In this document: one piece after another, positions 1-64,000 of the stretch
Numbering within the stretch: the first letter of the stretch is position 1
Layout: the number at the start of each line of letters is the position of its first letter
Source of the DNA: Lingula anatina
Taxonomy: Eukaryota; Animalia; Brachiopoda
DNA: 64,000 bases
Direction: 5' to 3'
Assembly: GCA_051362555.1 (NCBI GenBank)
Contig: CM120641.1
Location: forward strand, 37,640,401 to 37,704,400
Made by a program: the position numbers and the translations under genes
Notes under the pieces: generated by a model
Told to the model about the DNA's origin: nothing
The model's database searches: none
Seen by the model: only the letters and a program-made list of their open reading frames with translations

Positions 1-238
1 TTGATGTCATAGTATTTCATAATGGTGTGACGGATTTGACGTTTTCTACAACTTGCCTTAATGCACAGTTCTAAAAAAATTTTATTCTTGTTAACAAAAA
101 AATTTATTGATCAGAGTAAAAAGTGTTGATAAAAATTACAATGCTTTTTCATTTTAAAGGGGAACAAATTGTGTTCCTCTTTCAAGCCTCTCCATTCAAA
201 GATTATAATGTACATTTTTAATCTTTTTCATCTGATAG

Positions 239-280
239 GTATGGAGTGCTGCCACATGGACACCTCCTCCTGGTATCTGA
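239..280 (+). CDS. Possible terminal coding exon of an unidentified gene entering from the left (VWSAATWTPPPGI*), followed by an AT-rich 3'UTR-like region
   Basis: T-rich tract ending ...ctgatag at 238, then a short open frame ending TGA at 278-280; AATAAA occurs downstream (e.g. 1466). Frame and identity are not established. Confidence 0.25.
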   Translation, partial: VWSAATWTPPPGI

Positions 281-2166
281 GGATATTGTTAGTGGAACAT
301 GGACAGTGGGATTCAAAAGAAAAGATTTGCGCCATTTTGTTTTGTAAAGAGCTGGAAATGGAACCGTAGTTGAGGGACAGATGATGTATTTTATCCTGGG
401 GTTTTGAAAAGCTGTTAAGAATTGCAAGCTGCAGTTAACAGGGGGGATATGAAAGTTTTCTTCAGTATTTTATAGTTACCGTGGTAACAAGTTGTCTCCC
501 AAAATAAGGTTATAACTTCTATGATTATTATTATGAAAGATAATAGCACAAGATGGACAATATATGTTTACCAATGGTGACCAGTGTTGGACATAGACAG
601 TAGAAACAACTGACCAGAATGGAGACTGAGAAAGCTAATTACCTGGATTGGACAGTTTATTTATCACTGATATGGATGTGGATGGATTATGTCATTTTAA
701 CCTGTGTAAAACACATGGCTACATGCTTGGTTGAGTAGTTTCTTCTATAGCTCGCTTTTGCTCAGAATAGATTAATTGCTCAATGAGACTCTTCGTGTGA
801 TTTTGAGCTTTGATAGCACAGAACAGATTATGAAAAGAAATTGAGCATTCTGACAAACTGTACCGAGCATATTTCATTTGAAGGAATTACTCAAACATAG
901 CATTAAAAAGATTAAAAGAGGAAAAATCATTATTATTGTATGGATGGTACTTCTTTGTTGCTTTCAGAATATTTTTCTGTTTCATTTATCGTCTTGTCAT
1001 GACATGACATACATTATGTGTACATGTAAAAGTACAAGTGAAATAAAAGTTGAGTATATAGCAAAACATGTTCGGAATTTTTTTTACGCTGAATTTTTAC
1101 ACAGTCAGTGGTGGGCCCTGTGCAGCTCATATTTTCTTGGAAATGGCACTATTCTTAGCTTGGTGTTAAAAGGGTCCTAAACATTGAAACTCCTATCAAA
1201 ATAATAGTGAAATTAAGGTTATTCTTAGGGTAACCAATCATAAAATCGGTAAACAAAGGTCACTTTACTTAGAAAATATCATTTGTATTTTAGTGACATT
1301 GTAAAATGTGTTCTGGTTGGAGATGCATTAAAATTACGTGAACGTTTTTAAAAGAATGCAGTAGTTATGTGAAAGAAATTAATGAAAAGTATACTTTACA
1401 TGTCACTAGTCATTTTTGTCTGCATATCCATTAAAGCTTCTTATCTTTCCTAATTCAGAACTTAAATAAAACCATAAACCATTAAAATAAAGTACTTGGC
1501 ATTCTTATTGAAATGTACAGAAAGACGTTCTTGATAACTGGTTGATAGCCTTTTTGTTTTTACGTTCGAAATATATAATTACATTAAACCAATGTAAAAG
1601 CAACAAAGGCTTAAAATAACACACGAAAAGAGTTATGAATCAGAAATGTAAAACAAGTACCTGTTAGCCGTGATACGGAACCAGGATTGGTTCAACGTGC
1701 ACACACGCACACAGCACGGGCGGATGTTCAAGTTTGCATTGATGGGAGTCTAATTTTTTTCTGTCGGAAGACTGTCAAAATGGAGGATGGATCAACAAAG
1801 ATAATTTGGAAGACTATCAGAGAATATCTGTAGATCCGCCCCTGAGTCACACACACATACACGACTTGAGTATCGTCATCTCTCGGGTCTAATCTACGCC
1901 CGCCACATGCCGTAAAAAGCCGGGATTGGATAGGACCGTCTCTGACGTATTCAAACAGATTGTTGATAAAACTGAACTGCTGAGTAGATGCAGTAGTAGA
2001 ATGTAATAATGGATGTATAGAACAGTGAATGAACGAGATGCAGGGAGATTTTAAGTACAGTATACATGTCACTCTAAATCAACAGCTCAGTAGAAAAATA
2101 AGTGCCGTGCGTTATGTAATATTACGTTTCGAGTAGGTGAAAAAATTAACGCCCTGATTTCAAGAA

Positions 2167-2239
2167 GCCCGGTTAGCTCAGTCGGTAGAGCATGGGACTC
2201 TTAATCCCAGGGTCGTGGGTTCGAGCCCCACATTGGGCG
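2167..2239 (+). tRNA. tRNA-Lys, anticodon CTT
   Basis: GCCCGGTTAGCTCAGTCGGTAGAGCATGGGACTCTTAATCCCAGGGTCGTGGGTTCGAGCCCCACATTGGGCG: 73 nt, A box and B box (GGTTCGAGCC), pairing acceptor/anticodon/T stems, near-identical to canonical metazoan tRNA-Lys-CTT; T5 Pol III terminator at 2249-2253. Confidence 0.97.
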
Positions 2240-2485
2240 TGATAATTATTTTTCGTTTTGCCCTCTCATAACTTGAGCATGGCGTATTTCTTTAGCGACA
2301 AAACTTTTAACGCGCCAAACAAATCCAAAAAATACCGATACAGGAAGAGAAGTGTTGTCTGATGACGGTTTGAGTAGTACAGCCATTTTATATGAAAGTG
2401 TAAAATATAGCCTATCCTATCCTTTTATCATTGGTAAATGTGGCACCTGCTTCGATAATATTGCTTTGTTAATCACACTGAGTGT

Positions 2486-2493
2486 CTGTGCGC

Positions 2494-2524
<31 letters not shown>

Positions 2525-2525
2525 T
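2486..2525. repeat. Compound (GC)n(GT)n microsatellite
   Basis: Directly visible dinucleotide runs. Confidence 0.9.
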
Positions 2526-5500
2526 GAAATTGACTGGATAGAGAGCGTTATTGGATCATTGTGTTAGCCGAGACGCATGAACATTTACGAAGGTATTCAG
2601 TGCAGCATTGTTTCAGTTGAGACGTGGATGTAAACACAATCACTTCGTCCTTTTACGATGTTAACTTTTATATAGTCTTCAAGTTCGAGCTTTTTTTCTC
2701 TTCAACACACTAGGAACAGCGGGATTTTTCCTTGATCAGCAATTCTTTGCCGGTAGTTTCTCATTTTCTGTAACATCAGAACTTAAAGAAATTACTTGAC
2801 ATTTATGTAAATAATGCAATTTACTTTCAAAACCCTCTCGACTTTGTTCCTATTTGATCAGATATGAGATATACAAGTAGTTTTTTGTTTCATTCGATCT
2901 AAATTGGTGGAAAACTTAATAGCACTGATGTTCACGTTTTTACCCCTTTTGTTTCATTAAAACTACTTATGGTTTTAATGTTTGTGGAGAAACCACGCAA
3001 AAGTAGTGGTGGTGGAAAATTGGAAAATCGCTTTTAACATAATTGTCTTAAGTTATGATGCTGTACAGTCGGAGCAATTTAATAACACGAATTTTTCTTC
3101 TGAAAATATTTCCGTTTTGTGTCTTGGTTGATGTGTATCTAAACCAAATAAATATCATCTGATCAATGTTAATAGTGCATCAATATACGTACTTATACGT
3201 GTTACAAGCTCTTTGTTTATAGTTAGTAAAAAAAATGTGTACAAATACATTACGTTAAAATATACTTGTACTTAAACTACTGGTACCAATCGCTTACCGC
3301 GTCTCTCTAAAAAGATGCTTAAAAACCTATCATTTGTTATAACTTTAGGGTTGAACTAAAACCTTTGACACCCTGTGTTATGGCATAAATGTGTCTCCAG
3401 TGGATATAGCAGCAATTTATTTGAAGAAAAGCATCTATTTGTGATCTCTCAGGGCTGTCAAGTGACACTTACACAGCCGTCGTGATAACAAACGCGTTCA
3501 TCAACTGACAGTTGCCAAGTGGTAAGGACGTAACCAAGTGACACTGTTCAGTAACACTTGCTGGTCAACTCGCGACACTTCTTGCTCAGATCTTGAACAA
3601 AATTCGCTCCTAAGGCGTAAGTGAAGAGCGTCAGAGAGGACGCTAGAGAGGACTTCTCGCCTTCGTGGTTTACCGCACTTGCCCGTTTCCAGCCGAGGTT
3701 CCTCTTTACAAAATGGCTAATCACGAGTCTCCTATGGACTTCTATGGGGCTAACGAGCGGAGTCTGGCCAATTATTATGAAAAAAAATCCATTACACAAC
3801 TCGGTGGCAAACAGGGTTTTGTCTTGTAATATGTCGTAGGTATCTGAGGTAATTATTTTGGACTTGAAGGCTTGGGGGCTTTCTGCCGTTAATCCACTTG
3901 TACCCCTCTCCAGTGCTCACGCCACCCTACCACGTCCGTCAATAGTTTCACAAGTTGGGTGATGAGGTATAAACAAGAGGGTATTCTTCGCGAGGTCATT
4001 TACATAGTGTTTAATTATGAGTCTTGGTCTCTATTAAGCCCGTGCGTTTCTATTCTGCTATTCTAGTTGACCGTCCATCTGTGCCCTCCTCTGCCTCGTG
4101 GTCCCAACCATTGTTTCAGCCACAATGGCATTTGCACGACACCGACACGACTCGGACTTGGGGAGCCAATTCTGCTGTGTACGTTTCGAGGAGAAATTAC
4201 TGATTACTGCAATCATTGGGCCTCGTAATTGCGCCAAATTAGATTTCTCGTTGTTGTTAATGTGGCTTATTAGCCAATACTTCCCTATCGAACTTTGGAT
4301 TAGTGTAGGAAGCAATTATCCCAGAGGACCAGTTTGACAGCCTTTGAATGACATAAACGTTCTCCTTGTATTCTATGTTAAAACTTCCTTTTTTTTTTTT
4401 TTACTCTTCTGAAATCTAGAGAGAGAGACATTAAAAACGTTCGCGCTGTAGTGTCCATGAATGGCCATTGATCATGCCTCTTCTCTCGTTCTCTCCTCTG
4501 GTCCAGAGCAGTCAGTTGTGGGTGCATATTCTTATCATTATGCGGTAACACACTTATGGTTCTCTTTTCCGACAAAAGGTCCTATTTCTATGAATTTACG
4601 AAAAAAAAATACCGATTTGCATAATGCCGTTTCTGGCTCGTTTGCAGGGAAGCGAATAATGCCCTGTACAATGATATGTACATATCATTTTCTTTTTCTT
4701 TGAGAATTCTCCTGGTATTAACGTCCGATCTATGATTATCGTTTTGATTTTCAGGGTCTGGTCACTTACGCATGTATTACATGATCAACAACAACTACAC
4801 ACTTTTTTCGATTACGTTAATTCTTTAAGTAATCCTAATCAGTTTGTACGTTGTTGTCATTAATTTTTGCAAAGCTGGCCAAGTTGATAATGGAAAACGG
4901 GGCGTGTTGTCAAAACAGTAAGTACTTAAATACTCATAATATACTGCCTTCTTACAAAGTTCCTTTGTGATATTTGATTGTATGTCCATGTTTAATTAAC
5001 GGAACAGAAATCAGTTATTGTTGTCCACAGTCATTATCTTTACAGTTAGGCACGCGTAGAAAGGGTACTTGCTTATATGAAATCACAAACAACGCAGGTA
5101 AATGAAAGTAAATAGTGCCATTACACTGTAATGGGGATAGGAGTTGTTATTCACAGCTTGGAAGATTCAAACCAAAATATTTTAAACGAAACCCGGAAAT
5201 GTCATGTCGTCTTAAGTTTATATAAGGCATGATGCAGTTTTTTCTTGTTTCCCCTATTGCATGGTGACAATAGGGGTTAATTTATTCGTCTGTTTTTTGT
5301 TGAAAACGGCGTTTGTTTCATATTTCTTTTGCAATGATCCCACTTTTCGAGTTTATATCCAGTTCATCAATTCACGAAAACCATTTGTGAGGTTTCTCTC
5401 TACTTACGCCATTCACCTTTATCAATGACACACACAAATTGTTGAGCATAGCCTCTACATTTGTTTTATCATTAAAATTTTGATTTACCAAAGTAATACA

Positions 5501-8500
5501 TTTAACCTGCAGATCTGTGACAGGAAAACAGCCATTTACTAATGAATTGTAGGTGAATTGTGTATGTTCAAAGACCCAAATAAAAATTATTAAAAATGAA
5601 GATAACTCCTTCCTCTTATGACTCTTTTTCTCTTATGACTTCTAGAAAGGCTTATATTAATGAATCAAATTCAACAGTAGCAACAAAATTACTTCGGCGC
5701 TCTTTTTCGCTTTCCGGCTAACCTGAATCTCAACTTTTCATTTTAACTATCATTGTGTATTGTTGTCTCCGCAGACGGCGGCTGACCTTCTTCTGCCTTG
5801 TCGCCCCATCTCCGGCCCGTGGGTGAACTTCTCTACTAAGGATTGACCCGGTCGCAGAGCACCGGGTCATCTAATTGGTGTTCTGACCAACACGTTGCGG
5901 GGCTAATTTCATCCCTGGCGCAGCGCGGAGAAAATTTCGGCGACCATTATACTGTCACTTTGGAGAGGAAGCTAATTACGTTGAGTGAAATTAGCAAGTC
6001 TAAAGTAGCTCTGCTTTTTTCTCTTCTTTTCTCTTGACACGGAGAGGAAGTCTCCTGTTTCAAGTCCATGGGGATCTGTCAACTAGTGACTATGTACAAA
6101 TACCTCAAGTACTTTTATCACCCACTTGGACTGCCTTACAAGTGTTGTCAAGGCAGGAAAGACCGATACAATCCACACATCTGAAGCCAGAACTACGCGT
6201 GCTGCCAATAATGAGTATCACCCCAGTCCCGCTGGTCGCGGCTGGGGTTGACCAGCTTTAAAATCTATGGCTGGTAGTGCATTAGTTTTATCCAAACGAA
6301 ACACAATAGCTGCGTACTGGGCCCATCGCTGAATATAAAAATCGTGATGTGAATAATCAAGAGGCCACTTTTTAAATTCACAAGAAAATATAAAACTGAG
6401 AAAGATTGAAATGTGTTACAAGAGGGTGTTTTCTTTGTTATACACTACTTACGTCTAAACAGATGCTGAAAAATAACTATCACGTCATGATACAATAACA
6501 AAAAAGAAAACATTTTTGACTAGAGCAACACATTTTTATCATTATGTGAAATAGCCTACAGTTTTAGCTGCTTATGATTTCGAATACCTAGAATGATTTT
6601 TTTAAATAAATTGTTTTGAAACTATAACGCTAGGCAGGCATTTTGTTGTCATCCTAAGTAAATCAAAGATAACTGCAACTGCCGTCAAGTGCACAATTTA
6701 ACTATCGACAACGCCCCCAGTTCATCAAGCTTCTGTTGAATAGCCTCGCGGCTAGAGACGAAGGAATCATATGAAGACCCTTCGCGCACCTGCCGCCATG
6801 GCAAATGAAAGCCTCGGAGACGCATTTTGCCGTGTTTTTAGTGCGCAGCTCTTCCTAATTACCTATTTTAACATGTAAAATTGAAAAGTCAGCCCGTCCG
6901 GCTGAGCGGTCTGCTGTCATTACACTGTTATTACAGAGTCGGATGAGCTGAATAGTGACACGGGAGGCGGGCTCCTAGGACCAGGTCGTGTGGATAGCTC
7001 GAGCCGCACGTGTCTCTGGCCCTGCTCGTATTACGGCCCCGGGTTGAATGCAAACAATATCAACAGGTGATAAGGAATATCAAAGACGTCGAAAATTGAA
7101 ATTTGGCCGGTGGTTTTTCACCGTATAATGAATTGTAATTACTAAACGTAAAGCACGTATTAAAAGCACAATTTACTCTCTAATTTACTTCATTCACTGA
7201 AAGTAAGTCTAGAAAAACGAAAGAGAAGGATCAATGGGTAGCAGGTTACAGGACTGATAAAGAAGCATTCAACAGAGCAAACAAATGGGGCATCTGATAT
7301 TTTCAACATAATTGCATTTTTGAACATATACCGGTACATCAAAACGGAATCCGGTAGGGTCAGAAAACGTACTGAATGAGAGAGCGGAGAATTTGCCCGG
7401 AGTGTCGCACGGTTGCTTGGTAGCCTCTTCCAGTTCCGACCAATGGAAGTAGGTGTGTTTCTGCACACAGCCTCCCCAGTGGCCCCGCCGAGATAACTGT
7501 ACATTATTATAGGTCGCCGGCACATTAATCATTCATCATTGTTTTCTAAGTGGACATTACCTGCAAGACGCCGCTGGAGCTGCAGCTTGCAGATTAACCA
7601 AGCTTGAAATTTAGCGTAAACTTTGGCCATAGTTACTGGTTTTGGAATGGTAAATGTGTAATGAAGCGTCCGGTTTTTTATGTTCACCAGCAAGCTAGTA
7701 GCCAGAAGTCAAGCCGGTGCGGCAAAATATTATAAAAAATGCATTGTCGTGGGGATGTTGGTTGAAATCGCCCTTTGCATTCATTATTCGAGTTTCCGAT
7801 ATTCAACATATAAAACTGAATGTAGAGAAATATTAAACTTGGACGAATGATGCACAATGTGTATTATCCGCCCAAGTATAAAATGACTCTGATTCACAAT
7901 TCTTTTTAAATTTATATCGTTTTCTAAATTGATAAAAATTAACTGAAATACGCCAAAACCATCATTCTCATTCTCTTCGTTTTTATCATTCAGTATTTAA
8001 TCTCCAAAAACACTTAATAAGTATTAGTGTTTTCATTAGAAAACTTTATAACATCACGTTAAAATACTAAACTATTGATCAAAAAGGCTGGAATTAGTAA
8101 AATAAAGTTAAGTTTTTCAAGTGGCACCTGTAAGGGGTGTCATTGCAAAATGCAAAAGACGAGCTTCTATCACTGATGGCAAAATGACGTGATTTCAAAT
8201 TTGTTCACTGAAGATCTCCGAGATGTCACGTAAGTGACAGACTGAGCCACTTCTAACCATAAGACACGATGGTGTCAACGTTGGATTGGTTTCTTCCTGT
8301 GTACTATTGTACCTAAACGTGTCGTCTCGCTAGAGACGCGCTTGCCCGCGCTCCGGATATAGTGGAAATAATATAGAGTGCCCACTGCCCTTTTGTCACT
8401 CCGTCTCTCCATTTTTTTCCGCCACATCACTCACGCCGAGGATCAAGTGGCTTTGTTCAGTGAGATTGTCTTAGTCTGTTCACCTCGGGTACCTTTCTGC

Positions 8501-9516
8501 GTCCATTTATTTTCTTCTCTCTAATATAAATAATTGTTCTTATTGTAGTTTTCCGCCAGTTTGAGCATTTGTATGAATGGAATACGTCCTCCCATTTCAA
8601 TTTTGAAAATGAAAATATAAATTTATTTCTTTGATTTCTGGATTTTGAATCTTCCTCTGTAAGTTTTATGATGCAATTAGACGCATAGTTATTTTGTCAC
8701 GCGTTTCCGTGCCTGATCGACATTGATATAATTGAACACATTGTCTTACATATCGTTTCTTTAATTGAGTTTTTCAATAAATGCCACATTCAAGACCGTA
8801 TCACCTCTATTAATTTGTAACTGTATACCTGAATGGACAAGTTGACAGCAAAATAACCTTATTAATTATTACAATTTTTTCTGTTTTGGTGATTTTTTCT
8901 ATTAAAAGTAAAGATTTTTAGACGCAGCTCAAATTTAAGTTCATGAATAGCATTTTACAAGCTTGTACTTCACACTTAAATCACTTAAATAAACAGCAGT
9001 ATTCTTTCAGACAGAAATAATAATTGTAAAGCAAACATTGATTACATTTCGAGGTCACGTCATCGACCTGTGCATGTTGTCAGTGACTGGGGTCACAATT
9101 TTAGATCGATGTCCACGTGTCATGCGCGAATTTCTCGATTGAAGTGAAAATCGATCTCTGCAATGATGGACAAAAATAAATAGCCATCTTTTTATGGTTT
9201 TTGATGGAAAGGGCGATAAGGATGGTTTTGTGTAGAAAGTGCACTTCATGAACGTGGGCTTGTTTTATGGCTGGTGTTCGCATTTAAAGTCAATAGTGGT
9301 GTATTGTGAGAAGTTTACAAGCGTTACAAGCTCGCTTGTTAACAGTCTTCCTAATAGACATTGGCGTCCAAAGTAAATCACCAGGCGGTGACAACAAAGT
9401 GAGACCGGAGCCGAAGCAAGCGGGAATGTTCTTTCTACTTCGGCCAACTCGCATTACGCCGTTAAATGAAACTTACGCAATTCGGCGAAGGGAATGAAAT
9501 AGAATTGATTTAGTCC

Positions 9517-9526
9517 GGCACGCGCC
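9517..9526 (+). promoter_or_regulatory. High-affinity Hairy/E(spl) (HES) class C site GGCACGCGCC upstream of neurogenin
   Basis: Exact 10-mer match to the bHLH-Orange repressor site known upstream of proneural genes; lies 3.5 kb 5' of the neurogenin ATG. Function is inferred. Confidence 0.5.
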
Positions 9527-10194
9527 CGTACGCGGTAGCGATAACGTATCTTTAACAAGGATGGACACTTAATTAACAGGCTTTGAGACGCTGTCACCTA
9601 TGACAAAATGGACTTAACCTATAGTTAATATTACGTGGATAATATAAGGGAGAGAAAGTTATTTCTTGCAAATAACCAACCTGAGAAATACCATCCATTT
9701 CAAGTCACTATAATATTAACCGACAAATTGCTGTCTTTTAAAAGCCTTTTCTGTTACACACTGCCCCATTTAATCAGTACAGAAATGACGGAAAGGATCT
9801 TAAGACTTGCTCTTATCAAATTCAACGACCAAAGCAAAAAAAATGATTTCCGAAATGTTTTGTAATACGTTCAGTACATATGGTTGAATAAAAGGAAAAA
9901 GACACTGAGGATTGCAAAGATTAACGGCAATTTTAAGGATTTACTTTACTATGCGCCATAGTTGTTGATGATATTATGTTGGGTGAACTGACGAATGAGT
10001 TTGTTGGAGGTTGCGCTGAGGTGACAGCAAGCTTAAGACTGAGGAGGGTGGTTTGCGTGTTTCGATTCAACAAGCATCGTACATGTATGATGTGCCTGAA
10101 CAAGGTCGAGGCGAGGGTTTTAATTTGGGCGTGGCCTGCAAGTGAAGCGTCTCTGTTCGGTGCTGAAGTACCTGTATCATTTCCCTTCGCCTAC

Positions 10195-10197
10195 CCC

Positions 10198-10229
<32 letters not shown>

Positions 10230-10231
10230 GC

Positions 10232-10262
<31 letters not shown>

Positions 10263-10277
10263 TTCTCTCTCTCTCTT

Positions 10278-10315
<38 letters not shown>

Positions 10316-10350
10316 CCTCTCTGTTTGTCTCTCTCTCTCTCTCTCTCTTG

Positions 10351-10388
<38 letters not shown>
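10195..10388. repeat. Compound (CT)n/(GT)n microsatellite
   Basis: Directly visible; explains the low-complexity ORFs at 9976-10735. Confidence 0.95.
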
Positions 10389-10389
<1 letters not shown>

Positions 10390-12925
10390 AATAAATTTAA
10401 TCAAACTTAATTCACATTGTCATATATCAAGTTTTGTTCCCCAACGTTTTTTTATGAATGTGTGTGCGTTCTGCGTCATGAATTTTGACGTCTTTACAAA
10501 CGACTTAAATGTGTCTCAGAAATTTTTCTTTGAGTCTACTGTTCAGGATATGCTCTTCTTTGCTATTTCAACCGCACGCTTCCGCAAGGATGATCCATGG
10601 AAACTCAAGGAAATTAATAAACACGACATATGGTGGTTTGGAGCAATTATCGAAAAAGCTTGTACGATTTTCCCGGCTCTTCAGCTTTGTTCCAATTACC
10701 GGCGGCGCGACTCCTTCTCACATTTTATCCAGTGATAGAAAGTGACCCGCAACGTTACTTTAATTAGGAGGGTCAATGTTTTATCAGACGCTTTTGTGTT
10801 CGATTTTTTCTGAAACTTCCTTGTGAAGTGTCTCGATGTTTTTAAAAGAGATTTGTCCCTTCTTTCTTTGATTTAATGTTTGTGGGAAAGCTTCTGAAAA
10901 CATTGTCTCATTAGGTTTCCGCGCCTTTGGAGCGAAGGGGGGAGGTTCGGCGCGGCGTCATCACAAGAGATTTGGCTCTCCGCCACGTGGAAAAAAACAA
11001 TTCAAACACCTAAAAAAAGCTGTCAGGCAGGATATGGATGTAAAATTAGCATGCATGTGTTTTGCCTGATGTGTAGCAAAATTACCAAGGCATGGAAATT
11101 TTCCTTGCCACGCGCTTGTTGAACAATACTCTGTAATATTCATGACAGGTGAGAAAATGCAACACCAAGCAAACCAATGATTAATGCAGGTTATAGCTCT
11201 GTCAATTAACAATAGAATTTAAAAGACGCGAAAGAAGTGTATTTATTACGTTTTTTAATAAATGTGGTACCAGGTGAGGTATTATTTCCGTACGCTCGCT
11301 GCTTTGTGTTCGACAAAGCACACGCTCCTCTTCTTTGTACCACTCACATTTCCTGAGCCATAACCCCACAATTGCCGCTGTCTGGGACTCGTATAGGGTC
11401 ACACAGTGAGCGTGGAAACTTTTTAGGCGAGTTTTTTTACGATACTGACGAGCCACGCTAAGCGCGCTTTTCCCTCTGTCCTCTCTGCTGCATTTTTGAA
11501 ACAACGCGCCTCCAACTTGTCACGCATGCGTGCTGAATGCCTGAGAACAAAGCGACGCTTACACAAAGCTCACAGCTTAGAGCGATTTGCTGTTGCATCG
11601 AGTTTCTTGCAGACAAGAAAAGAGGTCTCCAGAGTTGTTCTCAAAAACAAATCACTTAAAGTATTCACTTCATATTACTATCATTTTTGGTTGCTTTATT
11701 AATAATATTTTCTGTTTAACTTTTTTTCATTCTTCTTGGTTTGAAGAAAACAATTTCGTTTTATGTAATTATTAGTCACAAAAATGATAAGCCTCGACGG
11801 CAAAGAAAAATACGTCACTAGTTTAAAAAGCTGAGAGAACGACAACAACAAAAAGGTTAACTGTAAATTGAAAAAAATAAAAAACACATATATAATACAA
11901 TATATCACATGAGGGAAGACATCGGCTGAATGGAGTTCAAAACAGCATATGTTATACTGTTCTCCCCGGTTAATGGTGAACGTAATTACACAACTAATTG
12001 CCTCTTCGATGAGTTTACGGTGAGTATTGTGGGGCCAACAGAATGATAATCAAGGCAATTGAGAAAGGAAGCAGTCCTTAACACGGTCGTCGTAGAGACT
12101 AAAACAGACAACGAGAAGCTCAGAAATTAGGCCTATTTTTGGGGGGGCTTTTGTTGTTATATACATAGGAGTCACACTTTTATCGAAACTGAGTTTGCCT
12201 GTGTCGCTTGGAAAGATGGCGTTATAGACCCGGTGTCGGTGCGACCGTTTGACTTTCTACAGCCACCAGACAGTTTTATGTTGAAAATGTGCAGACATAT
12301 GAAGAAAATTAGCCAGTAGAAGCGGCACTGTCTTGAACCGCTGTCTGGTCCGCCCCAAAGCGTGGCAGGGTCTGAGCCGCGTGCCATTTTAAGTATTTAA
12401 TCCGACCCTTCAGCGGCGGTGAGGGCACTCCGGTCGCGACTAATGGTCATAGCCACGGTCATCCGCCACAGTTACTTGACCAAGGCGTGATAATGACAGC
12501 GCCTGTGATAATGGACTGTCCCATCTACGTCGATTAAAGGAGCCCAACAATAGCGATATCACATTGTCAATCAAGCTTTGAAATTTTTGTACAACATCTT
12601 GCGACTGGTTGGCTCAGTGTACCCTGTAACATGGCCTCCGGAGACGAGTAAATTGCACCTAACACCACCATTCCGTTCACTTCTAGTCCCGCTGGCTCGG
12701 ACAACAATTAACGTAGTTTTGTGGATGCGCCGCTCCTCTTTTACATAAATCCGTGAAGTTCACACATTTGTTTTGTTTGTCAACATTATCTTGTCAGTCA
12801 GGGGCTAGCAGAGCATGCCACTGTCTCTGGCAGGGCGACAACTGCGCACGTTCATTTGCGCAACTCTCCCCGTCGTGTGCTATTGTGCGCTCGCGTGGCT
12901 GTGAGCCGCAGGCTCCCGTGCCGTT

Positions 12926-12955
12926 ATTGGCTGTCTGTCACCAACTGTATAAATA
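12926..12955 (+). promoter_or_regulatory. Neurogenin core promoter: inverted CCAAT (ATTGG, 12926-12930) and TATA box (TATAAATA, 12948-12955)
   Basis: Canonical motifs 80-110 bp upstream of the ATG at 13036. Confidence 0.7.
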
Positions 12956-13035
12956 CCCGAATCCGAGTAGACTTGACAGATCTCAACTCGACTCCCAAGA
13001 AGCAGCAACTTGAGCGAGAACGTGCTTTTTCAAAG

Positions 13036-13731
13036 ATGTCCGACTTTTCCAACGACAAGATGAAGGAAGAGTTTTTAAGCAATGATGAAAATGACAATCT
13101 TATATTCAGTCGCCAGCACCAAGAAAACAGGCCTATGGACTGCCATAGTGAACAAGCTCATAACAGTGCCGACTCCGGTAAGAAAAAGCGCTACACAAAA
13201 TCACGAATCCGAGCCAGGAGTCCAGCAATGATACAAAAACTAAAGAAAACTCGACGTGTCAAAGCAAACGACAGAGAACGAAATCGCATGCACAATTTGA
13301 ACGATGCATTGGAAAGCTTGAGAAAAATTTTACCGTCCCCCGGTGAAGCTAAACTTACCAAAATTGAGACACTTCGCTTCGCACATAATTATATATGGGC
13401 CATGACGCAGACGATCAAGATGTGCGATTTACAAGAGCGTATGTTACATGGAATCTCGGGAGACAGTGGAAACACAGACTGCTTCCAGTATCCTCAGGGT
13501 GACAGAGCCGGGTTTTATCACAATAACCACCCAGCCAGTCCAGTGTCTTGTATGCAGCAGTTTTCACCGGGTCTCGACCAGTCCTACCCCACCAGCTGGA
13601 CGCCATATAGGAATCATCACAGTGACAACAGCTTCCCCTCAAGTCCCAATTCAGACTGTTCTGATAGCAGAGACAGTGTGTTCTACTCGGCGGACAGCCC
13701 GGACAGTTACAGCTTTATTGGAAGTGTGTGA
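13036..13731 (+). CDS. neurog: Neurogenin (atonal-superfamily proneural bHLH transcription factor), intronless, 231 aa
   Basis: bHLH domain [31 protein letters not shown]...[18 protein letters not shown] is diagnostic of neurogenin/tap; Ser/Pro-rich C-terminus. First ATG downstream of the TATA box is at 13036; AATAAA at 14268-14273. Confidence 0.95.
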
Positions 13732-16700
13732 GACTTGTCTTGTGGCTGACAGAAAGATGCTCCATAAATTAAATAGAAAAAAAACTCCATTGCGATTGAC
13801 GTTTGTCTCTGAGGGAATTGCAATCAGAAACACTATGCATCATCTGGTAATACTTTCTTTATGCAAATATATTTACAAGGATATTTATATTTTGACTGAT
13901 ATTATAGAACTATTTTCACTTTATACTAGAGTCGCCACATCATGAAATGCTATAATTTTTAGTAGCATTTGTATTTTATACGTTTAATCATGATCCATCA
14001 CATAGGTATGTGTAGCTTCACGTTATTTTGTCATCTTTATTGTTAATCAAAGGAAGCAAGTGTTGATAAGTCTGCATAAATTTGTCTTTTGAATTCTTTG
14101 ACATCAAAACTCTTATCAACATTTGAGTTCAATCTGAATGTTATCAGTATTTAAATATTGAAGAACAATTCCAAAGGAAATGTTTATGTCATCTGAAAGT
14201 TAAGTTTTATTTTGTATCTTTGTCAGATCTGCTTTCGTTGTTGTTTTTGCTTTTAGTTAAAAGTTTCAATAAACCTATTTATTATTAACACAATTAACAT
14301 TTTTAATGTGTCATTTGTCATTATTGGGATTTTTAATCTTAAATCATTTAACGACACCTTTTATAACCTTTTTCGAGAAACTACAAAGATAATTTCGATT
14401 GATTCCCTTTCGCTAGCATTTATCACTCCGGTGAATAATTTTAAGCAATCAAGCGGGCCCGAGAAGTGCACTCCCTGGGGAGATGCCTGTCAAAGCAGTC
14501 GACCCAATAAGAGTGACGCTTAGATCGCGTGTGTCTTGCTGCGATTAGAACTTGAATAAGTGAGAATTGAATGGACCACTGGCGTAAGACGATTACTTTA
14601 AATCTCTTCATGCCTTTTACCTAATTTGAACACTCAATCGGAAAATATTTACGGAAATCGTCAAATACCCCATGTTAATCAGACGTAGAATTGCGACCGG
14701 CATTGAAGTTGGTGATAAGAAGTCGGATTAGGAAGTGCTGAACGGTGATAATCAAGGTTTCAGAAAGAAAGCCAAGCAAAAAAAGGAGCTCTTAGAAAAT
14801 TTAATTAAATTTCTGTTTTCTTCGGTTTTATGGCTTCGTTTTCAAAATTCTTACCTCCACCAAGGAGGTAATGTTTTTGTCTTTGTTGGTTTGTTAGTTA
14901 ACAACCTAACTCAAAAAGGCATGGACGGACTGTGATAATTTTTTTTTTTTTTTTAGTATAGGTCAGAAATGGGCTTATTTAGAATCGATTAGTGGTGATC
15001 CATTACTTAATTAATAATGAGAACTGAGCTGACATGGCAGAGGTCTGCAATACCTAGTTATTTACTATAATTGTATTCAACTCTCTCGTTCATATATGCT
15101 AAAGTGACTAGAAGTGGATATGCGATTTCACGAAACAAAATAAGCAAAAAACAATATGAATTTATGAAATAATTTTTCAAAAAATAGAATAAATTCCAAA
15201 AACGACAAACAGCAATAAAAGTTTAAACTGAAATAGTGATGGTGATAAATTGCACGCATAAAGGGCGCTCCTGTTTGATTTACCGTCCTTCGCACTTCTT
15301 TATCTATTTTAGATAAAGAATAAAAAAGAGAATAGAAAAAGAAAAAAAGTGCTTTAAGCAACGAAGCAGAAATTAATTAGCAAAAGAATAGGGGTGCAGA
15401 CTTTTTTGAAAGGTCACCTATCGTTTGACGCGCAGACCACATCGGCGGGTAAGCGGATCAGCTAATGAAGATGGTCGTCTTTCCACGCGGCCCAAAGAAA
15501 ACGACAGACAAAAGCCACTTCTTCTGCAGCTTGATGGAAATTTGATAGTGGATGCACAATGGGATGTTGATGGAGTGCTTAATAATAAAACTGCTTTTAT
15601 ACAAAGTAACATCCACTTTATGAAAAAGCTGGCGTGCGCCTGGTGGTAATAAACATACCGGGAGACAATGGGCGCGCGTGCCGTCCCAATGACCCCGGGG
15701 CCGCCCCGTCGTGTCCCAGACAACCGGACACCCTGGTTACGGCAAAAGCCACCAAGGACACACAACTGATGAGGCCGAGGAGAAGCTCAAATTGCACTTT
15801 TATTATGTTCCATAAAAACGTCCTACTACGTAAGTTTCTTGCAGGGAAGATGCGCGAAAGATAAATACTGCACTCCAGGCCGCTTTCGACACATTGGACT
15901 GCAGTTCTTAGCATGCATAACATGTTCAATGGTTTTATTCGTATGATCTTTTCGTTACTTAAACATACAACCATACTGAAATAACATGGATAACAAAACA
16001 AAAGAGAAACTGATTATCAGTATGATGCACTTTTCAGTCACTAATTTCAAGATATCAAACGATATGTTTGTTCAAAATATGTTTTTGTTATTTTCACTAT
16101 TTTTTGGTATAAATTATGATTGGTTAGTAACTGATTACACTGTTATGATCGCTTACATTTCACACACGGTTCCATGTTTAAGAGTAAGCATTCTTTACTT
16201 TGAATCTTGGCATTTAGATCATCACATATTTTGTCATATACACGAAAATTGAATAACACACAACTGGCCACTTCAGAAAAGGCCACGTGTGGACCACGCC
16301 AAACGGTGTGCGGTCCGGAATGATAAGCAAATAGTCACATACTTGGATAAGGGGCAATGATCCAGTTGCGCTTTTAAACTTTGAAATCCTCCAAAGGAGT
16401 GTAATCTCAGGAGTTGAGACTTTCCAAACCGTTAGGGGCCCCACAGCTTGCCAATTGTTATGCTAAATACAGTTCCGTCCAATCCCGCGTAACACACGCA
16501 TATAGTCCCTGCCTGTTTCGTGAAGGCAATTCATTTTAATCACCGTATTATCCTCAGAACAAATAGCCCTCAAGGTATGTGTATGATAGGACCTTTACGT
16601 GAAGATGGGCTTTCTTTTATCAAGGCACGAGCCGTGTGTCTTCTTGTGTCACTGAAGCCGGTCGTCGCCTTCCCCTTCGAGCCACGCAAGGCAGGTGAAT

Positions 16701-19700
16701 GAAACAGAGAAAATTACCAAGAAGACCCTAATTATTCCTGCAACTTTTTTCCAACCTTCGAGGCAGGGTAATCAGAAACATTGAAGAAAAAGAATCGAAC
16801 AAACACGTGAAAACTGATCAAAATTGAACTAAAGAAAATAGACCCACGCGGGTAATTACACGTTAGGTAAAAAACTCAGTCTATTATTGTCAACGACGAA
16901 TGATCTTGTAATTTGACAAGAATATATTTCAGAGCTTGGGGGCAAACATTTGCAAAGTATAAAGAGAATAGGATGCTGGTATAACGGTAAAGGTTACTCT
17001 CCAGTGCAGCTTGCTGTTGTATCGCTTCACCTGGATCTCCTCTGTACACCTGACCCTAATTTGATAATGCAGCAAATTAATTACCTACCTTAAGAATGCT
17101 GAGCAGTGAGAGGCGCGAGGCTTAATGACAAACTAATAGGAAGAATTAATTAATTAATGAAAGGAGGAACAGTGGGTACAGGCAACATAAAATTGGATTT
17201 TTCAACAGCAATTATTCCAGTTTTCCTGTGTTGACACCGACTTCCTCAATTGATTTTGTTCTGCGGTGAAGTAGTGTATTACTTCACTGGCGATTAATCA
17301 ACCATGGTTTTCATGGCGTTATTATCTATTATGAATCTAAAGTGACGGCTGACGGCCGCAAAAATTTTGTCGCGTGTCAAAAATTCCCTTTTCAAACAAT
17401 GAAATTGCAACTTTTGTTGACGTGACCATTGCTTATTATCTACATTAAGTATCAAAAGTGATAGGCATAGTTACTCCACTTTACCACACTTTCTCGGCAC
17501 GAGAACTTATTTTCTCCCATTGAACGACCGATCAAGTCGACGTCGGTTCGAAAATTAGGTGAACTTTCCGCAACGTATTTAAAATAAGTGCTCTCAGCTT
17601 TCGCCCTACTAAACTTTGAATGTGTCGACCAAATAATATTGCGAAATCTTTCAGCTGGATCGCTCGTTTGGGCGTTGGACCAAGGAACCATTTGATAGGT
17701 TTTCCAAAGTCATTTGAAGAAAATCACATTCATTACATACAGGTGATCGCAGTTAGGGTCGATTTTAGTGTCAGATGATTATACCGTTTTTGACGGGTCG
17801 ACAATCTTGCCTCGTAGGACTAGAGTTGCCGACGGCGGTGAGGCCCGAAACCCCGCTGTTTTAAACTTAGATAGGTTTCATGCAAAAAAGAAACACGACA
17901 CCAAAATGAAAATGGGCATTAAAAGAAAAATTACATGTTTTCCGTGGTTCCAGCTTTTACGAAGACGGCAGCAAACGGGAGAAAAGTGCGTTATTTTTTT
18001 GTTCATTAGCTAAGCGCAAGAGCTTGCAAATCCCTGCTCCACTTGAATTATATTGTCAGGATAGGTTAGCCGCATTATTGAAAGGCTAATAAAAAGTGTT
18101 AGATTCGGGTCGGTAACTCTCGTTCAGCGATCAGGGATCGAGTGGCTTAGGGCACCTCTTGCAAGTCGTGCTCCATCGCTTGACAGTGCCAAGGTAATCA
18201 GGCATGTGTCAGAAGAAAAAAGCCCGTATCTAAACCGCGGTATCAAATCACGATCACTTCACTGGTCTTCTGTAGGATTACTTACAAACGATTTGCCATT
18301 TACCTGTGTTTTAAAAGAAGACTGAAAGCCATGGTTGCATTGTTGCATCCCGGTCTTTTCTCGCCCGACCTCCCTCGCATAAGGAGATTGAAAGTGACAC
18401 CTTAATGGCATCGGCGGCTCGTGCCGCTCGCGACAGCAGGGGCGCGCGAGATAAGCTTCGCTGCCTTCTCAGCGTTATGGAAAACGGGGGTTTACTTCTA
18501 GAAAACTTATAATATGCCACTTGAATAAGAATAGACATATAAGACGGAGGCATCTTTATCCGCCCTCTAAGGTTTCAATCCTTAACTTATGAAAAAAGAT
18601 TTAGATGAAGTATTTGTGCAGAAGTCGCTTGATGTGGTTCATATTTTCATGGATTTCATCTTAGAAGACATTTGCAGATGGCGGGGGATGAAATATGATA
18701 TCGATGTATTAAGATTCAATGAATAATTGAATTAAAAAGAAATGAAGATAACCCCAAGCTGCAGATTTTTGAAAATAAAGAAGAAGATAAAGAAAGAAGT
18801 AGAGGAGACGCTAAAAAATCGAAAATAAGAAATTATGTGAAATAGAAAAAAAAAGAAAGAAATTAAAGAAGGATGTACATGTATGCTTGTCTGAATACTT
18901 CTATGAATACTTATTTAAAGCTGAATTCATAATACTCCGATTTTCAAATCAAGAGGTTTGGATAAATAACAGATTCGATGCGCTCTTAAAATTATATAAC
19001 GACTGCAAGATTCACGACTGCAAGACACCCGAAGGAATGAATGGCAACTTGATTGAAAAGTCAGCAATTATATTTAAATTTTCCTTTCTAAATTATGATC
19101 TCACAATGGACGAATGAATATGTTGCCTTAGTAATTTTGATCTATCTTTTGTCCGGGAATATCTCAAATATTTGTTACAGGAACTGTACAGTTGTTAATT
19201 TTTCAGTTACAATACAGTTTTCAAAATGCTAATAGTACCCTTTTGTGCTTAATCGGTCGATCTTACTCAAGGAAGACGTTAACTATCGCGCATGATTCTT
19301 TTGCGTCAAACCAACACAGCGAATAACGCAATGTAGGGCTCTTGCAGTGCTACAGTTGAGAATGTACATACATGTAAGACACCTTGCTCAACTACCCTAT
19401 TGTGAATGTTACAAAGCTAGAAAGGGAATCACCCAAGATAGTCAGCGGCTTACCGTAAAAGCAAGCGAAAGTTTTACGAAATTTTGAGGAATGTGGGATA
19501 AGAAATAATGGCAGACTAGCGAGTTCGGTGAAGGAACGAATAAAAGTTGACAGTAGTTACCCACTGATATTTTTGTTTGGCTTTTCTTAATTAAAGTTTG
19601 GAAGATTTCCATTCTCATGCATAACAGTCGAAATTCACCCATTTGCCTGTCACTTTTGAATACTTTCTAAGAAAAAAGTAAAAAAAAAGTTTACCCCACC

Positions 19701-19904
19701 TTATGCAGGTTCTCCCAGTTTTTCTAGCGTCGCAAGAGGTCGCGCAGTGCAGAAAACCTCGTTTTACTTATAGGCTATCTCGGATGATCTCCATTCGCGT
19801 TAAAAACCGAAGAGAGATTTTCACTACAAACTGAAGAATTTTGTTTAAGAATAACGAAAGTAGTCCCCACTATAATTTTCTTTTAGAATTTTGCATCCGC
19901 TTAA

Positions 19905-20066
19905 CAGGCCCGTAGCCAGCAAATTCAAAAGTTTTTTTTCTGAAAAAGTGGACCTTTTACTATGACACTTATGTGTACCTAGATCAAATTTTACCCAAAA
20001 TGGACCTTTTCCTGACAAAAGGGGCGATTCTTTAGAACCCCCCGAACCCCCCTGGCTACGGGCCTG
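19905..20066. mobile_element. MITE (family A, copy 1) with TIR CAGGCCCGTAGCCAG...CTGGCTACGGGCCTG
   Basis: Perfect 15-bp terminal inverted repeats; internal sequence shared with copies at 30319-30502 (inverted) and 62230-62405. Confidence 0.85.
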
Positions 20067-20705
20067 CCGCTAACCCTAGTGATCTACTTTTAATTTGGTT
20101 TACTCATCTGGGCACTAATACAAAAAGAATTAATCTTGGTAAAAAAAAAAATCAGCAAGAGCGAGAGTGAAATATAATTTTGTACTTAGAACCATGACAT
20201 TTGTTTTATCGAGATACCAAACCGAGCCTAGATCGTGTCAGCTTTATATATAATAATAAGACGTGATTGTTTTACACGGCTCTTGTTTCAGCACACACTA
20301 AAGATACAGATAATGATTTTTAGCATGCAATGCTAGTCTGACCCAAGACTGAATACTCTTATGAAAAAATAGTGGTATTCAGCATATTTAGACGAGGTTT
20401 GTTGCTGGGATTATAATAAAATAAATGTGCGATAAAACATAGCTATATATTTAACACTTAACGTACCATAGCAAACGGGTTGTGTTAATGCTACGGTGGA
20501 AGCCACGCGTCAAATCATTACTGGGTCATCACCTCAAAGTAAACAAAGGCCTATTCACACTAAAGAAATTTCTGGACCAAATTATAGTGACGTGGTGTCT
20601 AGAATTTTTTCCACGTTAGTTTCTGGGCACAAATTAAACCGCCGAGGTCATTCAGGTCGGCAACTGTTGCTACTCTTGCTCGCTGAAACTTAACCCTACG
20701 TCGCC

Positions 20706-22482
20706 ATGACTGCAGCCATGCTTACGTTGGCCGTTGCTCTCGCTGTAATAAATATTGTCAGAATACAAGCCGAGGTCTACTCATCCTTCGCTCATCTCGA
20801 GCGTTCACTGCAAGCTGAGCAATCTCTGGCGAAAGACATCAAAGATTATATAAAACAAGAAAAAGTGCGGCTGGAAAAGTTGGAAAGGTAACGTACGCGA
20901 TAGCATTGCCTACGTGGCGGCTATACATTAGTAGGTTTCCGATACACTATATTTATCCGTCTAAGTCTAAGCATGACGTATTTGCCTAAAAAGCAATGTG
21001 GTGTTGCGTAATAGGTTCACATAAATGCAATGGGACGAAATAGTAGGAAGTAGCCGAAATTAAATCAGTTTTTTTTGGCATTATCATGAATGGTTTCAGA
21101 GCTGCCGAAGAATATGAACAACACAGCAAAGCAGCGTTGGCGAACAGTGAAAGTTTCATGGGGAATCCCATCAACGCGTACTTGTTTATGAAACGCTTTA
21201 CGACAGACTGGGCAGACCTCAGTCATCTACTGCGAGAGGACCACAGCTATGGTATGCCCTACACACACTCCCTGGGTTCCCCTTTATTGCTTTCCTGATG
21301 ATATTTCAAGAAAGGCCCCTAGAGCCAGACAAACTGCCACAATCATGACTGGTAGTGTAGATAGAGTATTTTAATTAAAATGTTGTGCATGACCCAATTT
21401 CTGAGGTACATTTTTAATATTTATCAGCTGAATGGATTTTATCATTTATTTGTTAATTTTAGATGGATTCCTACTCTAGATTAAACCTGAGAATAGTCTC
21501 GAATGTGTAACACATTAGGTGCAGCCATTAACGTGAAGTCTATAATACGAATCCACCTTTTCCACGTGTCCTGTAAATGTGATCAGAATACCTAATATTT
21601 AATTACGCAATATTTATTATAATTTTTTTTATTTAATATTTCTTTGCACAGATCTTTTGGCAAATTTCGAAGAGATCAGAAACAAGGGATTTTTACCTCA
21701 GTTGATAGATTTACAAGGGGCAGCGGCAGCTCTGATGAGGTTACAAGACACATACAATCTCAACACATCCGAAATTGCCAGTGGAATACTGCAGGGAGTG
21801 AAGAGATCGCCGGGTCTATCTGGTATGAATATACTTATGATATTTTAACGACATTATTAATTTGGATAGGATCTTTGATAAAGTTTTTCTTTACACTCAT
21901 TTATCAGATATATGTAATCAAATAAGTGGATGCACAGGAAAATCCACAGGAAATATCAATGGTCGTGAGGCTTACGGGACATATTTTGTTGGGTAACATT
22001 CAATTTTATTCTGCAATGCCAAATTTTGAAAGCAGTTTGCGTAATTGCATAGCAATTGCAAAATTAATAACATAATGCTATGATTCATTCCAACTCCCGT
22101 GCTTAACACATTTGCCTCGACAAATACTTGATTATTCATATGCAGCAACAAATACCTACAACACATCTGATAGTCGGTCAAAGTTTATGTCCAAAATGTT
22201 TTGCAGTCAATATACCGGTGAACTTCTCATTTCAGCCTTTGACTGTTTTTACTTTGGGAAATACGCATATAACCAATCTGATTACTACCACACACTTCTG
22301 TGGATGCAGGAGGCGCTCAATAGACTGCCATTTGAGCCTGACTCCCCCATAGACCGGATAACCATATTAGATTACTTAACGTTCGCAACTTTCAAGGTAA
22401 GGGGATTTGTGTGCTTTCAGTCGACTAGAGAAACAGACATCCTATTTGAATGTTTCTAAGTCTGTATGTTTTTTAAAGGGGG

Positions 22483-22515
<33 letters not shown>

Positions 22516-22533
22516 TGTGATTTTATCTCTCAC

Positions 22534-22604
<71 letters not shown>

Positions 22605-23327
22605 GGTCAAAGATAACGTAAACTCTTGCAACCAAATAGTAACTCAAAATCTAACCTTTTCCCCCAGCATCATCCGAGACATACACAGTCCAACGAAGTT
22701 TGCTAATGTCTTACAATATTTCAGCTCATAAAGTGGGAAAAATGAAAGCATATTTCGGAATTTTAAGGTTGGTCTGTTTTGGTTTTTAGCAAGGAAACGT
22801 GAGACACGCGCTTCTTCTTGCAAATGAGATGCTGCAGATAGGTAAGTGCTCAAATAGCAAGTAAGCGCTATATAAACAAAATATTAATGCCACTGAACTA
22901 ATACTTTAATTGAAATACGAATTTTCATTTATGATATTTGTGAGACAATAATTAATGGCCTAAAATACAAACATTTCCAACTAGTGACTACATGGCGTCA
23001 CCAATAGATCAAGTGACTTATTCAATCTAAGTTCACAGTTATTCCCTTTATTTTTAACAGACCCCGAGAACGAAAGAGCATTACAGAATAAAAGATATTT
23101 TCTATCAAATCTTGAGGAATCTGACAAGCCGATGACGATTGAAAATAAAAGGCCACATAGGGGAGTAAGGGATGAAGAATATGAAAATTATGAAAAACTA
23201 TGCCGAGGAGATAGTATTAAACCTTTCAAAGTAGGTTCAGCTATTTGTATAATTATCCTCTTCATTTGAAATGTCGTTGACACCTTACATCTTGAAGACA
23301 TTTAATTGTGTATATTATTATTATTAA

Positions 23328-23361
<34 letters not shown>

Positions 23362-26300
23362 TTAAAGCAACCTCTAAAACCTGATATGTGAGATAACGCA
23401 TCTTTTTTACCGTTTCATGATTAGACACCAAAACGGACCCACAAACTTACTTGCAGTTATGAAACCAACAAGAGCCCTAATCTGCTGTTAAGACCATTCA
23501 AAGTTGAAGTATTGTATCACAGCCCTAAGATAGTCATGTGGCACGATGTGCTGTCCGAAGTCGAAATGAAGAAAGTGAAAGAGCTCGCTACGCCTCGGGT
23601 ACGTAGTAAGAGAGGCTAACATTTTGCTTAAATGTGATATGGTTTGTATTTAAAGTATTAACAGTTTCCTATCCGGGATTTTTCCCCCTTGACAAAAAAT
23701 AATACCACCATATTCTTCCTGACATTTTAGAAAGAAATGTCTGGATCTGGTACTTTTATTTGATGGGTTTTATCATTTCTAAGGCGAATTGGGAAAGATA
23801 AGTAGCTTTGCAGGGTATTAAGATCTATATAATATGACTTTGGAACATCTGGAACCGCGTATAGTAGCCTACACCTATAACAGCGCACATCGCATTGCTC
23901 GCCAAGAGAGACATTATCATGCTCGAAAAAAGAAAAAACTAACAGTTGTCTAGATGAATGCTCGTATTCATTTATTTCAGTTAAACCGCGCGACCGTTCA
24001 CAATCCGGTGACAGGAAAACTTGAATTCGCGGAATACCGAGTTAGCAAAAGGTCAGTGTCTTCGACGTCTTGTGTTTTGGAAATTGTGTGGCGCAAAAGT
24101 TTAAGCGAAATTGTTAGAGCCTCAGGAGATGCTACAGTAGAAATCAAACTCGTTTATATATAATGTAACCAGTGTGCTCAAGCTTACTAGAGTATGGCCC
24201 TACTTTTGTGGGCAGTGAGTTAGATCATCATTATTTTAGTGAAATACTTCAATTCAATGAGAGGACAGTACAAGTACACAACGAGACTTCTTCGATGTGT
24301 TACTAATTGTTAAAAATTGCCGTGAGTATGAAAATTCTTATAAATTTCTCTGTTCTAGCGTTTTCTTGGACAGCGACATCGACCCCGTAGTGGAAGTAAT
24401 CAGTCAAAGAATCGCAGACATCACTGGATTAGATATGTCCACGGCTGAAGGACTACAGGTGTGGCGCCTTGCTAGTTCTCCATTCAACTAAATTTGCCAC
24501 ATTAAAAAAATGTTATATATTTTTTTTACCTTATTTGCTGACATTGGTAAACTAGAAAAATGTTCTACACACACTGGACAATAGAAGTGTCACCCCTTGA
24601 ATCAGAGTAATCAAAGTTATTAACCTGAAGAGGTGAAATATAAGCAATGTCAGAATATCGATACAGTTGAATTGTTCAGTCAGAACCATTTTTTTTGTGA
24701 AATTTGATGTTAATAAATGGATACCAGAAGCATATCATTCCGCAATCATTTATCTCCCTCAAAGTATCGGTTCAGTAGGGGTGACACTTCTATTGTCCAG
24801 TGTGTGTAGAATAATTTTTCACCAATAGAATGTGTTATGTTTTTTTTCTTCTCTAACTACCTAGGTAGCTAATTACGGGATGGGTGGACAATATGAGCCA
24901 CATTTTGATTTTGCCCGGGTAAGTTTTAAAAATACAAGATTAACTTTGAAATAAATCAAGTGTTTTAGTCTATTGTTTTCTCATCAACTTCGCTAATCTG
25001 AGGGGTATTTACAAATACCTAGTTTAATATTAGTGAAAAAAGTACATGCATGTAGCTTGTAAAGACATCATTGTTTTTACTTATGTGACGTATAGGGCTT
25101 CAAAATAGCATTAAAGGGATTTTAATATATAGCCTGTTTACTATCATTATACAAGAGACACTGATTCACCTATTTTACTGTTAAAAGTTATTGGATTATA
25201 CATTTACGTAGTGTTTTAAGACAAGCCACTTTTTTTTCCAGAGGAGAGAAACCCACGCTTTTAGTGATGCTATAGGAAATAGAATAGCCACAGTTCTGTT
25301 TTATGTAAGTAATTGCACTGGAAGTAACCGATGCTGTTACTCTATCAGTCGACATACCCGTGCCTATGTCAGATAAGCTTTTTGTCTTTTTGGTCTCAGT
25401 TGTCGAGAATAATAGTGACGTCTTTCTAACGTTAAATTGTTCAGCCAAACAGTTGTTAGAATCTAGGACCCATTAAAAAGAGGATACTGGGTCCTATTAA
25501 GAATTAAATCAGGTTCGTTGTATGTGTGATATACTGTATAATGTTTACCATTCTGTTTTGTCGTAAGATGACAGACGTGGAAGCAGGGGGCGCCACAGTA
25601 TTTCCCAAACTAGGAGTTAAAGTTTTCCCTAAAAAGGTGCGAGTGTTGCATAAGTTCTGTAATCAAATATTTAGTGGTGTATGGTGAATTAGACTCAAAC
25701 ATATTGTATTTGAACTGTAAAACGCTTACACTTTCGTTGTAGTCATATGCATATATCGGTATAATAATTTACCAAAGTTAAAGTTTTATAGTAATAAAGT
25801 TAAAATGCAATTTATATATTTCTACATGTATGTATAGTAAAAATAACTGACACAATATATTAAAATATTACTTTTATTTTATCAAACCTCAGTCATTGAA
25901 AGGACCAATTTTGAACTACAATTATAAAACTGTGGAAAGTAACATACATGTATTTGTTGATTACATTTTAGGGATCTGCAGCATTCTGGTACAATCTCAG
26001 ACGGAGTGGTATTGGCGACTACCGTACAAGACATGCCGCGTGTCCGGTGCTGTCTGGGGCCAAATGGGGTACGTAAGCTCAGCACGCGCTTTGTAATATC
26101 ACTCACTACCCCCCCCCCCCCCCTCCCCAGGCCCACTAATTGATTTTTTTTTAAATCAGATATTCACAGATATGTATCTAGTCAATTCATTACATTTTTC
26201 TCTACTGTGTGCGTTAGGAAAAAGTGCATATTATTTATCTGCGGTCATGGTAGGCAAAATATCACAGTATCTGTGAACATATTCTTATTAGAATGTAGTC

Positions 26301-26745
26301 TAAGCACTAACTTCTACCATAGGTGATTCACAAGGTAGTGGTAAATGTCATCATCATCATTGCTCTTCGTCCCGCGTGGTGGTAAATGTACACCATTTTT
26401 AAAAGTTGCTTCGGCCGCATTCAGAACAGATGATCCGCGGACTAACTGGACTAATAACTGGTCAGTCAGTTAGTCCGCGGATCATCTGTTCTGAATGCGG
26501 CCTTAGTTCGACGATTTGTTTTTAAAATAGTATTTTTTAAATTCCTTGTTTTTTGACTGTATTAAATCTTGCCTCCTCCGTGTAAAGCCTATCAAACATG
26601 GCTGTCGTGTACCAAGGCATTGTATACATCCTTGCTTTTACTGAGCTGTATTCATCTTTATAAAATCTTTTCAGTTTGCAATAAATGGCTGCATGAAAGA
26701 GGACAGGAATTAAGGCGAACGTGTTCAACCAATCCTAAGGAATAA
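20706..26745 (+). CDS. P4HA: Prolyl 4-hydroxylase alpha subunit (P4HA-A), 14 coding exons, 528 aa: 20706-20887, 21100-21251, 21652-21822, 22236-22396, 22790-22841, 23061-23230, 23425-23598, 23981-24051, 24359-24458, 24865-24918, 25242-25304, 25568-25636, 25972-26068, 26675-26745
   Basis: Signal peptide, GNPINAY, ALMRLQDTY, TPR peptide-binding domain (DYYHT..WM), YRVSKS, VANYGMGGQYEPHFD (HxD), GNRIAT, GGATVFP, TRHAACPVLSGAKW, CNKWLHERGQE. All introns are GT-AG and the spliced length of 1587 nt is in frame. Confidence 0.95.
22485..22600. repeat. (CT)n / (GT)n(GA)n microsatellites in P4HA-A intron 4
   Basis: Directly visible. Confidence 0.9.
23314..23361. repeat. (ATT)n microsatellite
   Basis: Directly visible. 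Confidence 0.9.
24568..24806. mobile_element. Tc1/mariner-type MITE in P4HA-A intron 9
   Basis: 30-bp perfect TIR CACACACTGGACAATAGAAGTGTCACCCCT...AGGGGTGACACTTCTATTGTCCAGTGTGTG, flanked by TA on both sides. Confidence 0.8.
26413..26502. mobile_element. Short palindromic MITE (PIF/Harbinger-like) in P4HA-A intron 13
   Basis: 36-bp perfect inverted arms (26413-26448 / 26467-26502) beginning GGCCGCATTCAG; flanks TTC/TTA resemble a 3-bp TWA target-site duplication. Confidence 0.7.
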
Positions 26746-27603
26746 TCACAGCGGCTATGCATACCATATTTGTTCGATCCAGGAACTCAAACCAGACTCG
26801 CAATACTCAATGCAATTTATATTCTTGAAGTTCATTTTAGTGTAGATATGCATCACTAGAGCTTTCACTGCAAGACTGCCAAAATGTTTGCTTTCAAATA
26901 TATTTTAAGTGTGAAACGCACATGATATCTGCTATCATACAGTGGACTCAATAAACTATATATTTTCTTTATTTAACTGATTATTTGACATCATTAATAT
27001 ATAGGATGGCAAAATGTACTTCTTAAAAAGTTATCTTTGTTTAAAAGAATTTTTTAATATATTTTGTCATAATGACAAGCCCTGAACAAGAATGGGCAAT
27101 CAAAAACCGTTTTAAGACGAACCATGCACGGAAGGAGACAGTTTTGTCGTTGGTCTGCTCCTATTATATGGATACTTTTAAAACAGTTTCTGGTATCATG
27201 CCATACGTTATATTGGCACTATTGTTGTGATGTATTTTTGTATATTTTGTTTCATGTTATACAGAAAGTAAGAAGAATATATGGATATTATGTAATGTAC
27301 AACGCATCAAAATCAGATTGTATCAAAGACGATATCAGAGCAAATGGAAAGAGTGTGTAGTGTATTTTTGACGACAGAGGTGTTGTAAAGATTGTTTTCA
27401 GCGGTGCAAAGTTGAATAAAGGTGCCATTTGGTAGATGTATACTTGTCTTTTCACGCTTTTTACAACTATACGCGACAACTAGACAACATAGTTACTGGA
27501 ATAGAAGAGACCTCTACTGTGATTTATTTTATTTTAACTGTGTGGCACAAGGGTCCATTCCAAATGACACATCGATGAAACTGTTCCAAAACATGACTAC
27601 CGG

Positions 27604-30058
27604 CTAAGTGCCGTATTTCGCTCTAAGTTTTTCATCTAACATCTGCGACAGTGCACCACACAGTTCAAAGTGAAGCTGCTGGACCCTGGAAAACAAGAGG
27701 AAATGAACTGGATTCAAAGTTGAATAGGGCATTAATAAAACCTATGGATTTTACAGAGAATACGTACGGAAAATAATCCCGCATTTTGGAAACTTTCTAG
27801 CGACATTTCTAAAATTCAAATGTGTTGGAACGCAATGAAAAACTACAGGAACTAAATAGTTGCTCTTACCTGAACATTGAGTTGTCCATATGATCGAGAC
27901 TCGTGAGTAACGTGTCTAGCCAGATAAGATTTGTAGAGATATCTGAGACCACTGCAAAATCGTCATGACGTAGTGTATCTTCGAATTCTTGGACCATTTC
28001 GTGGAAATTTGAGTACTTACCCCTTCGCTGATGGAAGAAGGGGATAAGAATCATAAGTGATGATACTAAAGAGATTTCCTTTTTTACTCATCTACTTTAA
28101 CATAAGTTGTCACAAGACATACAGTATAAAACTTATGTTTGCATAAACGACTGAAATATGTTTCCAAAGAAAATATTAAAAAGGAAAACGTAAAAGAAAC
28201 GATAACCTCATCTCATATTATTCCTACTTTATACTACCTGTTTCTCCAGCATTTGTTTAACTTCATTGTGCTGACGTTGTAAAAGGAACTCTTTCTTGTG
28301 CTTCAGGGCAGCCTCTCTCTCGGCAAGCTGCTCTGCCTAATGCAAGTTTTTAATCAAGATTTTTTCATGTGAATCCTTCAGATTTCATTAATCTTTAATT
28401 CATTACACTGTTAATTACTATGTCAAATAAAAACTATCAGGCCAATTAAGGGGATAATAACTGCTCGTATGAGATCCATATTTCAAAATAAAAATATCAA
28501 AAAAATATAATAAATTCTATTTTACCACCAAAACGGAGATTATCGCAATTTTTCTGGAATCTGCGTCGTTGAAGATGATAATGCAAATAATTCAGTGGTC
28601 GCATTTTTTTCTTTGAAATTTCCGATATTTCTTCCATGCATATAGTGTCATATCTATTACTGCTGGTAATCAAACCAGCATGCAATTTTTTTAATACTAT
28701 GGGGTGTCTTTGAAGAAACACAACTCTAAACACAGAGCAAGGATCACGCTTTCATTTACCTACCGCGTAGTTTTCAGTCGCTTCACTGATATTCATAATG
28801 ATAACGCCAATCATTACATTAGAAAAAATGAAGTGCCCTAGGAAAATAAAAAAGATGGTGTAAATTCTGCTGCCATCCATGTTGTAGTTATCTAAACTTT
28901 CCTGGATATCTGTCCATCCGTCAACCTGGAATGTAGACGATCAAAATAATGATAACGACTTGTTGTGAGTGCGATCTTTTCTAGTAGATACAATTTTGCC
29001 ATATTTCTCAAATGAGTTTTACTTATGTAATTATACACACGTAGTGGGGATATTAGAGTTCACAGGAAAAGAGAGAGAGAGAGCGATGAAAACGATCACT
29101 TACGGTAACGTAGCTAAAAAGAGTAAGCATGGCTTTGTCCAGAGATCCCCAATTCTGTTTGTCTGCGTCGTCCTTGTATCCAAAGAAATAGTACCCCATT
29201 ATGCCAAACAGGAACATCAGAAGGAGCAGCAGTCCGACTACGTTCAACACAGATTTGCGTATGGTGTCCAAAAGAGCTGTTACCAAAACCTAACAAGTTG
29301 AAAAGAGAACAAATAGCAAATTTTCATTCCTTTTGATGCAAAGAGAAAATCAGGAAATGGCTATAGGAACCAAGACGCAACAACATTGAAATGAATACGC
29401 TTGTAAAAGTTCTTTTCTCTGAACATGATAGGCTAAGTAGGCCTATCACCTATTAAATGCCTTATGCAGAAAAACTAAATCTATACTACATAATTAAATA
29501 TAATAAATTAATTCATTATAAATATATTATAAATAAATTTAACAAAATAAATAATAAAATTCCAGCATACAATACCTGCAATCCTCTTATAAAAGATACT
29601 GTGCGCAGTGTTCGCAGAGTTCTCAGCGCCCTAAGTATACGTAAGGCCGCCAAGCCCGAGCCTCCTGCATTCATTAACACGAGTATAATCTGGACATAGG
29701 ATATCACCAAAACAGCAAAATCAAATAAGTTATAACTACTAAACCAGTAGCCTTTCGGCTCGGCATATAATTTCATTATAAACTCTATAGTATATACCGC
29801 TAAAAACAGTTCGTCTAGAATGTGAAACAAATCTTTGCCACTCTCTCGAATAGAAATGTCGGTCTCCAAAGCCATACACAAGGCATTACAAACGATTGTG
29901 AACATGATTATGAAGTTGAAGACTGAAGATTCGGTGACATCTCTAATAAAACGATGGAATTCTCTATCCCAGCGAGCACCGGTCTTTTTGGCCCATACGT
30001 CATCCTCAAGATCCACTTCAGGATCATTGAATACCTTGGCGAAATGTGCGAAAGACAT
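27604..30058 (-). CDS. CATSPER3: Cation channel sperm-associated protein 3, 6 coding exons, 389 aa: 30058-29576, 29289-29104, 28925-28764, 28336-28238, 28027-27870, 27685-27604
   Basis: Single 6-TM channel domain with S4 (LRILRALRTLRTLRTVSFIRGLQVLV), pore motif YVTVDGWTD typical of CatSper3, S6 (GHFIFSNVMIGVIIMNI) and a coiled-coil tail. GT-AG introns; 1170 nt in frame. Confidence 0.88.
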
Positions 30059-30138
30059 CTTGAGAACGACGCAGTTGGCAAGAAATGACATCAAAAGTGT
30101 TGCATACGTTACTCGCGCACGACGTGACAGTGTTAGTG

Positions 30139-30146
30139 TGACGTCA
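30139..30146. promoter_or_regulatory. Palindromic CRE (TGACGTCA) about 80 bp upstream of the CatSper3 ATG
   Basis: Exact 8-mer in a CpG-rich promoter-like stretch. Confidence 0.45.
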
Positions 30147-30318
30147 TTCCACATGCAGGTCGTGTAAACGGCATTGTAACAATTTCATTGAATTTTCGCT
30201 GGATAATTTTTAAAAACTTGCTGGACGTAATAAGAGATGAAACCAGGGAGGGTGGGCAACCGAAAGATATAGCGGATCCAGGCCCCACCTCCCTCCCAAG
30301 AAATTAGAAAAGGACACG

Positions 30319-30502
30319 TAGGCCCGTAGCCAGGGAGGGGGGTTCGGGGGGATTCGGGGGTTCGAAAGAACCACCCCTTTTGCTGGGAAAAGGTCCTCTC
30401 TGGGTAAAATTTAATCTAGGTAGCCTACATAAAGTTTTTATGGAAAAGGACCACTTTTTCAGAAAAAGAACCCCCCTTTTGAAATTGCTGGCTACGGGCC
30501 TG
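30319..30502. mobile_element. MITE (family A, copy 2, inverted relative to copy 1)
   Basis: TIR (T)AGGCCCGTAGCCAG...CTGGCTACGGGCCTG; ACACG on both flanks (5-bp TSD-like). Confidence 0.85.
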
Positions 30503-31005
30503 ACACGTAGATTAACACTAGGCTAGCTCGTCCGGTCTGTCAAGAGGTCCTGGTGCAGAGCAATTAGGCTAACGTTTCCCTCCCCTCACCTTAATACTGT
30601 AGCTATTCGTTAGAATATCGTTTGATTCACTGGAGGCTCAATTAATTTACAGATTAATAATCCGATGGAAAGACATTAATGGATCTAAAAGTAAAAGAAA
30701 ATAACCGAGAGTGGTATGATTGACCCCGATATGTAGGGAAATGAAAAGAAAAGGCCTAGCATATTCAAACTAACGCAAGTGGAAAAACCTGAGATCTATA
30801 AGACAAGCAATAACAGCTTTCGGGTATTGATTTGTTTTTCATTTGATTAAGAAGTGTTTTGTAAAGAACTGAACTAAGAATATGGTCGGTGTTGAATGAA
30901 AAACTTTCATAAACCAATGATAACCTACATTCACGGCCACTGGACAAACCAAGTGTTTTGTAAAGAAGACCACTGTAGGCCTACGATATGTTCTGTCTCA
31001 GAAGC

Positions 31006-31007
<2 letters not shown>

Positions 31008-31090
<83 letters not shown>
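31008..31090. repeat. (ATT)n microsatellite
   Basis: Directly visible. Confidence 0.95.
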
Positions 31091-31094
<4 letters not shown>

Positions 31095-31236
31095 AATCGG
31101 ATTGATAAATTGAGGATGAAAGGTGGCCTATATAGATAATGATAGGCGTAGATTAAATGATTAGTTATCCGTGTATTGTATCCCGACGAAAATAATATCG
31201 CTGACTGATGCAAAATGCCGACATAAAATATGCTCG

Positions 31237-31985
31237 TGTCAGCACACCCCGTGACAAATCTATATTTAGCCATACTACACAGCCAATCACGTCTCTCTTA
31301 AATGACGTCATCACCAGGTAGATGGAGTATAAGTCACCGTGTGTACCTGGATACTACAGACACCAAGATCAACCGTCTCGGGTGAAGACGTCGGGTTGGT
31401 TCTCCCCACTCCAGCATCCTCAAAATGACGGACTGGAAGTGGGTGTTGTCGTGTAACCAAATACCCACCCAAGTCATGTAGCTTACTTCGTCACGCCTGA
31501 AACATTCCTGTTTTGGGACTCACCCTGGCTTCTGGGATTCGTGCCGCAGCGGCCCCGCCATCACCTTACGGGTGCTAGGGGTTGGTTCGGATTTCCGGGG
31601 GCCTCCTCAACGCTGGGCTTTGACCCTTGGCTACTACAAGGGCCATGGGCAAATTTCTCAGTTTGGGGAGTTCTCTGGACCTCGACGTACTTGGCTGTGA
31701 GTAAGTATAATGTGAAGCCAGCATCAGTAACGATACAGGATGACATTGGCGTGGTCAGTGTCACTGAAGTAAGCAATACATGACTTGTGGTAAGTTTTTG
31801 GTATACGGTGGCACCCGTTCCCAGTCTCGACTGTATATGGATGAAAGCGTTTCTGTTAGCCTGGGGTCTCGGTCTGAACCAACTCGACTCTTTGGACTTT
31901 AAACTTGGACATAGCAGAGGTTTCTGTTATAGTTGTAATAAATTAGATCCATTATACACATGGTGCTTTAAAATAAGCCGTGACA
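31237..31985 (+). other. GC-rich LTR-like or structured-RNA element (CCAAT, CRE, TATA, multi-hairpin body, AATAAA, TGTCA...TGACA ends)
   Basis: CCAAT 31283, TGACGTCA 31303, TATAAG 31328, long-range stem 31470-31489/31766-31787, AATAAA 31937. No matching TSD was found, so the boundaries are uncertain. Confidence 0.4.
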
Positions 31986-33388
31986 AATCTATTACTGCCA
32001 GGTTATTCGACCAACATTATACTGGGAACTCGACTGACCCCCCCCCCCCCCCCCTTAAAGGTTTTGCGACAGTCCGTGAATGTTGATTAATGTCGCTACT
32101 GAATGTAACCAGCCTTGCCACTTGTAGTTTTTCACGCGCGTAATTTTTGGCTCATTCGATGAATTTTTTTTTCTGCAACACAAACTGGGAAGAGGGTTTA
32201 TGTTTGGAAATACCACCCATAGTATGCCCATAGAAGTACATGGTATGCCATTACCGATTGTAAGTATTAAAACTGTACCCAAGGTTCAGTTATCTGCCCT
32301 ACTCTTTTCACAACTTGGATATAACACTGATAGACAAGGACTGATAACAGTGCCTGCCCTTATCTCTATACTGGCAATATTTCAATCACTGCCAGATTCA
32401 CGAGCAGGTCAAGTTGGGTATTTTTTACACATAAACATTTGAAGTAATGTATTACTTCTGTCCAGTTTGTGATTACTTTTTTAACCTTGGACAAATAAAA
32501 CATGAAGATTGTGAAGATTGGCCATTCTAGAGTCCCCTGTTTACACAGGTTACATAAGGATTATGGTTTGTGATGCTGCTTTTATTGAAGGCACATATGT
32601 ATATGTAACTGGTTGTGTTAAATATTTATGTAAGGTGGGGAAGATGATTTTGTATTTGTTATTACCATAGGAAGCCACTGTAGTGTACACGTCTCATCTA
32701 CACTTCAATAACAAGGGGGATCATTTGGCTTCCTCTAGTTAGATATTGTAATTGACAGCAAAGTCCTCATGCAGTCAAGCCATCACATCAACTCAAAATG
32801 TAGCCCAAGCACTACTGTTCCAAATTAAAACAATTTGTCAGGGTTAATGATAATATTTCCATAATGCAAACCAGATTCCTACTTAGTTACAACTCACTTT
32901 TATTGACACAATCAACATGATTGTTATTCTATGCCTTCTCTAAATATAAAGCCTTACGTATATACACAGCACCAAGAATGTATTATATTCTTGATAACAC
33001 TGAGAGTGTGCTTATTACACATGATGTTATCCCAAGATTTCTCAGAATACAAATTATTATCACCTAAATAATGATAACCTTCTTTGCATAAATAACTGTG
33101 GAAGATGAAGATGAAAAGGTAACAAAATGTCACCCCTCCTCCTACACTGCATCAAATAAGCTGGGGGACCTTAAGTCACTGGAATGTAGTTTGATCAGTT
33201 TGTGGCAGTCCTTCATTAGTCCATTTTCAATAATATGCTGTTGTTCTGAGTATTATGAGTGTCTTAAAGAGTGTAAGGCAACAAGATCTAAGGTCTGCCC
33301 TTCCACATGGCGAGATCTTCTCTGCATCCAACCATAAGTTTGCTTGCTGCAGCAATTTTCAAGCAATAAAAATGAACCCATGCAAATG

Positions 33389-33734
33389 TCAGTCATCTTT
33401 CTTGTAGCATACCATTGCATCCACTTTGTGTATTGTGGTTGTAAAAGATCTCAGTCTCACTTCTTCTGAGTTTGAAATAAACTGTGGACCTGACTCTCCC
33501 CAACTGTCAGGTACATCTAAGTCTTTATCTGTGTAAACTAACAGGTCAAAGACACCTAGAAAAGAAAGAAGTATTTCTCTTTATAGAAGGATTTAATAAT
33601 GAAACTGTACTTGGAAAAAAATCTTATTTTCATTTTGTGCTTAAAACTATCCATCAAGCTAAGTTATACAAAATTATATCTTCTTTCAGTTTTCAGTGCT
33701 TCAACTGGCCTTCGGGGTCCGTTACACTAAGTCC

Positions 33735-33783
<49 letters not shown>

Positions 33784-36338
33784 TTCTATCCTTAAGAATC
33801 TCCATAAAGCTAATTTATTCATTTGAGTGTGGTGTTGGTGTACTTACATGCAGTCTCTAACAGTGGCAGGAAAGTGACTGTGGCTGTGATTTGACGGATT
33901 ACTGCACTTATTTCTTTGTTGATATCAGCTTCAGATTTCTCTCTTGGTTTTGCACTTGTAAAAAAGGAAACTGCTATTACTCTACAGTACAAAAATCTAT
34001 CCTCTTTTTTTTTTTACAAAATCAAATTTATTTATAGAAAAAGTTTCCTTCCTTTAATATAAAAATCAATATGACTGTAATTACTATATTGATGTTTTAT
34101 ACAAATATTTTATAAATAATTTCATAACATCTTCTCACTTAGTAAAATCAACAAAAAATTATCAAAGTACGATATTTGATATCTCTGACATATACTTCTT
34201 AAATCTTGAATAGTTCTATTAAAACATCTGAGTTAAATACTAAAGCAAAAGTGTGAACCAAGATATATCCATTTCACCCACCCAGGGTCCTTGGCAGATT
34301 TGTCACATTCGATATCAAACTGCCATCTCTCCAGCACCTCCGCTGTGTCCACACTCTTGATGACCACCACTAACTTTTGGACTGTCATACTGTAAAGCCA
34401 TTCTGAAACGAGAAGGACATGCAGTTTAGTTACAGGACATTTTAACTGGTTGAGAGCAAAGCAATTTCCTCAAAACTTACTGCCAAGGAGCATTATACGT
34501 GTACAAGAGAATAAAAATCATTCAATCAAATAGCGATAACAAGTTTTCTGTTTCCTTTTTTTTTTTTTTTTTTTTTTTGACGAATATACTGCAATGCTCC
34601 TCACATTCCAAGACTCTATCATGTTCAATTTTGAAACAGACAAAAAAATTGTGAATTGTCTTGTGAATTTCTCTGAAAACTGACCACTAGTTAGGCTCAA
34701 ACAGGATAAATACTAGTACAATCAAAATGATATAAACAAATAGCAGAGCTTTAATACATACAAATGCAGTTGGCCACCTTAAAAACAAAAATCAATATGG
34801 AAATATTGACACTAATATTGATTAAACCTCATATTTGGCTACTGTACATTAACTGTATCATTAAAAAAACAAGTAGGCAATATTAACTACAAACAATGTA
34901 ATGCATATCAATTATGACAAAATCCTATCTCATTGATTGTGAATATTTATTTTAGTTTTGACAAGAACAAGCAGTGTTCAAGGTCAAATACCAGTTCATT
35001 TATTGGAATGGACACATTTGTATCAATATCAATACCATAATAATAGTAATCAGATTTTCAGGCAGATGATATACATCTGTTGACTACACTCACCCGTGGA
35101 ATAATAAAAAGTATACTTAAAAAGGCAGAATTGCCTGTTGCTCTCTATTAAAGCTCTTGCCAGTACTGAATTAAATGAAATACTGTACCCCCCCCCCCCC
35201 CAAGTATACACATTACCTTTTATCTGTGCTAGCACCTCTGCTAAATATTTTTTGAGTGTGTCATCTGTTGTGACAAGTAGAGTGAGCCCATACTTTTGAC
35301 ATCTGCTGAAAGTCTCTGGTGGGTAAATGCCTCTCTGGTACAATATACTGTTGATGCCATAACCTGGGGATAACAAAAAAGACCTACGTATAGTACCATT
35401 CATTTTTTTTTGCAATTGTTCACACTGTTATAGGCCCTACCTCAAATGTGCTAGTTATTTTTTATTTATTTTTATATTTCCTAATCATTGTTTCCACTTT
35501 TGCCCAGTGTATCCATAATCTCAGTAAGATTTTTTTTTTTCATTGAGCACAGAGCGGTGTTTATTCTTAGTGTGAAGATGATAATATGCATCACAAGTAA
35601 GTCTTGTTAAAAACTAGTGAAAAGGATATACTTCAGAGAAAGATTGTTAAATTCCCAGTTTCTAACAATGGATGCCAAGAATGGAGAATAAAGGGATTTA
35701 GTAGCAGTAAGACCCCTGATGAATTAGGCCTTTGAGAATATGATGATGATGATAATAATGATCATAATTTTGACTTTTCAAAACTTCTTGAAATTTCCTG
35801 GTATATGAACGTGACAACACTGAAGAGCTAGATACACCTTTGCACGCAATCATCATTTCCCCCGTATGAACATCTCTAAAACCGAGCACCACTTCATCTT
35901 AGAAGTGCAATTTAATCGCGAGTCACTAAGTGGATATATAAGTGGTCTTAGTCTTAGCCACTTGTAACTAACAATATATTAAATGACATTAATTGCAGCG
36001 CTTCAACCAGGGGCATGCGTCACATTATGTGGAGAATATCAGTGGATCATTGTTATTACTTAGTCCCACCAGCCACATGTCATCTTACAATCAAACTCCA
36101 ATGCAAGCATTTAAAACGCGAGATATTCAATTTCAAGTGGAGCGGAGCCTCAACATTTGAGTGCATTTTCAAGGTTGTCATGTTTTTTCGCGACTGTATC
36201 AGTGATCAACTGCATGTGGATTATTATGCCAATTAGCAAGTCATCAAACAAAACGTTTAGCTTACTGAAAAACTCGGCAACAATATCGGTTGATCCTCTT
36301 AACGTGATCGCACTCTTTTGTGCTAGCTTCCCCGCCAT
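33389..36338 (-). CDS. MAD2L1: Mitotic spindle assembly checkpoint protein MAD2, 5 exons, 204 aa: 36338-36266, 35363-35217, 34402-34282, 33954-33848, 33555-33389
   Basis: ITLRGSTDIVAEFFSYGINSILYQRGIYPPETF, VLERWQFDIECD, IRQITATVTFLPLLE, W.ESGP..I.NSEEVRLRSFTTTIHKV: a HORMA-domain Mad2. 615 nt in frame; AATAAA on the minus strand at 32899-32904. Confidence 0.96.
33738..33778. repeat. (TA)n microsatellite
   Basis: Directly visible. Confidence 0.9.
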
Positions 36339-36341
36339 GTT

Positions 36342-36404
36342 TTTAAACGCTAGTAAGTGAAAGACAATCTAATTGGTTGAAAATAAAACGGGGCTTTCAA
36401 TTGG
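36342..36404 (-). promoter_or_regulatory. MAD2 promoter: two CCAAT boxes (36372-36376, 36400-36404) and a CHR-like TTTAAA (36342-36347)
   Basis: Motifs lie immediately upstream of the ATG; tandem NF-Y boxes plus CHR are typical of G2/M genes. Function is inferred. Confidence 0.4.
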
Positions 36405-37227
36405 TTATGTCTTATCTCACCTAACACACTCTTGAGCCCAACTACTGCAATTACCTAAATTTGTTCGTGTTCTAAAAATATATATCACCAGTTTTATGAG
36501 GCAAACCTTTTATATTTCTATTTTGTTTGATCCAAACATCTCGATAAGTGTTGTTCCTATTTTTTGAATATCTTAAGGAAAATAGGACTTGAGTGATCAA
36601 AACAAACAATTGGCGATACTCCAAATTGACCAATTATATCCGAATACAGGGTAACGGTTGTCAATTTTGTTTAATGGATAGGCCTAGTGACACTTTTCGA
36701 ATATATCCTAACCAACTATCGTTTATCATATTTCATTCCATTGAAATTGTTCTTGCATTTATAAAATAAAATGTGTCGGCCTTACATGGTTGATCATACA
36801 TAATCTGGAAAGCAAGCACTACGGACTGTGCACAGGAAACAGCTGGGTAGTGGGCAAGGAAAGTAGCCCTAACATCAAAAATTCATATTTTTAAGTGTAT
36901 AATGAAAAATCTAAAAATTGCTAAATAATTAAGAAGAAGATTAGACAAATATATATGAAATCAACAATGCTGATTAAAAAGCATATTGGTAATTCTTCAT
37001 GATTGAAAAATCCTATGCGAGATGCGTTTGGATATAATGTTTATACCAGTACCCTCTAAAGACAAAACGATGCAACAACTAAATTATAATGTGTATATGT
37101 TGTACTTTATTTAATTACATCACTTTTAGTACATGTTGATGGCCTTATGCATTTAAGCGTTACAGTTTCGGTAGCATTGGGATGAACTACATGTAGACAG
37201 TACGCATTTCTCAACAGTAAGAAGCCG

Positions 37228-37394
37228 GTGTGACAGGAATGGTAGTCCTAGGAATGGACGTTCGGGGTCTCCTATGATCAGCACAGGTTAGGGTTAGTCA
37301 GAGTATTAGGGGTTAGTATTTGGGACGAATGCCACCTGTACAAAGTAATGGGGAACGGACTACTGTTCCTAGCGGACTACCATTCCTGTCACAC
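37228..37394. mobile_element. Non-autonomous inverted-repeat element with internal GGTTAG repeats
   Basis: GTGTGACAGGAATGGTAGTCC...GGACTACCATTCCTGTCACAC 21-bp perfect inverted repeat, extending to TAGGAA/TTCCTA; superfamily not assigned. Confidence 0.7.
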
Positions 37395-38012
37395 GTTGCA
37401 CCTCAATGTCTCTGACTTTTGACCGATTTTTATTCAATAAACGTTCAATTTCTTTTGCTCCAAGATTAAGTAATTGCATTTCATTTTAAATGCTGTTTAC
37501 ATATTTTACATAATTAAGATTCAACCATTCGTTTACCAAATTATATGAAAAAATTAACAATTCACAACAAATCGCTTTTTTTAAGAAACACCAATCATTT
37601 TCTGTAACAGAAGCATTAGAGACCGTCGATATTCTGACAAAATGAAAATATTCTAGTTTTTATTTTGTAACAAAAATCTGGGTGGTCAATATCACTTCGT
37701 ATCGATATCTTTGCGATTTGAAACTTAGAGGTAAACACGATTTTAAAATTTGAATATGCCAGTTGTAAAGCTTGAACTTAGTACCGTGCTATTTCACCAA
37801 AATTTGAAATATGATTTATGACTACAAGGAGGCAATCTTAGAAATTAAGTCAAGTCGCGTGCCTTGCTCAGCGTTGAGGATGATCATATTAGCTTAATCT
37901 TTCACAACTGAAATGTAAACATGTTTTAAACACTGAACCGTTGGCCTGTTACACGACCATGGATACCATGGATACATGTCGTTTGCGGCAAGAGGTGGCG
38001 GTGTTGCTAAAA

Positions 38013-39682
38013 CTACTCATTTGGGTCCAAGCCACAGGGTCGAATGAACTCCTGACCTCTTTCGTGGAACCATAAATTTGAAACTGGAAAAAAGATAAAA
38101 TAAAGAAATGGAGAAATAAATGTTCTAATTCAACACTCTTATCCTCCTTTTACCAATGTATCCAAGGCATGATCTCTACATTTAAAATATTATTATTATT
38201 ATTATTATTTACTAATTTATTATTCTATTTATTTATCAATATACCTTTTGCACACTTTTGTAATAGAGTACATCCGTAACACTGTGCATAAATAATTTTT
38301 ATGCTACTTTGGCGAAGACACTTACCCCATTTCTGCCCTAAAAGAACAGGACAGGCCGCGTGCTTTGTTTGGAAATTGCTTTCACCATTTTTAAATAAGT
38401 TATACCAAAAAGCTGCACCTCCCTAAATCAAATATAGAAGAATTTGAATCAAATTGTTGCTTTTTTTTGTTCGAATTTCTGATTCTTTGATGAAACTGAA
38501 AACATTTAGCACATAATTTTATTTCATCTATTCATTAATTTTTTCATCTTATGTATTTATTTTCCTTCTTCCACTTTTTTTTTTTTTTGGGGGGGGGAGG
38601 GGTTACCTTATTAGGTGGGACTCTTACTCCAATGCGGACAAACGCTGTGGCGCCCCCAGCTTCAACGTCGCTCATCTAAATAAAATATACTGTATATGTG
38701 ACTAAAGTAAGTATGGATAAAGAGTAGACCTGAAAAATGATCCCTCTGATAGCCTTATTGTATCTAATTTTCGGTCTATATAAAAAAATGCAGTAACTCG
38801 CATAATCCTCTATAACACAAAAAGGTAAGTAATTTCTGAAGAAAGAAACTATCAAGCACAGTAAGGAGCAAATAATAGTGCATAGCTCCACGTGTTTAAA
38901 TTACATATGGTTCTGGTGTCCCTACTAAGGGTTAGCATTAGTTTACATGCAGTTTTGAGATACCATTACCCTGTGTGTTTCGACATTTTAAGGACAAAGC
39001 TTACAAAGTACTTACATAGTTTATCCAGGTTGCTATTCGATTCCCTCTGTATTCTTCAAATGCATCGTTATCTCCTTTCTTAGAATGAAAACAAAGGAAT
39101 GAAACAAAGAAACCATTTTCAAAATATAATGTAGAAATTGTAAATCACTGTTGCTCTCTGACACCTTTTAGATTTTACAAAGTGCTGGTAAAAGCCTTGA
39201 AACGCTGAGCACTAAATCTAACGTCACACAGTCCAAACATTTTGGATAAAATACTGACCTTAGCGCAATCTAGATGTAGTGCATAATAACCACCCAGTCC
39301 GTAATTGGCAACCTAAATGAGAAATTTTGTATCAACTGATTTAGTTAGGAAACAAAACTGATTCTTAAAACCTTGGGTTTAGAATACTAAAAAGCTAAGC
39401 TTAACAAATAAGAGCACACCTTAAATGATATTATAAAACTTAACCCTTGTGAGACATTAAAACTTTCGAAAGTCCAGTAGTGACCATGTCCGTGACGTGT
39501 TTTAGACTGACCTGTAATGCTTCTGCATTTTCTAGAGACAGTCCGGTCACATCTGATATCCTCCTGCGCACCCTCTCGATCATAGGGTCGTACGTATCAT
39601 CAAACCATGCGCTTTAAAAGTGAAGAGAAAATAAACGGAGAGAAATTACATGCAGACCCACATGCACGCACGCGCACACACA

Positions 39683-39716
<34 letters not shown>

Positions 39717-42700
39717 GAAAAAACACTTATATGCTGAAATGGTGATTATAGCTTATCAATATGTTTGTTTCTCTCACACTTGATAAAAATCTAACTAAAG
39801 TTTTTTGTTTGGTTTTAGAGAGAAATAAATAAGGTCCCGATAAACTTAGTTTATCTCACCTTTTACTGATTCTGTACCGTGCGGGTTCATATCTGTGTGT
39901 GGCCACGTTTCTTACAGTAGCACGTTTTAACTAGAAAATACATGTACATAACATTAAAATTAAAGAATTGAAACCAAGCCAAATATAACGCCCTGACGAG
40001 GTAACCATTGATGTGCCAGTAAAGATTATCAATTTCTTTCTTTATATGTAAGTTACTTACATTAGGTCCGGCCAATTTCTTGATGACGTCCATCTCATAT
40101 TCTGAGAGAAAATCGTGGTAGTATGTCAAAGTAGGGTTTAGGTACACTGTTTCTTGTTTAACTGGTCTCAGTAGCAGAGAGGGCTTGTTGTTATGGAAAT
40201 AACGGCAAGACAACTTGTGTCTGTAAGGGTTTTCCTAGAAATAATTAAAAGTTGGATAATTTTGTAATACGAATTTCGAACTCTTAAAACTAAAGCAGCA
40301 TTTAATGCAAGGCAAGCAACTTTTTAGCGGTAGTTTCCAAGCCCGCACAAAAAGCAAATTGCCCCACTGTCAACTCCAACATCACGATCTTATTTATCTT
40401 AGAGTTTCAATTAAACTGCCTTGAAACAAAACGAATCTTCAAACTGTTCACCCCACCGTAATTTTGTCTCCCCTGCAGATGGCCTCGTAGTCGAGATCTT
40501 CAGATTGAAGATCACCTGTTCTGGGATTGTTTAAAGGCGGAATATCTTCCAAGTCGCTCAGTTTATTAGCCAACTTGTCCTCTAGATACATCTTGTTTTG
40601 TATGCCTCTTGGATGGTTTGGGTCTTTGAAAGATACAATGAAGAGTGTTTCGCAATACAAAATAAAGAAAATAAGGCAAACAAATAAGTATTTAAATTGG
40701 ATAGGCCTATGTCTGACCAAAAATGACATATACAGTACTGTAGTTATCATCTGAGTAGTATACTAACTGCTTCTATTTCATTATACCTTGTTATTATAAA
40801 CAATCGTTAATTGAATCAAGTAAATTTTAATAATATTTTCAACTTGTAAATTGTGATATGGAGTGCATTTTATTATAATAAATCGTTCCAGAGAATTATT
40901 AGGTCAATGAGAGAAAACGTGTTGAAGATGTGAAATGACAGCGCACCTGCTGCTAATAGCTCCAGCGTGATATTGTACGCACGTTTTATGTTTCCTTGCT
41001 GAAAATATTAATTTTAGAAAAACAATGGTTACTTATGCCTCACCAACATGGCAGGAGAGTGATATAAAGTGCACCTTTTTAAAACGAATTTTATTTTGAC
41101 CTTGGTGTTTGTTTTATTATTACCAATCATTTTAAACACAAATGCACATCCTGCAGTTCATAAAAAAAGAAAAACGAACAGATATCTTTGGTCAATCCTA
41201 CCTGCACAAGTGTATAAACAAGGTGGTCTAATATGTCTACTTTGTCTGCAGTTTTGTTGTCTTCTCTCTGATACTCCTCTAAGGCTTGTAGCATCCAGGA
41301 CACCACGTGGTGCCACGCCCCTTCCAGGTACGCATGGCGCCCAATTAAGAAACAATCCTCGGCTGAAATAAGTTGAAGGGCCATGATTGTCATTTGAAGT
41401 TTACATAATCAGATATCTACAGCCATCATTTTTTTTTTTTTGGCGAAGCAGTAAAAAACGATACTAGGACTTGACAACAAAATGGTGAAGACCGTTTGCC
41501 AGTGATATCTAACGCTTCCTTCTATAAAACATTAAACAAATATACTTATATTCGTCATTGTGATATTAAGCGAACAAAGAAGAATAAGAAAGTAAGAGTG
41601 ACTCACAATAATGTTAATTTTTCGAAAGAGTTAAGTGTTTAAGTCTTATAATTCACAACTGAAAAAAGAACAAAAAAGAAAGAAAGAAAGAAATAATAAA
41701 AAACCTGGAGCCTGCAATATGATTCGTCTTTCTCAAAATTCCTGTCAATCATGTCCTTTTCTCAAATATTGGCTAACCTGACATTCTGTTTCCTCTCTTT
41801 TCGCCTATCCTCCCAGACGCGATGGCTGATGTTGGAATGTAATAAGTGTCCTGAAGTCTGAGCAAGGCCGCTATTGCACCCGTTAAATCATCCTCGTCTG
41901 GGAGACATTCCATTTCTGAACCTCGAATTCTCTGAGAAAATTCTGAATTTTGATAATTAAAAACAACCGCCTTAAAGAACGGCAACTGAATATTAAGTTA
42001 TTACGCCGCAGCCAGCAAAGTCTGTTATCTTACCAGTGGCTAATTCATTAATAAAGTGATTCTGATTCATTAATGCTTGAGACCAGTCATATCATGAGTT
42101 TTTTTCCTTTCTGATCCTACATACATGTACAAAATAAAAAAAAAACCGTTTAAGTAAAAATATACCCATCTTTAAATAGGCAGATATTAATGCGCGCTTG
42201 CTACAGAAAAATGATTGAATAATTTTTGTAAAAATAAACCGTGACTAGTAGCCCTTACCTGTGGTATTGGGTCCAGCCAGTTGATTTTCAACCTTTTGCC
42301 AATCAACGGTCAATTTTTTTAACAAAAGATAAGCATTGACTGGGTTGCCCAAATGTTCTTCATATTCATCTAGAGCTCCGTTGCTGTGTTCTTCAAATTC
42401 ATCTGCCAAGCTGACACATAAGAATATTGACAAAATTGTATCATTGTAAATACCTGTTCCTTTCGTGTTAGAAATAATTAGAAAAAAACATTAACGAAAT
42501 TTAATCCAACAAAGAATACTATTGTTGTGGATAACAAAAATGGGGTGAAGTAAGGTTATTCAAGCGGAATAATACATTTAGGAAAAGCCCATGGGAAATC
42601 ATGAAATGATCTAAGGTTGAGTTTGTGGAGATTATAGACCCTATATACCCCATTATAGTTTTACATCATACAGTTATAGGTGGCATTGCATTCTGCTTTG

Positions 42701-44908
42701 TGATACACACACGTAGTTGTCTCATTCAGTTGTATCTGTTAGCAAAATACAATAAAATTCCACTAGAAGCCACAGGCGTATGCACTTTGGTTTTAATATG
42801 TAAAATCGATTCTTATAAATAAATAAATAAATAAATATCTGTTATCCATTTAACAGTTGGGTACTGCTGATAAAGCCTAGCTGTCACCTCGTTTCTCCTG
42901 ATTAGAAAGTTTTTCTTTCAATATGTTTCTGTGTTATCAGAGGATCCGATTATAAGCGTTCTCTACTGTTAGTTCAAAGCATTAGACGGCAGTCGGTCCC
43001 TATGTAAGCAATTTTTAAGTGATTTAACTAAAATGTATATTTAACATTGTTATTTTTTAACCTATACACTCACAAAAATGATGGGATATTTCAAAGAGAG
43101 ACATCCTCATCTGCTCAATTTCACTAAAGCAGCTTTCACAGAACTACTGGCTAAGGAAGTTACCAAGTAACCGAAGTTGTACAATTCCCTTGAGTAATGC
43201 ATTTTAATTAGGTAGCGTTGCATACCGTGTAGGAAAACATAAAAATATTGAAAGGGACATGCAAATTTTTATCCCCGTCGCTGATGTGTTCGATTGCAAG
43301 TCAAGAGGTTCCGTCAAGCAGTTTTGAAGAACAAGATTAATACAAACTTAGAGATGCAATATACGCTTTGCAATATATGCTTTATTCAATTTTAGGGGTA
43401 TTTTTCAGTGAAATGCGATTGTTTTCTATTGGTATGTAAGTCAAATAGTACAGTGTCACCCTCTAGCGACATGCCATGAACACTTCTCGCTAACAGAGGT
43501 ATTCTGGCATATATCGCTCCGATGACAGTGTATTATCTGATACATAATGTCACCTGTATCTCAAAGAAGAGCTGCATGAATGTTGCATTTTCTCCTAGTT
43601 AAGCCATAATAAAATCGCGATTGATATTCTGTCGGAATATTCCATCACTCTCACCAAAAGTCCCTGGGTTCGTTTAAACGCAAGTCTATATCTCCTCCAC
43701 GCTATTAAAATTGCCATTACATCCTCGGAGTTAATATAATACTAGTAGCTATAGGTTTCCCTTTAAACCTCACAAGTGGAACTAATGACCTTATTATAGA
43801 GTTACAATGAAGTTTAAGGTGCTGACATATGATTAAAGTAGAAACCATAACCATTAACACACGTCATCATCCCATTTAGACAACTTTCTCTGGGTTCATT
43901 TTCATACACCGTTCCTCGCGGCTTCACTGACCTTTCACGTGAATTATATTCCTCATGTTGCTCGATCGTTGTGAAATTGAATAATTGTCAAACATTATAT
44001 AAATTTTTCTCAATACCAAATTAGCGAATCAAGTTCAAGTGTAATTAGGAAATAACATCTTTAAACACCAATTTTTACAATAACCTCAAGCATTTGGTGC
44101 ATGGTCTTATACTTTAAAAAGGCACAAGGACAAATTACTGAACGGAAATAAAGTACGCATTGTTATATAAAGCCATTATATAACATAAATATGTCATGTC
44201 TGAAACGTTAAAACCATGTTTAATGTAAAAAGGCATCGAAATTCGAGAACATAGTCATTGCCCATTATGGCACTAGAATGGCCATAAAAATCCAAAGAAC
44301 AATCTGGAAAACGCGTTTGGGCATAGCGTTTTAAATTATCTAGTGCGATTAAAAAACGCTTCATGGGGTATTTTTGCAGCAACGATTTGCTTCCTATGTT
44401 TCATATAACAGTGCAATATAACTTTAAATCATGATCTAAGGTCGCTGTAAAAGAATAGCTTGTTTTCTGTTGTAAAATATTTAAAATGGTCTGTGAAATC
44501 TGTTTTATGTTCTTTCTATGTATTGTTGAAAAAAACTTGCGTTCAAACATTTAATAGTAGGCCAACAATTACAAGCGCTTGACCATTAAAAGTGCATGAG
44601 TGAAACGTGGCCCAGACAATCGTGCAACAGTTGGCAAATATTAAATATCGTCACATAATCAATAAAACTATAAAGCAAGAAGGATACCACTGCATGTATA
44701 TAGTCTAGTATGTTTTTTTTTCTCCTTACCGACGAAGTTGTTGTAGCCTCCTCTCCTCTGTTTTGATGTGTTCCCTGAGCTCCTGGGCCACTCTTTGCTC
44801 GGCTATCAAAACCTTCTGCAAATCATTCATTGACGTGAACACCTCAGTTCCAGCAAGCCTAAATAGCTGCATAACCAGCCAGCAAAGTATACAAATGTCT
44901 ACATTCAT
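38013..44908 (-). CDS. P4HA: Prolyl 4-hydroxylase alpha subunit (P4HA-B), 14 coding exons, 524 aa: 44908-44730, 42410-42259, 41942-41778, 41362-41202, 40998-40947, 40623-40457, 40234-40061, 39930-39860, 39611-39512, 39312-39259, 39078-39016, 38675-38607, 38422-38326, 38083-38013
   Basis: Signal peptide + EVFTSM, GNPVNAY, ALLRLQDTY, YRISKSAW, VANYGLGGYYALHLD (HxD), GNRIATW, TKHAACPVLLGQKW, HERGQEF. Same intron positions and phases as P4HA-A; 1575 nt in frame. Confidence 0.93.
39665..39713. repeat. (CA)n microsatellite
   Basis: Directly visible. Confidence 0.9.
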
Positions 44909-47900
44909 TTTATTCCAGTGTATCCTAAATCGTCTACAAAATTTGGCCAGTCTTCTACTCGTAACCTTCGAGAAGCATATGTGATCTAAAACAAGCAGCC
45001 CGAAGCTTAAACTATTTCCTTTACTTCTAGAATCAGAAGATAAGTGCATTAACATGTGAGTTATGGTTTGACCTGACTCAAGACATTTTTGAACGCTGCG
45101 GTTAAGGCGGCATACCTAACAAACTATCGACGCGGATTATCACTTTAGAGTCGTGTGAGTGGCCATTTAAATTCAAATTCGCCTTAATTTTCATTTATGT
45201 TTAAGTCATGCCAGGTACGCACTGTTATGCTAGGAAGGCTTTAGTTTGTAAAAACTTGTAATCAAAATTATTGAGAAAAAAGTCCAAACATACACAGCAT
45301 CTAAATCGCCAAGACATCAATTTTATTCACAAAAAAAAAAAAAAAAAAAGATTTGTATGAATGCCATTGAGTCTTCACGTGTGCCTCTCTGTGCAGCCTA
45401 CATAATGTTGATCATGTAGTAGCATCTAGCCTACGTGACTTGCTGCACACGCGTAGAGACTTCATGGCTTCTAGGCATGGAATCGCATCAAAGTGGAATT
45501 GTTCTCGACTTCCATGTGGTTTGACCTAATACGACCGGACATTTATTTAACAATGTGCGTGCCATTCCCGTAGTTTTTCCAGACAGCCTTATTTAACATA
45601 CAATCAACTATTCATTAGAATACAGCGAAAAATGATATCATTCATTTAATGATCACTGTAGGCCAATTATTGCATGCATAGTCTTTCCGCCCATTTTATA
45701 GTGCATCATCTAAAATCGTCTATACTCGGAAACTCTTCTCATACATATTTTACGATTTCTCATTTCAGTCGCACTACCTCCGGTGTCATTGACAGTGGGA
45801 CGGACGAGTATAAGTCAGGCATTAATAGTTTATGGTTGGATTGAACTGATCGATTTGAATCTGAACCATCGACTGCATCACAAAACCAGATTATTGCCAG
45901 ATAGTAAAGACATTCTTCCTGATGAAACTTTTTTACGTTGTATTTTAATTCTCGTTTTTTTCAAAACTTATATTTTATTGCCCAAGTGCCCTTCTATGTA
46001 GCTACCATTTTTCATCTGCAGTCATTGCATTTGTTAAAATTGTTCCCAAAAGGCATTGCACTCCAACTAGTCTTTCTTGGTTTTTTAAAAAAATGCAAAA
46101 TTTTGCACTCAACCTTTTTCAAACTTGATGCAGAGCAATTTCACTTGCAGTTTTGAAATAAATACAGACATATTGGCAAAATGTATATATTTTTATTTAT
46201 TGTCACTGCAATATTCAGATTATATTCAAGTCCCCACTGGGGATAATCACATTCACCGATATTCTGTAATACTGCCAACCTCAGTAATAACATTTCAAAT
46301 CCCTTACTTGACTAATATAGCACCATATTTAAGATAAAAAAATCTGTATATGCAACCATTTTCTCCTCCAAATAAACAAACCATTTCTATGGATTAATTC
46401 AAAGAGCTCATTAAATTTTGAAAAAATGTTGCTTCTATTGAAACAACAAGCACCTATTCTAATGAACGATCTGACTACCATACTACTTCTACCAACCACT
46501 TCTGAAGTAACTACAGATATATTAAAACAGTAGTAAAACAGAATGTGGATTATACATTTGGTGTTGCTGAAGTGATAACTAAAAGGAAAGCTGTTGGTTG
46601 AAAACAGCTGTGCTTGATATGATTCAACTAACCAACCTTTAATGAAATTGCTTCATCATTTTACTTAAACACTTTACCTCCATAAATAATTTAACTTTTA
46701 TCATATATTGTCAATACCAAAAATATTATTCTGGTAACTTTTTTATATTTTGATTCTAGAACATATGAATCCTGAAAGGAACAATACATTGCACCTCATA
46801 AATACAACATATACAATCCACATTTGTCTCCATTGTCCCACCTCTTTTCTTACAAAGACTATATTACAACAATAATCTTCAAACTTGTAGTGATATTAAG
46901 AAGCATATAAAATGCTTCAGTTATATTTAAGCCTAGAAATTTGCGTTATATTGTTCTGCCACAAATTTCCAATTATGCTTAGCAGCTTGCTATTTCCTAT
47001 TGTAGTCAAGAACTAAAAGAAAGGTTATGATGAATTGAGAAATTACTAATGGTTACATTACTCCTTTAATAATGTTATAATATTTACTTTCAACAGAAGT
47101 CGATGCTTTTTTCTTTGCAATATAAAGCAATAAAAGAAATGCTATTTTTATGAACACTTCAAGTTGCACAAGACAGCAAAATAGTTACATGAGATTCAAA
47201 AATTGTTATTATGAAGCTTTTGATAGAAGTTTAATATTATCCAACATCTGTCATTCTAAAACAGAACAAATTGTTACAGAGAAAAACTAGGTGTTTCAGG
47301 ACTCAGTTTTCTCTTCTTTATGAGAATTACTGTAACAATCATGCTTTTTATTAGTAAGCAACTCCCTCATCAGTTATGTGCTGTTTAATGCAGTCAGAAC
47401 CCAATCTTTATACTTAAATGTGCAATTATTAACTATTTGAAATAACTACCAGTGGTTGAAAAACTTCAGGCTAAATGCTATTATTTACCTTTAAGGCTGA
47501 TTGTTAAAATGAACAACAAAAATACTTTGTTGATAGAAAATCAAAGCCCAGAGAAAAAGCTCTGTTATGTGAAAAAACACCACATTATTTGGTAAGCTTA
47601 AAGCAGCAGCATGAATGAGCATTTTCATCTTCCCAATATTAGATATTGTGAATGGTGTGACCTATTTAAATCAAAGCCAAAAATAGAATTTTTTGGTGTG
47701 TGAACTTGTGCTCCAAGGATTGTAAGCTGGCAGAGCAATATCACAGCTAATAAATTGTTCTTGTCAAGCTCATCATCAGCTCAGCCAAAGTTTATGTGAA
47801 CTTCAACAAAAAACATTTTGTTTCAGAGGCAGGAAGACCTTCAAAGGTAAGCATATCAGAAGGATTACCAATATACATGAAATATGTACAGTTTGGGGTT

Positions 47901-48023
47901 TTTCATGATGAAAAAAAAAACAAAATTTTCTCTAGCAGACACTACAAAGGAAGACAAAAAGAAAGCAGAAATGATTTCTGTAGAAGTTCACAGGTTCCTC
48001 AATAAACGGCTGTCATCTGATCT

Positions 48024-51000
48024 TCATTCATATGGGCTCAGGCCGCATGTTCTCACCAGTTCATTGCCTCGTTCATGAATCCATTTATTTGAAACTGAAA
48101 GAAAATATTTTACACTAATTATTTAAATCACAAAAAGGTTCTGAAATGTACATTTAACAAAATGCATCAATATACAAAAAATAACATGAAAAGAGCCCAG
48201 AACTCACACCATGTTGGCATGTGTATAGAATGGAATATCAACTTTCCAAGGGCATCATAATGACAAGTACATGGTTTTCTTGACATGTTATTCAAAACAG
48301 TAAGTGATGAACAATATGCTATAATACAACAGTTTTAACATATTTAAAAATATAGAAGAAATCTCACCCCATTTCTGTCCCACTAAAACTGGGCAAGCTG
48401 CATGTCTTGTCCTGAAGTCACCTTCTCCACTCCTGTATAGGTTGTGCCAAAACACAGCAGAACCCTGAACAAAGAACCCCACAAAGTGTTTTAACAAGTA
48501 TATAGCCACCTTAAGTTGAAAACATGTGTCTTAATGGATATGCCTCAGAATAATATTATGGGGACAAGAAAAGTAATTTGAATTAGATATTGGTAGTGAA
48601 CTTTAGGGGCTTCAAAAAAGATGCATTTTCAGTGCAACAATTCCATTTTAAATATTTATGCCCAATTCACAAACCAGCCGTCCGCACCTAATGACAGTAA
48701 AATGTTTATGGATACATCATGAATAATAAACCTACATGGGAAATGAAACTTGAAAGCTATAAAACTATTAGGCTACCTTTTTAGGAAAAACTTTGACCCC
48801 AATAGGAATAAACACTGTGGCACCTCCAGCAGTGACATCACTCATCTGAAATCCAATCAGTTTTAAGTAAGACAATTTCAAAAATTCAGATGTAAAAACT
48901 CCACATTATTGAATGAATACTATACATCTGATTTACTTATTATGAAGGACCTAAACCAAAAGTACACACTAAATGGAGCACACTTAACCAATTTGCTTAT
49001 TATTTTATGCTGCTTTTTTACAAAAAGAAAAAAAAATAATAATGAAAACAACATTGATAAAACAATTTGTCCTGAAATCTAACATCTACCTCCTCAGCTC
49101 TGGCTTAGTGATCAAATCATTAATGGCTCCATCTAAATAGAATGCTGTTTGCTTTCATCAAACGAGCTGCATACAGATGCATAATACAATGTCTACACAT
49201 CTGGTCTTTCATGTAGATTTTGCATAGATTGACAGCACTCCCCAATTATCTTTCAATTACAGTTAAATAAACTTCAAAGTAGATCCCCCACCTCATTTAA
49301 AAACACTGATACTTTATTTTTTTACCCTCTGTTTCAAAACAAACATTCTATCATAAACATTTCTCAGATTTTGTACCTTTACTAATCATTTGAAATGCAA
49401 TACTACATTTAACTTTTACCAAAATATGTTTTTTCTTCTTACATAAAGGTATTCCTCTAATTTAAAAAAATAAAAAGAATTTTTGAAAAAAATTACTTTG
49501 AATAAATAAAAAGAATTTTAGAAAACATTAATTTCATTTAAATCATCAAAAAATCAAATAAAAATAAGAAAACAACTCACGTAGTTCAACCATGTGGCAA
49601 TTCTATTGCCATGAATATAATCAAAGGCAGTCTCCTCCTGTTTCTAAATCAAAACATACACAATAATCCATTAAACCTCTCCAGACTGATCCAACACATG
49701 CACACAGCACACTGCCACCATGGGAGTGATGGTTCTTTTATCTGAGCACCAGTATAATATATACAATCATTTCAATAAATGATGAAAAAGTGAGCAATCT
49801 AACATTTCCATCATTCAAGAACAGATAGAAACCAGTACATACCCCATATACTAACTGCACAACTCTAAAGTATCTTACAATGCACTGCTGCTCAGATAAA
49901 AGATGCAGTAAGTAAAGGATGCAAACAACAAACAGACGGCTACTCTAAGCTAGGCTGGCTTGGTTGGGAATACAAGGCTACAGCCTGCAGCGCATTTTGT
50001 GATCCTTTCCAAAACACTATTCCCAACCAAGCCACTTACATAATTAAGCAGAGTAGCTATCCTGTTTCCTACTCTGGTATCAAAAGCACTAGATTCATCT
50101 TTCTGAAAACAAATGTGTTTTAAATTACTAAAAGCCATCAAGACATCTAGCCATTCCTTTTAGCTATTAAGAAGCCAATGGTTTTATTGCAACACTGATA
50201 TATTTCAATTTGATGTAGTAAAAGGTAAAACGTGCAACTAATTTTAAGTGGTACAGACATAATTAGACTTAAGTGTTTGTAAAAATTCATTTTTGCTTTT
50301 AAATTCTTTAAAACTTTCAACTAGAATTTCTCTCATTATAACACCAATATAACCAACATACTGTTACCTATGACATAATCCAGAATTTTGAATTATTTTT
50401 AAATAGATTATAAAAAACATGCTTACTCTTGCAAAGTCAAAGTGAGGCTCATAATGCCCACCTATCCCATAATTAGCCACCTGAAAGAAAAAGAACAAGG
50501 CAGCAAAGCTGTCAAATGTACAGACAAAGAACAGAAAATAAAGACGCAAATAAGTGAAAAATTAAATTTTCACAAAAAACTGTTAAATTGCCAGAAAAAT
50601 TTACCAAACAGACTGCGTTGCCTATTGAAGCTGTATGTTAGACCCATGTTTCTTTCCTGTAAGTTTGAGAACAGTAAGTGACATGATTTCCCTTAAATGG
50701 TCATCATAGGAGCAGTGCCCAAAATAGGGGTTTCTTCAAATTTTGATGCAACATTACATAATGTTTAACAGCATAATGACAATCAAATGTTATTAATAAA
50801 ATATAAGTAACATGGACATTCAGAAAATGTGACAAGCAAAAGTCTTCAAGATCATGGAACTTTAAAGTCACACCTTGAAAATGCCAATATGTGAAAAATT
50901 AAATTTTCACAAAAAACTGTTTAACTGCCAAAATAAATAAATAAATAAATAAAAATACCAAACAGACTGCATTGCCTACTGAAGCTGTATTTTAGTCCCA

Positions 51001-53624
51001 TGTTTCTCTCCTGTAAGTTTGAGAACAGTAAGTGACATGATTTTCCTTAAATGGTCTTCATGGAAGCAGTGCCCAAAATAGGGGTTTCTTCAAATTTTGA
51101 TGCAATATTACATAATGTTTAACAGCTTAATGACCATCAATTTTTAATTATAAAATATTTGTTTCACAGATATTCAGAAAATGTGACTAGCAAAGGTCTT
51201 CAGGCCCATGGAACTTCAAAGTCACGCCTTGAAAATGCCAAAATGTAAACAAGACAGCACTGTTCTGAAATGGGTTTATTTCCATTTTTAACACTTTTTT
51301 AACATAAAACAAAATAAACATTTTACTGCCATTTTATATGACCAACTAAGAAAATTGATGAGATGGGAAAAGTATCAATAGAACAGTGTTAAGTGTCCAA
51401 TTTCCTCCATTCTGAGATTCTGAACATAGTGGATGATTGAATCTGACAAACTGCAATGATATGAGTTTATTTCCATTTTTGACACTTTATTACATAATAC
51501 ATGATAACAAGTTTACCATGTTTTTTACATAATCAACTAACAATGTTGTAAAGATGCAGGAAATATCAAACAAACACTTTTAGGCATCTTATTAGTTAAA
51601 TAATGAGACTGTTAACATGCCTAATAATTGAATCTGAGGAAATGTGAAAAACAGTATAACTTCTAAAATAATGGCCTGATTATGCTGATTTTCGAACTCA
51701 ACCTGCGTTTTAGTAAGATTGACCACTCCTGTGAGTATGATTACAATTGGCCAATCCGTTTTTCTTATATTGTGTTATCAGTGTTGTATTTATATTGAAA
51801 ATAGTGAAAAAACAGCATAAAATCCCTAAAAACGGCCCAATCATGCTGATTTTCGAACTTGACCTGCGTATTATGAATATTCATCAGTTCTGTAAGTTTC
51901 AAGTCAAAAGGTAAAATGGTTTTCCACTTATCGTGTTATCGGTGCTGCATATATGCTGAAAAAAGTGAAAAAACAGCATAAATTCCCTAAAAGTGACCCG
52001 ATCATGCTGATTTTCGAACTTGACCTGCGTATTATGAATATTCATCAGTTCTGTAAGTTTCAAGTCAAAAGGTAAAATGGTTTTCCACTTATCATGTTAT
52101 CGGTAAAAGTGCACGGCGCCGACGGCGCCGACGGCGACGACAGACGCAGATGATGGCTATATGTACAGACACATCTGTGTCTGTACATAAAAATTGCATC
52201 TGATCAAAACACATCGTATTCAAAGGCAACTGGGAATTAACACTTTTGACTAAAAGACAAACAAATATCCGTTAAGATGAAAAGTTCATCAGAGAGCACC
52301 AGAGTGAACATGTCAAAATGGACATAATCTATTCTAATTTGTACCTAATGATAGTTGATCTAAGACCCCATTTCCAGAGATTAGATCGATCTACTTTAGA
52401 TCGACCTAACTCCCTGGGGGTTCACGCTAAATAGCTGTCAGCCGAGCGGACAAGAAAGTTAATTACCCCCTTGCAGCTTGTAGTAGGCTGGACGGACATT
52501 TAAGCCGGATGATCTGACAGTAATCTAGTGAGACTTCCCGCGGGGATAGATCGATCTAAAAGCTCTGGGAATACAGCCTAAAACTGCTAGGTAAAAGAAA
52601 AAGAAAAAAAAACATAGTGTAATGATTTGTTACTAATTACCTGAAGATCTTCAGCCATAGTCATGTCCAATTGGGTGACATCTTTTATTCTTTGGTTGAC
52701 TCTTTTAATGACAGCATCTTCATCTTCCTTCAGCCATGCACTAAAAAGTTCATTTTCATATAAATATTGGACACACCATTGGAGGATATTTAGCAGGAAT
52801 CTTTACTGGTTTGTCTTCTGTTGCATAAAGCAAATGTTACCTAGTTACTATGCAATTATAACAAATAAAGTAAAAAGAAATACATATTTTCAATAATTAA
52901 GAAATCAATATTTTTCATTTTAATTTGCATTCATTTCTTAATTTATGAATTGCTAAAAGCACCAATTTGAATACATATACAAACTAAACATGTATCAATA
53001 TCAGTGCCAAAGTGCCTTTGATATACATTTAATTCCCACCCCCAATCAAAAAGTATGTTAAAAAGATCATGTACAGAATTTCAGCACACACACACAAAAC
53101 AATTTCCCCATTATATTTAGGTCTTTGGTTGCCCTCAGCACTCCCAACACCATGGTGCTAACATCACACATTGAAAAAAAAACCAAATACAACATAACCT
53201 CTCATATTATTCTACTCTTTGCTCTATTTTCTTTTCTATCTGCCATCCAAAATATTATCGGCTTTATTTTCATTTAACTTTTTTTTTTTGCTTTTAATTA
53301 TATTTATTTCACTCTGGCAGCTTGATGTCCTCTTATCCATGGGGTCCTATGCATGTGTTTAGTCTGCTTAGAAATAAATAACAGCCTGAGCCCCAAACAA
53401 ACAAGTACTCTATCAGTATATGTTTATACATAAAACTTTTATCTTCACTAAGCTTGAACGAGGTGAACAATTCCATGTGTTCATTGTACTTTCCATTCCA
53501 TTTAAAAGTGAATTTTGACCAGGAATACAAGTCCTTGTACTTTCAAAATGTGCAAAATGTCTTTAGGATATAAACCAAGGCTATCAACAGGCAAAGGAGG
53601 AAGATTTAAGAAAACCCCCCCCCC

Positions 53625-53690
<66 letters not shown>

Positions 53691-56600
53691 GCCTCCTTAA
53701 CTAAAAAAAACAATATAATGATTCATTAGTTATAACTTCTACTTTTAAAATGTATCAATTTTAGAGTGATATATTTACTATCAATCAATGTTTGTGATAG
53801 CTTATTACAAAGTTATCAAACTGATAATCGTAAAGAAATCTTTAATCGTCTTTCTTGTATACTTATATATTGCACACTTCACTCCAAGCAAGTAGTGAAA
53901 ATATTTCTTCAATGTTTGACCAGTGTATACTTCAGTGCACACAGTAAATAGACAATTATCAAATCCTTGCTCGTGCTCTCCCCAATCAAACCTGCTGCTT
54001 ACCCTTTACTTGTACGGTAATTTTGAGTGGATGGCTTTGATGCATCAGAGGTATCAAACACTGTGGAACGTGCCAGCTACAACACATGACAAATCATGCA
54101 CATCATGGGAACTACACAGACCAATAACAGTGCATGTGCTCAAGACATTCACACAAGAGCTGAGAACGTAAGCAGTGCCAGAGTAAACCCACATTTGTGG
54201 CACTGATAATACTCAAAGTATAATTCTCAAAAGTACTATTGTGAACTCACAATAGCATGAGTGTGAATCCACAATAGTACCAATGTGAACTCACAATAGT
54301 ACGAGTGCAAACTGAACTGTGAAGAGAAACAGAATCTTAATGAACACTTAAATGCAACCAAGCAAACGTGAAAAATGCCATTAGTATAGAGTGTGGCAGA
54401 GTAAGGCTTCGTTCACATGCAATGTCTATTTTCTATTTTCTATTTTCTATTTTCGGTATGTCTTATGATCACGGTCTGTGCACTGAATATCCCGCCGCGT
54501 AATTACTGGCAGCGCGAGCCAGTTACTTAAAGTAACTTATAGTAACTGGCTCGCGCTGCCAGTAATTACGCCGCGGGATATTCAGTGCACAGACCGTGAT
54601 CATAAGACATACCGAAAATAGAAAATAGAAAATAGAAAATAGACATTGCATGTGAACGAAGCCTAACACTGCAAGAATTTCAACTAAAACTTTGTTACAG
54701 ACTTCTAAGAAAAAGAAATTGCTGAAAAAAGCAAGGGCAACTCAATAAGTTAGACACTTCAAAAGATACAGAAAGTTAAAAAAAAACAAATTAAAACAGT
54801 CTCTGTTATATATTAAATCAGAAGGGATTATAAGACAAGTGTTAGCTATCCCATTGTGCATAAAATATTGCCAAGTTATTTCATGTCTGACTTAAACAAA
54901 AAATGCCACTTCCAGGCAGCTCTCATTTCATGATGGTTTTACCATTTCTGAAGCACAGATATGCACCTCCTACATAACAGTTAAAATCTAGGAAAATGAC
55001 CAGAAAGTTTAACAAAGTTTAAAAGATAAGAATCAAATCTGTACTCAGTAAGACCAACTGCACAGTTAGACTATTAATTTTACCTTTTACTAGTTCTATA
55101 CTGTACCCTTCCATGTTTATGAAACACACCCGAAACGGCAAGCTAAAACAGAATCACATGGCACATGACATTCAAAATGTCTATGAGGGCAAACTGTTTA
55201 CTATACAGACAATATGTCTGCCATCCAGGAACTTCTCTAATAGGATATATAGTTGATAACATTATTGGGGTAAGGGAAGGGAAAAAGCTGGGTATTTATA
55301 ATTCTGATATGTGTAGAGGGAATATAACAAATAGAAAACATATCTAGAGAGTAGAAACTCACAAAAAATAACAACAAAAATCTTCCTGCTGATCTTCAAA
55401 AATCACTTTTACATATTTGTCCCTAACCTAAATGTGGGTCAAGAACAACAAACCTAAAAACCCTGAGTAGTTTAAAATCCAACCATTCAAATTAATACTT
55501 TTATATATTCCATACATTGCTTATAAAATTTTGCTTACATAAGAATGAGTATTTTACATTTGTGAGTAGAATATAGAAAATTACATTTTCAGTTCACAGA
55601 GGGTTACATTCACAGATCTATTAAAGCTACTGGGCTTGAGTGTATTGAGGCATTAGGGAAGCAGTGGTATTATACCTTTCATAATCCGAATTTAATATGA
55701 AAAGGTATTACAAAAGATCAAGGGTTGCTCAGAGATAAGCATATCTGTGCTACATACCATCTTACGTACATTTTCCTGAAAGCCTGCCACCAACAAAACA
55801 TAAGTCTTCAACCCATTATATCCAAGATTAAACAAAATAAATGGTTGGTTAAGAAAAATTGTAAGAATTATAAAAAACAATGAAACAAAAATTCGTTTTA
55901 AAAAAGAAGTAGAAAAAAGTAAAAGAAAGGAAAAAAATGTGCATTTCATCTTCTGATTGACTGCAAATGCTATGGAAGTGTCTCCACTCAATTGATAGAA
56001 CAATGAAGTTCAAAAGAACAGCACTTGCTGCAATATCAACTTAAGCTGCCATTCAAATTCAGAAAAAAAATGTTACAGACAAAAACAAAAATGTAGCTTT
56101 TGCCTTTAAAAAAACACCTAAACAACAACCAATTTTAACTCGAGTTAGACAGACACATTGGGGAACATAACGTAAACCTTTACCACCTGGCACCAGAAAT
56201 TCAACATTAACTGACGCTAAACAACCCAATCATGAACCAAGCTTGGACAACATCACCAATTACCAAAACCTTTGGGGGAAAAGCAGTCATAAGTTTTAGG
56301 AGTGAACTTTGTCATTCTCAGGGAAACAGTATGGTTATTAGTAAACATGCTAACAGATGAGTCACATGTCTACACAAAACATAAAAATTGATGAAATATA
56401 CAAGCAACACTTTACCTTTTACTTATGCGGTAAAATGCAGGCTCGTAACGACCTGTTTGGAGATTCATTGCAGTTGCCCGAGCAAGCTGTAAAAACACAA
56501 AGGAAGGAAAGAAAAATTGAAACAGAAAATTAAAAGCATTACCCAAGATCAGAAGCTATACTCTGATCAACCCAGATATGCAGAACGAAATATATAACTG

Positions 56601-59600
56601 TAAAACCTGAAAAGGCTGACCCAGATGAGGCACAAAGCTGAAACAGAAATATAAGATGGTATGACCCATGTGGGATTAAGCTGGTCACGAGCAAGGATGG
56701 GCGTGGAGTATCAATCATTTTCTTTCATTTTTTCCCCAAAAAAAATTCTATTTTTCTTTGTTACCTTTTACTTATTCTGTACTTGGCAGGTTCAAGTTGA
56801 AGAGTTTGGGGATTTTGAACAGTGGCTCGAATTAACTGCAAAACATATTTTGATTAAAATGTCAACTATAAAAAATAAACCCGCACAAATAATGATAATA
56901 TGAGGCATGCACAGTAGATATTTCAGGCATTAAAATACGATTCAAGAGTATCATGGTTTCCACCTAAATTGGGACTTTTATTCCATGCACATGCCATCCC
57001 ATGCTTTTTAAACAATCCAAATCACAAAACTATCTCCATCTTAAACTGAAGAACACAACTTCCTCTATCTTATATTTCATGCACACAGCCTTCCTGGTCT
57101 GAAACTATGAAGCTCTCCTTTACCTTTTACTTATTCTATAGAATGCAGGTTCCAGTTGTCCTGTATATACATTTTGTACTGTAGCACGTTTAAGCTGAAA
57201 TGCACACATTCTATGTGAAACTACAAAGAATTTGAGATAAAATAAAAAATAGAGGGTTAAGCAATAACAACAGTAAAACAAAACATATCATTATAGCCAA
57301 TAAAGAGAGTGCAAGAGAACATGCAATTCACAAAGAATATTTACACTATAAGTAACAAATATCTCTATTTCAATTCATGCATTTCATATCTTTCTGCAAT
57401 ATAAAATTTCATAATAAATGTTATCTCAGCCCCAATGACATGTTATCCAAATTCCAATTAAATCAAACAAAAGAAAACATTTCTACAGAGCAGCACTCAT
57501 TGTGTAAATATTTCAAATAAACCCAACTAGCAATGGATGAATTGAATAGAGACAATTCTAAAGTGGTAATAGATTAACAGTTGAATAAAAGCTTGCTGAT
57601 AGAATTTTAAGAAAACAAAAGTGTGACAAAAAATTGTGCATGTTGATTACATTAAAGCATACAATTCAATTTTCATCACGCAAATGAATTTAATGAAATC
57701 AAGTAAGAAACAAACAATTGTTGCTTTATCAAAACACATATATTTTGATGATCATTTTTACAAACATGCATTACTCCGAATAAAAATGACTTACATTTCT
57801 GATGCAACAATTCGGCTCAAACAGTCAATTTTATCCAAATATTTAACTATACTTTTGATAGTATTTATAATAAGCTACATGCATAACACCCATTAAAACA
57901 TGCAACAAGACAAAGAGTAAAATGTCAAGTCATTGATCCACTAGCTGGTTTCAGTATGTGCCACAGCATTGCTTAATATACACCAGCAAAATTCAGTTCG
58001 AGGTCTTTCTACATGCCTTTATATAAATATATATATTACATGGATACCTTTATATAAATATATAACCATGCACATGCATACATGTGGATCATAGCAACTC
58101 GGCCATTACAGGTCTTATTCACTGACCTAAATTTTGCTTTCAGATTTTGTTTGTTGAATATTTTTTCAGGGTGGAAACGATGTATAAATGAATAAATAAA
58201 TCATTCATTTTTATTACATGAATGCTTACCTTAGGTGCAGCAAGCCTTTTTATTGTCTCTATTTCAAAATCTGAGAGCATGTTATGATAAAACAAAATCC
58301 TTGGATCCAAGAATGCCTCCTCTTCCTTCAGAGGCCGTAATAACAGATTAGGACGATTGTTGTGTGTGTAACGGCATTTCAGCTTGTGTTTGTTGGGATC
58401 AGGCTGAAAAAAATTATCAGATTCCAAAAATATTTCAACAGAAAAAAATTCATTAAAAAACCAACTGAAAAAAATCACCAATAACCATATTGAAATAACT
58501 AGAGCTAGCCTGCAAATCTCATTTTTGCATTTCATCTCTAATAACAACATTCGAGACAATATGACAGCAGTTCATGAATCACAATGACCAAATTTTCCTA
58601 CATGTTAACTTGATATTTGTCATTTTTATGAAAAAACATTAAACACTTCAATGCAAGAAAAAAATTATGTGAAATCACATTTACAGTAAAGGAAACAGCT
58701 ACCAATAATCATTTGCATAAACACCTACAATGATATCCTCTCCTCTACAAAGAGCTTCATACTGCTTGAATTCTTGACCCTTTCTGTAATCATCAAGAAG
58801 TCGCTGGTTTTGAATTTCTGGCAAATCTTCCTCTTCTCCGCGCTTTTTTTCCTGATCAGCCGTCTCCAGCAGTTTTTCATAATAGCGTAAATTATTGACG
58901 GCTCTTGGATGATTGGGATCTGACATAAACAGAGAGTTTAGTTAAATGCAGCAATTTGACCCCAAAACAAAACATCATCTGGCAATATTAAAAGGGTATT
59001 TTTGACTCAAATCAATTCATTTGCCACACTGTGGACATAAATATCTTTACACAAATAATGGACACTACCACATGATAACTAATCCACTAATCATGTAGTT
59101 CATGACAAAAGAATGTATCAGATTGATTAACTCAGTCATCAATGTAATTAAGGTAAAGTAAACATAATTTCCCCTAATTGATATTTCCTTGTATGATTAC
59201 TTTTTTGTATATAATTGGATGGAATTCTTGTTTACGTCGACATGTTTACTTCATTCCAAGTGGAACAATTTAGAAAACAAAAAAATGTTTCAAAAAAATT
59301 AAGATGTGTTACATATACTACTAACCTAAAATAAAAGATGTCAATATGTGAAAATTAGAAAACATGCTAATTGAAATTAATAACTGCAAAAGACATAAAA
59401 AGCTTGAAGCTGATAACCTTCAAAATGCCCATAAAAAGCATAAAAGATATGAAGTCATAATTTAATACTAAGGAAAAAATAAACTTTTTTGATTCGATCC
59501 AAAAACTAAACCAAAAGAAAAGTTGTTACACTAAACCCAAACAATACATCAGAAATTGTTTTATAAATTGACATGAAAGTTTAAAAAAAAAAAAAAAAAA

Positions 59601-62600
59601 AAAAAAACAGGAGTAACTTTTGGATACTAAGCTGGAGTTAACTTCTGCTTGTTCTAGATGGTGCACAATTGTAACTCAGGTCAGTGTGTTCTTAGTCATT
59701 TTGTTTGAAAAGACATGCTTTGGTTATACAACTTGATGATAAATAAGTCAATTTATTTAAAAAAAAAGAGGAACAAAATTGAAGACTGTAGATATTTGTG
59801 TGCAGATTGAAAATTATAATGTGTTCAGTTTTAAAAGTCAAATAGAATTCTGAGCACTGAAATAAAGAACAGAAAACAGAGAAAGCAATTCACTTTTAAA
59901 AGTCAAGCACAACTGGATTTCAGAAATGAACACAGTGAAAGTGAACAGATGCCCCTGACCATGAGAGAGCTGCATACCACATCACACAAAAGTTTTGTCA
60001 TCACAAACTTTTCCTTGCTTACCAAGTTCTAACAGTTGTTTGGTGAGCTTGCGTGCATGCTCAACATTGCCTTGCTGTAAAATATATAAATATACATTCA
60101 TTTAAACATTGTAACTCTTATAAAATGTTGATCTTACCTATCTTAAGAAGATCTTGAGTAAGTAAATAAGCATGGCGGATATTCCCTTGCTGTAAAAAAG
60201 GTGAACATAGAATTCAAAGAAGAAGGAGAGAAGGAAAGATGAAAGGAAGAAAAATTATAATAAAACTAATACTTTTTTTACAAAACTGAACTGTTAAAGA
60301 ATATTTTCAAGTATCATTAATAAACACTAACAATGACTTTGATGAACAGGAAAAATGTACTGAAGAACAGTTAACATTTATCAGGAAGTACTGTAAACAT
60401 TAAATATGGCAATAAAGCATTTATCAAGAATCTAAAACGACCATAGACCAAAGCTGGGATTCTAATTCTAACATTCCTTTCCCAAGACCAATTTTCTCAA
60501 TAACTGATTAACACACACACAAACACACACACTTTTTAGTCAATGTACACTACTTATTTTTGTGTCTAGCGTGAGATAAATAAATCTTAATGAAATCTTT
60601 TCAAGTAACATTGGAACCATGGGATACTGATCTTTTACATTAAATTAATAAAACTGAAACCAAGTATTGAAATATTTCAAATTCAACACAACGCAAGAAA
60701 AAGAAAGTCCATTCAACCCAAGTTTTGCTGCAAGAGCAAGAACCCTATCTTTCTTTTTTCTCTCTTTCAGGGATCTGCTGTAAATATTTCTATCTACCTG
60801 CTCATGCCATGGCAGATGTTTGGGGATTTAAATCAGGTTTTTAAAAGCATGACACCAGGGACACAACCAATGCAACCAAGCACATGATATGTTACACATC
60901 TCTGCATAAAGATTCATGAATCCCAAACCAATCATGTCCAAACCAATCATGTCAGTATGAGATATACAACACACCCATAAATAACTTTCAAATATATATA
61001 ACTGGCAGCTATATCTTATAGCAGCATTAGACAAATAATGTTTATGTAAGTAGCAACTAGGATCTTAAAAGCATAACATAAGTTTGCTAATTATTCATAA
61101 TACTTTGACAGCTAAATCTAAATACTTGCACCCCAAACATAGTACCATTGTGAGAGCATATGCCAGATAGTCCATAATCTCCCCCATGCCGACAGTTTTA
61201 ACTTCCTCTTTATGCCAGATAGCCAGGGCCTGCTGCATCCAGTTCACCGTGTGGTACCAGTTCCCCTCAGTGTAGGCATACTTGCCCAGTACAAAACATT
61301 CCTCCGCTAAAAACACACACACACACCATAGAGAAATAATGGGTTGGATATCTCCGACCTGTTTTATTTTACAACAATTAGTTGGTGCTTGCATGCTATC
61401 TTCCTTAAACTCTATGACAATTTCATAACTTTGTTCAAGCAGTATTGTTTTTGGAATATATGTACCAGGAGCATGTTGCACCTTCGCTGAAGTCAGGTTA
61501 TCTTGGTTTGATTAATGCATGGTACTGTTAGTCGGTGCTCGCATGCTAAATTCTCATCCCTGCATTCTTATAATGCTATTAATGGCAAAGGGCAATTTTT
61601 CTTCAGGACAAAGGTCTCAATGTAAGAGTTCATTTGTGTACAGAGCAACATTGTGTCAGACACCAACAAAACAATCTGGAATTTTCTATATCCAAGCCAA
61701 TGTATAAGCAGGCAGCAGACCTGTGCATCCATATCACTGGTTGCTCCACCCACTTTGTTTTTTTTATTCAAATTCTTGATTAAATACCAATAATTCCTGG
61801 TACATGGGACACGGTCTGTATGGCCTTACTAGGGTTACATGCACATTGCTATAAGACACTTTTTATCATATAACTGTAGTTTTCTCTTCAAGGGTGTTTC
61901 ATGCAAAGGCATTCCACATCTCACATTCTTGAACACACAAACACACACAGTCATATACATGTGATGACATGCAACATGGTTTTGCTGTTAAGTGCTTACC
62001 CTATATAGTGAATAGGCAAGGTAATCTATTGTCAAAGCTCGGTCAGCTGTTTTGTTAACTTCTGTATCAAGTGTGTTTAATGCCTCCTCCATCCATAAAA
62101 TACAGTGATAATAATCTCCAGCATTGTAGGCAGTTCTGCCCAATTCAAAGCAATCCTCAGCTGAAACAAAACACACAAACAAGATAGGCACCAAGCAGTT
62201 AGTACTAAACAACTAATAAATACATCAACCAGGCCTGTAGACAAGCAATTTTAAGGGGGAGGGGAAGGTGGTTCTTTATCCGAAAAGGTAAACCTTTTTG
62301 TGTGTTCACAGAAGCTAAATCAAAATTTGATTCCGAGTGGACCCTTTTCCAACCAAAAAGGCAATCTGTTCCAACCCCCCCCCCCCCCCTTTGCCTAAGG
62401 GCCTGTCAACTAAGCTACAATATCTGTGTGCATACTAAATGGCAAGCTCCAGGGATCAAGCATTGGTTTGTTAATATTCAACCCACAATCGTATTCTGAA
62501 ATCAAAGCTACTTTTTTAATCTGAAATCAATGTCTAATGAAGTAAAGGACTTGGTAGGCCATAAAGCAATACTGAAGTACTAGTAAATATGTAACTTGAA

Positions 62601-63442
62601 CATTTACAGTATGTTTAGATAACTGGAATTATTAATTAAACATTTACAAATTTTATAAACAAAATGATAATTAATACCACTGAATCTGCCCTGGAAACGA
62701 AGTGAATTTTTACCCTACAAATCAAATCACCAAGTTCACAAATTATTTGATCAAATATTATCTAGAATTTGAAAACAGCTTCCTAGCAGAAAGAACTTAT
62801 GGGTAAGACTTACCTGTCATTTCTGGAGAGTTCTTGACTCCCTGCAGTTCCCCCTTGGCAATCTGAGCAGTTGGGAGGTTGTAAGTGTCCTGTAACCTCA
62901 GCAGGGCAGTTGCAGCCCCCTCGAAGTCTTCTTGCACTGGGAACTCAGACCCTCTATTGTGAAGCCGAGCAATTAAATCTGAAAATCATATATAAAATGC
63001 AAATAGTAAAAGATTTCACATAATGGAGTGTACACCTCTATTGTCAGGACTTCTGGTCACCCTTGGTTTGACATTCACACTTTGATTCTGAGTTTTTAGC
63101 CTTAAACACTTTTGCTCTAAAACTAATGAATAAGTATAGGAGGTCGATTTCTTTTTCTTCAGAGTGTGAACATATGTTTAAATGTGTGCACCTAGATTTT
63201 TCGACATTAAGTGATCACAGGCCATGCCACATGTAAGAAGACTGAATTATCATAACGGTGAGCAACAAAAGGTTACATAATCAGTCTTACCTGTGGAATT
63301 AGCTTTAACAAGTCCATCTACAATTCTTTCCCAGTCTATTGTGAACCTTTTCACTAACAAGTATGCATTCACTGGGTTGCCCAAATGCTTTTCTATATCA
63401 CTCAAAGCTTCTTGACTATGCCGCTCATAGTCTTCTGCAACT
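48024..63442 (-). CDS. P4HA: Prolyl 4-hydroxylase alpha subunit (P4HA-C), 5'-partial (first coding exon outside the window). Constitutive exons: 63442-63291, 62978-62814, 58919-58729, 58403-58230, 52740-52641, 50480-50427, 48845-48777, 48464-48368, 48094-48024; plus alternative clusters 4a/b, 5a/b, 8a-e, 11a/b
   Basis: GNPVNAY, ALLRLQDTY, DPNHPRA..N..YYE, YEALCRG, SAWL, VANYGIGGHYEPHFD, GGATVF, TRHAACPVLVGQKW, SNKWIHERG; intron positions and phases match P4HA-A and P4HA-B. Confidence 0.95.
49581..49643 (-). CDS. P4HA-C alternative exon 11b (KQEETAFDYIHGNRIATWLNY), 63 nt
   Basis: tttag acceptor, gtgagt donor; homologous to 11a. Confidence 0.9.
50040..50102 (-). CDS. P4HA-C alternative exon 11a (KDESSAFDTRVGNRIATLLNY), 63 nt
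   Basis: ttcag acceptor, gtaagt donor; GNRIAT motif. Confidence 0.9.
50554..51245. repeat. Intronic tandem duplication of a ~340-bp unit (50554-50890, 50891-51245)
   Basis: Both units start GTGAAAAATTAAATTTTCACAAAAAACTG and end CCTTGAAAATGCCA; highly similar by eye. Confidence 0.9.
51248..52193 (-). mobile_element. Non-autonomous Helentron-like (HINE-type) element with internal ~130-bp tandem repeats
   Basis: On the minus strand: T-run, 14-bp hairpin TATGTACAGACACA/TGTGTCTGTACATA (52160-52189), a GC-rich CGTCGGCGC microrepeat, about three repeats containing TGCTGATTTTCGAACT (51640-52105), and a CTTGTT end. The left boundary is uncertain. Confidence 0.6.
52364..52578. mobile_element. PIF/Harbinger-like MITE with imperfect TIRs
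   Basis: TAA on both flanks; imperfect TIRs sharing CCAGAG..TTAGATCGATCTA. Confidence 0.6.
53641..53686. repeat. (TA)n microsatellite
   Basis: Directly visible. Confidence 0.9.
54003..54076 (-). CDS. P4HA-C alternative exon 8e (LARSTVFDTSDASKPSTQNYRTSKG), 74 nt
   Basis: ttgtag acceptor, gtaagc donor, phase 0 to 2 like the other exon-8 copies, open frame, YRTSK motif. Confidence 0.8.
54405..54663. mobile_element. Palindromic PIF/Harbinger-type MITE, 259 bp, TAA TSD
   Basis: 123-bp inverted arms (54405-54527 / 54541-54663) with one mismatch; GGC...GCC termini; TAA on both flanks. Confidence 0.88.
55084..55142 (-). CDS. P4HA-C alternative exon 8d (LAVSGVFHKHGRVQYRTSKS), 59 nt
   Basis: ttttag acceptor, gtaaaa donor, phase 0 to 2, exactly 12 nt shorter than 8a-c, YRTSK motif. 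Confidence 0.75.
56416..56486 (-). CDS. P4HA-C alternative exon 8c (LARATAMNLQTGRYEPAFYRISKS), 71 nt
   Basis: ttacag acceptor, gtaaag donor, RAT...YRISK motif. Confidence 0.9.
56765..56835 (-). CDS. P4HA-C alternative exon 8b (LIRATVQNPQTLQLEPAKYRISKS), 71 nt
   Basis: ttgcag acceptor, gtaaca donor. Confidence 0.9.
57124..57194 (-). CDS. P4HA-C alternative exon 8a (LKRATVQNVYTGQLEPAFYRISKS), 71 nt
   Basis: tttcag acceptor, gtaaag donor. Confidence 0.9.
60023..60074 (-). CDS. P4HA-C alternative exon 5b (QGNVEHARKLTKQLLEL), 52 nt
   Basis: ttacag acceptor, gtaagc donor; same length as exon 5 of the paralogues. Confidence 0.88.
60138..60189 (-). CDS. P4HA-C alternative exon 5a (QGNIRHAYLLTQDLLKI), 52 nt
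   Basis: ttacag acceptor, gtaaga donor. Confidence 0.88.
61146..61306 (-). CDS. P4HA-C alternative exon 4b (AEECFVLGKYAYTEGNWYHTVNWMQQAL...DYLAYALTM), 161 nt
   Basis: ttttag acceptor, gtacta donor, open frame, TPR peptide-substrate-binding helices. Confidence 0.9.
62000..62160 (-). CDS. P4HA-C alternative exon 4a (AEDCFELGRTAYNAGDYYHCILWMEEAL...DYLAYSLYR), 161 nt
   Basis: tttcag acceptor, gtaagc donor, canonical P4HA TPR sequence. Confidence 0.92.
62230..62405. mobile_element. MITE (family A, copy 3, diverged)
   Basis: CAGGCCTGTAG...CTAAGGGCCTG termini, internal similarity to 19905-20066, TCAAC on both flanks. Confidence 0.7.
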
Positions 63443-64000
63443 CTGTAATGATATATATAGGTATTATCACTATTCCTTGGTAGTCATAAGCCAAAAAACA
63501 AAACAAAACAAAAAAGATGTGCAATACCCATGCAAATGCAATAAAAATACAAAAATGAGATTGCTTGATACCTGAGTTCAACATAAACATCTTAAAACCT
63601 ACATATCTAAATAAATAATAAAAATAGTACTGTTTTGTGTGAGAAGCATGACTGTTTAGATGACTACCATACTGATAGTGATATCATTTTCTCAGCACAT
63701 TAAAAACAGCACATTAAAAACAAAGTTTTCATCAACAATTGTTTGTGAATTGTGTCAGTGTTACTTAGATAAACCCTGATAACAAGACTACTAAATCATT
63801 TTAATTCAACTCAAAAGAATAGTCATAATTCAAGCCCCTATACCTTGAAGGTAGAACAGATTTTTTTCTTCCTAAAACACGGAAAAGGCAGACATGATGT
63901 CTCTATATAACCAAATAAATGACATTGGCTAAAAATTCAAGGTCCTTGTGACAAGTGACAAATTATCATATCCAGGCCCTTTATCATGTTCAGTATCATC

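What the first reader, a model, noticed from the sequence alone, without database searches (positions are those of the whole stretch)
49581..62160. A prolyl 4-hydroxylase gene with four mutually exclusive exon clusters (up to 40 isoforms), all on substrate-contacting elements
Seen in sequence: P4HA-C has duplicated exon 4 (2 x 161 nt), exon 5 (2 x 52 nt), exon 8 (5 copies: 71/71/71/59/74 nt) and exon 11 (2 x 63 nt). Each copy has intact AG/GT sites, the same phase and an open frame with divergent protein sequence; all other exons are single. Double inclusion at clusters 4, 5 and 8 would frameshift. Established: exons 4-5 encode the TPR peptide-substrate-binding domain of collagen P4H; the exon-8 segment corresponds to the flexible hairpin (beta3-beta4) loop and exon 11 to the betaII-betaIII loop after HxD, the two loops that grip the peptide in P4H structures. 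Inference: a Dscam-style combinatorial system (2x2x5x2) that varies substrate specificity of one hydroxylase while keeping the Fe/2-oxoglutarate core constant. I know of no described P4HA with this many clusters, but could not search.
Basis: partly seen in the sequence, partly recalled or inferred. Interest (0 to 1): 0.92.

Follow-up and report, generated by a model that had tools for sequence, protein, structure and literature searches.

The report
Four swappable exon sets, prolyl hydroxylase
A collagen-modifying enzyme gene of the lamp shell Lingula carries four sets of duplicated exons, most of which RNA reads show spliced in as alternatives, likely tuning which proline-rich proteins the enzyme grips; two of the swap sites are already known from humans, while the swap in the peptide-binding domain is shared with molluscs and was not found described in the papers searched.

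Summary
A collagen prolyl 4-hydroxylase alpha gene of Lingula anatina has 2, 2, 5 and 2 homologous copies of exons 4, 5, 8 and 11, with AG/GT ends; all 40 one-per-cluster combinations are open. RNA reads show in-frame junctions for 8 of 11 copies; 8b, 8d and 11b remain unproven here. All 11 occur in RefSeq models.

Swaps at exons 8 and 11 are known from human P4HA1 and P4HA2, and this scan found single clusters before in arthropod DNA.

Not found in print: the exon-4 pair, present in 13 other genera (molluscs, a nemertean), which usually exchanges the pocket residue Tyr199; the five-way loop set, whose 8e form is shared with annelids and resembles algal and bacterial loops; and four clusters in one gene. 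Substrate tuning is inferred, not tested. New variant of a known kind.

The parts
63291..63442 (-). Exon 2, constitutive (dimerisation domain); exon 1 is beyond the window
   Evidence: joint 2-3 in 4 of 4 runs
62814..62978 (-). Exon 3, constitutive
62000..62160 (-). Exon 4a: PSB helices H7-H9; Tyr at the position of human P4HA1 Tyr199
   Evidence: 3-4a joint 61 reads in 4 of 4 runs
61146..61306 (-). Exon 4b: alternative H7-H9; Thr at the position of Tyr199
   Evidence: 3-4b joint 25 reads in 3 of 4 runs
60138..60189 (-). Exon 5a: helix H10 of TPR2
   Evidence: 5a-6 joint 28 reads in 4 of 4 runs
60075..60137 (-). 63-nt intron between 5a and 5b, likely too short to be spliced out (shortest other intron of the gene about 275 nt)
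   Evidence: no 5a-5b joint listed; steric exclusion is inferred
60023..60074 (-). Exon 5b: alternative helix H10
   Evidence: 5b-6 joint 31 reads in 2 of 4 runs, 18 reads in X8
58729..58919 (-). Exon 6, constitutive: helix H11 with the equivalents of Arg223, Asn227, Tyr230, and linker
58230..58403 (-). Exon 7, constitutive: start of catalytic domain
57124..57194 (-). Exon 8a: hairpin loop, canonical type
   Evidence: 7-8a joint 4 reads in X7; 8a-8b joint 5 reads in X1 and X9
56765..56835 (-). Exon 8b: hairpin loop, canonical type; productive use not shown
   Evidence: 8b-9 6 reads in X1, which also has 4 reads 8a-8b; no 7-8b joint listed; in model P0002 only
56416..56486 (-). Exon 8c: hairpin loop, the commonest form
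   Evidence: 7-8c 41 reads in 4 of 4 runs; 8c-9 49 reads in 3 runs
55084..55142 (-). Exon 8d: shortened hairpin loop (19 residues); splicing not seen here
   Evidence: no joint listed; in 1 of 11 RefSeq isoform models
54003..54076 (-). Exon 8e: divergent hairpin loop shared with annelids
   Evidence: 7-8e 22 reads as loose ends in X7 and X9
52641..52740 (-). Exon 9, constitutive
50427..50480 (-). Exon 10, constitutive: His-x-Asp iron ligands
   Evidence: 9-10 joint in 4 of 4 runs
50040..50102 (-). Exon 11a: betaII-betaIII loop
   Evidence: 11a-12 joint 57 reads in 4 of 4 runs
49581..49643 (-). Exon 11b: alternative betaII-betaIII loop; joint not visible here
   Evidence: 3 of 11 RefSeq isoform models; shortage of 11a-12 reads in X5
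48777..48845 (-). Exon 12, constitutive
48368..48464 (-). Exon 13, constitutive: distal His
48024..48094 (-). Exon 14, coding part to the stop

Best explanation
This is one collagen prolyl 4-hydroxylase alpha-subunit gene of Lingula whose transcripts take alternative copies of four duplicated exons, which likely gives one iron/2-oxoglutarate core several different grips on proline-rich substrates. Shown: most copies are spliced in, usage differs between samples, and choices at exons 4 and 5 are linked. From known structures: exon 8 is the hairpin loop and exon 11 the betaII-betaIII loop that close over the peptide at the active site; exon 4 builds most of two proline pockets of the PSB domain; exon 5 is a supporting helix. 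Inferred: 4a versus 4b changes the P5 pocket (Tyr versus Thr at 199) and so peptide affinity; the exon-8 and exon-11 forms change which X-Pro-Gly triplets are accepted, with 8e the largest change. Inferred for exclusion: a 63-nt intron blocks 5a+5b, frameshift and decay remove doubles at 4 and 8, and cluster 11 depends on regulation alone. The reads directly support about 9 combinations (3 x 3 x 1), 18 if 11b is used, with 40 as ceiling.
For: Junction reads for 4a, 4b, 5a, 5b, 8a, 8c, 8e and 11a; no 4a-4b or 5a-5b joint listed. 4b use differs among runs (0/13, 7/10, 10/32, 8/31 of exon-3 joints; chi-square p 0.003). RefSeq models use all 11 copies. Exon-4 pair in 13 other genera, with an aromatic residue at 199 in one copy only in 11 of 14 genera including Lingula; in 7 of 7 cases where order is visible the aromatic copy is upstream. 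An 8e-like copy lies downstream of a canonical copy in Owenia and Lamellibrachia models. Loop identity and role in specificity: PMC9676403 and bioRxiv 10.1101/2023.06.28.546674. Human 9a and 9b isoforms differ in collagen deposition in cells (PMC11868403).
Against: No enzyme or binding data for any isoform. 8b, 8d and 11b have no in-frame entry joint among listed rows; 5 reads show 8a+8b. Read counts are small, count mates rather than molecules, and tissues are unknown. The runs with most reads (study P3) come from animals that differ from the window at many sites. In three clam genera both exon-4 copies keep an aromatic at 199. The exon-4 tree (54 columns) does not place Lingula 4a and 4b firmly with the mollusc classes; matched pairing wins in only 7 of 9 species, p 0.18. 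Among listed read differences, alternative exons are 6 synonymous of 10 against 17 of 23 in constitutive exons: too few to show constraint. Exon 5 does not fit the substrate-contact idea.
Confidence: 0.7

Rival explanations
1. The alternatives are real but tune assembly, stability, oxygen or co-substrate affinity, or partner binding, not the choice of peptide substrate.
For: Exon 5 is off the groove. Tyr158, Asp192 and Tyr193 equivalents are kept in both exon-4 copies. Human 9a/9b choice responds to hypoxia (PMC11868403). [quoted passage not shown]
Against: Three of four clusters fall on the elements known to hold the peptide, while the dimerisation exons 2-3 and the core exons are single. The most consistent difference between exon-4 copies is at a pocket residue.
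Confidence: 0.17
2. Only a core of the copies matters (4a/4b, 8c or 8a, 8e, perhaps 11a/11b); 8b, 8d and the exon-5 pair are nearly neutral or decaying duplicates kept harmless by frameshift decay. This can hold alongside the best explanation.
For: No 7-8b or 7-8d joint listed; 8d reads at 55137 largely coincide with intronic reads at 55052; 8d has lost 4 residues and scores at most 29 against any of 80 foreign exon-8 segments; 8b appears with 8a-8b doubles.
Against: Both keep AG/GT ends, phase, an open frame and the Tyr-Arg-x-Ser-Lys end despite about 50% DNA divergence in the case of 8d. 8d is in a RefSeq isoform model. 5a and 5b are both well used (28 and 31 reads).
Confidence: 0.3
3. A Dscam-type system: clusters chosen independently and at random through competing docking-site/selector RNA pairings, giving all 40 isoforms.
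For: Four clusters, 40 open combinations; RefSeq has a 4b+5b model. Two candidate stems: a 13-bp match between the intron after 8b and the intron after 8e (2 of 200 shuffles as stable) and a pairing around 4b (2 of 500).
Against: The site after 8e, picked after seeing the data, pairs no better than shuffles with the introns after 8a, 8c, 8d. Unrelated real intron pairs score as high or higher (57, 51, 49 of 153 pairs). Exon 4 and 5 choices are linked (p 0.006 even if 4b-5b had 2 unlisted reads in each run).
Confidence: 0.08
4. Assembly artefact or dead exon copies.
For: RefSeq holds the gene on two scaffolds, so that assembly has some duplication.
Against: Copies 48-68% identical, joined in order by RNA reads; equivalent pairs in many other genomes.
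Confidence: 0.02

Closest known systems
Human P4HA1 mutually exclusive exons 9a/9b (old 9/10)
   Same: Same exon position, the hairpin loop (PMC9676403 passages; bird P4HA1 isoforms differ at the segment aligned to exon 8). Dated to Bilateria in PMC8373072 and the PMC9741552 supplement.
   Different: Two copies against five here; the 8d and 8e types match no vertebrate segment examined; P4HA1 has no described PSB-domain swap.
Human P4HA2 alternative exons 12a/12b
   Same: Same position, the betaII-betaIII loop; shark P4HA2-like isoforms vary at both exon 8 and exon 11.
   Different: Both Lingula copies are 21 residues; the 22-residue type usual in other animals is absent. In humans the two loop swaps are described in separate genes.
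RefSeq automated models XP_023930560-70 and XP_023932280 (Lingula anatina) and mollusc and nemertean isoform sets
   Same: They contain all 11 copies; Mercenaria and Ruditapes models vary at exons 4, 8 and 11.
   Different: Automated predictions without interpretation; no paper describing them was found.
Multi-cluster mutually exclusive genes (arthropod Dscam1, recalled; metazoan muscle myosin heavy chain, PMC3912159, search listing only)
   Same: Several clusters of homologous alternative exons in one gene.
   Different: At most 40 forms, linked choice at exons 4-5, no common docking site found, and an ER enzyme rather than a receptor or motor.

Membership tests
Collagen prolyl 4-hydroxylase alpha subunit | P4Ha_N + TPR_P4H (PSB) + 2OG-Fe(II) oxygenase domains | tested here: met
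   All three above Pfam cut-off in 4 of 4 isoforms scanned; best PDB match human P4HA2 7zsc, E 1e-91
Collagen prolyl 4-hydroxylase alpha subunit | His-x-Asp...His iron ligands intact | tested here: met
   Aligned identically to 7zsc and Cr-P4H, in constitutive exons 10 and 13
Collagen prolyl 4-hydroxylase alpha subunit | Forms an alpha2beta2 tetramer with PDI and hydroxylates X-Pro-Gly | not testable with these tools
   Needs expression and assay
Tandem-duplicated mutually exclusive exons | Neighbouring homologous exons, same phase, intact splice sites | tested here: met
Tandem-duplicated mutually exclusive exons | Each copy is spliced into mRNA in frame | tested here: inconclusive
   Met for 8 of 11 copies by reads; 8b, 8d, 11b only in automated models
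Tandem-duplicated mutually exclusive exons | Exactly one copy per transcript, clusters 4 and 5 | tested here: met
   No double or skip joint listed in 4 runs against 86 exon-3 and 59 exon-6 joints; listing floor is 3 reads per run
Tandem-duplicated mutually exclusive exons | Exactly one copy per transcript, clusters 8 and 11 | tested here: inconclusive
   Cluster 8: 67 entry reads against 5 reads 8a-8b. Cluster 11: only 15 of 186 joint rows shown; double inclusion is in frame and is modelled in oyster, Lineus, ticks and shark
Dscam1-type combinatorial splicing | One docking site pairing with a selector beside each variant | tested here: not met
   single-genome test without conservation data
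Dscam1-type combinatorial splicing | Independent choice among clusters | tested here: not met
   Exons 4 and 5 linked; other cluster pairs not testable with short reads

The most novel reading that the evidence does not exclude
Lophotrochozoans have kept, since before brachiopods, molluscs and nemerteans split, a splicing switch that rebuilds a proline pocket of the P4H peptide-binding domain; Lingula combines it with a five-way active-site loop switch so that one gene makes enzymes for different substrate classes, the 8e form, shared with annelids and closer to algal and bacterial loops, acting on proline-rich proteins that the canonical collagen form handles poorly.
Probability: 0.35. Interest if true: 0.75.

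Novelty: new variant of a known kind. Interest (0 to 1): 0.55.

Why it matters
What sets the triplet specificity of collagen prolyl 4-hydroxylases, and what the PSB domain does, are open questions (passages). Human isoenzymes differ everywhere, which blurs the answer. This gene offers natural variants that differ in one loop or one pocket on an identical scaffold, so both questions become directly testable. The exon-4 switch also applies to oysters, mussels, abalone and octopus, and Lingula builds its phosphate shell on unusual collagens (PMC4595640).

Tried and rejected
No whole genome is held for this window. The run search listed no indexed RNA holder, only nine raw-read runs by species label; 8 of 9 were laid, X3 was not. 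Depth arithmetic for 11b is ambiguous because bins hold intronic reads. A region search for 8e relatives returned only Lingula. An RNA duplex scan timed out and was redone with a faster score; no common docking site. My first boundaries for exons 6 and 13 were wrong (one search gave 0 of 40 open) and were corrected (exon 6 confirmed by reads). The exon-4 tree is poorly resolved; its x/y labels were set by eye, so its label test is partly circular and I rely on genomic order instead. dN/dS could not be computed: no relative's genomic DNA is available. No complex prediction was run. Ten paper searches listed no paper whose title or abstract start describes alternative P4HA exons in lophotrochozoans; several listings were partial (30 of 36, 20 of 583, 30 of 1578, 25 of 163), and subscription journals are mostly absent.
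Full report
IDENTITY AND ANATOMY. Exon 6 of the gene matches Lingula anatina prolyl 4-hydroxylase alpha models at 100%. The gene lies on the minus strand, exons 2-14 at 63442-48024. After correcting two boundaries, all exons have AG/GT ends and 40 of 40 one-per-cluster combinations are open. Profile scans of all six frames find 2, 2, 5 and 2 copies of exons 4, 5, 8 and 11, one copy of the other nine exons, and single copies in the two paralogues at 20694-26742 (+) and 45115-38016 (-). Copies are 48-68% identical as DNA and 5/24 to 18/23 as protein.

ARE THE COPIES USED? Four RNA runs were laid on 54700-63600 (reads in X1/X4/X7/X9; rows need 3 reads in a run to be listed). 3-4a 13/3/22/23; 3-4b 0/7/10/8; 4a-5b 0/2/23/12; 4a-5a 0/1/5/6; 4b-5a 0/2/7/4; 4b-5b not listed; 5a-6 2/8/7/11; 5b-6 0/0/16/15; 7-8c 5/10/9/17; 7-8a 0/0/4/0; 7-8e as loose ends 6 in X7 and 16 in X9; 8c-9 as loose ends 15, 11 and 23 in X4, X7, X9; 8b-9 6 in X1; 8a-8b 4/0/0/1. 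No 4a-4b, 5a-5b, 7-8b or 7-8d joint is listed; 8 loose-end rows were not shown. Four other runs on 48700-62300 (X8/X5/X6/X2) gave 11a-12 37/6/10/4 against 9-10 26/25/13/3, and depth inside 8e of 13/0/8/1; a repeat in intron 9 hid 171 of 186 joint rows. The shortage of 11a in X5 (p 0.0007 against 9-10, 0.04 against 6-7) means that something else is used there: 11b, both, or a skip. The 11 RefSeq isoform models use 4a/b, 5a/b, 8a/c/d/e and 11a/b; a twelfth model has 8b but also an implausible 4a-intron-4b join. So 8 of 11 copies are shown here in in-frame joints; 8b, 8d and 11b rest on automated models.

EXCLUSION AND COUPLING. Doubles shift the frame at 4, 5 and 8 but not at 11. The 5a-5b intron is 63 nt, likely too short to splice (the size limit is recalled, not tested). 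4b goes with 5a and 4a mostly with 5b: Fisher p 0.006 even if 4b-5b had two hidden reads in every run, 0.002 in X7 alone, 0.19 in X9 alone. Reads are mates, not molecules, so these values are optimistic, and RefSeq does model 4b+5b. Usage differs among runs for exon 4 (p 0.003) and exon 5 (studies P1+P2 10:0, P3 18:31, p 0.0002); tissue and population are confounded. A search for docking-site pairings gave two candidate stems but no common site, and real unrelated intron pairs score as high.

WHAT THE EXONS ENCODE. Against human P4HA2, exon 8 contains the hairpin loop Arg363-Val376 and exon 11 the betaII-betaIII loop Arg435-Gly448 as defined in PMC9676403 (passages), which also notes that human P4HA1 splice variants alter the first and P4HA2 variants the second. 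Docking and assays assign X-position specificity to these loops (bioRxiv 10.1101/2023.06.28.546674, passages). PMC12433258 (passages) names ten pocket residues. Counting along the alignments, Tyr158, Asp192, Tyr193, Tyr196 and Tyr199 fall in exon 4; Arg223, Asn227, Tyr230, Phe231 and Tyr233 in constitutive exon 6; none in exon 5. An AlphaFold model of the 8d isoform (mean pLDDT 88) puts three helices in exon 4 (169-222), one in exon 5 (226-239) and low confidence on the exon-8 and exon-11 loops (about 60-70). The groove is formed mainly by H7, H9 and H11, so exon 5 (H10) is not a contact element. 4b has Thr where 4a and human P4HA1 have Tyr199. Isoforms differing only in exon 8 score against human P4HA2 322.8 (8a), 320.7 (8c), 311.4 (8e), 301.7 (8d); against algal P4H 101.2, 104.0, 111.2, 99.4; against Bacillus P4H 87.5, 88.8, 100.2, 95.3 bits. 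So 8e leans toward non-animal loops; this is a resemblance, not a function.

RELATIVES. From the best 120 of 2236 homologues and 20 clusters opened: alternative exon-4 forms occur in 12 mollusc genera (bivalves, gastropods, a cephalopod) and the nemertean Lineus, and five more molluscs have both copies in tandem in one model. One copy only has an aromatic at 199 in 11 of 14 genera including Lingula; the exceptions are three clams. Where order is visible (Lingula and six molluscs) the aromatic copy is upstream in 7 of 7. In the tree no species' two copies are sisters and eight mollusc second-type copies group (92/87), but Lingula and Lineus are unresolved; one origin is plausible, not shown. 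No exon-4 alternative appeared among the tick, mosquito, spider, bird and shark members examined; the four named annelids have one model each, so cannot be judged. Exon-11 alternatives occur in molluscs (three in Octopus), Lineus, ticks and shark. Exon-8 alternatives occur in two clams, birds and shark; Owenia and Lamellibrachia models hold a canonical copy followed by an 8e-like copy (scores 62 and 50 to 8e against 24-40 to 8a-c). The Owenia model also appears to hold part of a second exon 5. Two pairs (Babylonia, Uloborus) and the Nucella pair were different genes and were dropped from isoform counts. Mercenaria and Ruditapes vary at three clusters; none examined varies at four, but sampling is by models, not genomes.

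LITERATURE. Human 9a/9b: PMC11868403 (passages). Age of the P4HA1 event: PMC8373072 (passages) and PMC9741552 (one supplementary row; passages). Helaakoski 1994 and Nokelainen 2001 were seen only as reference titles. The Lingula genome paper has no hit for 'hydroxylase' or 'splicing' in its main text (its supplements were not read and could bear on this), and the Alvinella paper none for 'prolyl'. Ten searches listed nothing on invertebrate PSB-domain exon swaps. This scan earlier noted single duplicated exons in arthropod P4HA genes and fish PLOD1; none by sequence. Dscam1 features and nonsense-mediated decay are recalled.

VERDICT. Real, expressed and in part ancient. It works like the known P4HA1/P4HA2 alternative exons, extended to the peptide-binding domain and to four clusters; it is not shown to work like Dscam. 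Confidence in substrate tuning 0.7; new variant of a known kind; interest 0.55.

Noticed in passing
window 20694-26742 (+) and 45115-38016 (-): Two further P4HA paralogues with single exons. Exon 4 of the first is closer to 4a (149 vs 110), of the second to 4b (151 vs 132), whose exon 11 is closer to 11b (69 vs 56): possibly gene copies that each fixed one splice form.
   Followed up: partly
window 50490-52600: Repeat element(s) in intron 9, with 354-nt and 161-nt internal duplications and a small inverted-arm element at 52365-52570, matched by thousands of RNA reads from other copies.
   Followed up: no
window 54381-54687: 153-nt perfect-looking inverted repeat (93%) between 8d and 8e, like a miniature transposon.
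   Followed up: no
window about 56687-56699 with about 53967-53980; about 61900-61940 with about 60870-60910: Two candidate RNA stems: one would loop out 8c-8e, the other 4b. Not above the background of real intron pairs.
   Followed up: partly
runs X7-X9 on window 48700-63600: Reads of study P3 carry many fixed differences from the window (mostly 95-99% alike), including an altered end of exon 5b: a distinct population or cryptic species.
   Followed up: no
proteins P0125, P0127, P0242-P0254: Bird P4HA1 models contain two copies of the His-x-Asp exon (exon 10 here), a fifth duplicated position in the family.
   Followed up: no
protein P0002 (XP_023932280): RefSeq model joins 4a, intron sequence and 4b and omits exon 5; no such joint is listed in the reads, so probably an annotation error.
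   Followed up: partly
window 30184-29519 (-) and 35427-35053 (-): Exons of an ion-transport gene and of a HORMA-domain gene (below Pfam cut-off) lie between the P4HA paralogues.
   Followed up: no

Follow-up and report, generated by a model that had tools for sequence, protein, structure and literature searches.

Five tandem copies of an active-site lid exon in a Lingula anatina collagen prolyl 4-hydroxylase gene and their likely role in substrate choice

Why would an enzyme gene carry five versions of one short exon? The window, a stretch of 64,000 nucleotides of Lingula anatina DNA, holds a collagen prolyl 4-hydroxylase alpha gene on the minus strand in which exon 8 is present as five copies. 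With a probability of roughly 0.6, we favor the reading that this is a tandem-duplicated cluster whose exons are spliced one at a time (seen for three of them), swapping the lid of the active site and likely tuning the choice of X-Pro-Gly sequences. Exon 8 and its flanks, with their RefSeq and read support, lie as follows:

58230..58403, minus strand: exon 7, constitutive, in which the catalytic domain begins; donor to every exon-8 copy
57124..57194, minus strand: exon 8a, 71 nt, canonical RAT...RISK hairpin loop; RefSeq X7, X8, X10 and X11, junction reads
56765..56835, minus strand: exon 8b, 71 nt, canonical loop; solely in the second RefSeq model (P0002)
56416..56486, minus strand: exon 8c, 71 nt, the dominant form; RefSeq X6, junction reads
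55084..55142, minus strand: exon 8d, 59 nt, RTS-type loop; RefSeq X9
54003..54076, minus strand: exon 8e, 74 nt, RTS-type loop followed by Gly; RefSeq X1-X5, junction reads
52641..52740, minus strand: exon 9, constitutive; acceptor for every exon-8 copy

Each copy has AG upstream and GT downstream, and all five lengths are 2 mod 3, so that exon 7 (ending at 58230) and exon 9 (starting at 52740) join in frame through any of them, with a junction codon for Ser after 8a-8d and for Gly after 8e. The initial annotation had proposed five copies of 71, 71, 71, 59 and 74 nt at these places, with these splice sites and a shared phase, all of which we confirmed, as we did its claim that two loops differ in length: the loops have 24 residues in 8a, 8b and 8c, 20 (-4) in 8d and 25 (+1) in 8e. 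Its expectation that such small exons would be missed by annotation did not hold, as 8a, 8c, 8d and 8e are found in RefSeq X1-X11 and 8b in the second model. Exons 8a-8c form a direct-repeat family with 65-70% identity among themselves, while 8d and 8e have 51-58% nucleotide identity to these three and to each other. A pattern scan for exon-8-like exons across the whole window, on both strands, returned 8 candidates, comprising the five copies, the lone exon 8 found in each of two paralogues nearby (39930-39860, minus strand, and 23981-24051, plus strand) and a 47-nt candidate at 39211-39165 that was rejected as a chance match. Chance or an assembly artefact as the origin of the five copies was excluded, since the exons have diverged and are spliced in reads.

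Judged from its sequence, the gene encodes a collagen prolyl 4-hydroxylase alpha subunit. Such subunits work in an alpha2beta2 tetramer with PDI that acts on X-Pro-Gly. The predicted protein has the dimerisation region P4Ha_N (PF08336, E 3e-35) and the peptide-substrate-binding TPR domain (PF23558, E 1.5e-37) in the 8d and 8e forms alike, and its 2OG-Fe(II) domain matches PF13640 and the fold of 7ZSC. The His-x-Asp...His residues H427, D429 and H497 and the 2-oxoglutarate-binding K507 are invariant in a 95-row alignment. Exon 8 encodes the hairpin loop that covers the substrate over the active site: in an AlphaFold model of the 8d form (mean pLDDT 89.8), whose best PDB match is human C-P4H-II at 2.0 A, the exon makes two strands and a short turn, and it aligns with the hairpins of Chlamydomonas P4H-1 and human alpha(II). 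A single-sequence structure prediction reached a pLDDT of 39.6. Murthy 2022 (PMC9676403), in its available text, defines this hairpin as substrate-binding and describes it as mobile and closing over the substrate. An invariant loop Arg is shared by 8a-8e and 91/91 aligned relatives, and the Ser two residues past it is likewise kept in every copy; catalysis would therefore stay as it is and the lid alone would vary. Swapping the lid would in turn likely tune which X-Pro-Gly sequences of collagens and collagen-like proteins are hydroxylated. In the available part of a preprint, Salo et al. (bioRxiv 10.1101/2023.06.28.546674) report isoenzyme-specific X-Pro-Gly preferences with short peptides and attribute them to the hairpin and betaII-betaIII loops by docking, and it is on docking that a specificity role of the loops rests.

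Splicing was examined by mapping four Lingula RNA runs on the cassette, with 6-30% of each run read and a threshold of 3 reads per junction, which gave 149 cassette joints (8c 107, 8e 34, 8a 8) and no listed joint of 8b or 8d in any of the four runs. Exon 8c was joined in all four (63 joints to exon 9, 44 from exon 7) and was the sole form in two of them. Joints of 8e (15 to exon 9, 19 from exon 7) were limited to RNA runs X7 and X9, where they made up about one third of the total, and those of 8a (4 at each end) to RNA run X7. Thus 8a, 8c and 8e are spliced at both ends in reads. Of the junction reads that the initial annotation had asked for at the two divergent exons, those of 8e were found at both ends (34 joints), whereas 8d had no listed joint; 8d is covered by reads in RNA run X7 that are probably unspliced. 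Among the 13 junctions listed, none skipped exon 8 or joined one copy to another, against the 149 single-inclusion joints, and the skip transcript and all ten double inclusions lose the frame and run into a stop; such transcripts would go to nonsense-mediated decay. The cluster thus resembles P4HA1-type mutually exclusive exons both in its tandem, homologous, same-phase copies with canonical splice sites and, at the 3-read threshold, in the single copy per mRNA seen in reads. Mapping on the whole gene was dominated by repeats in one intron, with no cassette joint among the 15 of 157 junctions listed. In all, mapping covered five of nine raw-read runs that carry the species label (X1, X4, X5, X7 and X9).

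The polypyrimidine tract is strongest at 8c among the exon-8 copies (0.85), and together with its 72% share of joints this suggests that 8c is the default form. Exon 8e, in turn, appears to be switched on in certain tissues, stages or populations: its use was 0/31 and 0/18 joints in study P2 and 15/51 and 19/49 in study P3 (Fisher p 0.0006 and 0.0014), a contrast that cannot be separated from differences in study, library type and animal, and that is drawn from reads that are not independent. The P3 reads carry several fixed differences from the window sequence. Inside the cassette exons, at least four read variants were seen among the 40 listed (with 86 more), all synonymous, which is too few for a selection test, and the one in 8d comes from the probably unspliced reads.

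These counts also bear on a plainer explanation, in which nearly all of the work falls to 8c, the duplicates 8b and 8d are either in decay or seldom used, and the forms differ little in function. The 107/149 joints of 8c, its sole use in half of the runs and the lack of listed joints for 8b and 8d all point that way, as does loop position 3, where 8d is without the Arg that 78/91 aligned relatives have. Neither 8d nor 8e has a counterpart among the alternative exons in the isoforms of 13 other species groups, contrary to the conservation that the initial annotation had looked for. We nevertheless consider this explanation unlikely, because 8d and 8e retain their frame, splice sites and invariant Arg, with no stop, at about 50% nucleotide identity, because 8e accounts for about a third of joints where it is used, and because 8d is modelled in RefSeq as isoform X9, although the read support of that model is not visible.

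No annotated alternative exon seen in the other species groups comes near 8d and 8e in divergence, which would suit a change greater than mere fine tuning. The initial annotation suggested that the two exons could direct the enzyme to proline-rich substrates other than collagen; these might be secreted or shell-matrix proteins. In favour of this, 8e shares S-x-V-x-D and R-T-S-x-G with the hairpin of the algal Chlamydomonas P4H-1 (PDB 2JIG, 3GZE). In a set of 136 loops, taken from relatives that the full-length query retrieved, 28 carry the RTS motif, and Ser at loop position 4 and the RTS Thr co-occur with an odds ratio of 5.1 (p 0.0002, with no kinship correction), and the RTS form occurs in only 1/117 of the closest relatives and so marks divergent enzymes. 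The unequal use of 8e between studies would also suit this proposal. In contrast, among the 103 relatives with full collagen-type architecture, 27 have the RTS-type Thr as in 8e and 43 have another loop length, and the algal loop has 24 residues like 8a-8c, so neither feature is specific to plant/algal-type substrates; RTS as proof of such substrates was ruled out. The resemblance to plant and algal loops put forward in the initial annotation is thus real for 8e at the level of sequence but not diagnostic. Plant/algal-type enzymes are characterized by a preference for poly-Pro or (Ser-Pro)n. Moreover, Chlamydomonas P4H-1 is a single-domain enzyme, whereas the Lingula gene has extended N-terminal domains, and beyond the lid its collagen-type domains for dimerisation and peptide binding are retained; catalytic-domain identity to the Lingula gene is 32-33% for Chlamydomonas P4H-1 and 57-58% for human C-P4H-II. 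No candidate substrate was found: the available text of Luo 2015 (PMC4595640), in which 'hydroxy' does not occur, reports EGF-domain collagens of the shell as well as alanine-rich proteins. Retargeting therefore seems rather unlikely to us. An old shared origin of 8d and 8e likewise appears to lack support, because their best loop matches among the 136 are weak (score 47 against a median of 20 for 8d, 51 against 29 for 8e), and in a rapid, incomplete tree computed without the loop the proteins that carry them form no group with the Lingula gene. When the search was confined to the 8e loop, only the query itself came back among 4 candidates, at a sensitivity too low to establish absence.

Tuning by lid exchange, the reading we prefer, gains from the rest of the gene, in which three further pairs of alternative exons were found:

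62000..62160, minus strand: exon 4a, alternative, first part of the TPR domain; RefSeq isoforms
61146..61306, minus strand: exon 4b, alternative to 4a; RefSeq isoforms
60138..60189, minus strand: exon 5a, alternative, second part of the TPR domain; RefSeq isoforms
60023..60074, minus strand: exon 5b, alternative to 5a; RefSeq isoforms
50040..50102, minus strand: exon 11a, alternative, betaII-betaIII substrate loop; junction reads at both ends
49581..49643, minus strand: exon 11b, alternative to 11a; RefSeq X5, X8 and X10

The exon-4 and exon-5 pairs fall in the peptide-binding domain, where Pfam TPR_P4H begins exactly with exon 4 (residue 169), and the exon-11 pair falls in the second substrate loop, allowing up to 40 combinations with exon 8. 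All four alternative clusters thus lie on substrate-contact elements and none on iron or 2-oxoglutarate ligands, which argues against the proposal that the switch alters rate, oxygen or 2-oxoglutarate affinity, or stability through lid dynamics, for example in a low-oxygen burrow, and not sequence preference. Although the hairpin is mobile (PMC9676403) and hypoxia is reported, in the available text of PMC11868403, to shift the human 9a/9b ratio, we regard that proposal as very improbable. A more far-reaching reading, in which exchange of the peptide-binding domain, the hairpin lid and the betaII-betaIII loop lets one gene yield up to 40 hydroxylases, with tissue-restricted 8e and 8d lids acting on a different class of substrate such as shell-matrix proteins of the lineage, is doubtful. 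If true, it would provide a natural domain-swap series for the specificity rules of prolyl 4-hydroxylases and would derive the P4HA1 and P4HA2 switches both from one ancestral gene.

The two-version switch itself is long known, and what is new here is the five-copy cluster with its two lids of altered length, the isoforms being already in RefSeq. Human P4HA1 exons 9/10 (9a/9b) belong to the same family and encode the same loop in homologous tandem copies, of which only one is used per transcript; the initial annotation had placed the cluster at their position, and the hairpin alignment agrees. The Lingula gene differs in having five copies instead of two, two of which change length (-4, +1) and carry RTS, whereas the two vertebrate P4HA1-type forms compared both have 24 residues and R-I/V-S. 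An equivalent of the P4HA1 switch is reported in C. remanei in the available text of PMC8373072. Human P4HA2 exons 12a/12b match Lingula 11a/11b at the betaII-betaIII loop, so the P4HA1-type and P4HA2-type switches occur here in one gene, along with the two peptide-binding-domain pairs; splicing of 4a/b, 5a/b, 8a-e and 11a/b would match the three genes and two exon pairs of vertebrates. Variants of human P4HA1 alter the hairpin and those of P4HA2 the betaII-betaIII loop, as stated in the accessible part of PMC9676403. Among the annotated isoforms of the 13 other species groups, the exon-4 pair recurs in 11 and the exon-11 pair in 8, and no exon-5 pair was seen. The lophotrochozoan orthologue in scallops (Argopecten and Ylistrum RefSeq isoforms) has the exon-4 pair and exon-8 alternatives, but of the latter only two canonical 24-residue RISKS forms. 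Lophotrochozoan P4HA genes bear alternative exons on each substrate-contacting element, for which we found no describing paper in the open-licence literature. Where the human hairpin-loop splice forms are close to each other, Lingula offers, on one identical scaffold, a set of five lids that includes two very unlike the others, and one expression series could therefore show the loop's reach over substrate preference.

Invertebrate Dscam-type genes, with several tandem clusters, more than two exons in each and combinatorial binding-surface isoforms (available text of PMC8373072), invite a further comparison. The Lingula gene is similar in having multiple clusters, more than two exons in one of them and a combinatorial layout, but it encodes an enzyme and not a receptor, allows at most 40 combinations, and gave no convincing docking site, of the kind that pairs with a selector beside each exon, in a scan whose best windows (-14 to -17 kcal/mol) undercut the average of 12 mononucleotide shuffles by about 2 at the most. 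Choice among the copies may be steered by UGCAUG elements, an Rbfox-type motif: the cassette holds 12 copies of TGCATG, where shuffles have 2.9 +/- 1.7, and 0/200 shuffles reached 12.

The minus-strand collagen prolyl 4-hydroxylase (P4H) alpha gene carries five alternative copies of exon 8 between exon 7 (ending at 58230) and exon 9 (starting at 52740), each with AG/GT borders:

57194-57124, minus strand, exon 8a, 71 nt
56835-56765, minus strand, exon 8b, 71 nt
56486-56416, minus strand, exon 8c, 71 nt
55142-55084, minus strand, exon 8d, 59 nt
54076-54003, minus strand, exon 8e, 74 nt

The initial annotation had described these exons correctly, as a check of borders, lengths and phase showed. 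All five lengths are 2 mod 3 and each copy links exons 7 and 9 without breaking the frame, with the junction codon encoding Gly with 8e and Ser with 8a-8d. When computed, the skipped form and 10/10 double inclusions of exon-8 copies reach a stop. Identity is 65-68% among 8a-8c, which encode canonical 24-residue RISK-type hairpin loops, and 51-58% between 8d or 8e, whose loops contain R-T-S (RTS type), and the rest of the cluster. Between 8d and 8e lies a palindrome (54381-54687; 153-nt arms, 93% complementary) that is probably a small mobile element, since many of the RNA reads covering it originate from other copies; it could fold in the pre-mRNA beside 8e.

Exon 7 has 100% matches in two Lingula anatina prolyl 4-hydroxylase alpha proteins, and RefSeq annotates the gene twice (P0001 and P0002, on contigs of 43,137 and 405,662 bases). 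Among the 11 isoforms of P0001, X1-X5 use 8e, X6 uses 8c, X7, X8, X10 and X11 use 8a, and X9 uses 8d; 8b is present in P0002. The five exons were therefore not missed by annotation, as had been thought probable. P0002 joins exons 4a and 4b in series without exon 5, an exon chain that looks like a modelling error. Comparison of the RefSeq isoforms gave three further alternative pairs:

62160-61146, minus strand, exon pair 4a/4b
60189-60023, minus strand, exon pair 5a/5b, with 63 nt between 5a and 5b
50102-49581, minus strand, exon pair 11a/11b

Together these permit 2 x 2 x 5 x 2 = 40 forms, 11 of which are in RefSeq. The intron after exon 9 (50494-52615) is full of repeats abundant in the transcriptome, with depth up to about 1800.

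RNA evidence came from raw-read runs chosen by species label, 5 of 9 being examined, and spliced-read junctions (joints) of the cassette were counted in runs X4 and X5 (study P2) and X7 and X9 (study P3), with 6-30% of each run read and at least 3 reads from 2 starts required for a junction row.

Joints per exon-8 copy in runs X4, X5, X7 and X9, in that order
8c: into exon 9, 13, 18, 11, 21; from exon 7, 10, 8, 9, 17
8e: into exon 9, 0, 0, 7, 8; from exon 7, 0, 0, 6, 13
8a: into exon 9, 0, 0, 4, 0; from exon 7, 0, 0, 4, 0

Across both ends and all four runs, 107 of the 149 cassette joints involve 8c, 34 involve 8e and 8 involve 8a. The junction table has 13 rows, 7 of them non-cassette rows due to the palindromic repeat. 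At this threshold and read fraction, the four runs gave no row for 8b or 8d, and none for skipping or double inclusion of exon 8. Of the joints proposed in the initial annotation, those of 8e to exons 7 and 9 were thus recovered and those of 8d gave no row in these partly read runs. Six X7 reads cover 8d, and they are probably unspliced because five reads also lie on the intron 32 nt past its donor. Exon 8e accounts for none of the P2 joints and about a third of the P3 joints (Fisher p 0.0006 and 0.0014), a comparison in which study, library and animal are confounded. The P3 reads show nearly fixed differences from the window at five exon-9 and five exon-7 sites, P2 reads match it, and the P3 animals are possibly a divergent population or cryptic species. 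The four read variants listed within 8a, 8d and 8e are all synonymous, a number too small for a selection test. That the exon-8 copies are near-neutral duplicates seems unlikely.

Most likely, one exon-8 copy is picked per transcript. Exon 8c would be the default choice, since the pyrimidine fraction is 0.85 before 8c versus 0.50-0.65 for the other copies, and wrong splice products (skips, doubles) would be removed by nonsense-mediated decay, leaving a series of enzymes with different lids. The motif TGCATG, which we take to be an Rbfox-type site, has 12 occurrences in the cassette where 2.9 would be expected (0/200 shuffles reach 12); four control regions show no significant enrichment. A docking-site scan of the exon-8 cluster found no convincing site.

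Exon 8 of the 8e form aligns across its length with human C-P4H-II (7ZSC) and Chlamydomonas P4H-1 (2JIG, 3GZE). According to Murthy 2022 (PMC9676403), the peptide is enclosed by two loops, the hairpin and betaII-betaIII, of which human P4HA1 variants alter the former and P4HA2 variants the latter. In that paper's numbering, the hairpin corresponds to exon 8 and the betaII-betaIII loop to exon 11. The Pfam peptide-substrate-binding domain spans 169-258, and its first 71 residues come from exons 4 and 5, so all four alternative clusters lie on substrate-contacting elements. The invariant iron and 2-oxoglutarate ligands fall outside all four; a kinetic or oxygen role of the exon-8 switch we consider very unlikely. 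The 8d form, modelled with AlphaFold from a 95-row alignment, keeps the fold (mean pLDDT 89.8; best PDB match 7ZSC, 2.0 A), and 8d itself forms two strands and a short turn (pLDDT 64-76). An Arg present in 91/91 aligned relatives is kept in all five copies, and an upstream Arg present in 78/91 is missing from 8d.

Salo et al. (bioRxiv 10.1101/2023.06.28.546674) report that X-Pro-Gly preference on short peptides varies among the human isoenzymes, and they ascribe this, via docking, to the hairpin and betaII-betaIII loops. Because these are the same two loops, we favor the reading, at a probability of roughly 0.6, that the exon-8 switch would tune X-Pro-Gly preference. A plausible candidate client is the group of lineage-specific Lingula shell collagens with EGF domains, described in PMC4595640.

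The RTS-type exons had instead been proposed to retarget the enzyme to non-collagen substrates. The algal resemblance is real for 8e, which aligns with the Chlamydomonas hairpin at S-x-V-x-D and R-T-S-x-G, but it is not diagnostic: among the best 150 cluster representatives, 103 had a full N-terminal region, His-Asp-His triad and extractable loop (the other 47, partial or lacking one of these, were left out), and of these 27/103 have Thr at the RTS position and 43/103 a loop length other than 24. Among 136 relatives' loops RTS occurs in 28, and S-x-V plus RTS together in 12. Since nearly all loops of the closest relatives are of the canonical type (117/117 of 24 residues, RTS in 1/117), RTS marks divergent enzymes, which tempers this objection, as does the fact that no RTS-bearing relative has a known substrate (those looked up with an identified source were two, both insects). 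Retargeting is thus unsupported, and we regard it as doubtful. Two database relatives, P0221 and P0198, have loops somewhat like 8d and 8e and did not group with the Lingula main gene in a quick, preliminary tree.

In the incomplete isoform sets of 13 other species groups (molluscs, a nemertean, ticks), the exon-4 pair was found in 11/13, the exon-11 pair in 8/13, the exon-8 pair in 2/13 (scallops, both forms canonical) and the exon-5 pair, seen in the Lingula gene only, in 0/13, with no RTS-type alternative exon 8 in any. Molluscs and a nemertean also have the exon-4 and exon-11 pairs. The five-way cluster is real; vertebrates are already known to have the switch, and RefSeq already contains the isoforms. 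Among paper listings from an open-licence library we found no description of a five-way exon-8 cluster or the four-cluster layout. A C. remanei duplication equivalent to that of P4HA1 is reported in Martinez Gomez 2021 (PMC8373072).

Past the main-gene stop codon, a stretch of about 2 kb (47900-45900, minus strand) that contains no long ORF is probably a long 3' UTR ending near the next paralogue. The window holds two P4H alpha paralogues, with one exon 8 apiece, and three other genes:

44900-38000, minus strand, P4H alpha paralogue directly downstream of the main gene
21600-26500, plus strand, P4H alpha paralogue
12757-13731, plus strand, bHLH gene (PF00010), presumably neurogenin-like
29516-30184, minus strand, ion-transport-domain gene (PF00520)
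about 36336-35050, minus strand, HORMA-domain gene (PF02301, below cut-off, one exon), which we assume to be MAD2-like

The minus-strand paralogue is sister to the main gene (SH-aLRT 98, quick, preliminary tree), and its exon-8 loop is very basic, with 7 Lys/Arg.

What the first reader, a model, noticed from the sequence alone, without database searches (positions are those of the whole stretch)
60023..62160. Alternative exons in the peptide-substrate-binding (TPR) domain; 5a and 5b separated by only 63 nt
Seen: two 161-nt exon-4 copies (DYYH-type vs EGNWYH-type) and two 52-nt exon-5 copies whose intervening intron (60137-60075) is 63 nt. The vertebrate P4HA mutually exclusive exons I know of lie in the catalytic domain, so switching the binding domain looks new. 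Inference: the short 5a-5b spacer may sterically prevent joining, and 4a/5a versus 4b/5b could be used in a coordinated way because their helices pack together.
Basis: partly seen in the sequence, partly recalled or inferred. Interest (0 to 1): 0.72.

Follow-up and report, generated by a model that had tools for sequence, protein, structure and literature searches.

The report
Swappable substrate-grip exons in collagen hydroxylase
A brachiopod's collagen-modifying enzyme gene splices in one of two versions of each of two neighbouring exons of its substrate-gripping domain and pairs them crosswise; the first of these switches is shared with molluscs and ribbon worms and likely changes which collagen sequences the enzyme holds.

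Summary
Real, and larger than reported. The gene is a Lingula (brachiopod) collagen prolyl 4-hydroxylase alpha. Exons 4a/4b (161 nt), 5a/5b (52 nt) and the 63-nt spacer are exactly as described.

RNA reads from 4 runs use all four exons, with no 4a-4b or 5a-5b joint listed. RefSeq does model a 4b-5b isoform, so this is a bias, not a ban.

The exon-4 pair recurs in 15 of 16 mollusc and nemertean gene sets examined. Its downstream copy lacks the P5-pocket residue equivalent to human Tyr199 (0 of 6 position-known copies aromatic, against 5 of 5 upstream). Exon 5 encodes outer helix H10 and is doubled elsewhere only in one annelid model.

The gene also has five exon-8 and two exon-11 copies, matching the vertebrate P4HA1 and P4HA2 catalytic-loop switches, giving 40 open combinations. 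A steric block by the 63-nt intron fits the geometry but cannot be told from NMD. Isoforms are in automatic annotation; no paper on binding-domain switching was found. Enzymatic effect untested.

The parts
62000..62160 (-). Exon 4a: PSB helices H7-H9; keeps the equivalents of Tyr158, Asp192, Tyr193, Tyr196 and Tyr199
   Evidence: e3-4a joint 65 reads in 4 of 4 runs
61146..61306 (-). Exon 4b: alternative H7-H9; Tyr199 equivalent is Thr
   Evidence: e3-4b joint 32 reads in 4 of 4 runs
60138..60189 (-). Exon 5a: PSB helix H10
   Evidence: 5a-e6 joint 38 reads
60075..60137 (-). 63-nt intron between 5a and 5b; shortest of 43 introns mapped in the window's three P4HA genes
   Evidence: no 5a-5b joint listed
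60023..60074 (-). Exon 5b: alternative helix H10
   Evidence: 5b-e6 joint 49 reads in 3 of 4 runs (listed as 58920-60028 with 4 other letters between, read here as haplotype differences at the junction)
61307..61999 (-). 4a-4b intron: three TGCATG at +27, +95, +157 and UG tracts after 4a and at the 4b acceptor; candidate regulator sites (inferred)
62814..62978 (-). Constitutive exon 3
63291..63442 (-). Constitutive exon 2; the 5' coding exon lies outside the window
58729..58919 (-). Constitutive exon 6: helix H11 with Arg223, Asn227 and Tyr230 equivalents; Tyr233 equivalent is Lys
58230..58403 (-). Constitutive exon 7
57124..57194 (-). Exon 8a (71 nt), catalytic hairpin-loop cluster
   Evidence: e7-8a joint 6 reads
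56765..56835 (-). Exon 8b (71 nt)
   Evidence: 8b-e9 loose ends 8 reads in X8, e7-8b joint not listed
56416..56486 (-). Exon 8c (71 nt)
   Evidence: e7-8c joint 46 reads
55084..55142 (-). Exon 8d (59 nt)
   Evidence: RefSeq isoform X9; junctions not seen in the joint tables here
54003..54076 (-). Exon 8e (74 nt); same type occurs in two annelid proteins
   Evidence: e7 loose ends with 8e sequence, 28 reads in 3 runs
52641..52740 (-). Constitutive exon 9
50427..50480 (-). Constitutive exon 10 (HxD iron ligands)
50040..50102 (-). Exon 11a (63 nt), betaII-betaIII loop cluster
   Evidence: e10-11a and 11a-e12 joints
49581..49643 (-). Exon 11b (63 nt)
   Evidence: RefSeq X5, X8, X10; joints not among the 15 of 200 rows shown
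48023..48845 (-). Constitutive exons 12 (48845-48777), 13 (48464-48368) and 14 (48094-48023, stop)

Best explanation
This brachiopod collagen prolyl 4-hydroxylase alpha gene splices one of two exon-4 and one of two exon-5 copies into its peptide-binding domain, mostly as 4a-5b or 4b-5a, and the exon-4 swap likely retunes substrate binding by removing a tyrosine from one proline pocket.

Shown: both copies of each exon are used, same-cluster joints are not listed, and pairing is crosswise. The exon-4 pair and the loss of the Tyr199 equivalent in the downstream copy recur across molluscs and nemerteans.

Inferred (a): 4b gives a P5 pocket without Tyr199 and so a different affinity or binding mode for Pro-Pro-Gly versus X-Pro-Gly stretches; exon 5 alters the outer helix H10 and matters less. 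Inferred (b): 5a-5b joining is blocked mainly because any branch point in the 63-nt intron lies at most 47 nt from the 5a donor, with NMD as back-up; 4a-4b joining is removed by regulation plus NMD. Inferred (c): the crosswise bias comes from cell-type splicing programmes (Rbfox/CELF-type factors on the UGCAUG and UG tracts around exon 4) that set both choices in the same cells, not from protein packing. With the exon-8 and exon-11 clusters, one gene would switch all three known substrate-specificity elements of the enzyme.
For: Junction reads in X4/X7/X8/X9 (all 11 joint rows shown): e3-4a 3/22/17/23; e3-4b 7/10/7/8; 4a-5a 1/5/1/6; 4a-5b 2/23/18/12; 4b-5a 2/7/9/4. Not listed (threshold 3 reads at 2 starts): 4b-5b, 4a-4b, 5a-5b, and skips of exon 4 or 5. 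Fisher p 2.8e-12 if 4b-5b is 0 and 4.9e-7 if 8. 40 of 40 one-per-cluster combinations are open to the stop; double inclusion or skipping of exon 4 or 5 alone gives early stops. Two exon-4 versions occur in 13 of 13 mollusc/nemertean one-gene sets and 2 of 3. A mussel-like genomic contig shows two 161-nt copies in the same order and phase with a single exon 5 (L006). Residue 199 is aromatic in 5/5 position-known upstream and 0/6 downstream copies, 12/12 versus 2/12 in isoform pairs, and 13/14 single-copy genes. Tyr199 shapes the P5 pocket and the groove is formed by H7, H9, H11 (PMC12433258). Predicted helices match exon borders. The 63-nt intron is the shortest of 43, next 130, median 325; about 50 nt is needed in human extracts (PMC6692369 passages). 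TGCATG occurs 16 times in alternative-flanking introns against 5.8 in shuffles (1 of 200 reach it) and 0 times in constitutive introns; 6 of 9 UG tracts flank exons 4a-5a.
Against: No biochemical test. RefSeq models a 4b/5b isoform (X4), and the per-run association is weak in X4 (p 0.4-1.0) and X9 (p 0.03-0.19). Three of the four runs are from one study, differ from the window at fixed exon positions, and have unknown tissue; mate pairs may double-count. Orthology of Lingula 4b to mollusc b copies is not proven: it joins them in one tree (86/89) but not once the last 5 columns are dropped, and the AU test rejects neither a Lingula-only duplication (p 0.197) nor one b clade (p 0.35). The v1/v2 labels of isoform pairs were assigned by me from sequence. 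Venerid b copies keep Tyr199. Other spiralians splice introns of 57-66 nt median (PMC7854359), and Lingula's genome-wide minimum was not measured. There is no TGCATG near exon 5; the motifs were picked after seeing the sequence; TG repeats are common in this window.
Confidence: 0.68

Rival explanations
1. The 4b-5b gap is hard-wired in cis: 4b and 5a act as an inner module between 4a and 5b, coupled by RNA pairing or splicing order (after 4b, the nearest acceptor 5a is taken, and the short intron then shuts out 5b).
For: 4b-5b is not listed in 4 of 4 runs while 4a uses both exon-5 copies. The genomic order 4a-4b-5a-5b makes 4b-5a the inner pair. One stem between the 4a-4b and 4b-5a introns was reached by 2 of 60 shuffles.
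Against: No convincing inverted repeat. Of 10 intron pairs scanned, the only one beyond all shuffles is a poly-T against A-rich match. The 5a-5b region folds no better than shuffles (z -0.73). RefSeq has a 4b/5b model.
Confidence: 0.25
2. Exclusivity of 5a/5b is kept by NMD and regulation alone; the 63-nt intron is spliceable in Lingula.
For: 5a+5b gives a stop inside 5b. Annelids have median introns of 57-66 nt (PMC7854359 passages). The intron has a good donor and acceptor.
Against: None of the 42 other introns mapped in the window is under 130 nt, and all candidate branch adenosines lie at most 47 nt from the donor.
Confidence: 0.3
3. The exon-5 duplication is functionally near-neutral, and only exon 4 matters.
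For: H10 is outside the groove (PMC12433258). Exon 5 is single in all 16 mollusc/nemertean sets. Core packing positions are shared by 5a and 5b.
Against: Both copies are intact and well used (38 and 49 reads) in a diverged population. They differ at 8 of 17 residues, including a position that is Leu in 197 of 217 proteins but Tyr in 5a and Arg in 5b. An annelid model also strings two copies.
Confidence: 0.3
4. One reading: 4a/5a and 4b/5b are co-selected because their helices pack together.
For: H9 (exon 4) and H10 (exon 5) do form one TPR unit (PMC12433258).
Against: 4a goes to 5b in 55 of 68 reads and 4b to 5a in 22 of 22 listed. The 4b/5b model folds with high confidence.
Confidence: 0.02
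5. The copies are an assembly artefact or dead exons.
For: The genome is heterozygous (1.6%, PMC4595640 passages), and the RefSeq model for this copy is garbled.
Against: Copies are only 43-53% identical in protein, spliced in RNA, identical in a second scaffold's isoforms, and conserved in other phyla.
Confidence: 0.01

Closest known systems
Vertebrate P4HA1 homologous alternative exons 9/10 (hairpin loop) and P4HA2 exons 12a/12b (betaII-betaIII loop); PMC9676403 passages
   Same: Same enzyme family, tandem homologous exons used one at a time. The window's exon-8 and exon-11 clusters fall in the two flexible catalytic loops, and a shark P4HA2-like gene varies at both slots. The P4HA1 event is reported as bilaterian-old (PMC8373072).
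   Different: Exons 4 and 5 lie in the PSB domain, where no splice variant was found in the papers seen. One gene holds four clusters (2x2x5x2), and two adjacent clusters are coupled crosswise.
Vertebrate isoenzymes C-P4H-I versus C-P4H-II (PSB-I versus PSB-II); PMC12433258, bioRxiv 2023.06.28.546674
   Same: Different PSB grooves and catalytic loops give different collagen-sequence preferences. 4a scores best against alpha-2 (57.9 vs 57.0 bits) and 4b against alpha-1 (49.4 vs 43.8).
   Different: Vertebrates use paralogous genes and differ at the P1 pocket (Tyr233). Here one gene swaps exons and the difference is at the P5 pocket (Tyr199); the P1 residue is constant (Lys).
alpha-tropomyosin-type steric exclusion (branch point too near the upstream donor); cited in PMC6692369 passages
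   Same: Donor-to-branch distance under about 50 nt for any plausible branch point.
   Different: Achieved here by a very short intron, not a distant branch point in a longer one. The branch point was not mapped, and the frameshift gives NMD as an alternative.
C. elegans unc-32 exons 4a-c and 7a-b (PMC3585155, abstract and outline only)
   Same: [quoted passage not shown]
   Different: Regulators are untested in Lingula, the clusters here are directly adjacent, and no UGCAUG lies near exon 5.
RefSeq automatic isoforms XP_023930560-570 of Lingula anatina and isoform sets of molluscs and nemerteans
   Same: They already contain all four exon-4/5 combinations and most exon-8/11 variants.
   Different: They give no abundance, coupling, conservation or structural reading. 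The model of this copy (XP_023932280.1) strings 4a, filler and 4b together and drops exon 5.

Membership tests
Collagen prolyl 4-hydroxylase alpha subunit | P4Ha_N + TPR_P4H + 2OG-Fe(II) domain order | tested here: met
   both 4a/5b and 4b/5a proteins above Pfam cut-offs; PDB matches E 9e-92 and 9e-60
Collagen prolyl 4-hydroxylase alpha subunit | HxD...H iron ligands and the 2OG-binding Lys motif | tested here: met
   aligned to human chain 7zsc_A without change at these motifs
Collagen prolyl 4-hydroxylase alpha subunit | alpha2beta2 tetramer with PDI and 4-hydroxylation of X-Pro-Gly | not testable with these tools
   needs recombinant enzyme
Tandem-duplicated mutually exclusive exons | Homologous adjacent exons of equal length and phase with intact splice sites | tested here: met
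Tandem-duplicated mutually exclusive exons | Each copy spliced to the common flanks; no copy-to-copy joint; no skipping | tested here: met
   for clusters 4 and 5 (threshold 3 reads at 2 starts; poly(A) RNA subject to NMD)
Steric-hindrance class of mutually exclusive exons | Donor-to-branch distance below the spliceable minimum of the organism | tested here: inconclusive
   at most 47 nt by geometry and shortest of 43 introns; genome-wide minimum not available
Steric-hindrance class of mutually exclusive exons | Mapped branch point; joint still absent without NMD | not testable with these tools
   needs lariat sequencing and NMD inhibition
Docking-site/selector (competing RNA pairing) clusters | Conserved complementary intronic elements | tested here: not met
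   no convincing duplex or inverted repeat; no meaningful intron similarity to the mussel-like locus; close relatives' introns were not available
Vertebrate P4HA1 9/10 or P4HA2 12a/12b events | Alternative exon lies in a catalytic-domain loop | tested here: not met
   exons 4 and 5 map to PSB residues 170-239; the feature is met by clusters 8 and 11 instead
One ancient lophotrochozoan exon-4 duplication | All downstream copies form one clade apart from upstream copies | tested here: inconclusive
   14 of 18 group at 86/89 and labels cluster (4 changes vs 12.2 shuffled, 0 of 500); neither alternative rejected by AU tests

The most novel reading that the evidence does not exclude
Since the Cambrian, lophotrochozoans have built their collagen-hydroxylase isoenzymes by splicing instead of gene duplication. 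A single gene switches the peptide-binding groove (a conserved P5 pocket with or without Tyr199) and both catalytic loops. In Lingula a cis-coupled pair of adjacent clusters yields cell-specific enzymes matched to distinct collagens, such as shell versus muscle or basement membrane. These natural isogenic variants would show what the PSB domain does in catalysis.
Probability: 0.35. Interest if true: 0.78.

Novelty: new variant of a known kind. Interest (0 to 1): 0.58.

Why it matters
[quoted passage not shown] Here are natural enzyme pairs, identical except for the groove, kept across brachiopods, molluscs and nemerteans with the same pocket residue removed. They make that question directly testable. 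They also suggest how animals with unusual collagens (Lingula's shell collagens, PMC4595640) could tune hydroxylation from one gene. For splicing, two adjacent mutually exclusive clusters with crosswise coupling and a 63-nt spacer form a compact model that short reads can phase.

Tried and rejected
No whole genome was held, so the genome-wide intron-length distribution was not computed; I used 43 introns of the window's three P4HA genes and dropped one 111-nt gap from a mis-annotated model. The first RNA lay over the whole gene was swamped by intronic repeats and showed only 15 of 200 joint rows, so 8d and 11b junctions were not seen. No indexed RNA holder was listed; the runs came by species label. 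Searches for RNA duplexes found nothing convincing (one search timed out). The idea that the downstream paralogue is a frozen 4b/5a isoform holds only for exon 4 (tree 97/90 with 4b; but 24/53 identity to both copies) and is weak for exon 5 (9/17 vs 7/17). That 4a and 4b are the ancestors of vertebrate alpha-II and alpha-I grooves is not supported: both vertebrate rows group together (they were the outgroup). The Aplysia upstream copy was mis-extracted and left out. A b-type profile search found no clear b-type copy outside molluscs, nemerteans and Lingula among 43 hits (weak evidence). The metagenome scan gave 7 loci, one with both copies. Literature searches showed no paper on PSB-domain alternative exons in their listings; subscription papers are outside the library and no supplements were read (e.g. 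Fig. S1 of PMC9676403). No earlier scan notes on this genome or sequence. Complex prediction was not used, because the relevant partner is a short peptide.

Full report
Observation. On the minus strand the window holds exons 2-14 of a collagen prolyl 4-hydroxylase alpha gene, 63442 to 48023; the first coding exon is outside the window. Exons 4a (62160-62000) and 4b (61306-61146) are 161 nt, 5a (60189-60138) and 5b (60074-60023) are 52 nt, and the 5a-5b intron is 63 nt, all with AG/GT ends. The peptides are 23/53 and 9/17 identical. The exon peptides are identical to Lingula anatina RefSeq proteins. The gene also has five exon-8 copies (71, 71, 71, 59, 74 nt) and two exon-11 copies (63 nt). All 40 one-per-cluster combinations read through to the stop. 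4a+4b, 5a+5b, and skipping exon 4 or exon 5 alone give early stops, while skipping both 4 and 5, skipping 11, or joining 11a+11b keep the frame.

RNA evidence. Nine RNA runs were offered by species label; five were used. The narrow lay (runs X4, X7, X8, X9; about 6-30% of each read; all 11 joint rows shown) gives, per run: e3-4a 3/22/17/23, e3-4b 7/10/7/8, 4a-5a 1/5/1/6, 4a-5b 2/23/18/12, 4b-5a 2/7/9/4, 5a-e6 8/7/12/11, 5b-e6 0/16/18/15 and e6-e7 16/20/32/30. Joints 4b-5b, 4a-4b, 5a-5b and e3-e6 are not listed; a row needs 3 reads at 2 starts. Flux is balanced (97, 90, 87, 98 reads through successive steps), and 5b receives 55 and passes on 49, so no large hidden input to 5b is needed. Fisher's test gives p 2.8e-12 with 4b-5b at 0 and 4.9e-7 at 8; by run it is strong in X7 and X8 and weak in X9 and X4. 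Against a strict ban, RefSeq isoform X4 on a 43-kb scaffold (an allelic copy by inference, since its exon peptides are identical) is 4b/5b; that such models rest on spliced reads is recalled, not checked. Three of the four runs come from one study and carry fixed exon differences from the window (17 synonymous, 9 conservative or loop changes among 26 shown positions examined); tissues are unknown. Exons 8a, 8b, 8c and 8e and 11a are also spliced; 8d and 11b rest on RefSeq models.

Protein anatomy. In the predicted 4b/5b structure (mean pLDDT 82.4, 90-97 over residues 171-260) exon 4 encodes helices H7-H9 and exon 5 encodes H10. The groove is formed by H7, H9 and H11; the P8 pocket uses Tyr158, Tyr193, Tyr196 and Asp192-Arg223, and the P5 pocket uses Tyr196, Tyr199, Asn227, Tyr230 and Phe231 (PMC12433258, Introduction part 1 and passages). 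By alignment to human alpha-I, 4a keeps all exon-4 pocket residues and 4b keeps all but Tyr199, which is Thr. TPR core positions at the H9/H10 contact, read off the TPR consensus (recalled), are almost the same in both copies of each exon, so packing does not demand a given pair. Residues 365-380 (exon 8) have pLDDT under 50 and 441-450 (exon 11) average 59, consistent with the hairpin and betaII-betaIII loops. These loops carry the vertebrate splice variants (PMC9676403 passages) and are proposed to set X-position specificity (bioRxiv 2023.06.28.546674 passages).

Conservation. Two exon-4 versions occur in 13 of 13 mollusc and nemertean one-gene sets (the Babylonia and Nucella rows were pairs of paralogues and are not counted) and in 2 of 3 (Sepia showed only the b type). 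Gene models of Biomphalaria, Candidula, Aplysia, Tegillarca, Pinctada, Nucella and Bulinus string both copies in the Lingula order. Metagenome locus L006 shows two 161-nt copies at 4219-4379 and 5018-5178 with a single 52-nt exon 5. None of 7 arthropod or shark sets showed two versions, which is weak evidence of absence. Residue 199 is aromatic in 5/5 position-known upstream copies and 0/6 downstream, 12/12 versus 2/12 in isoform pairs labelled by me, and 13/14 single copies. Trees of 53 columns put 14 of 18 b copies, including Lingula 4b, together at 86/89. Without the last five columns the mollusc and Lineus b copies still group (92/71) but Lingula 4b does not join them, and AU tests reject neither one origin nor a separate Lingula origin. 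Exon 5 is single in those 16 sets and doubled only in one Owenia model; the other two multi-copy hits among 164 proteins are whole-gene fusions. The divergent 8e type is shared with two annelids.

Mechanism of exclusion. The 63-nt intron is the shortest of 43 mapped in the window's three P4HA genes (next 130, median 325), and candidate branch adenosines at -17 to -47 lie at most 47 nt from the donor. About 50 nt is needed in human extracts (PMC6692369 passages). Annelids splice 57-66-nt introns (PMC7854359 passages), and 5a+5b is an NMD target, so the steric block is likely but unproven. No convincing RNA pairing was found. TGCATG is enriched in introns next to alternative exons (16 vs 5.8; 1 of 200 shuffles; 0 in constitutive introns), with three copies just after 4a and none near exon 5. 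UG tracts concentrate around 4a-5a (6 of 9). By analogy with unc-32 (PMC3585155, abstract only) I favour cell-type programmes as the source of the crosswise bias (inferred; about 0.6 against 0.25 for cis coupling).

Comparison and novelty. It works like the vertebrate P4HA1 and P4HA2 homologous-exon switches and is a member of the tandem mutually exclusive exon class, but exons 4 and 5 are not those events. The P4HA1 event is known to be bilaterian-old (PMC8373072, passages and section 17); PMC5224494 (passages) treats the human P4HA1 pair only. The Lingula genome paper's main text has no occurrence of 'hydroxylase' or 'splicing'. Eight searches listed no paper on PSB-domain alternative exons; subscription journals are not covered and no supplements were read. 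The isoforms exist in automatic annotation. New here are the cross-phylum conservation with a shared pocket change, the crosswise coupling, and four clusters covering all three specificity elements.

Verdict. Observation confirmed; interpretation partly supported, with the coupling direction and its cause corrected. New variant of a known kind; interest 0.58.

Noticed in passing
window 57194-54003 (-): Five copies of the catalytic hairpin-loop exon 8. 8c and 8e dominate in the runs seen; the 8e type is shared with the annelids Owenia and Lamellibrachia.
   Followed up: partly
window 50102-49581 (-): Two in-frame exon-11 copies. Models of Lineus, Magallana and Dermacentor carry both copies in tandem, so this cluster may not be strictly exclusive.
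   Followed up: partly
window about 44800-38013 (-): Tandem P4HA paralogue with single exons; its exon 4 is 4b-like and lacks Tyr199. The RefSeq model (P0250) misses the true exons at 38422-38326 and from 38083, which carry the distal His and the terminal motif.
   Followed up: partly
window about 20700-26730 (+): Third P4HA paralogue (P0101), single-copy at all four slots.
   Followed up: partly
window 62160-61146 (-): RefSeq model XP_023932280.1 strings 4a, about 21 residues of filler and 4b together and omits both exon-5 copies; a mis-annotation caused by the clusters.
   Followed up: yes
window about 54400-54665: Long near-perfect inverted repeat (MITE-like by appearance) in the 8d-8e intron; attracts reads on both strands.
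   Followed up: no
window about 50500-52600: Multi-copy repeats in the e9-e10 intron draw thousands of RNA reads from elsewhere.
   Followed up: no
window 61307-61999 and 56836-57123: Intronic reads at depth 3-7 in the 4a-4b and 8a-8b introns, suggesting partly spliced intermediates that keep the intron between copies.
   Followed up: no
L005 1972-3549: Intronless P4HA reading frame inside a 7.9-kb contig; transcript or retrocopy.
   Followed up: no
L001 875-1033; L002 1621-1779: Genomic exon 4 about 75% identical to 4a from an unnamed record; only one copy within 2.0-2.7 kb contigs.
   Followed up: no
window 60138-60189 and 60023-60074: The eighth residue of exon 5 is Leu in 197 of 217 proteins but Tyr in 5a and Arg in 5b.
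   Followed up: no
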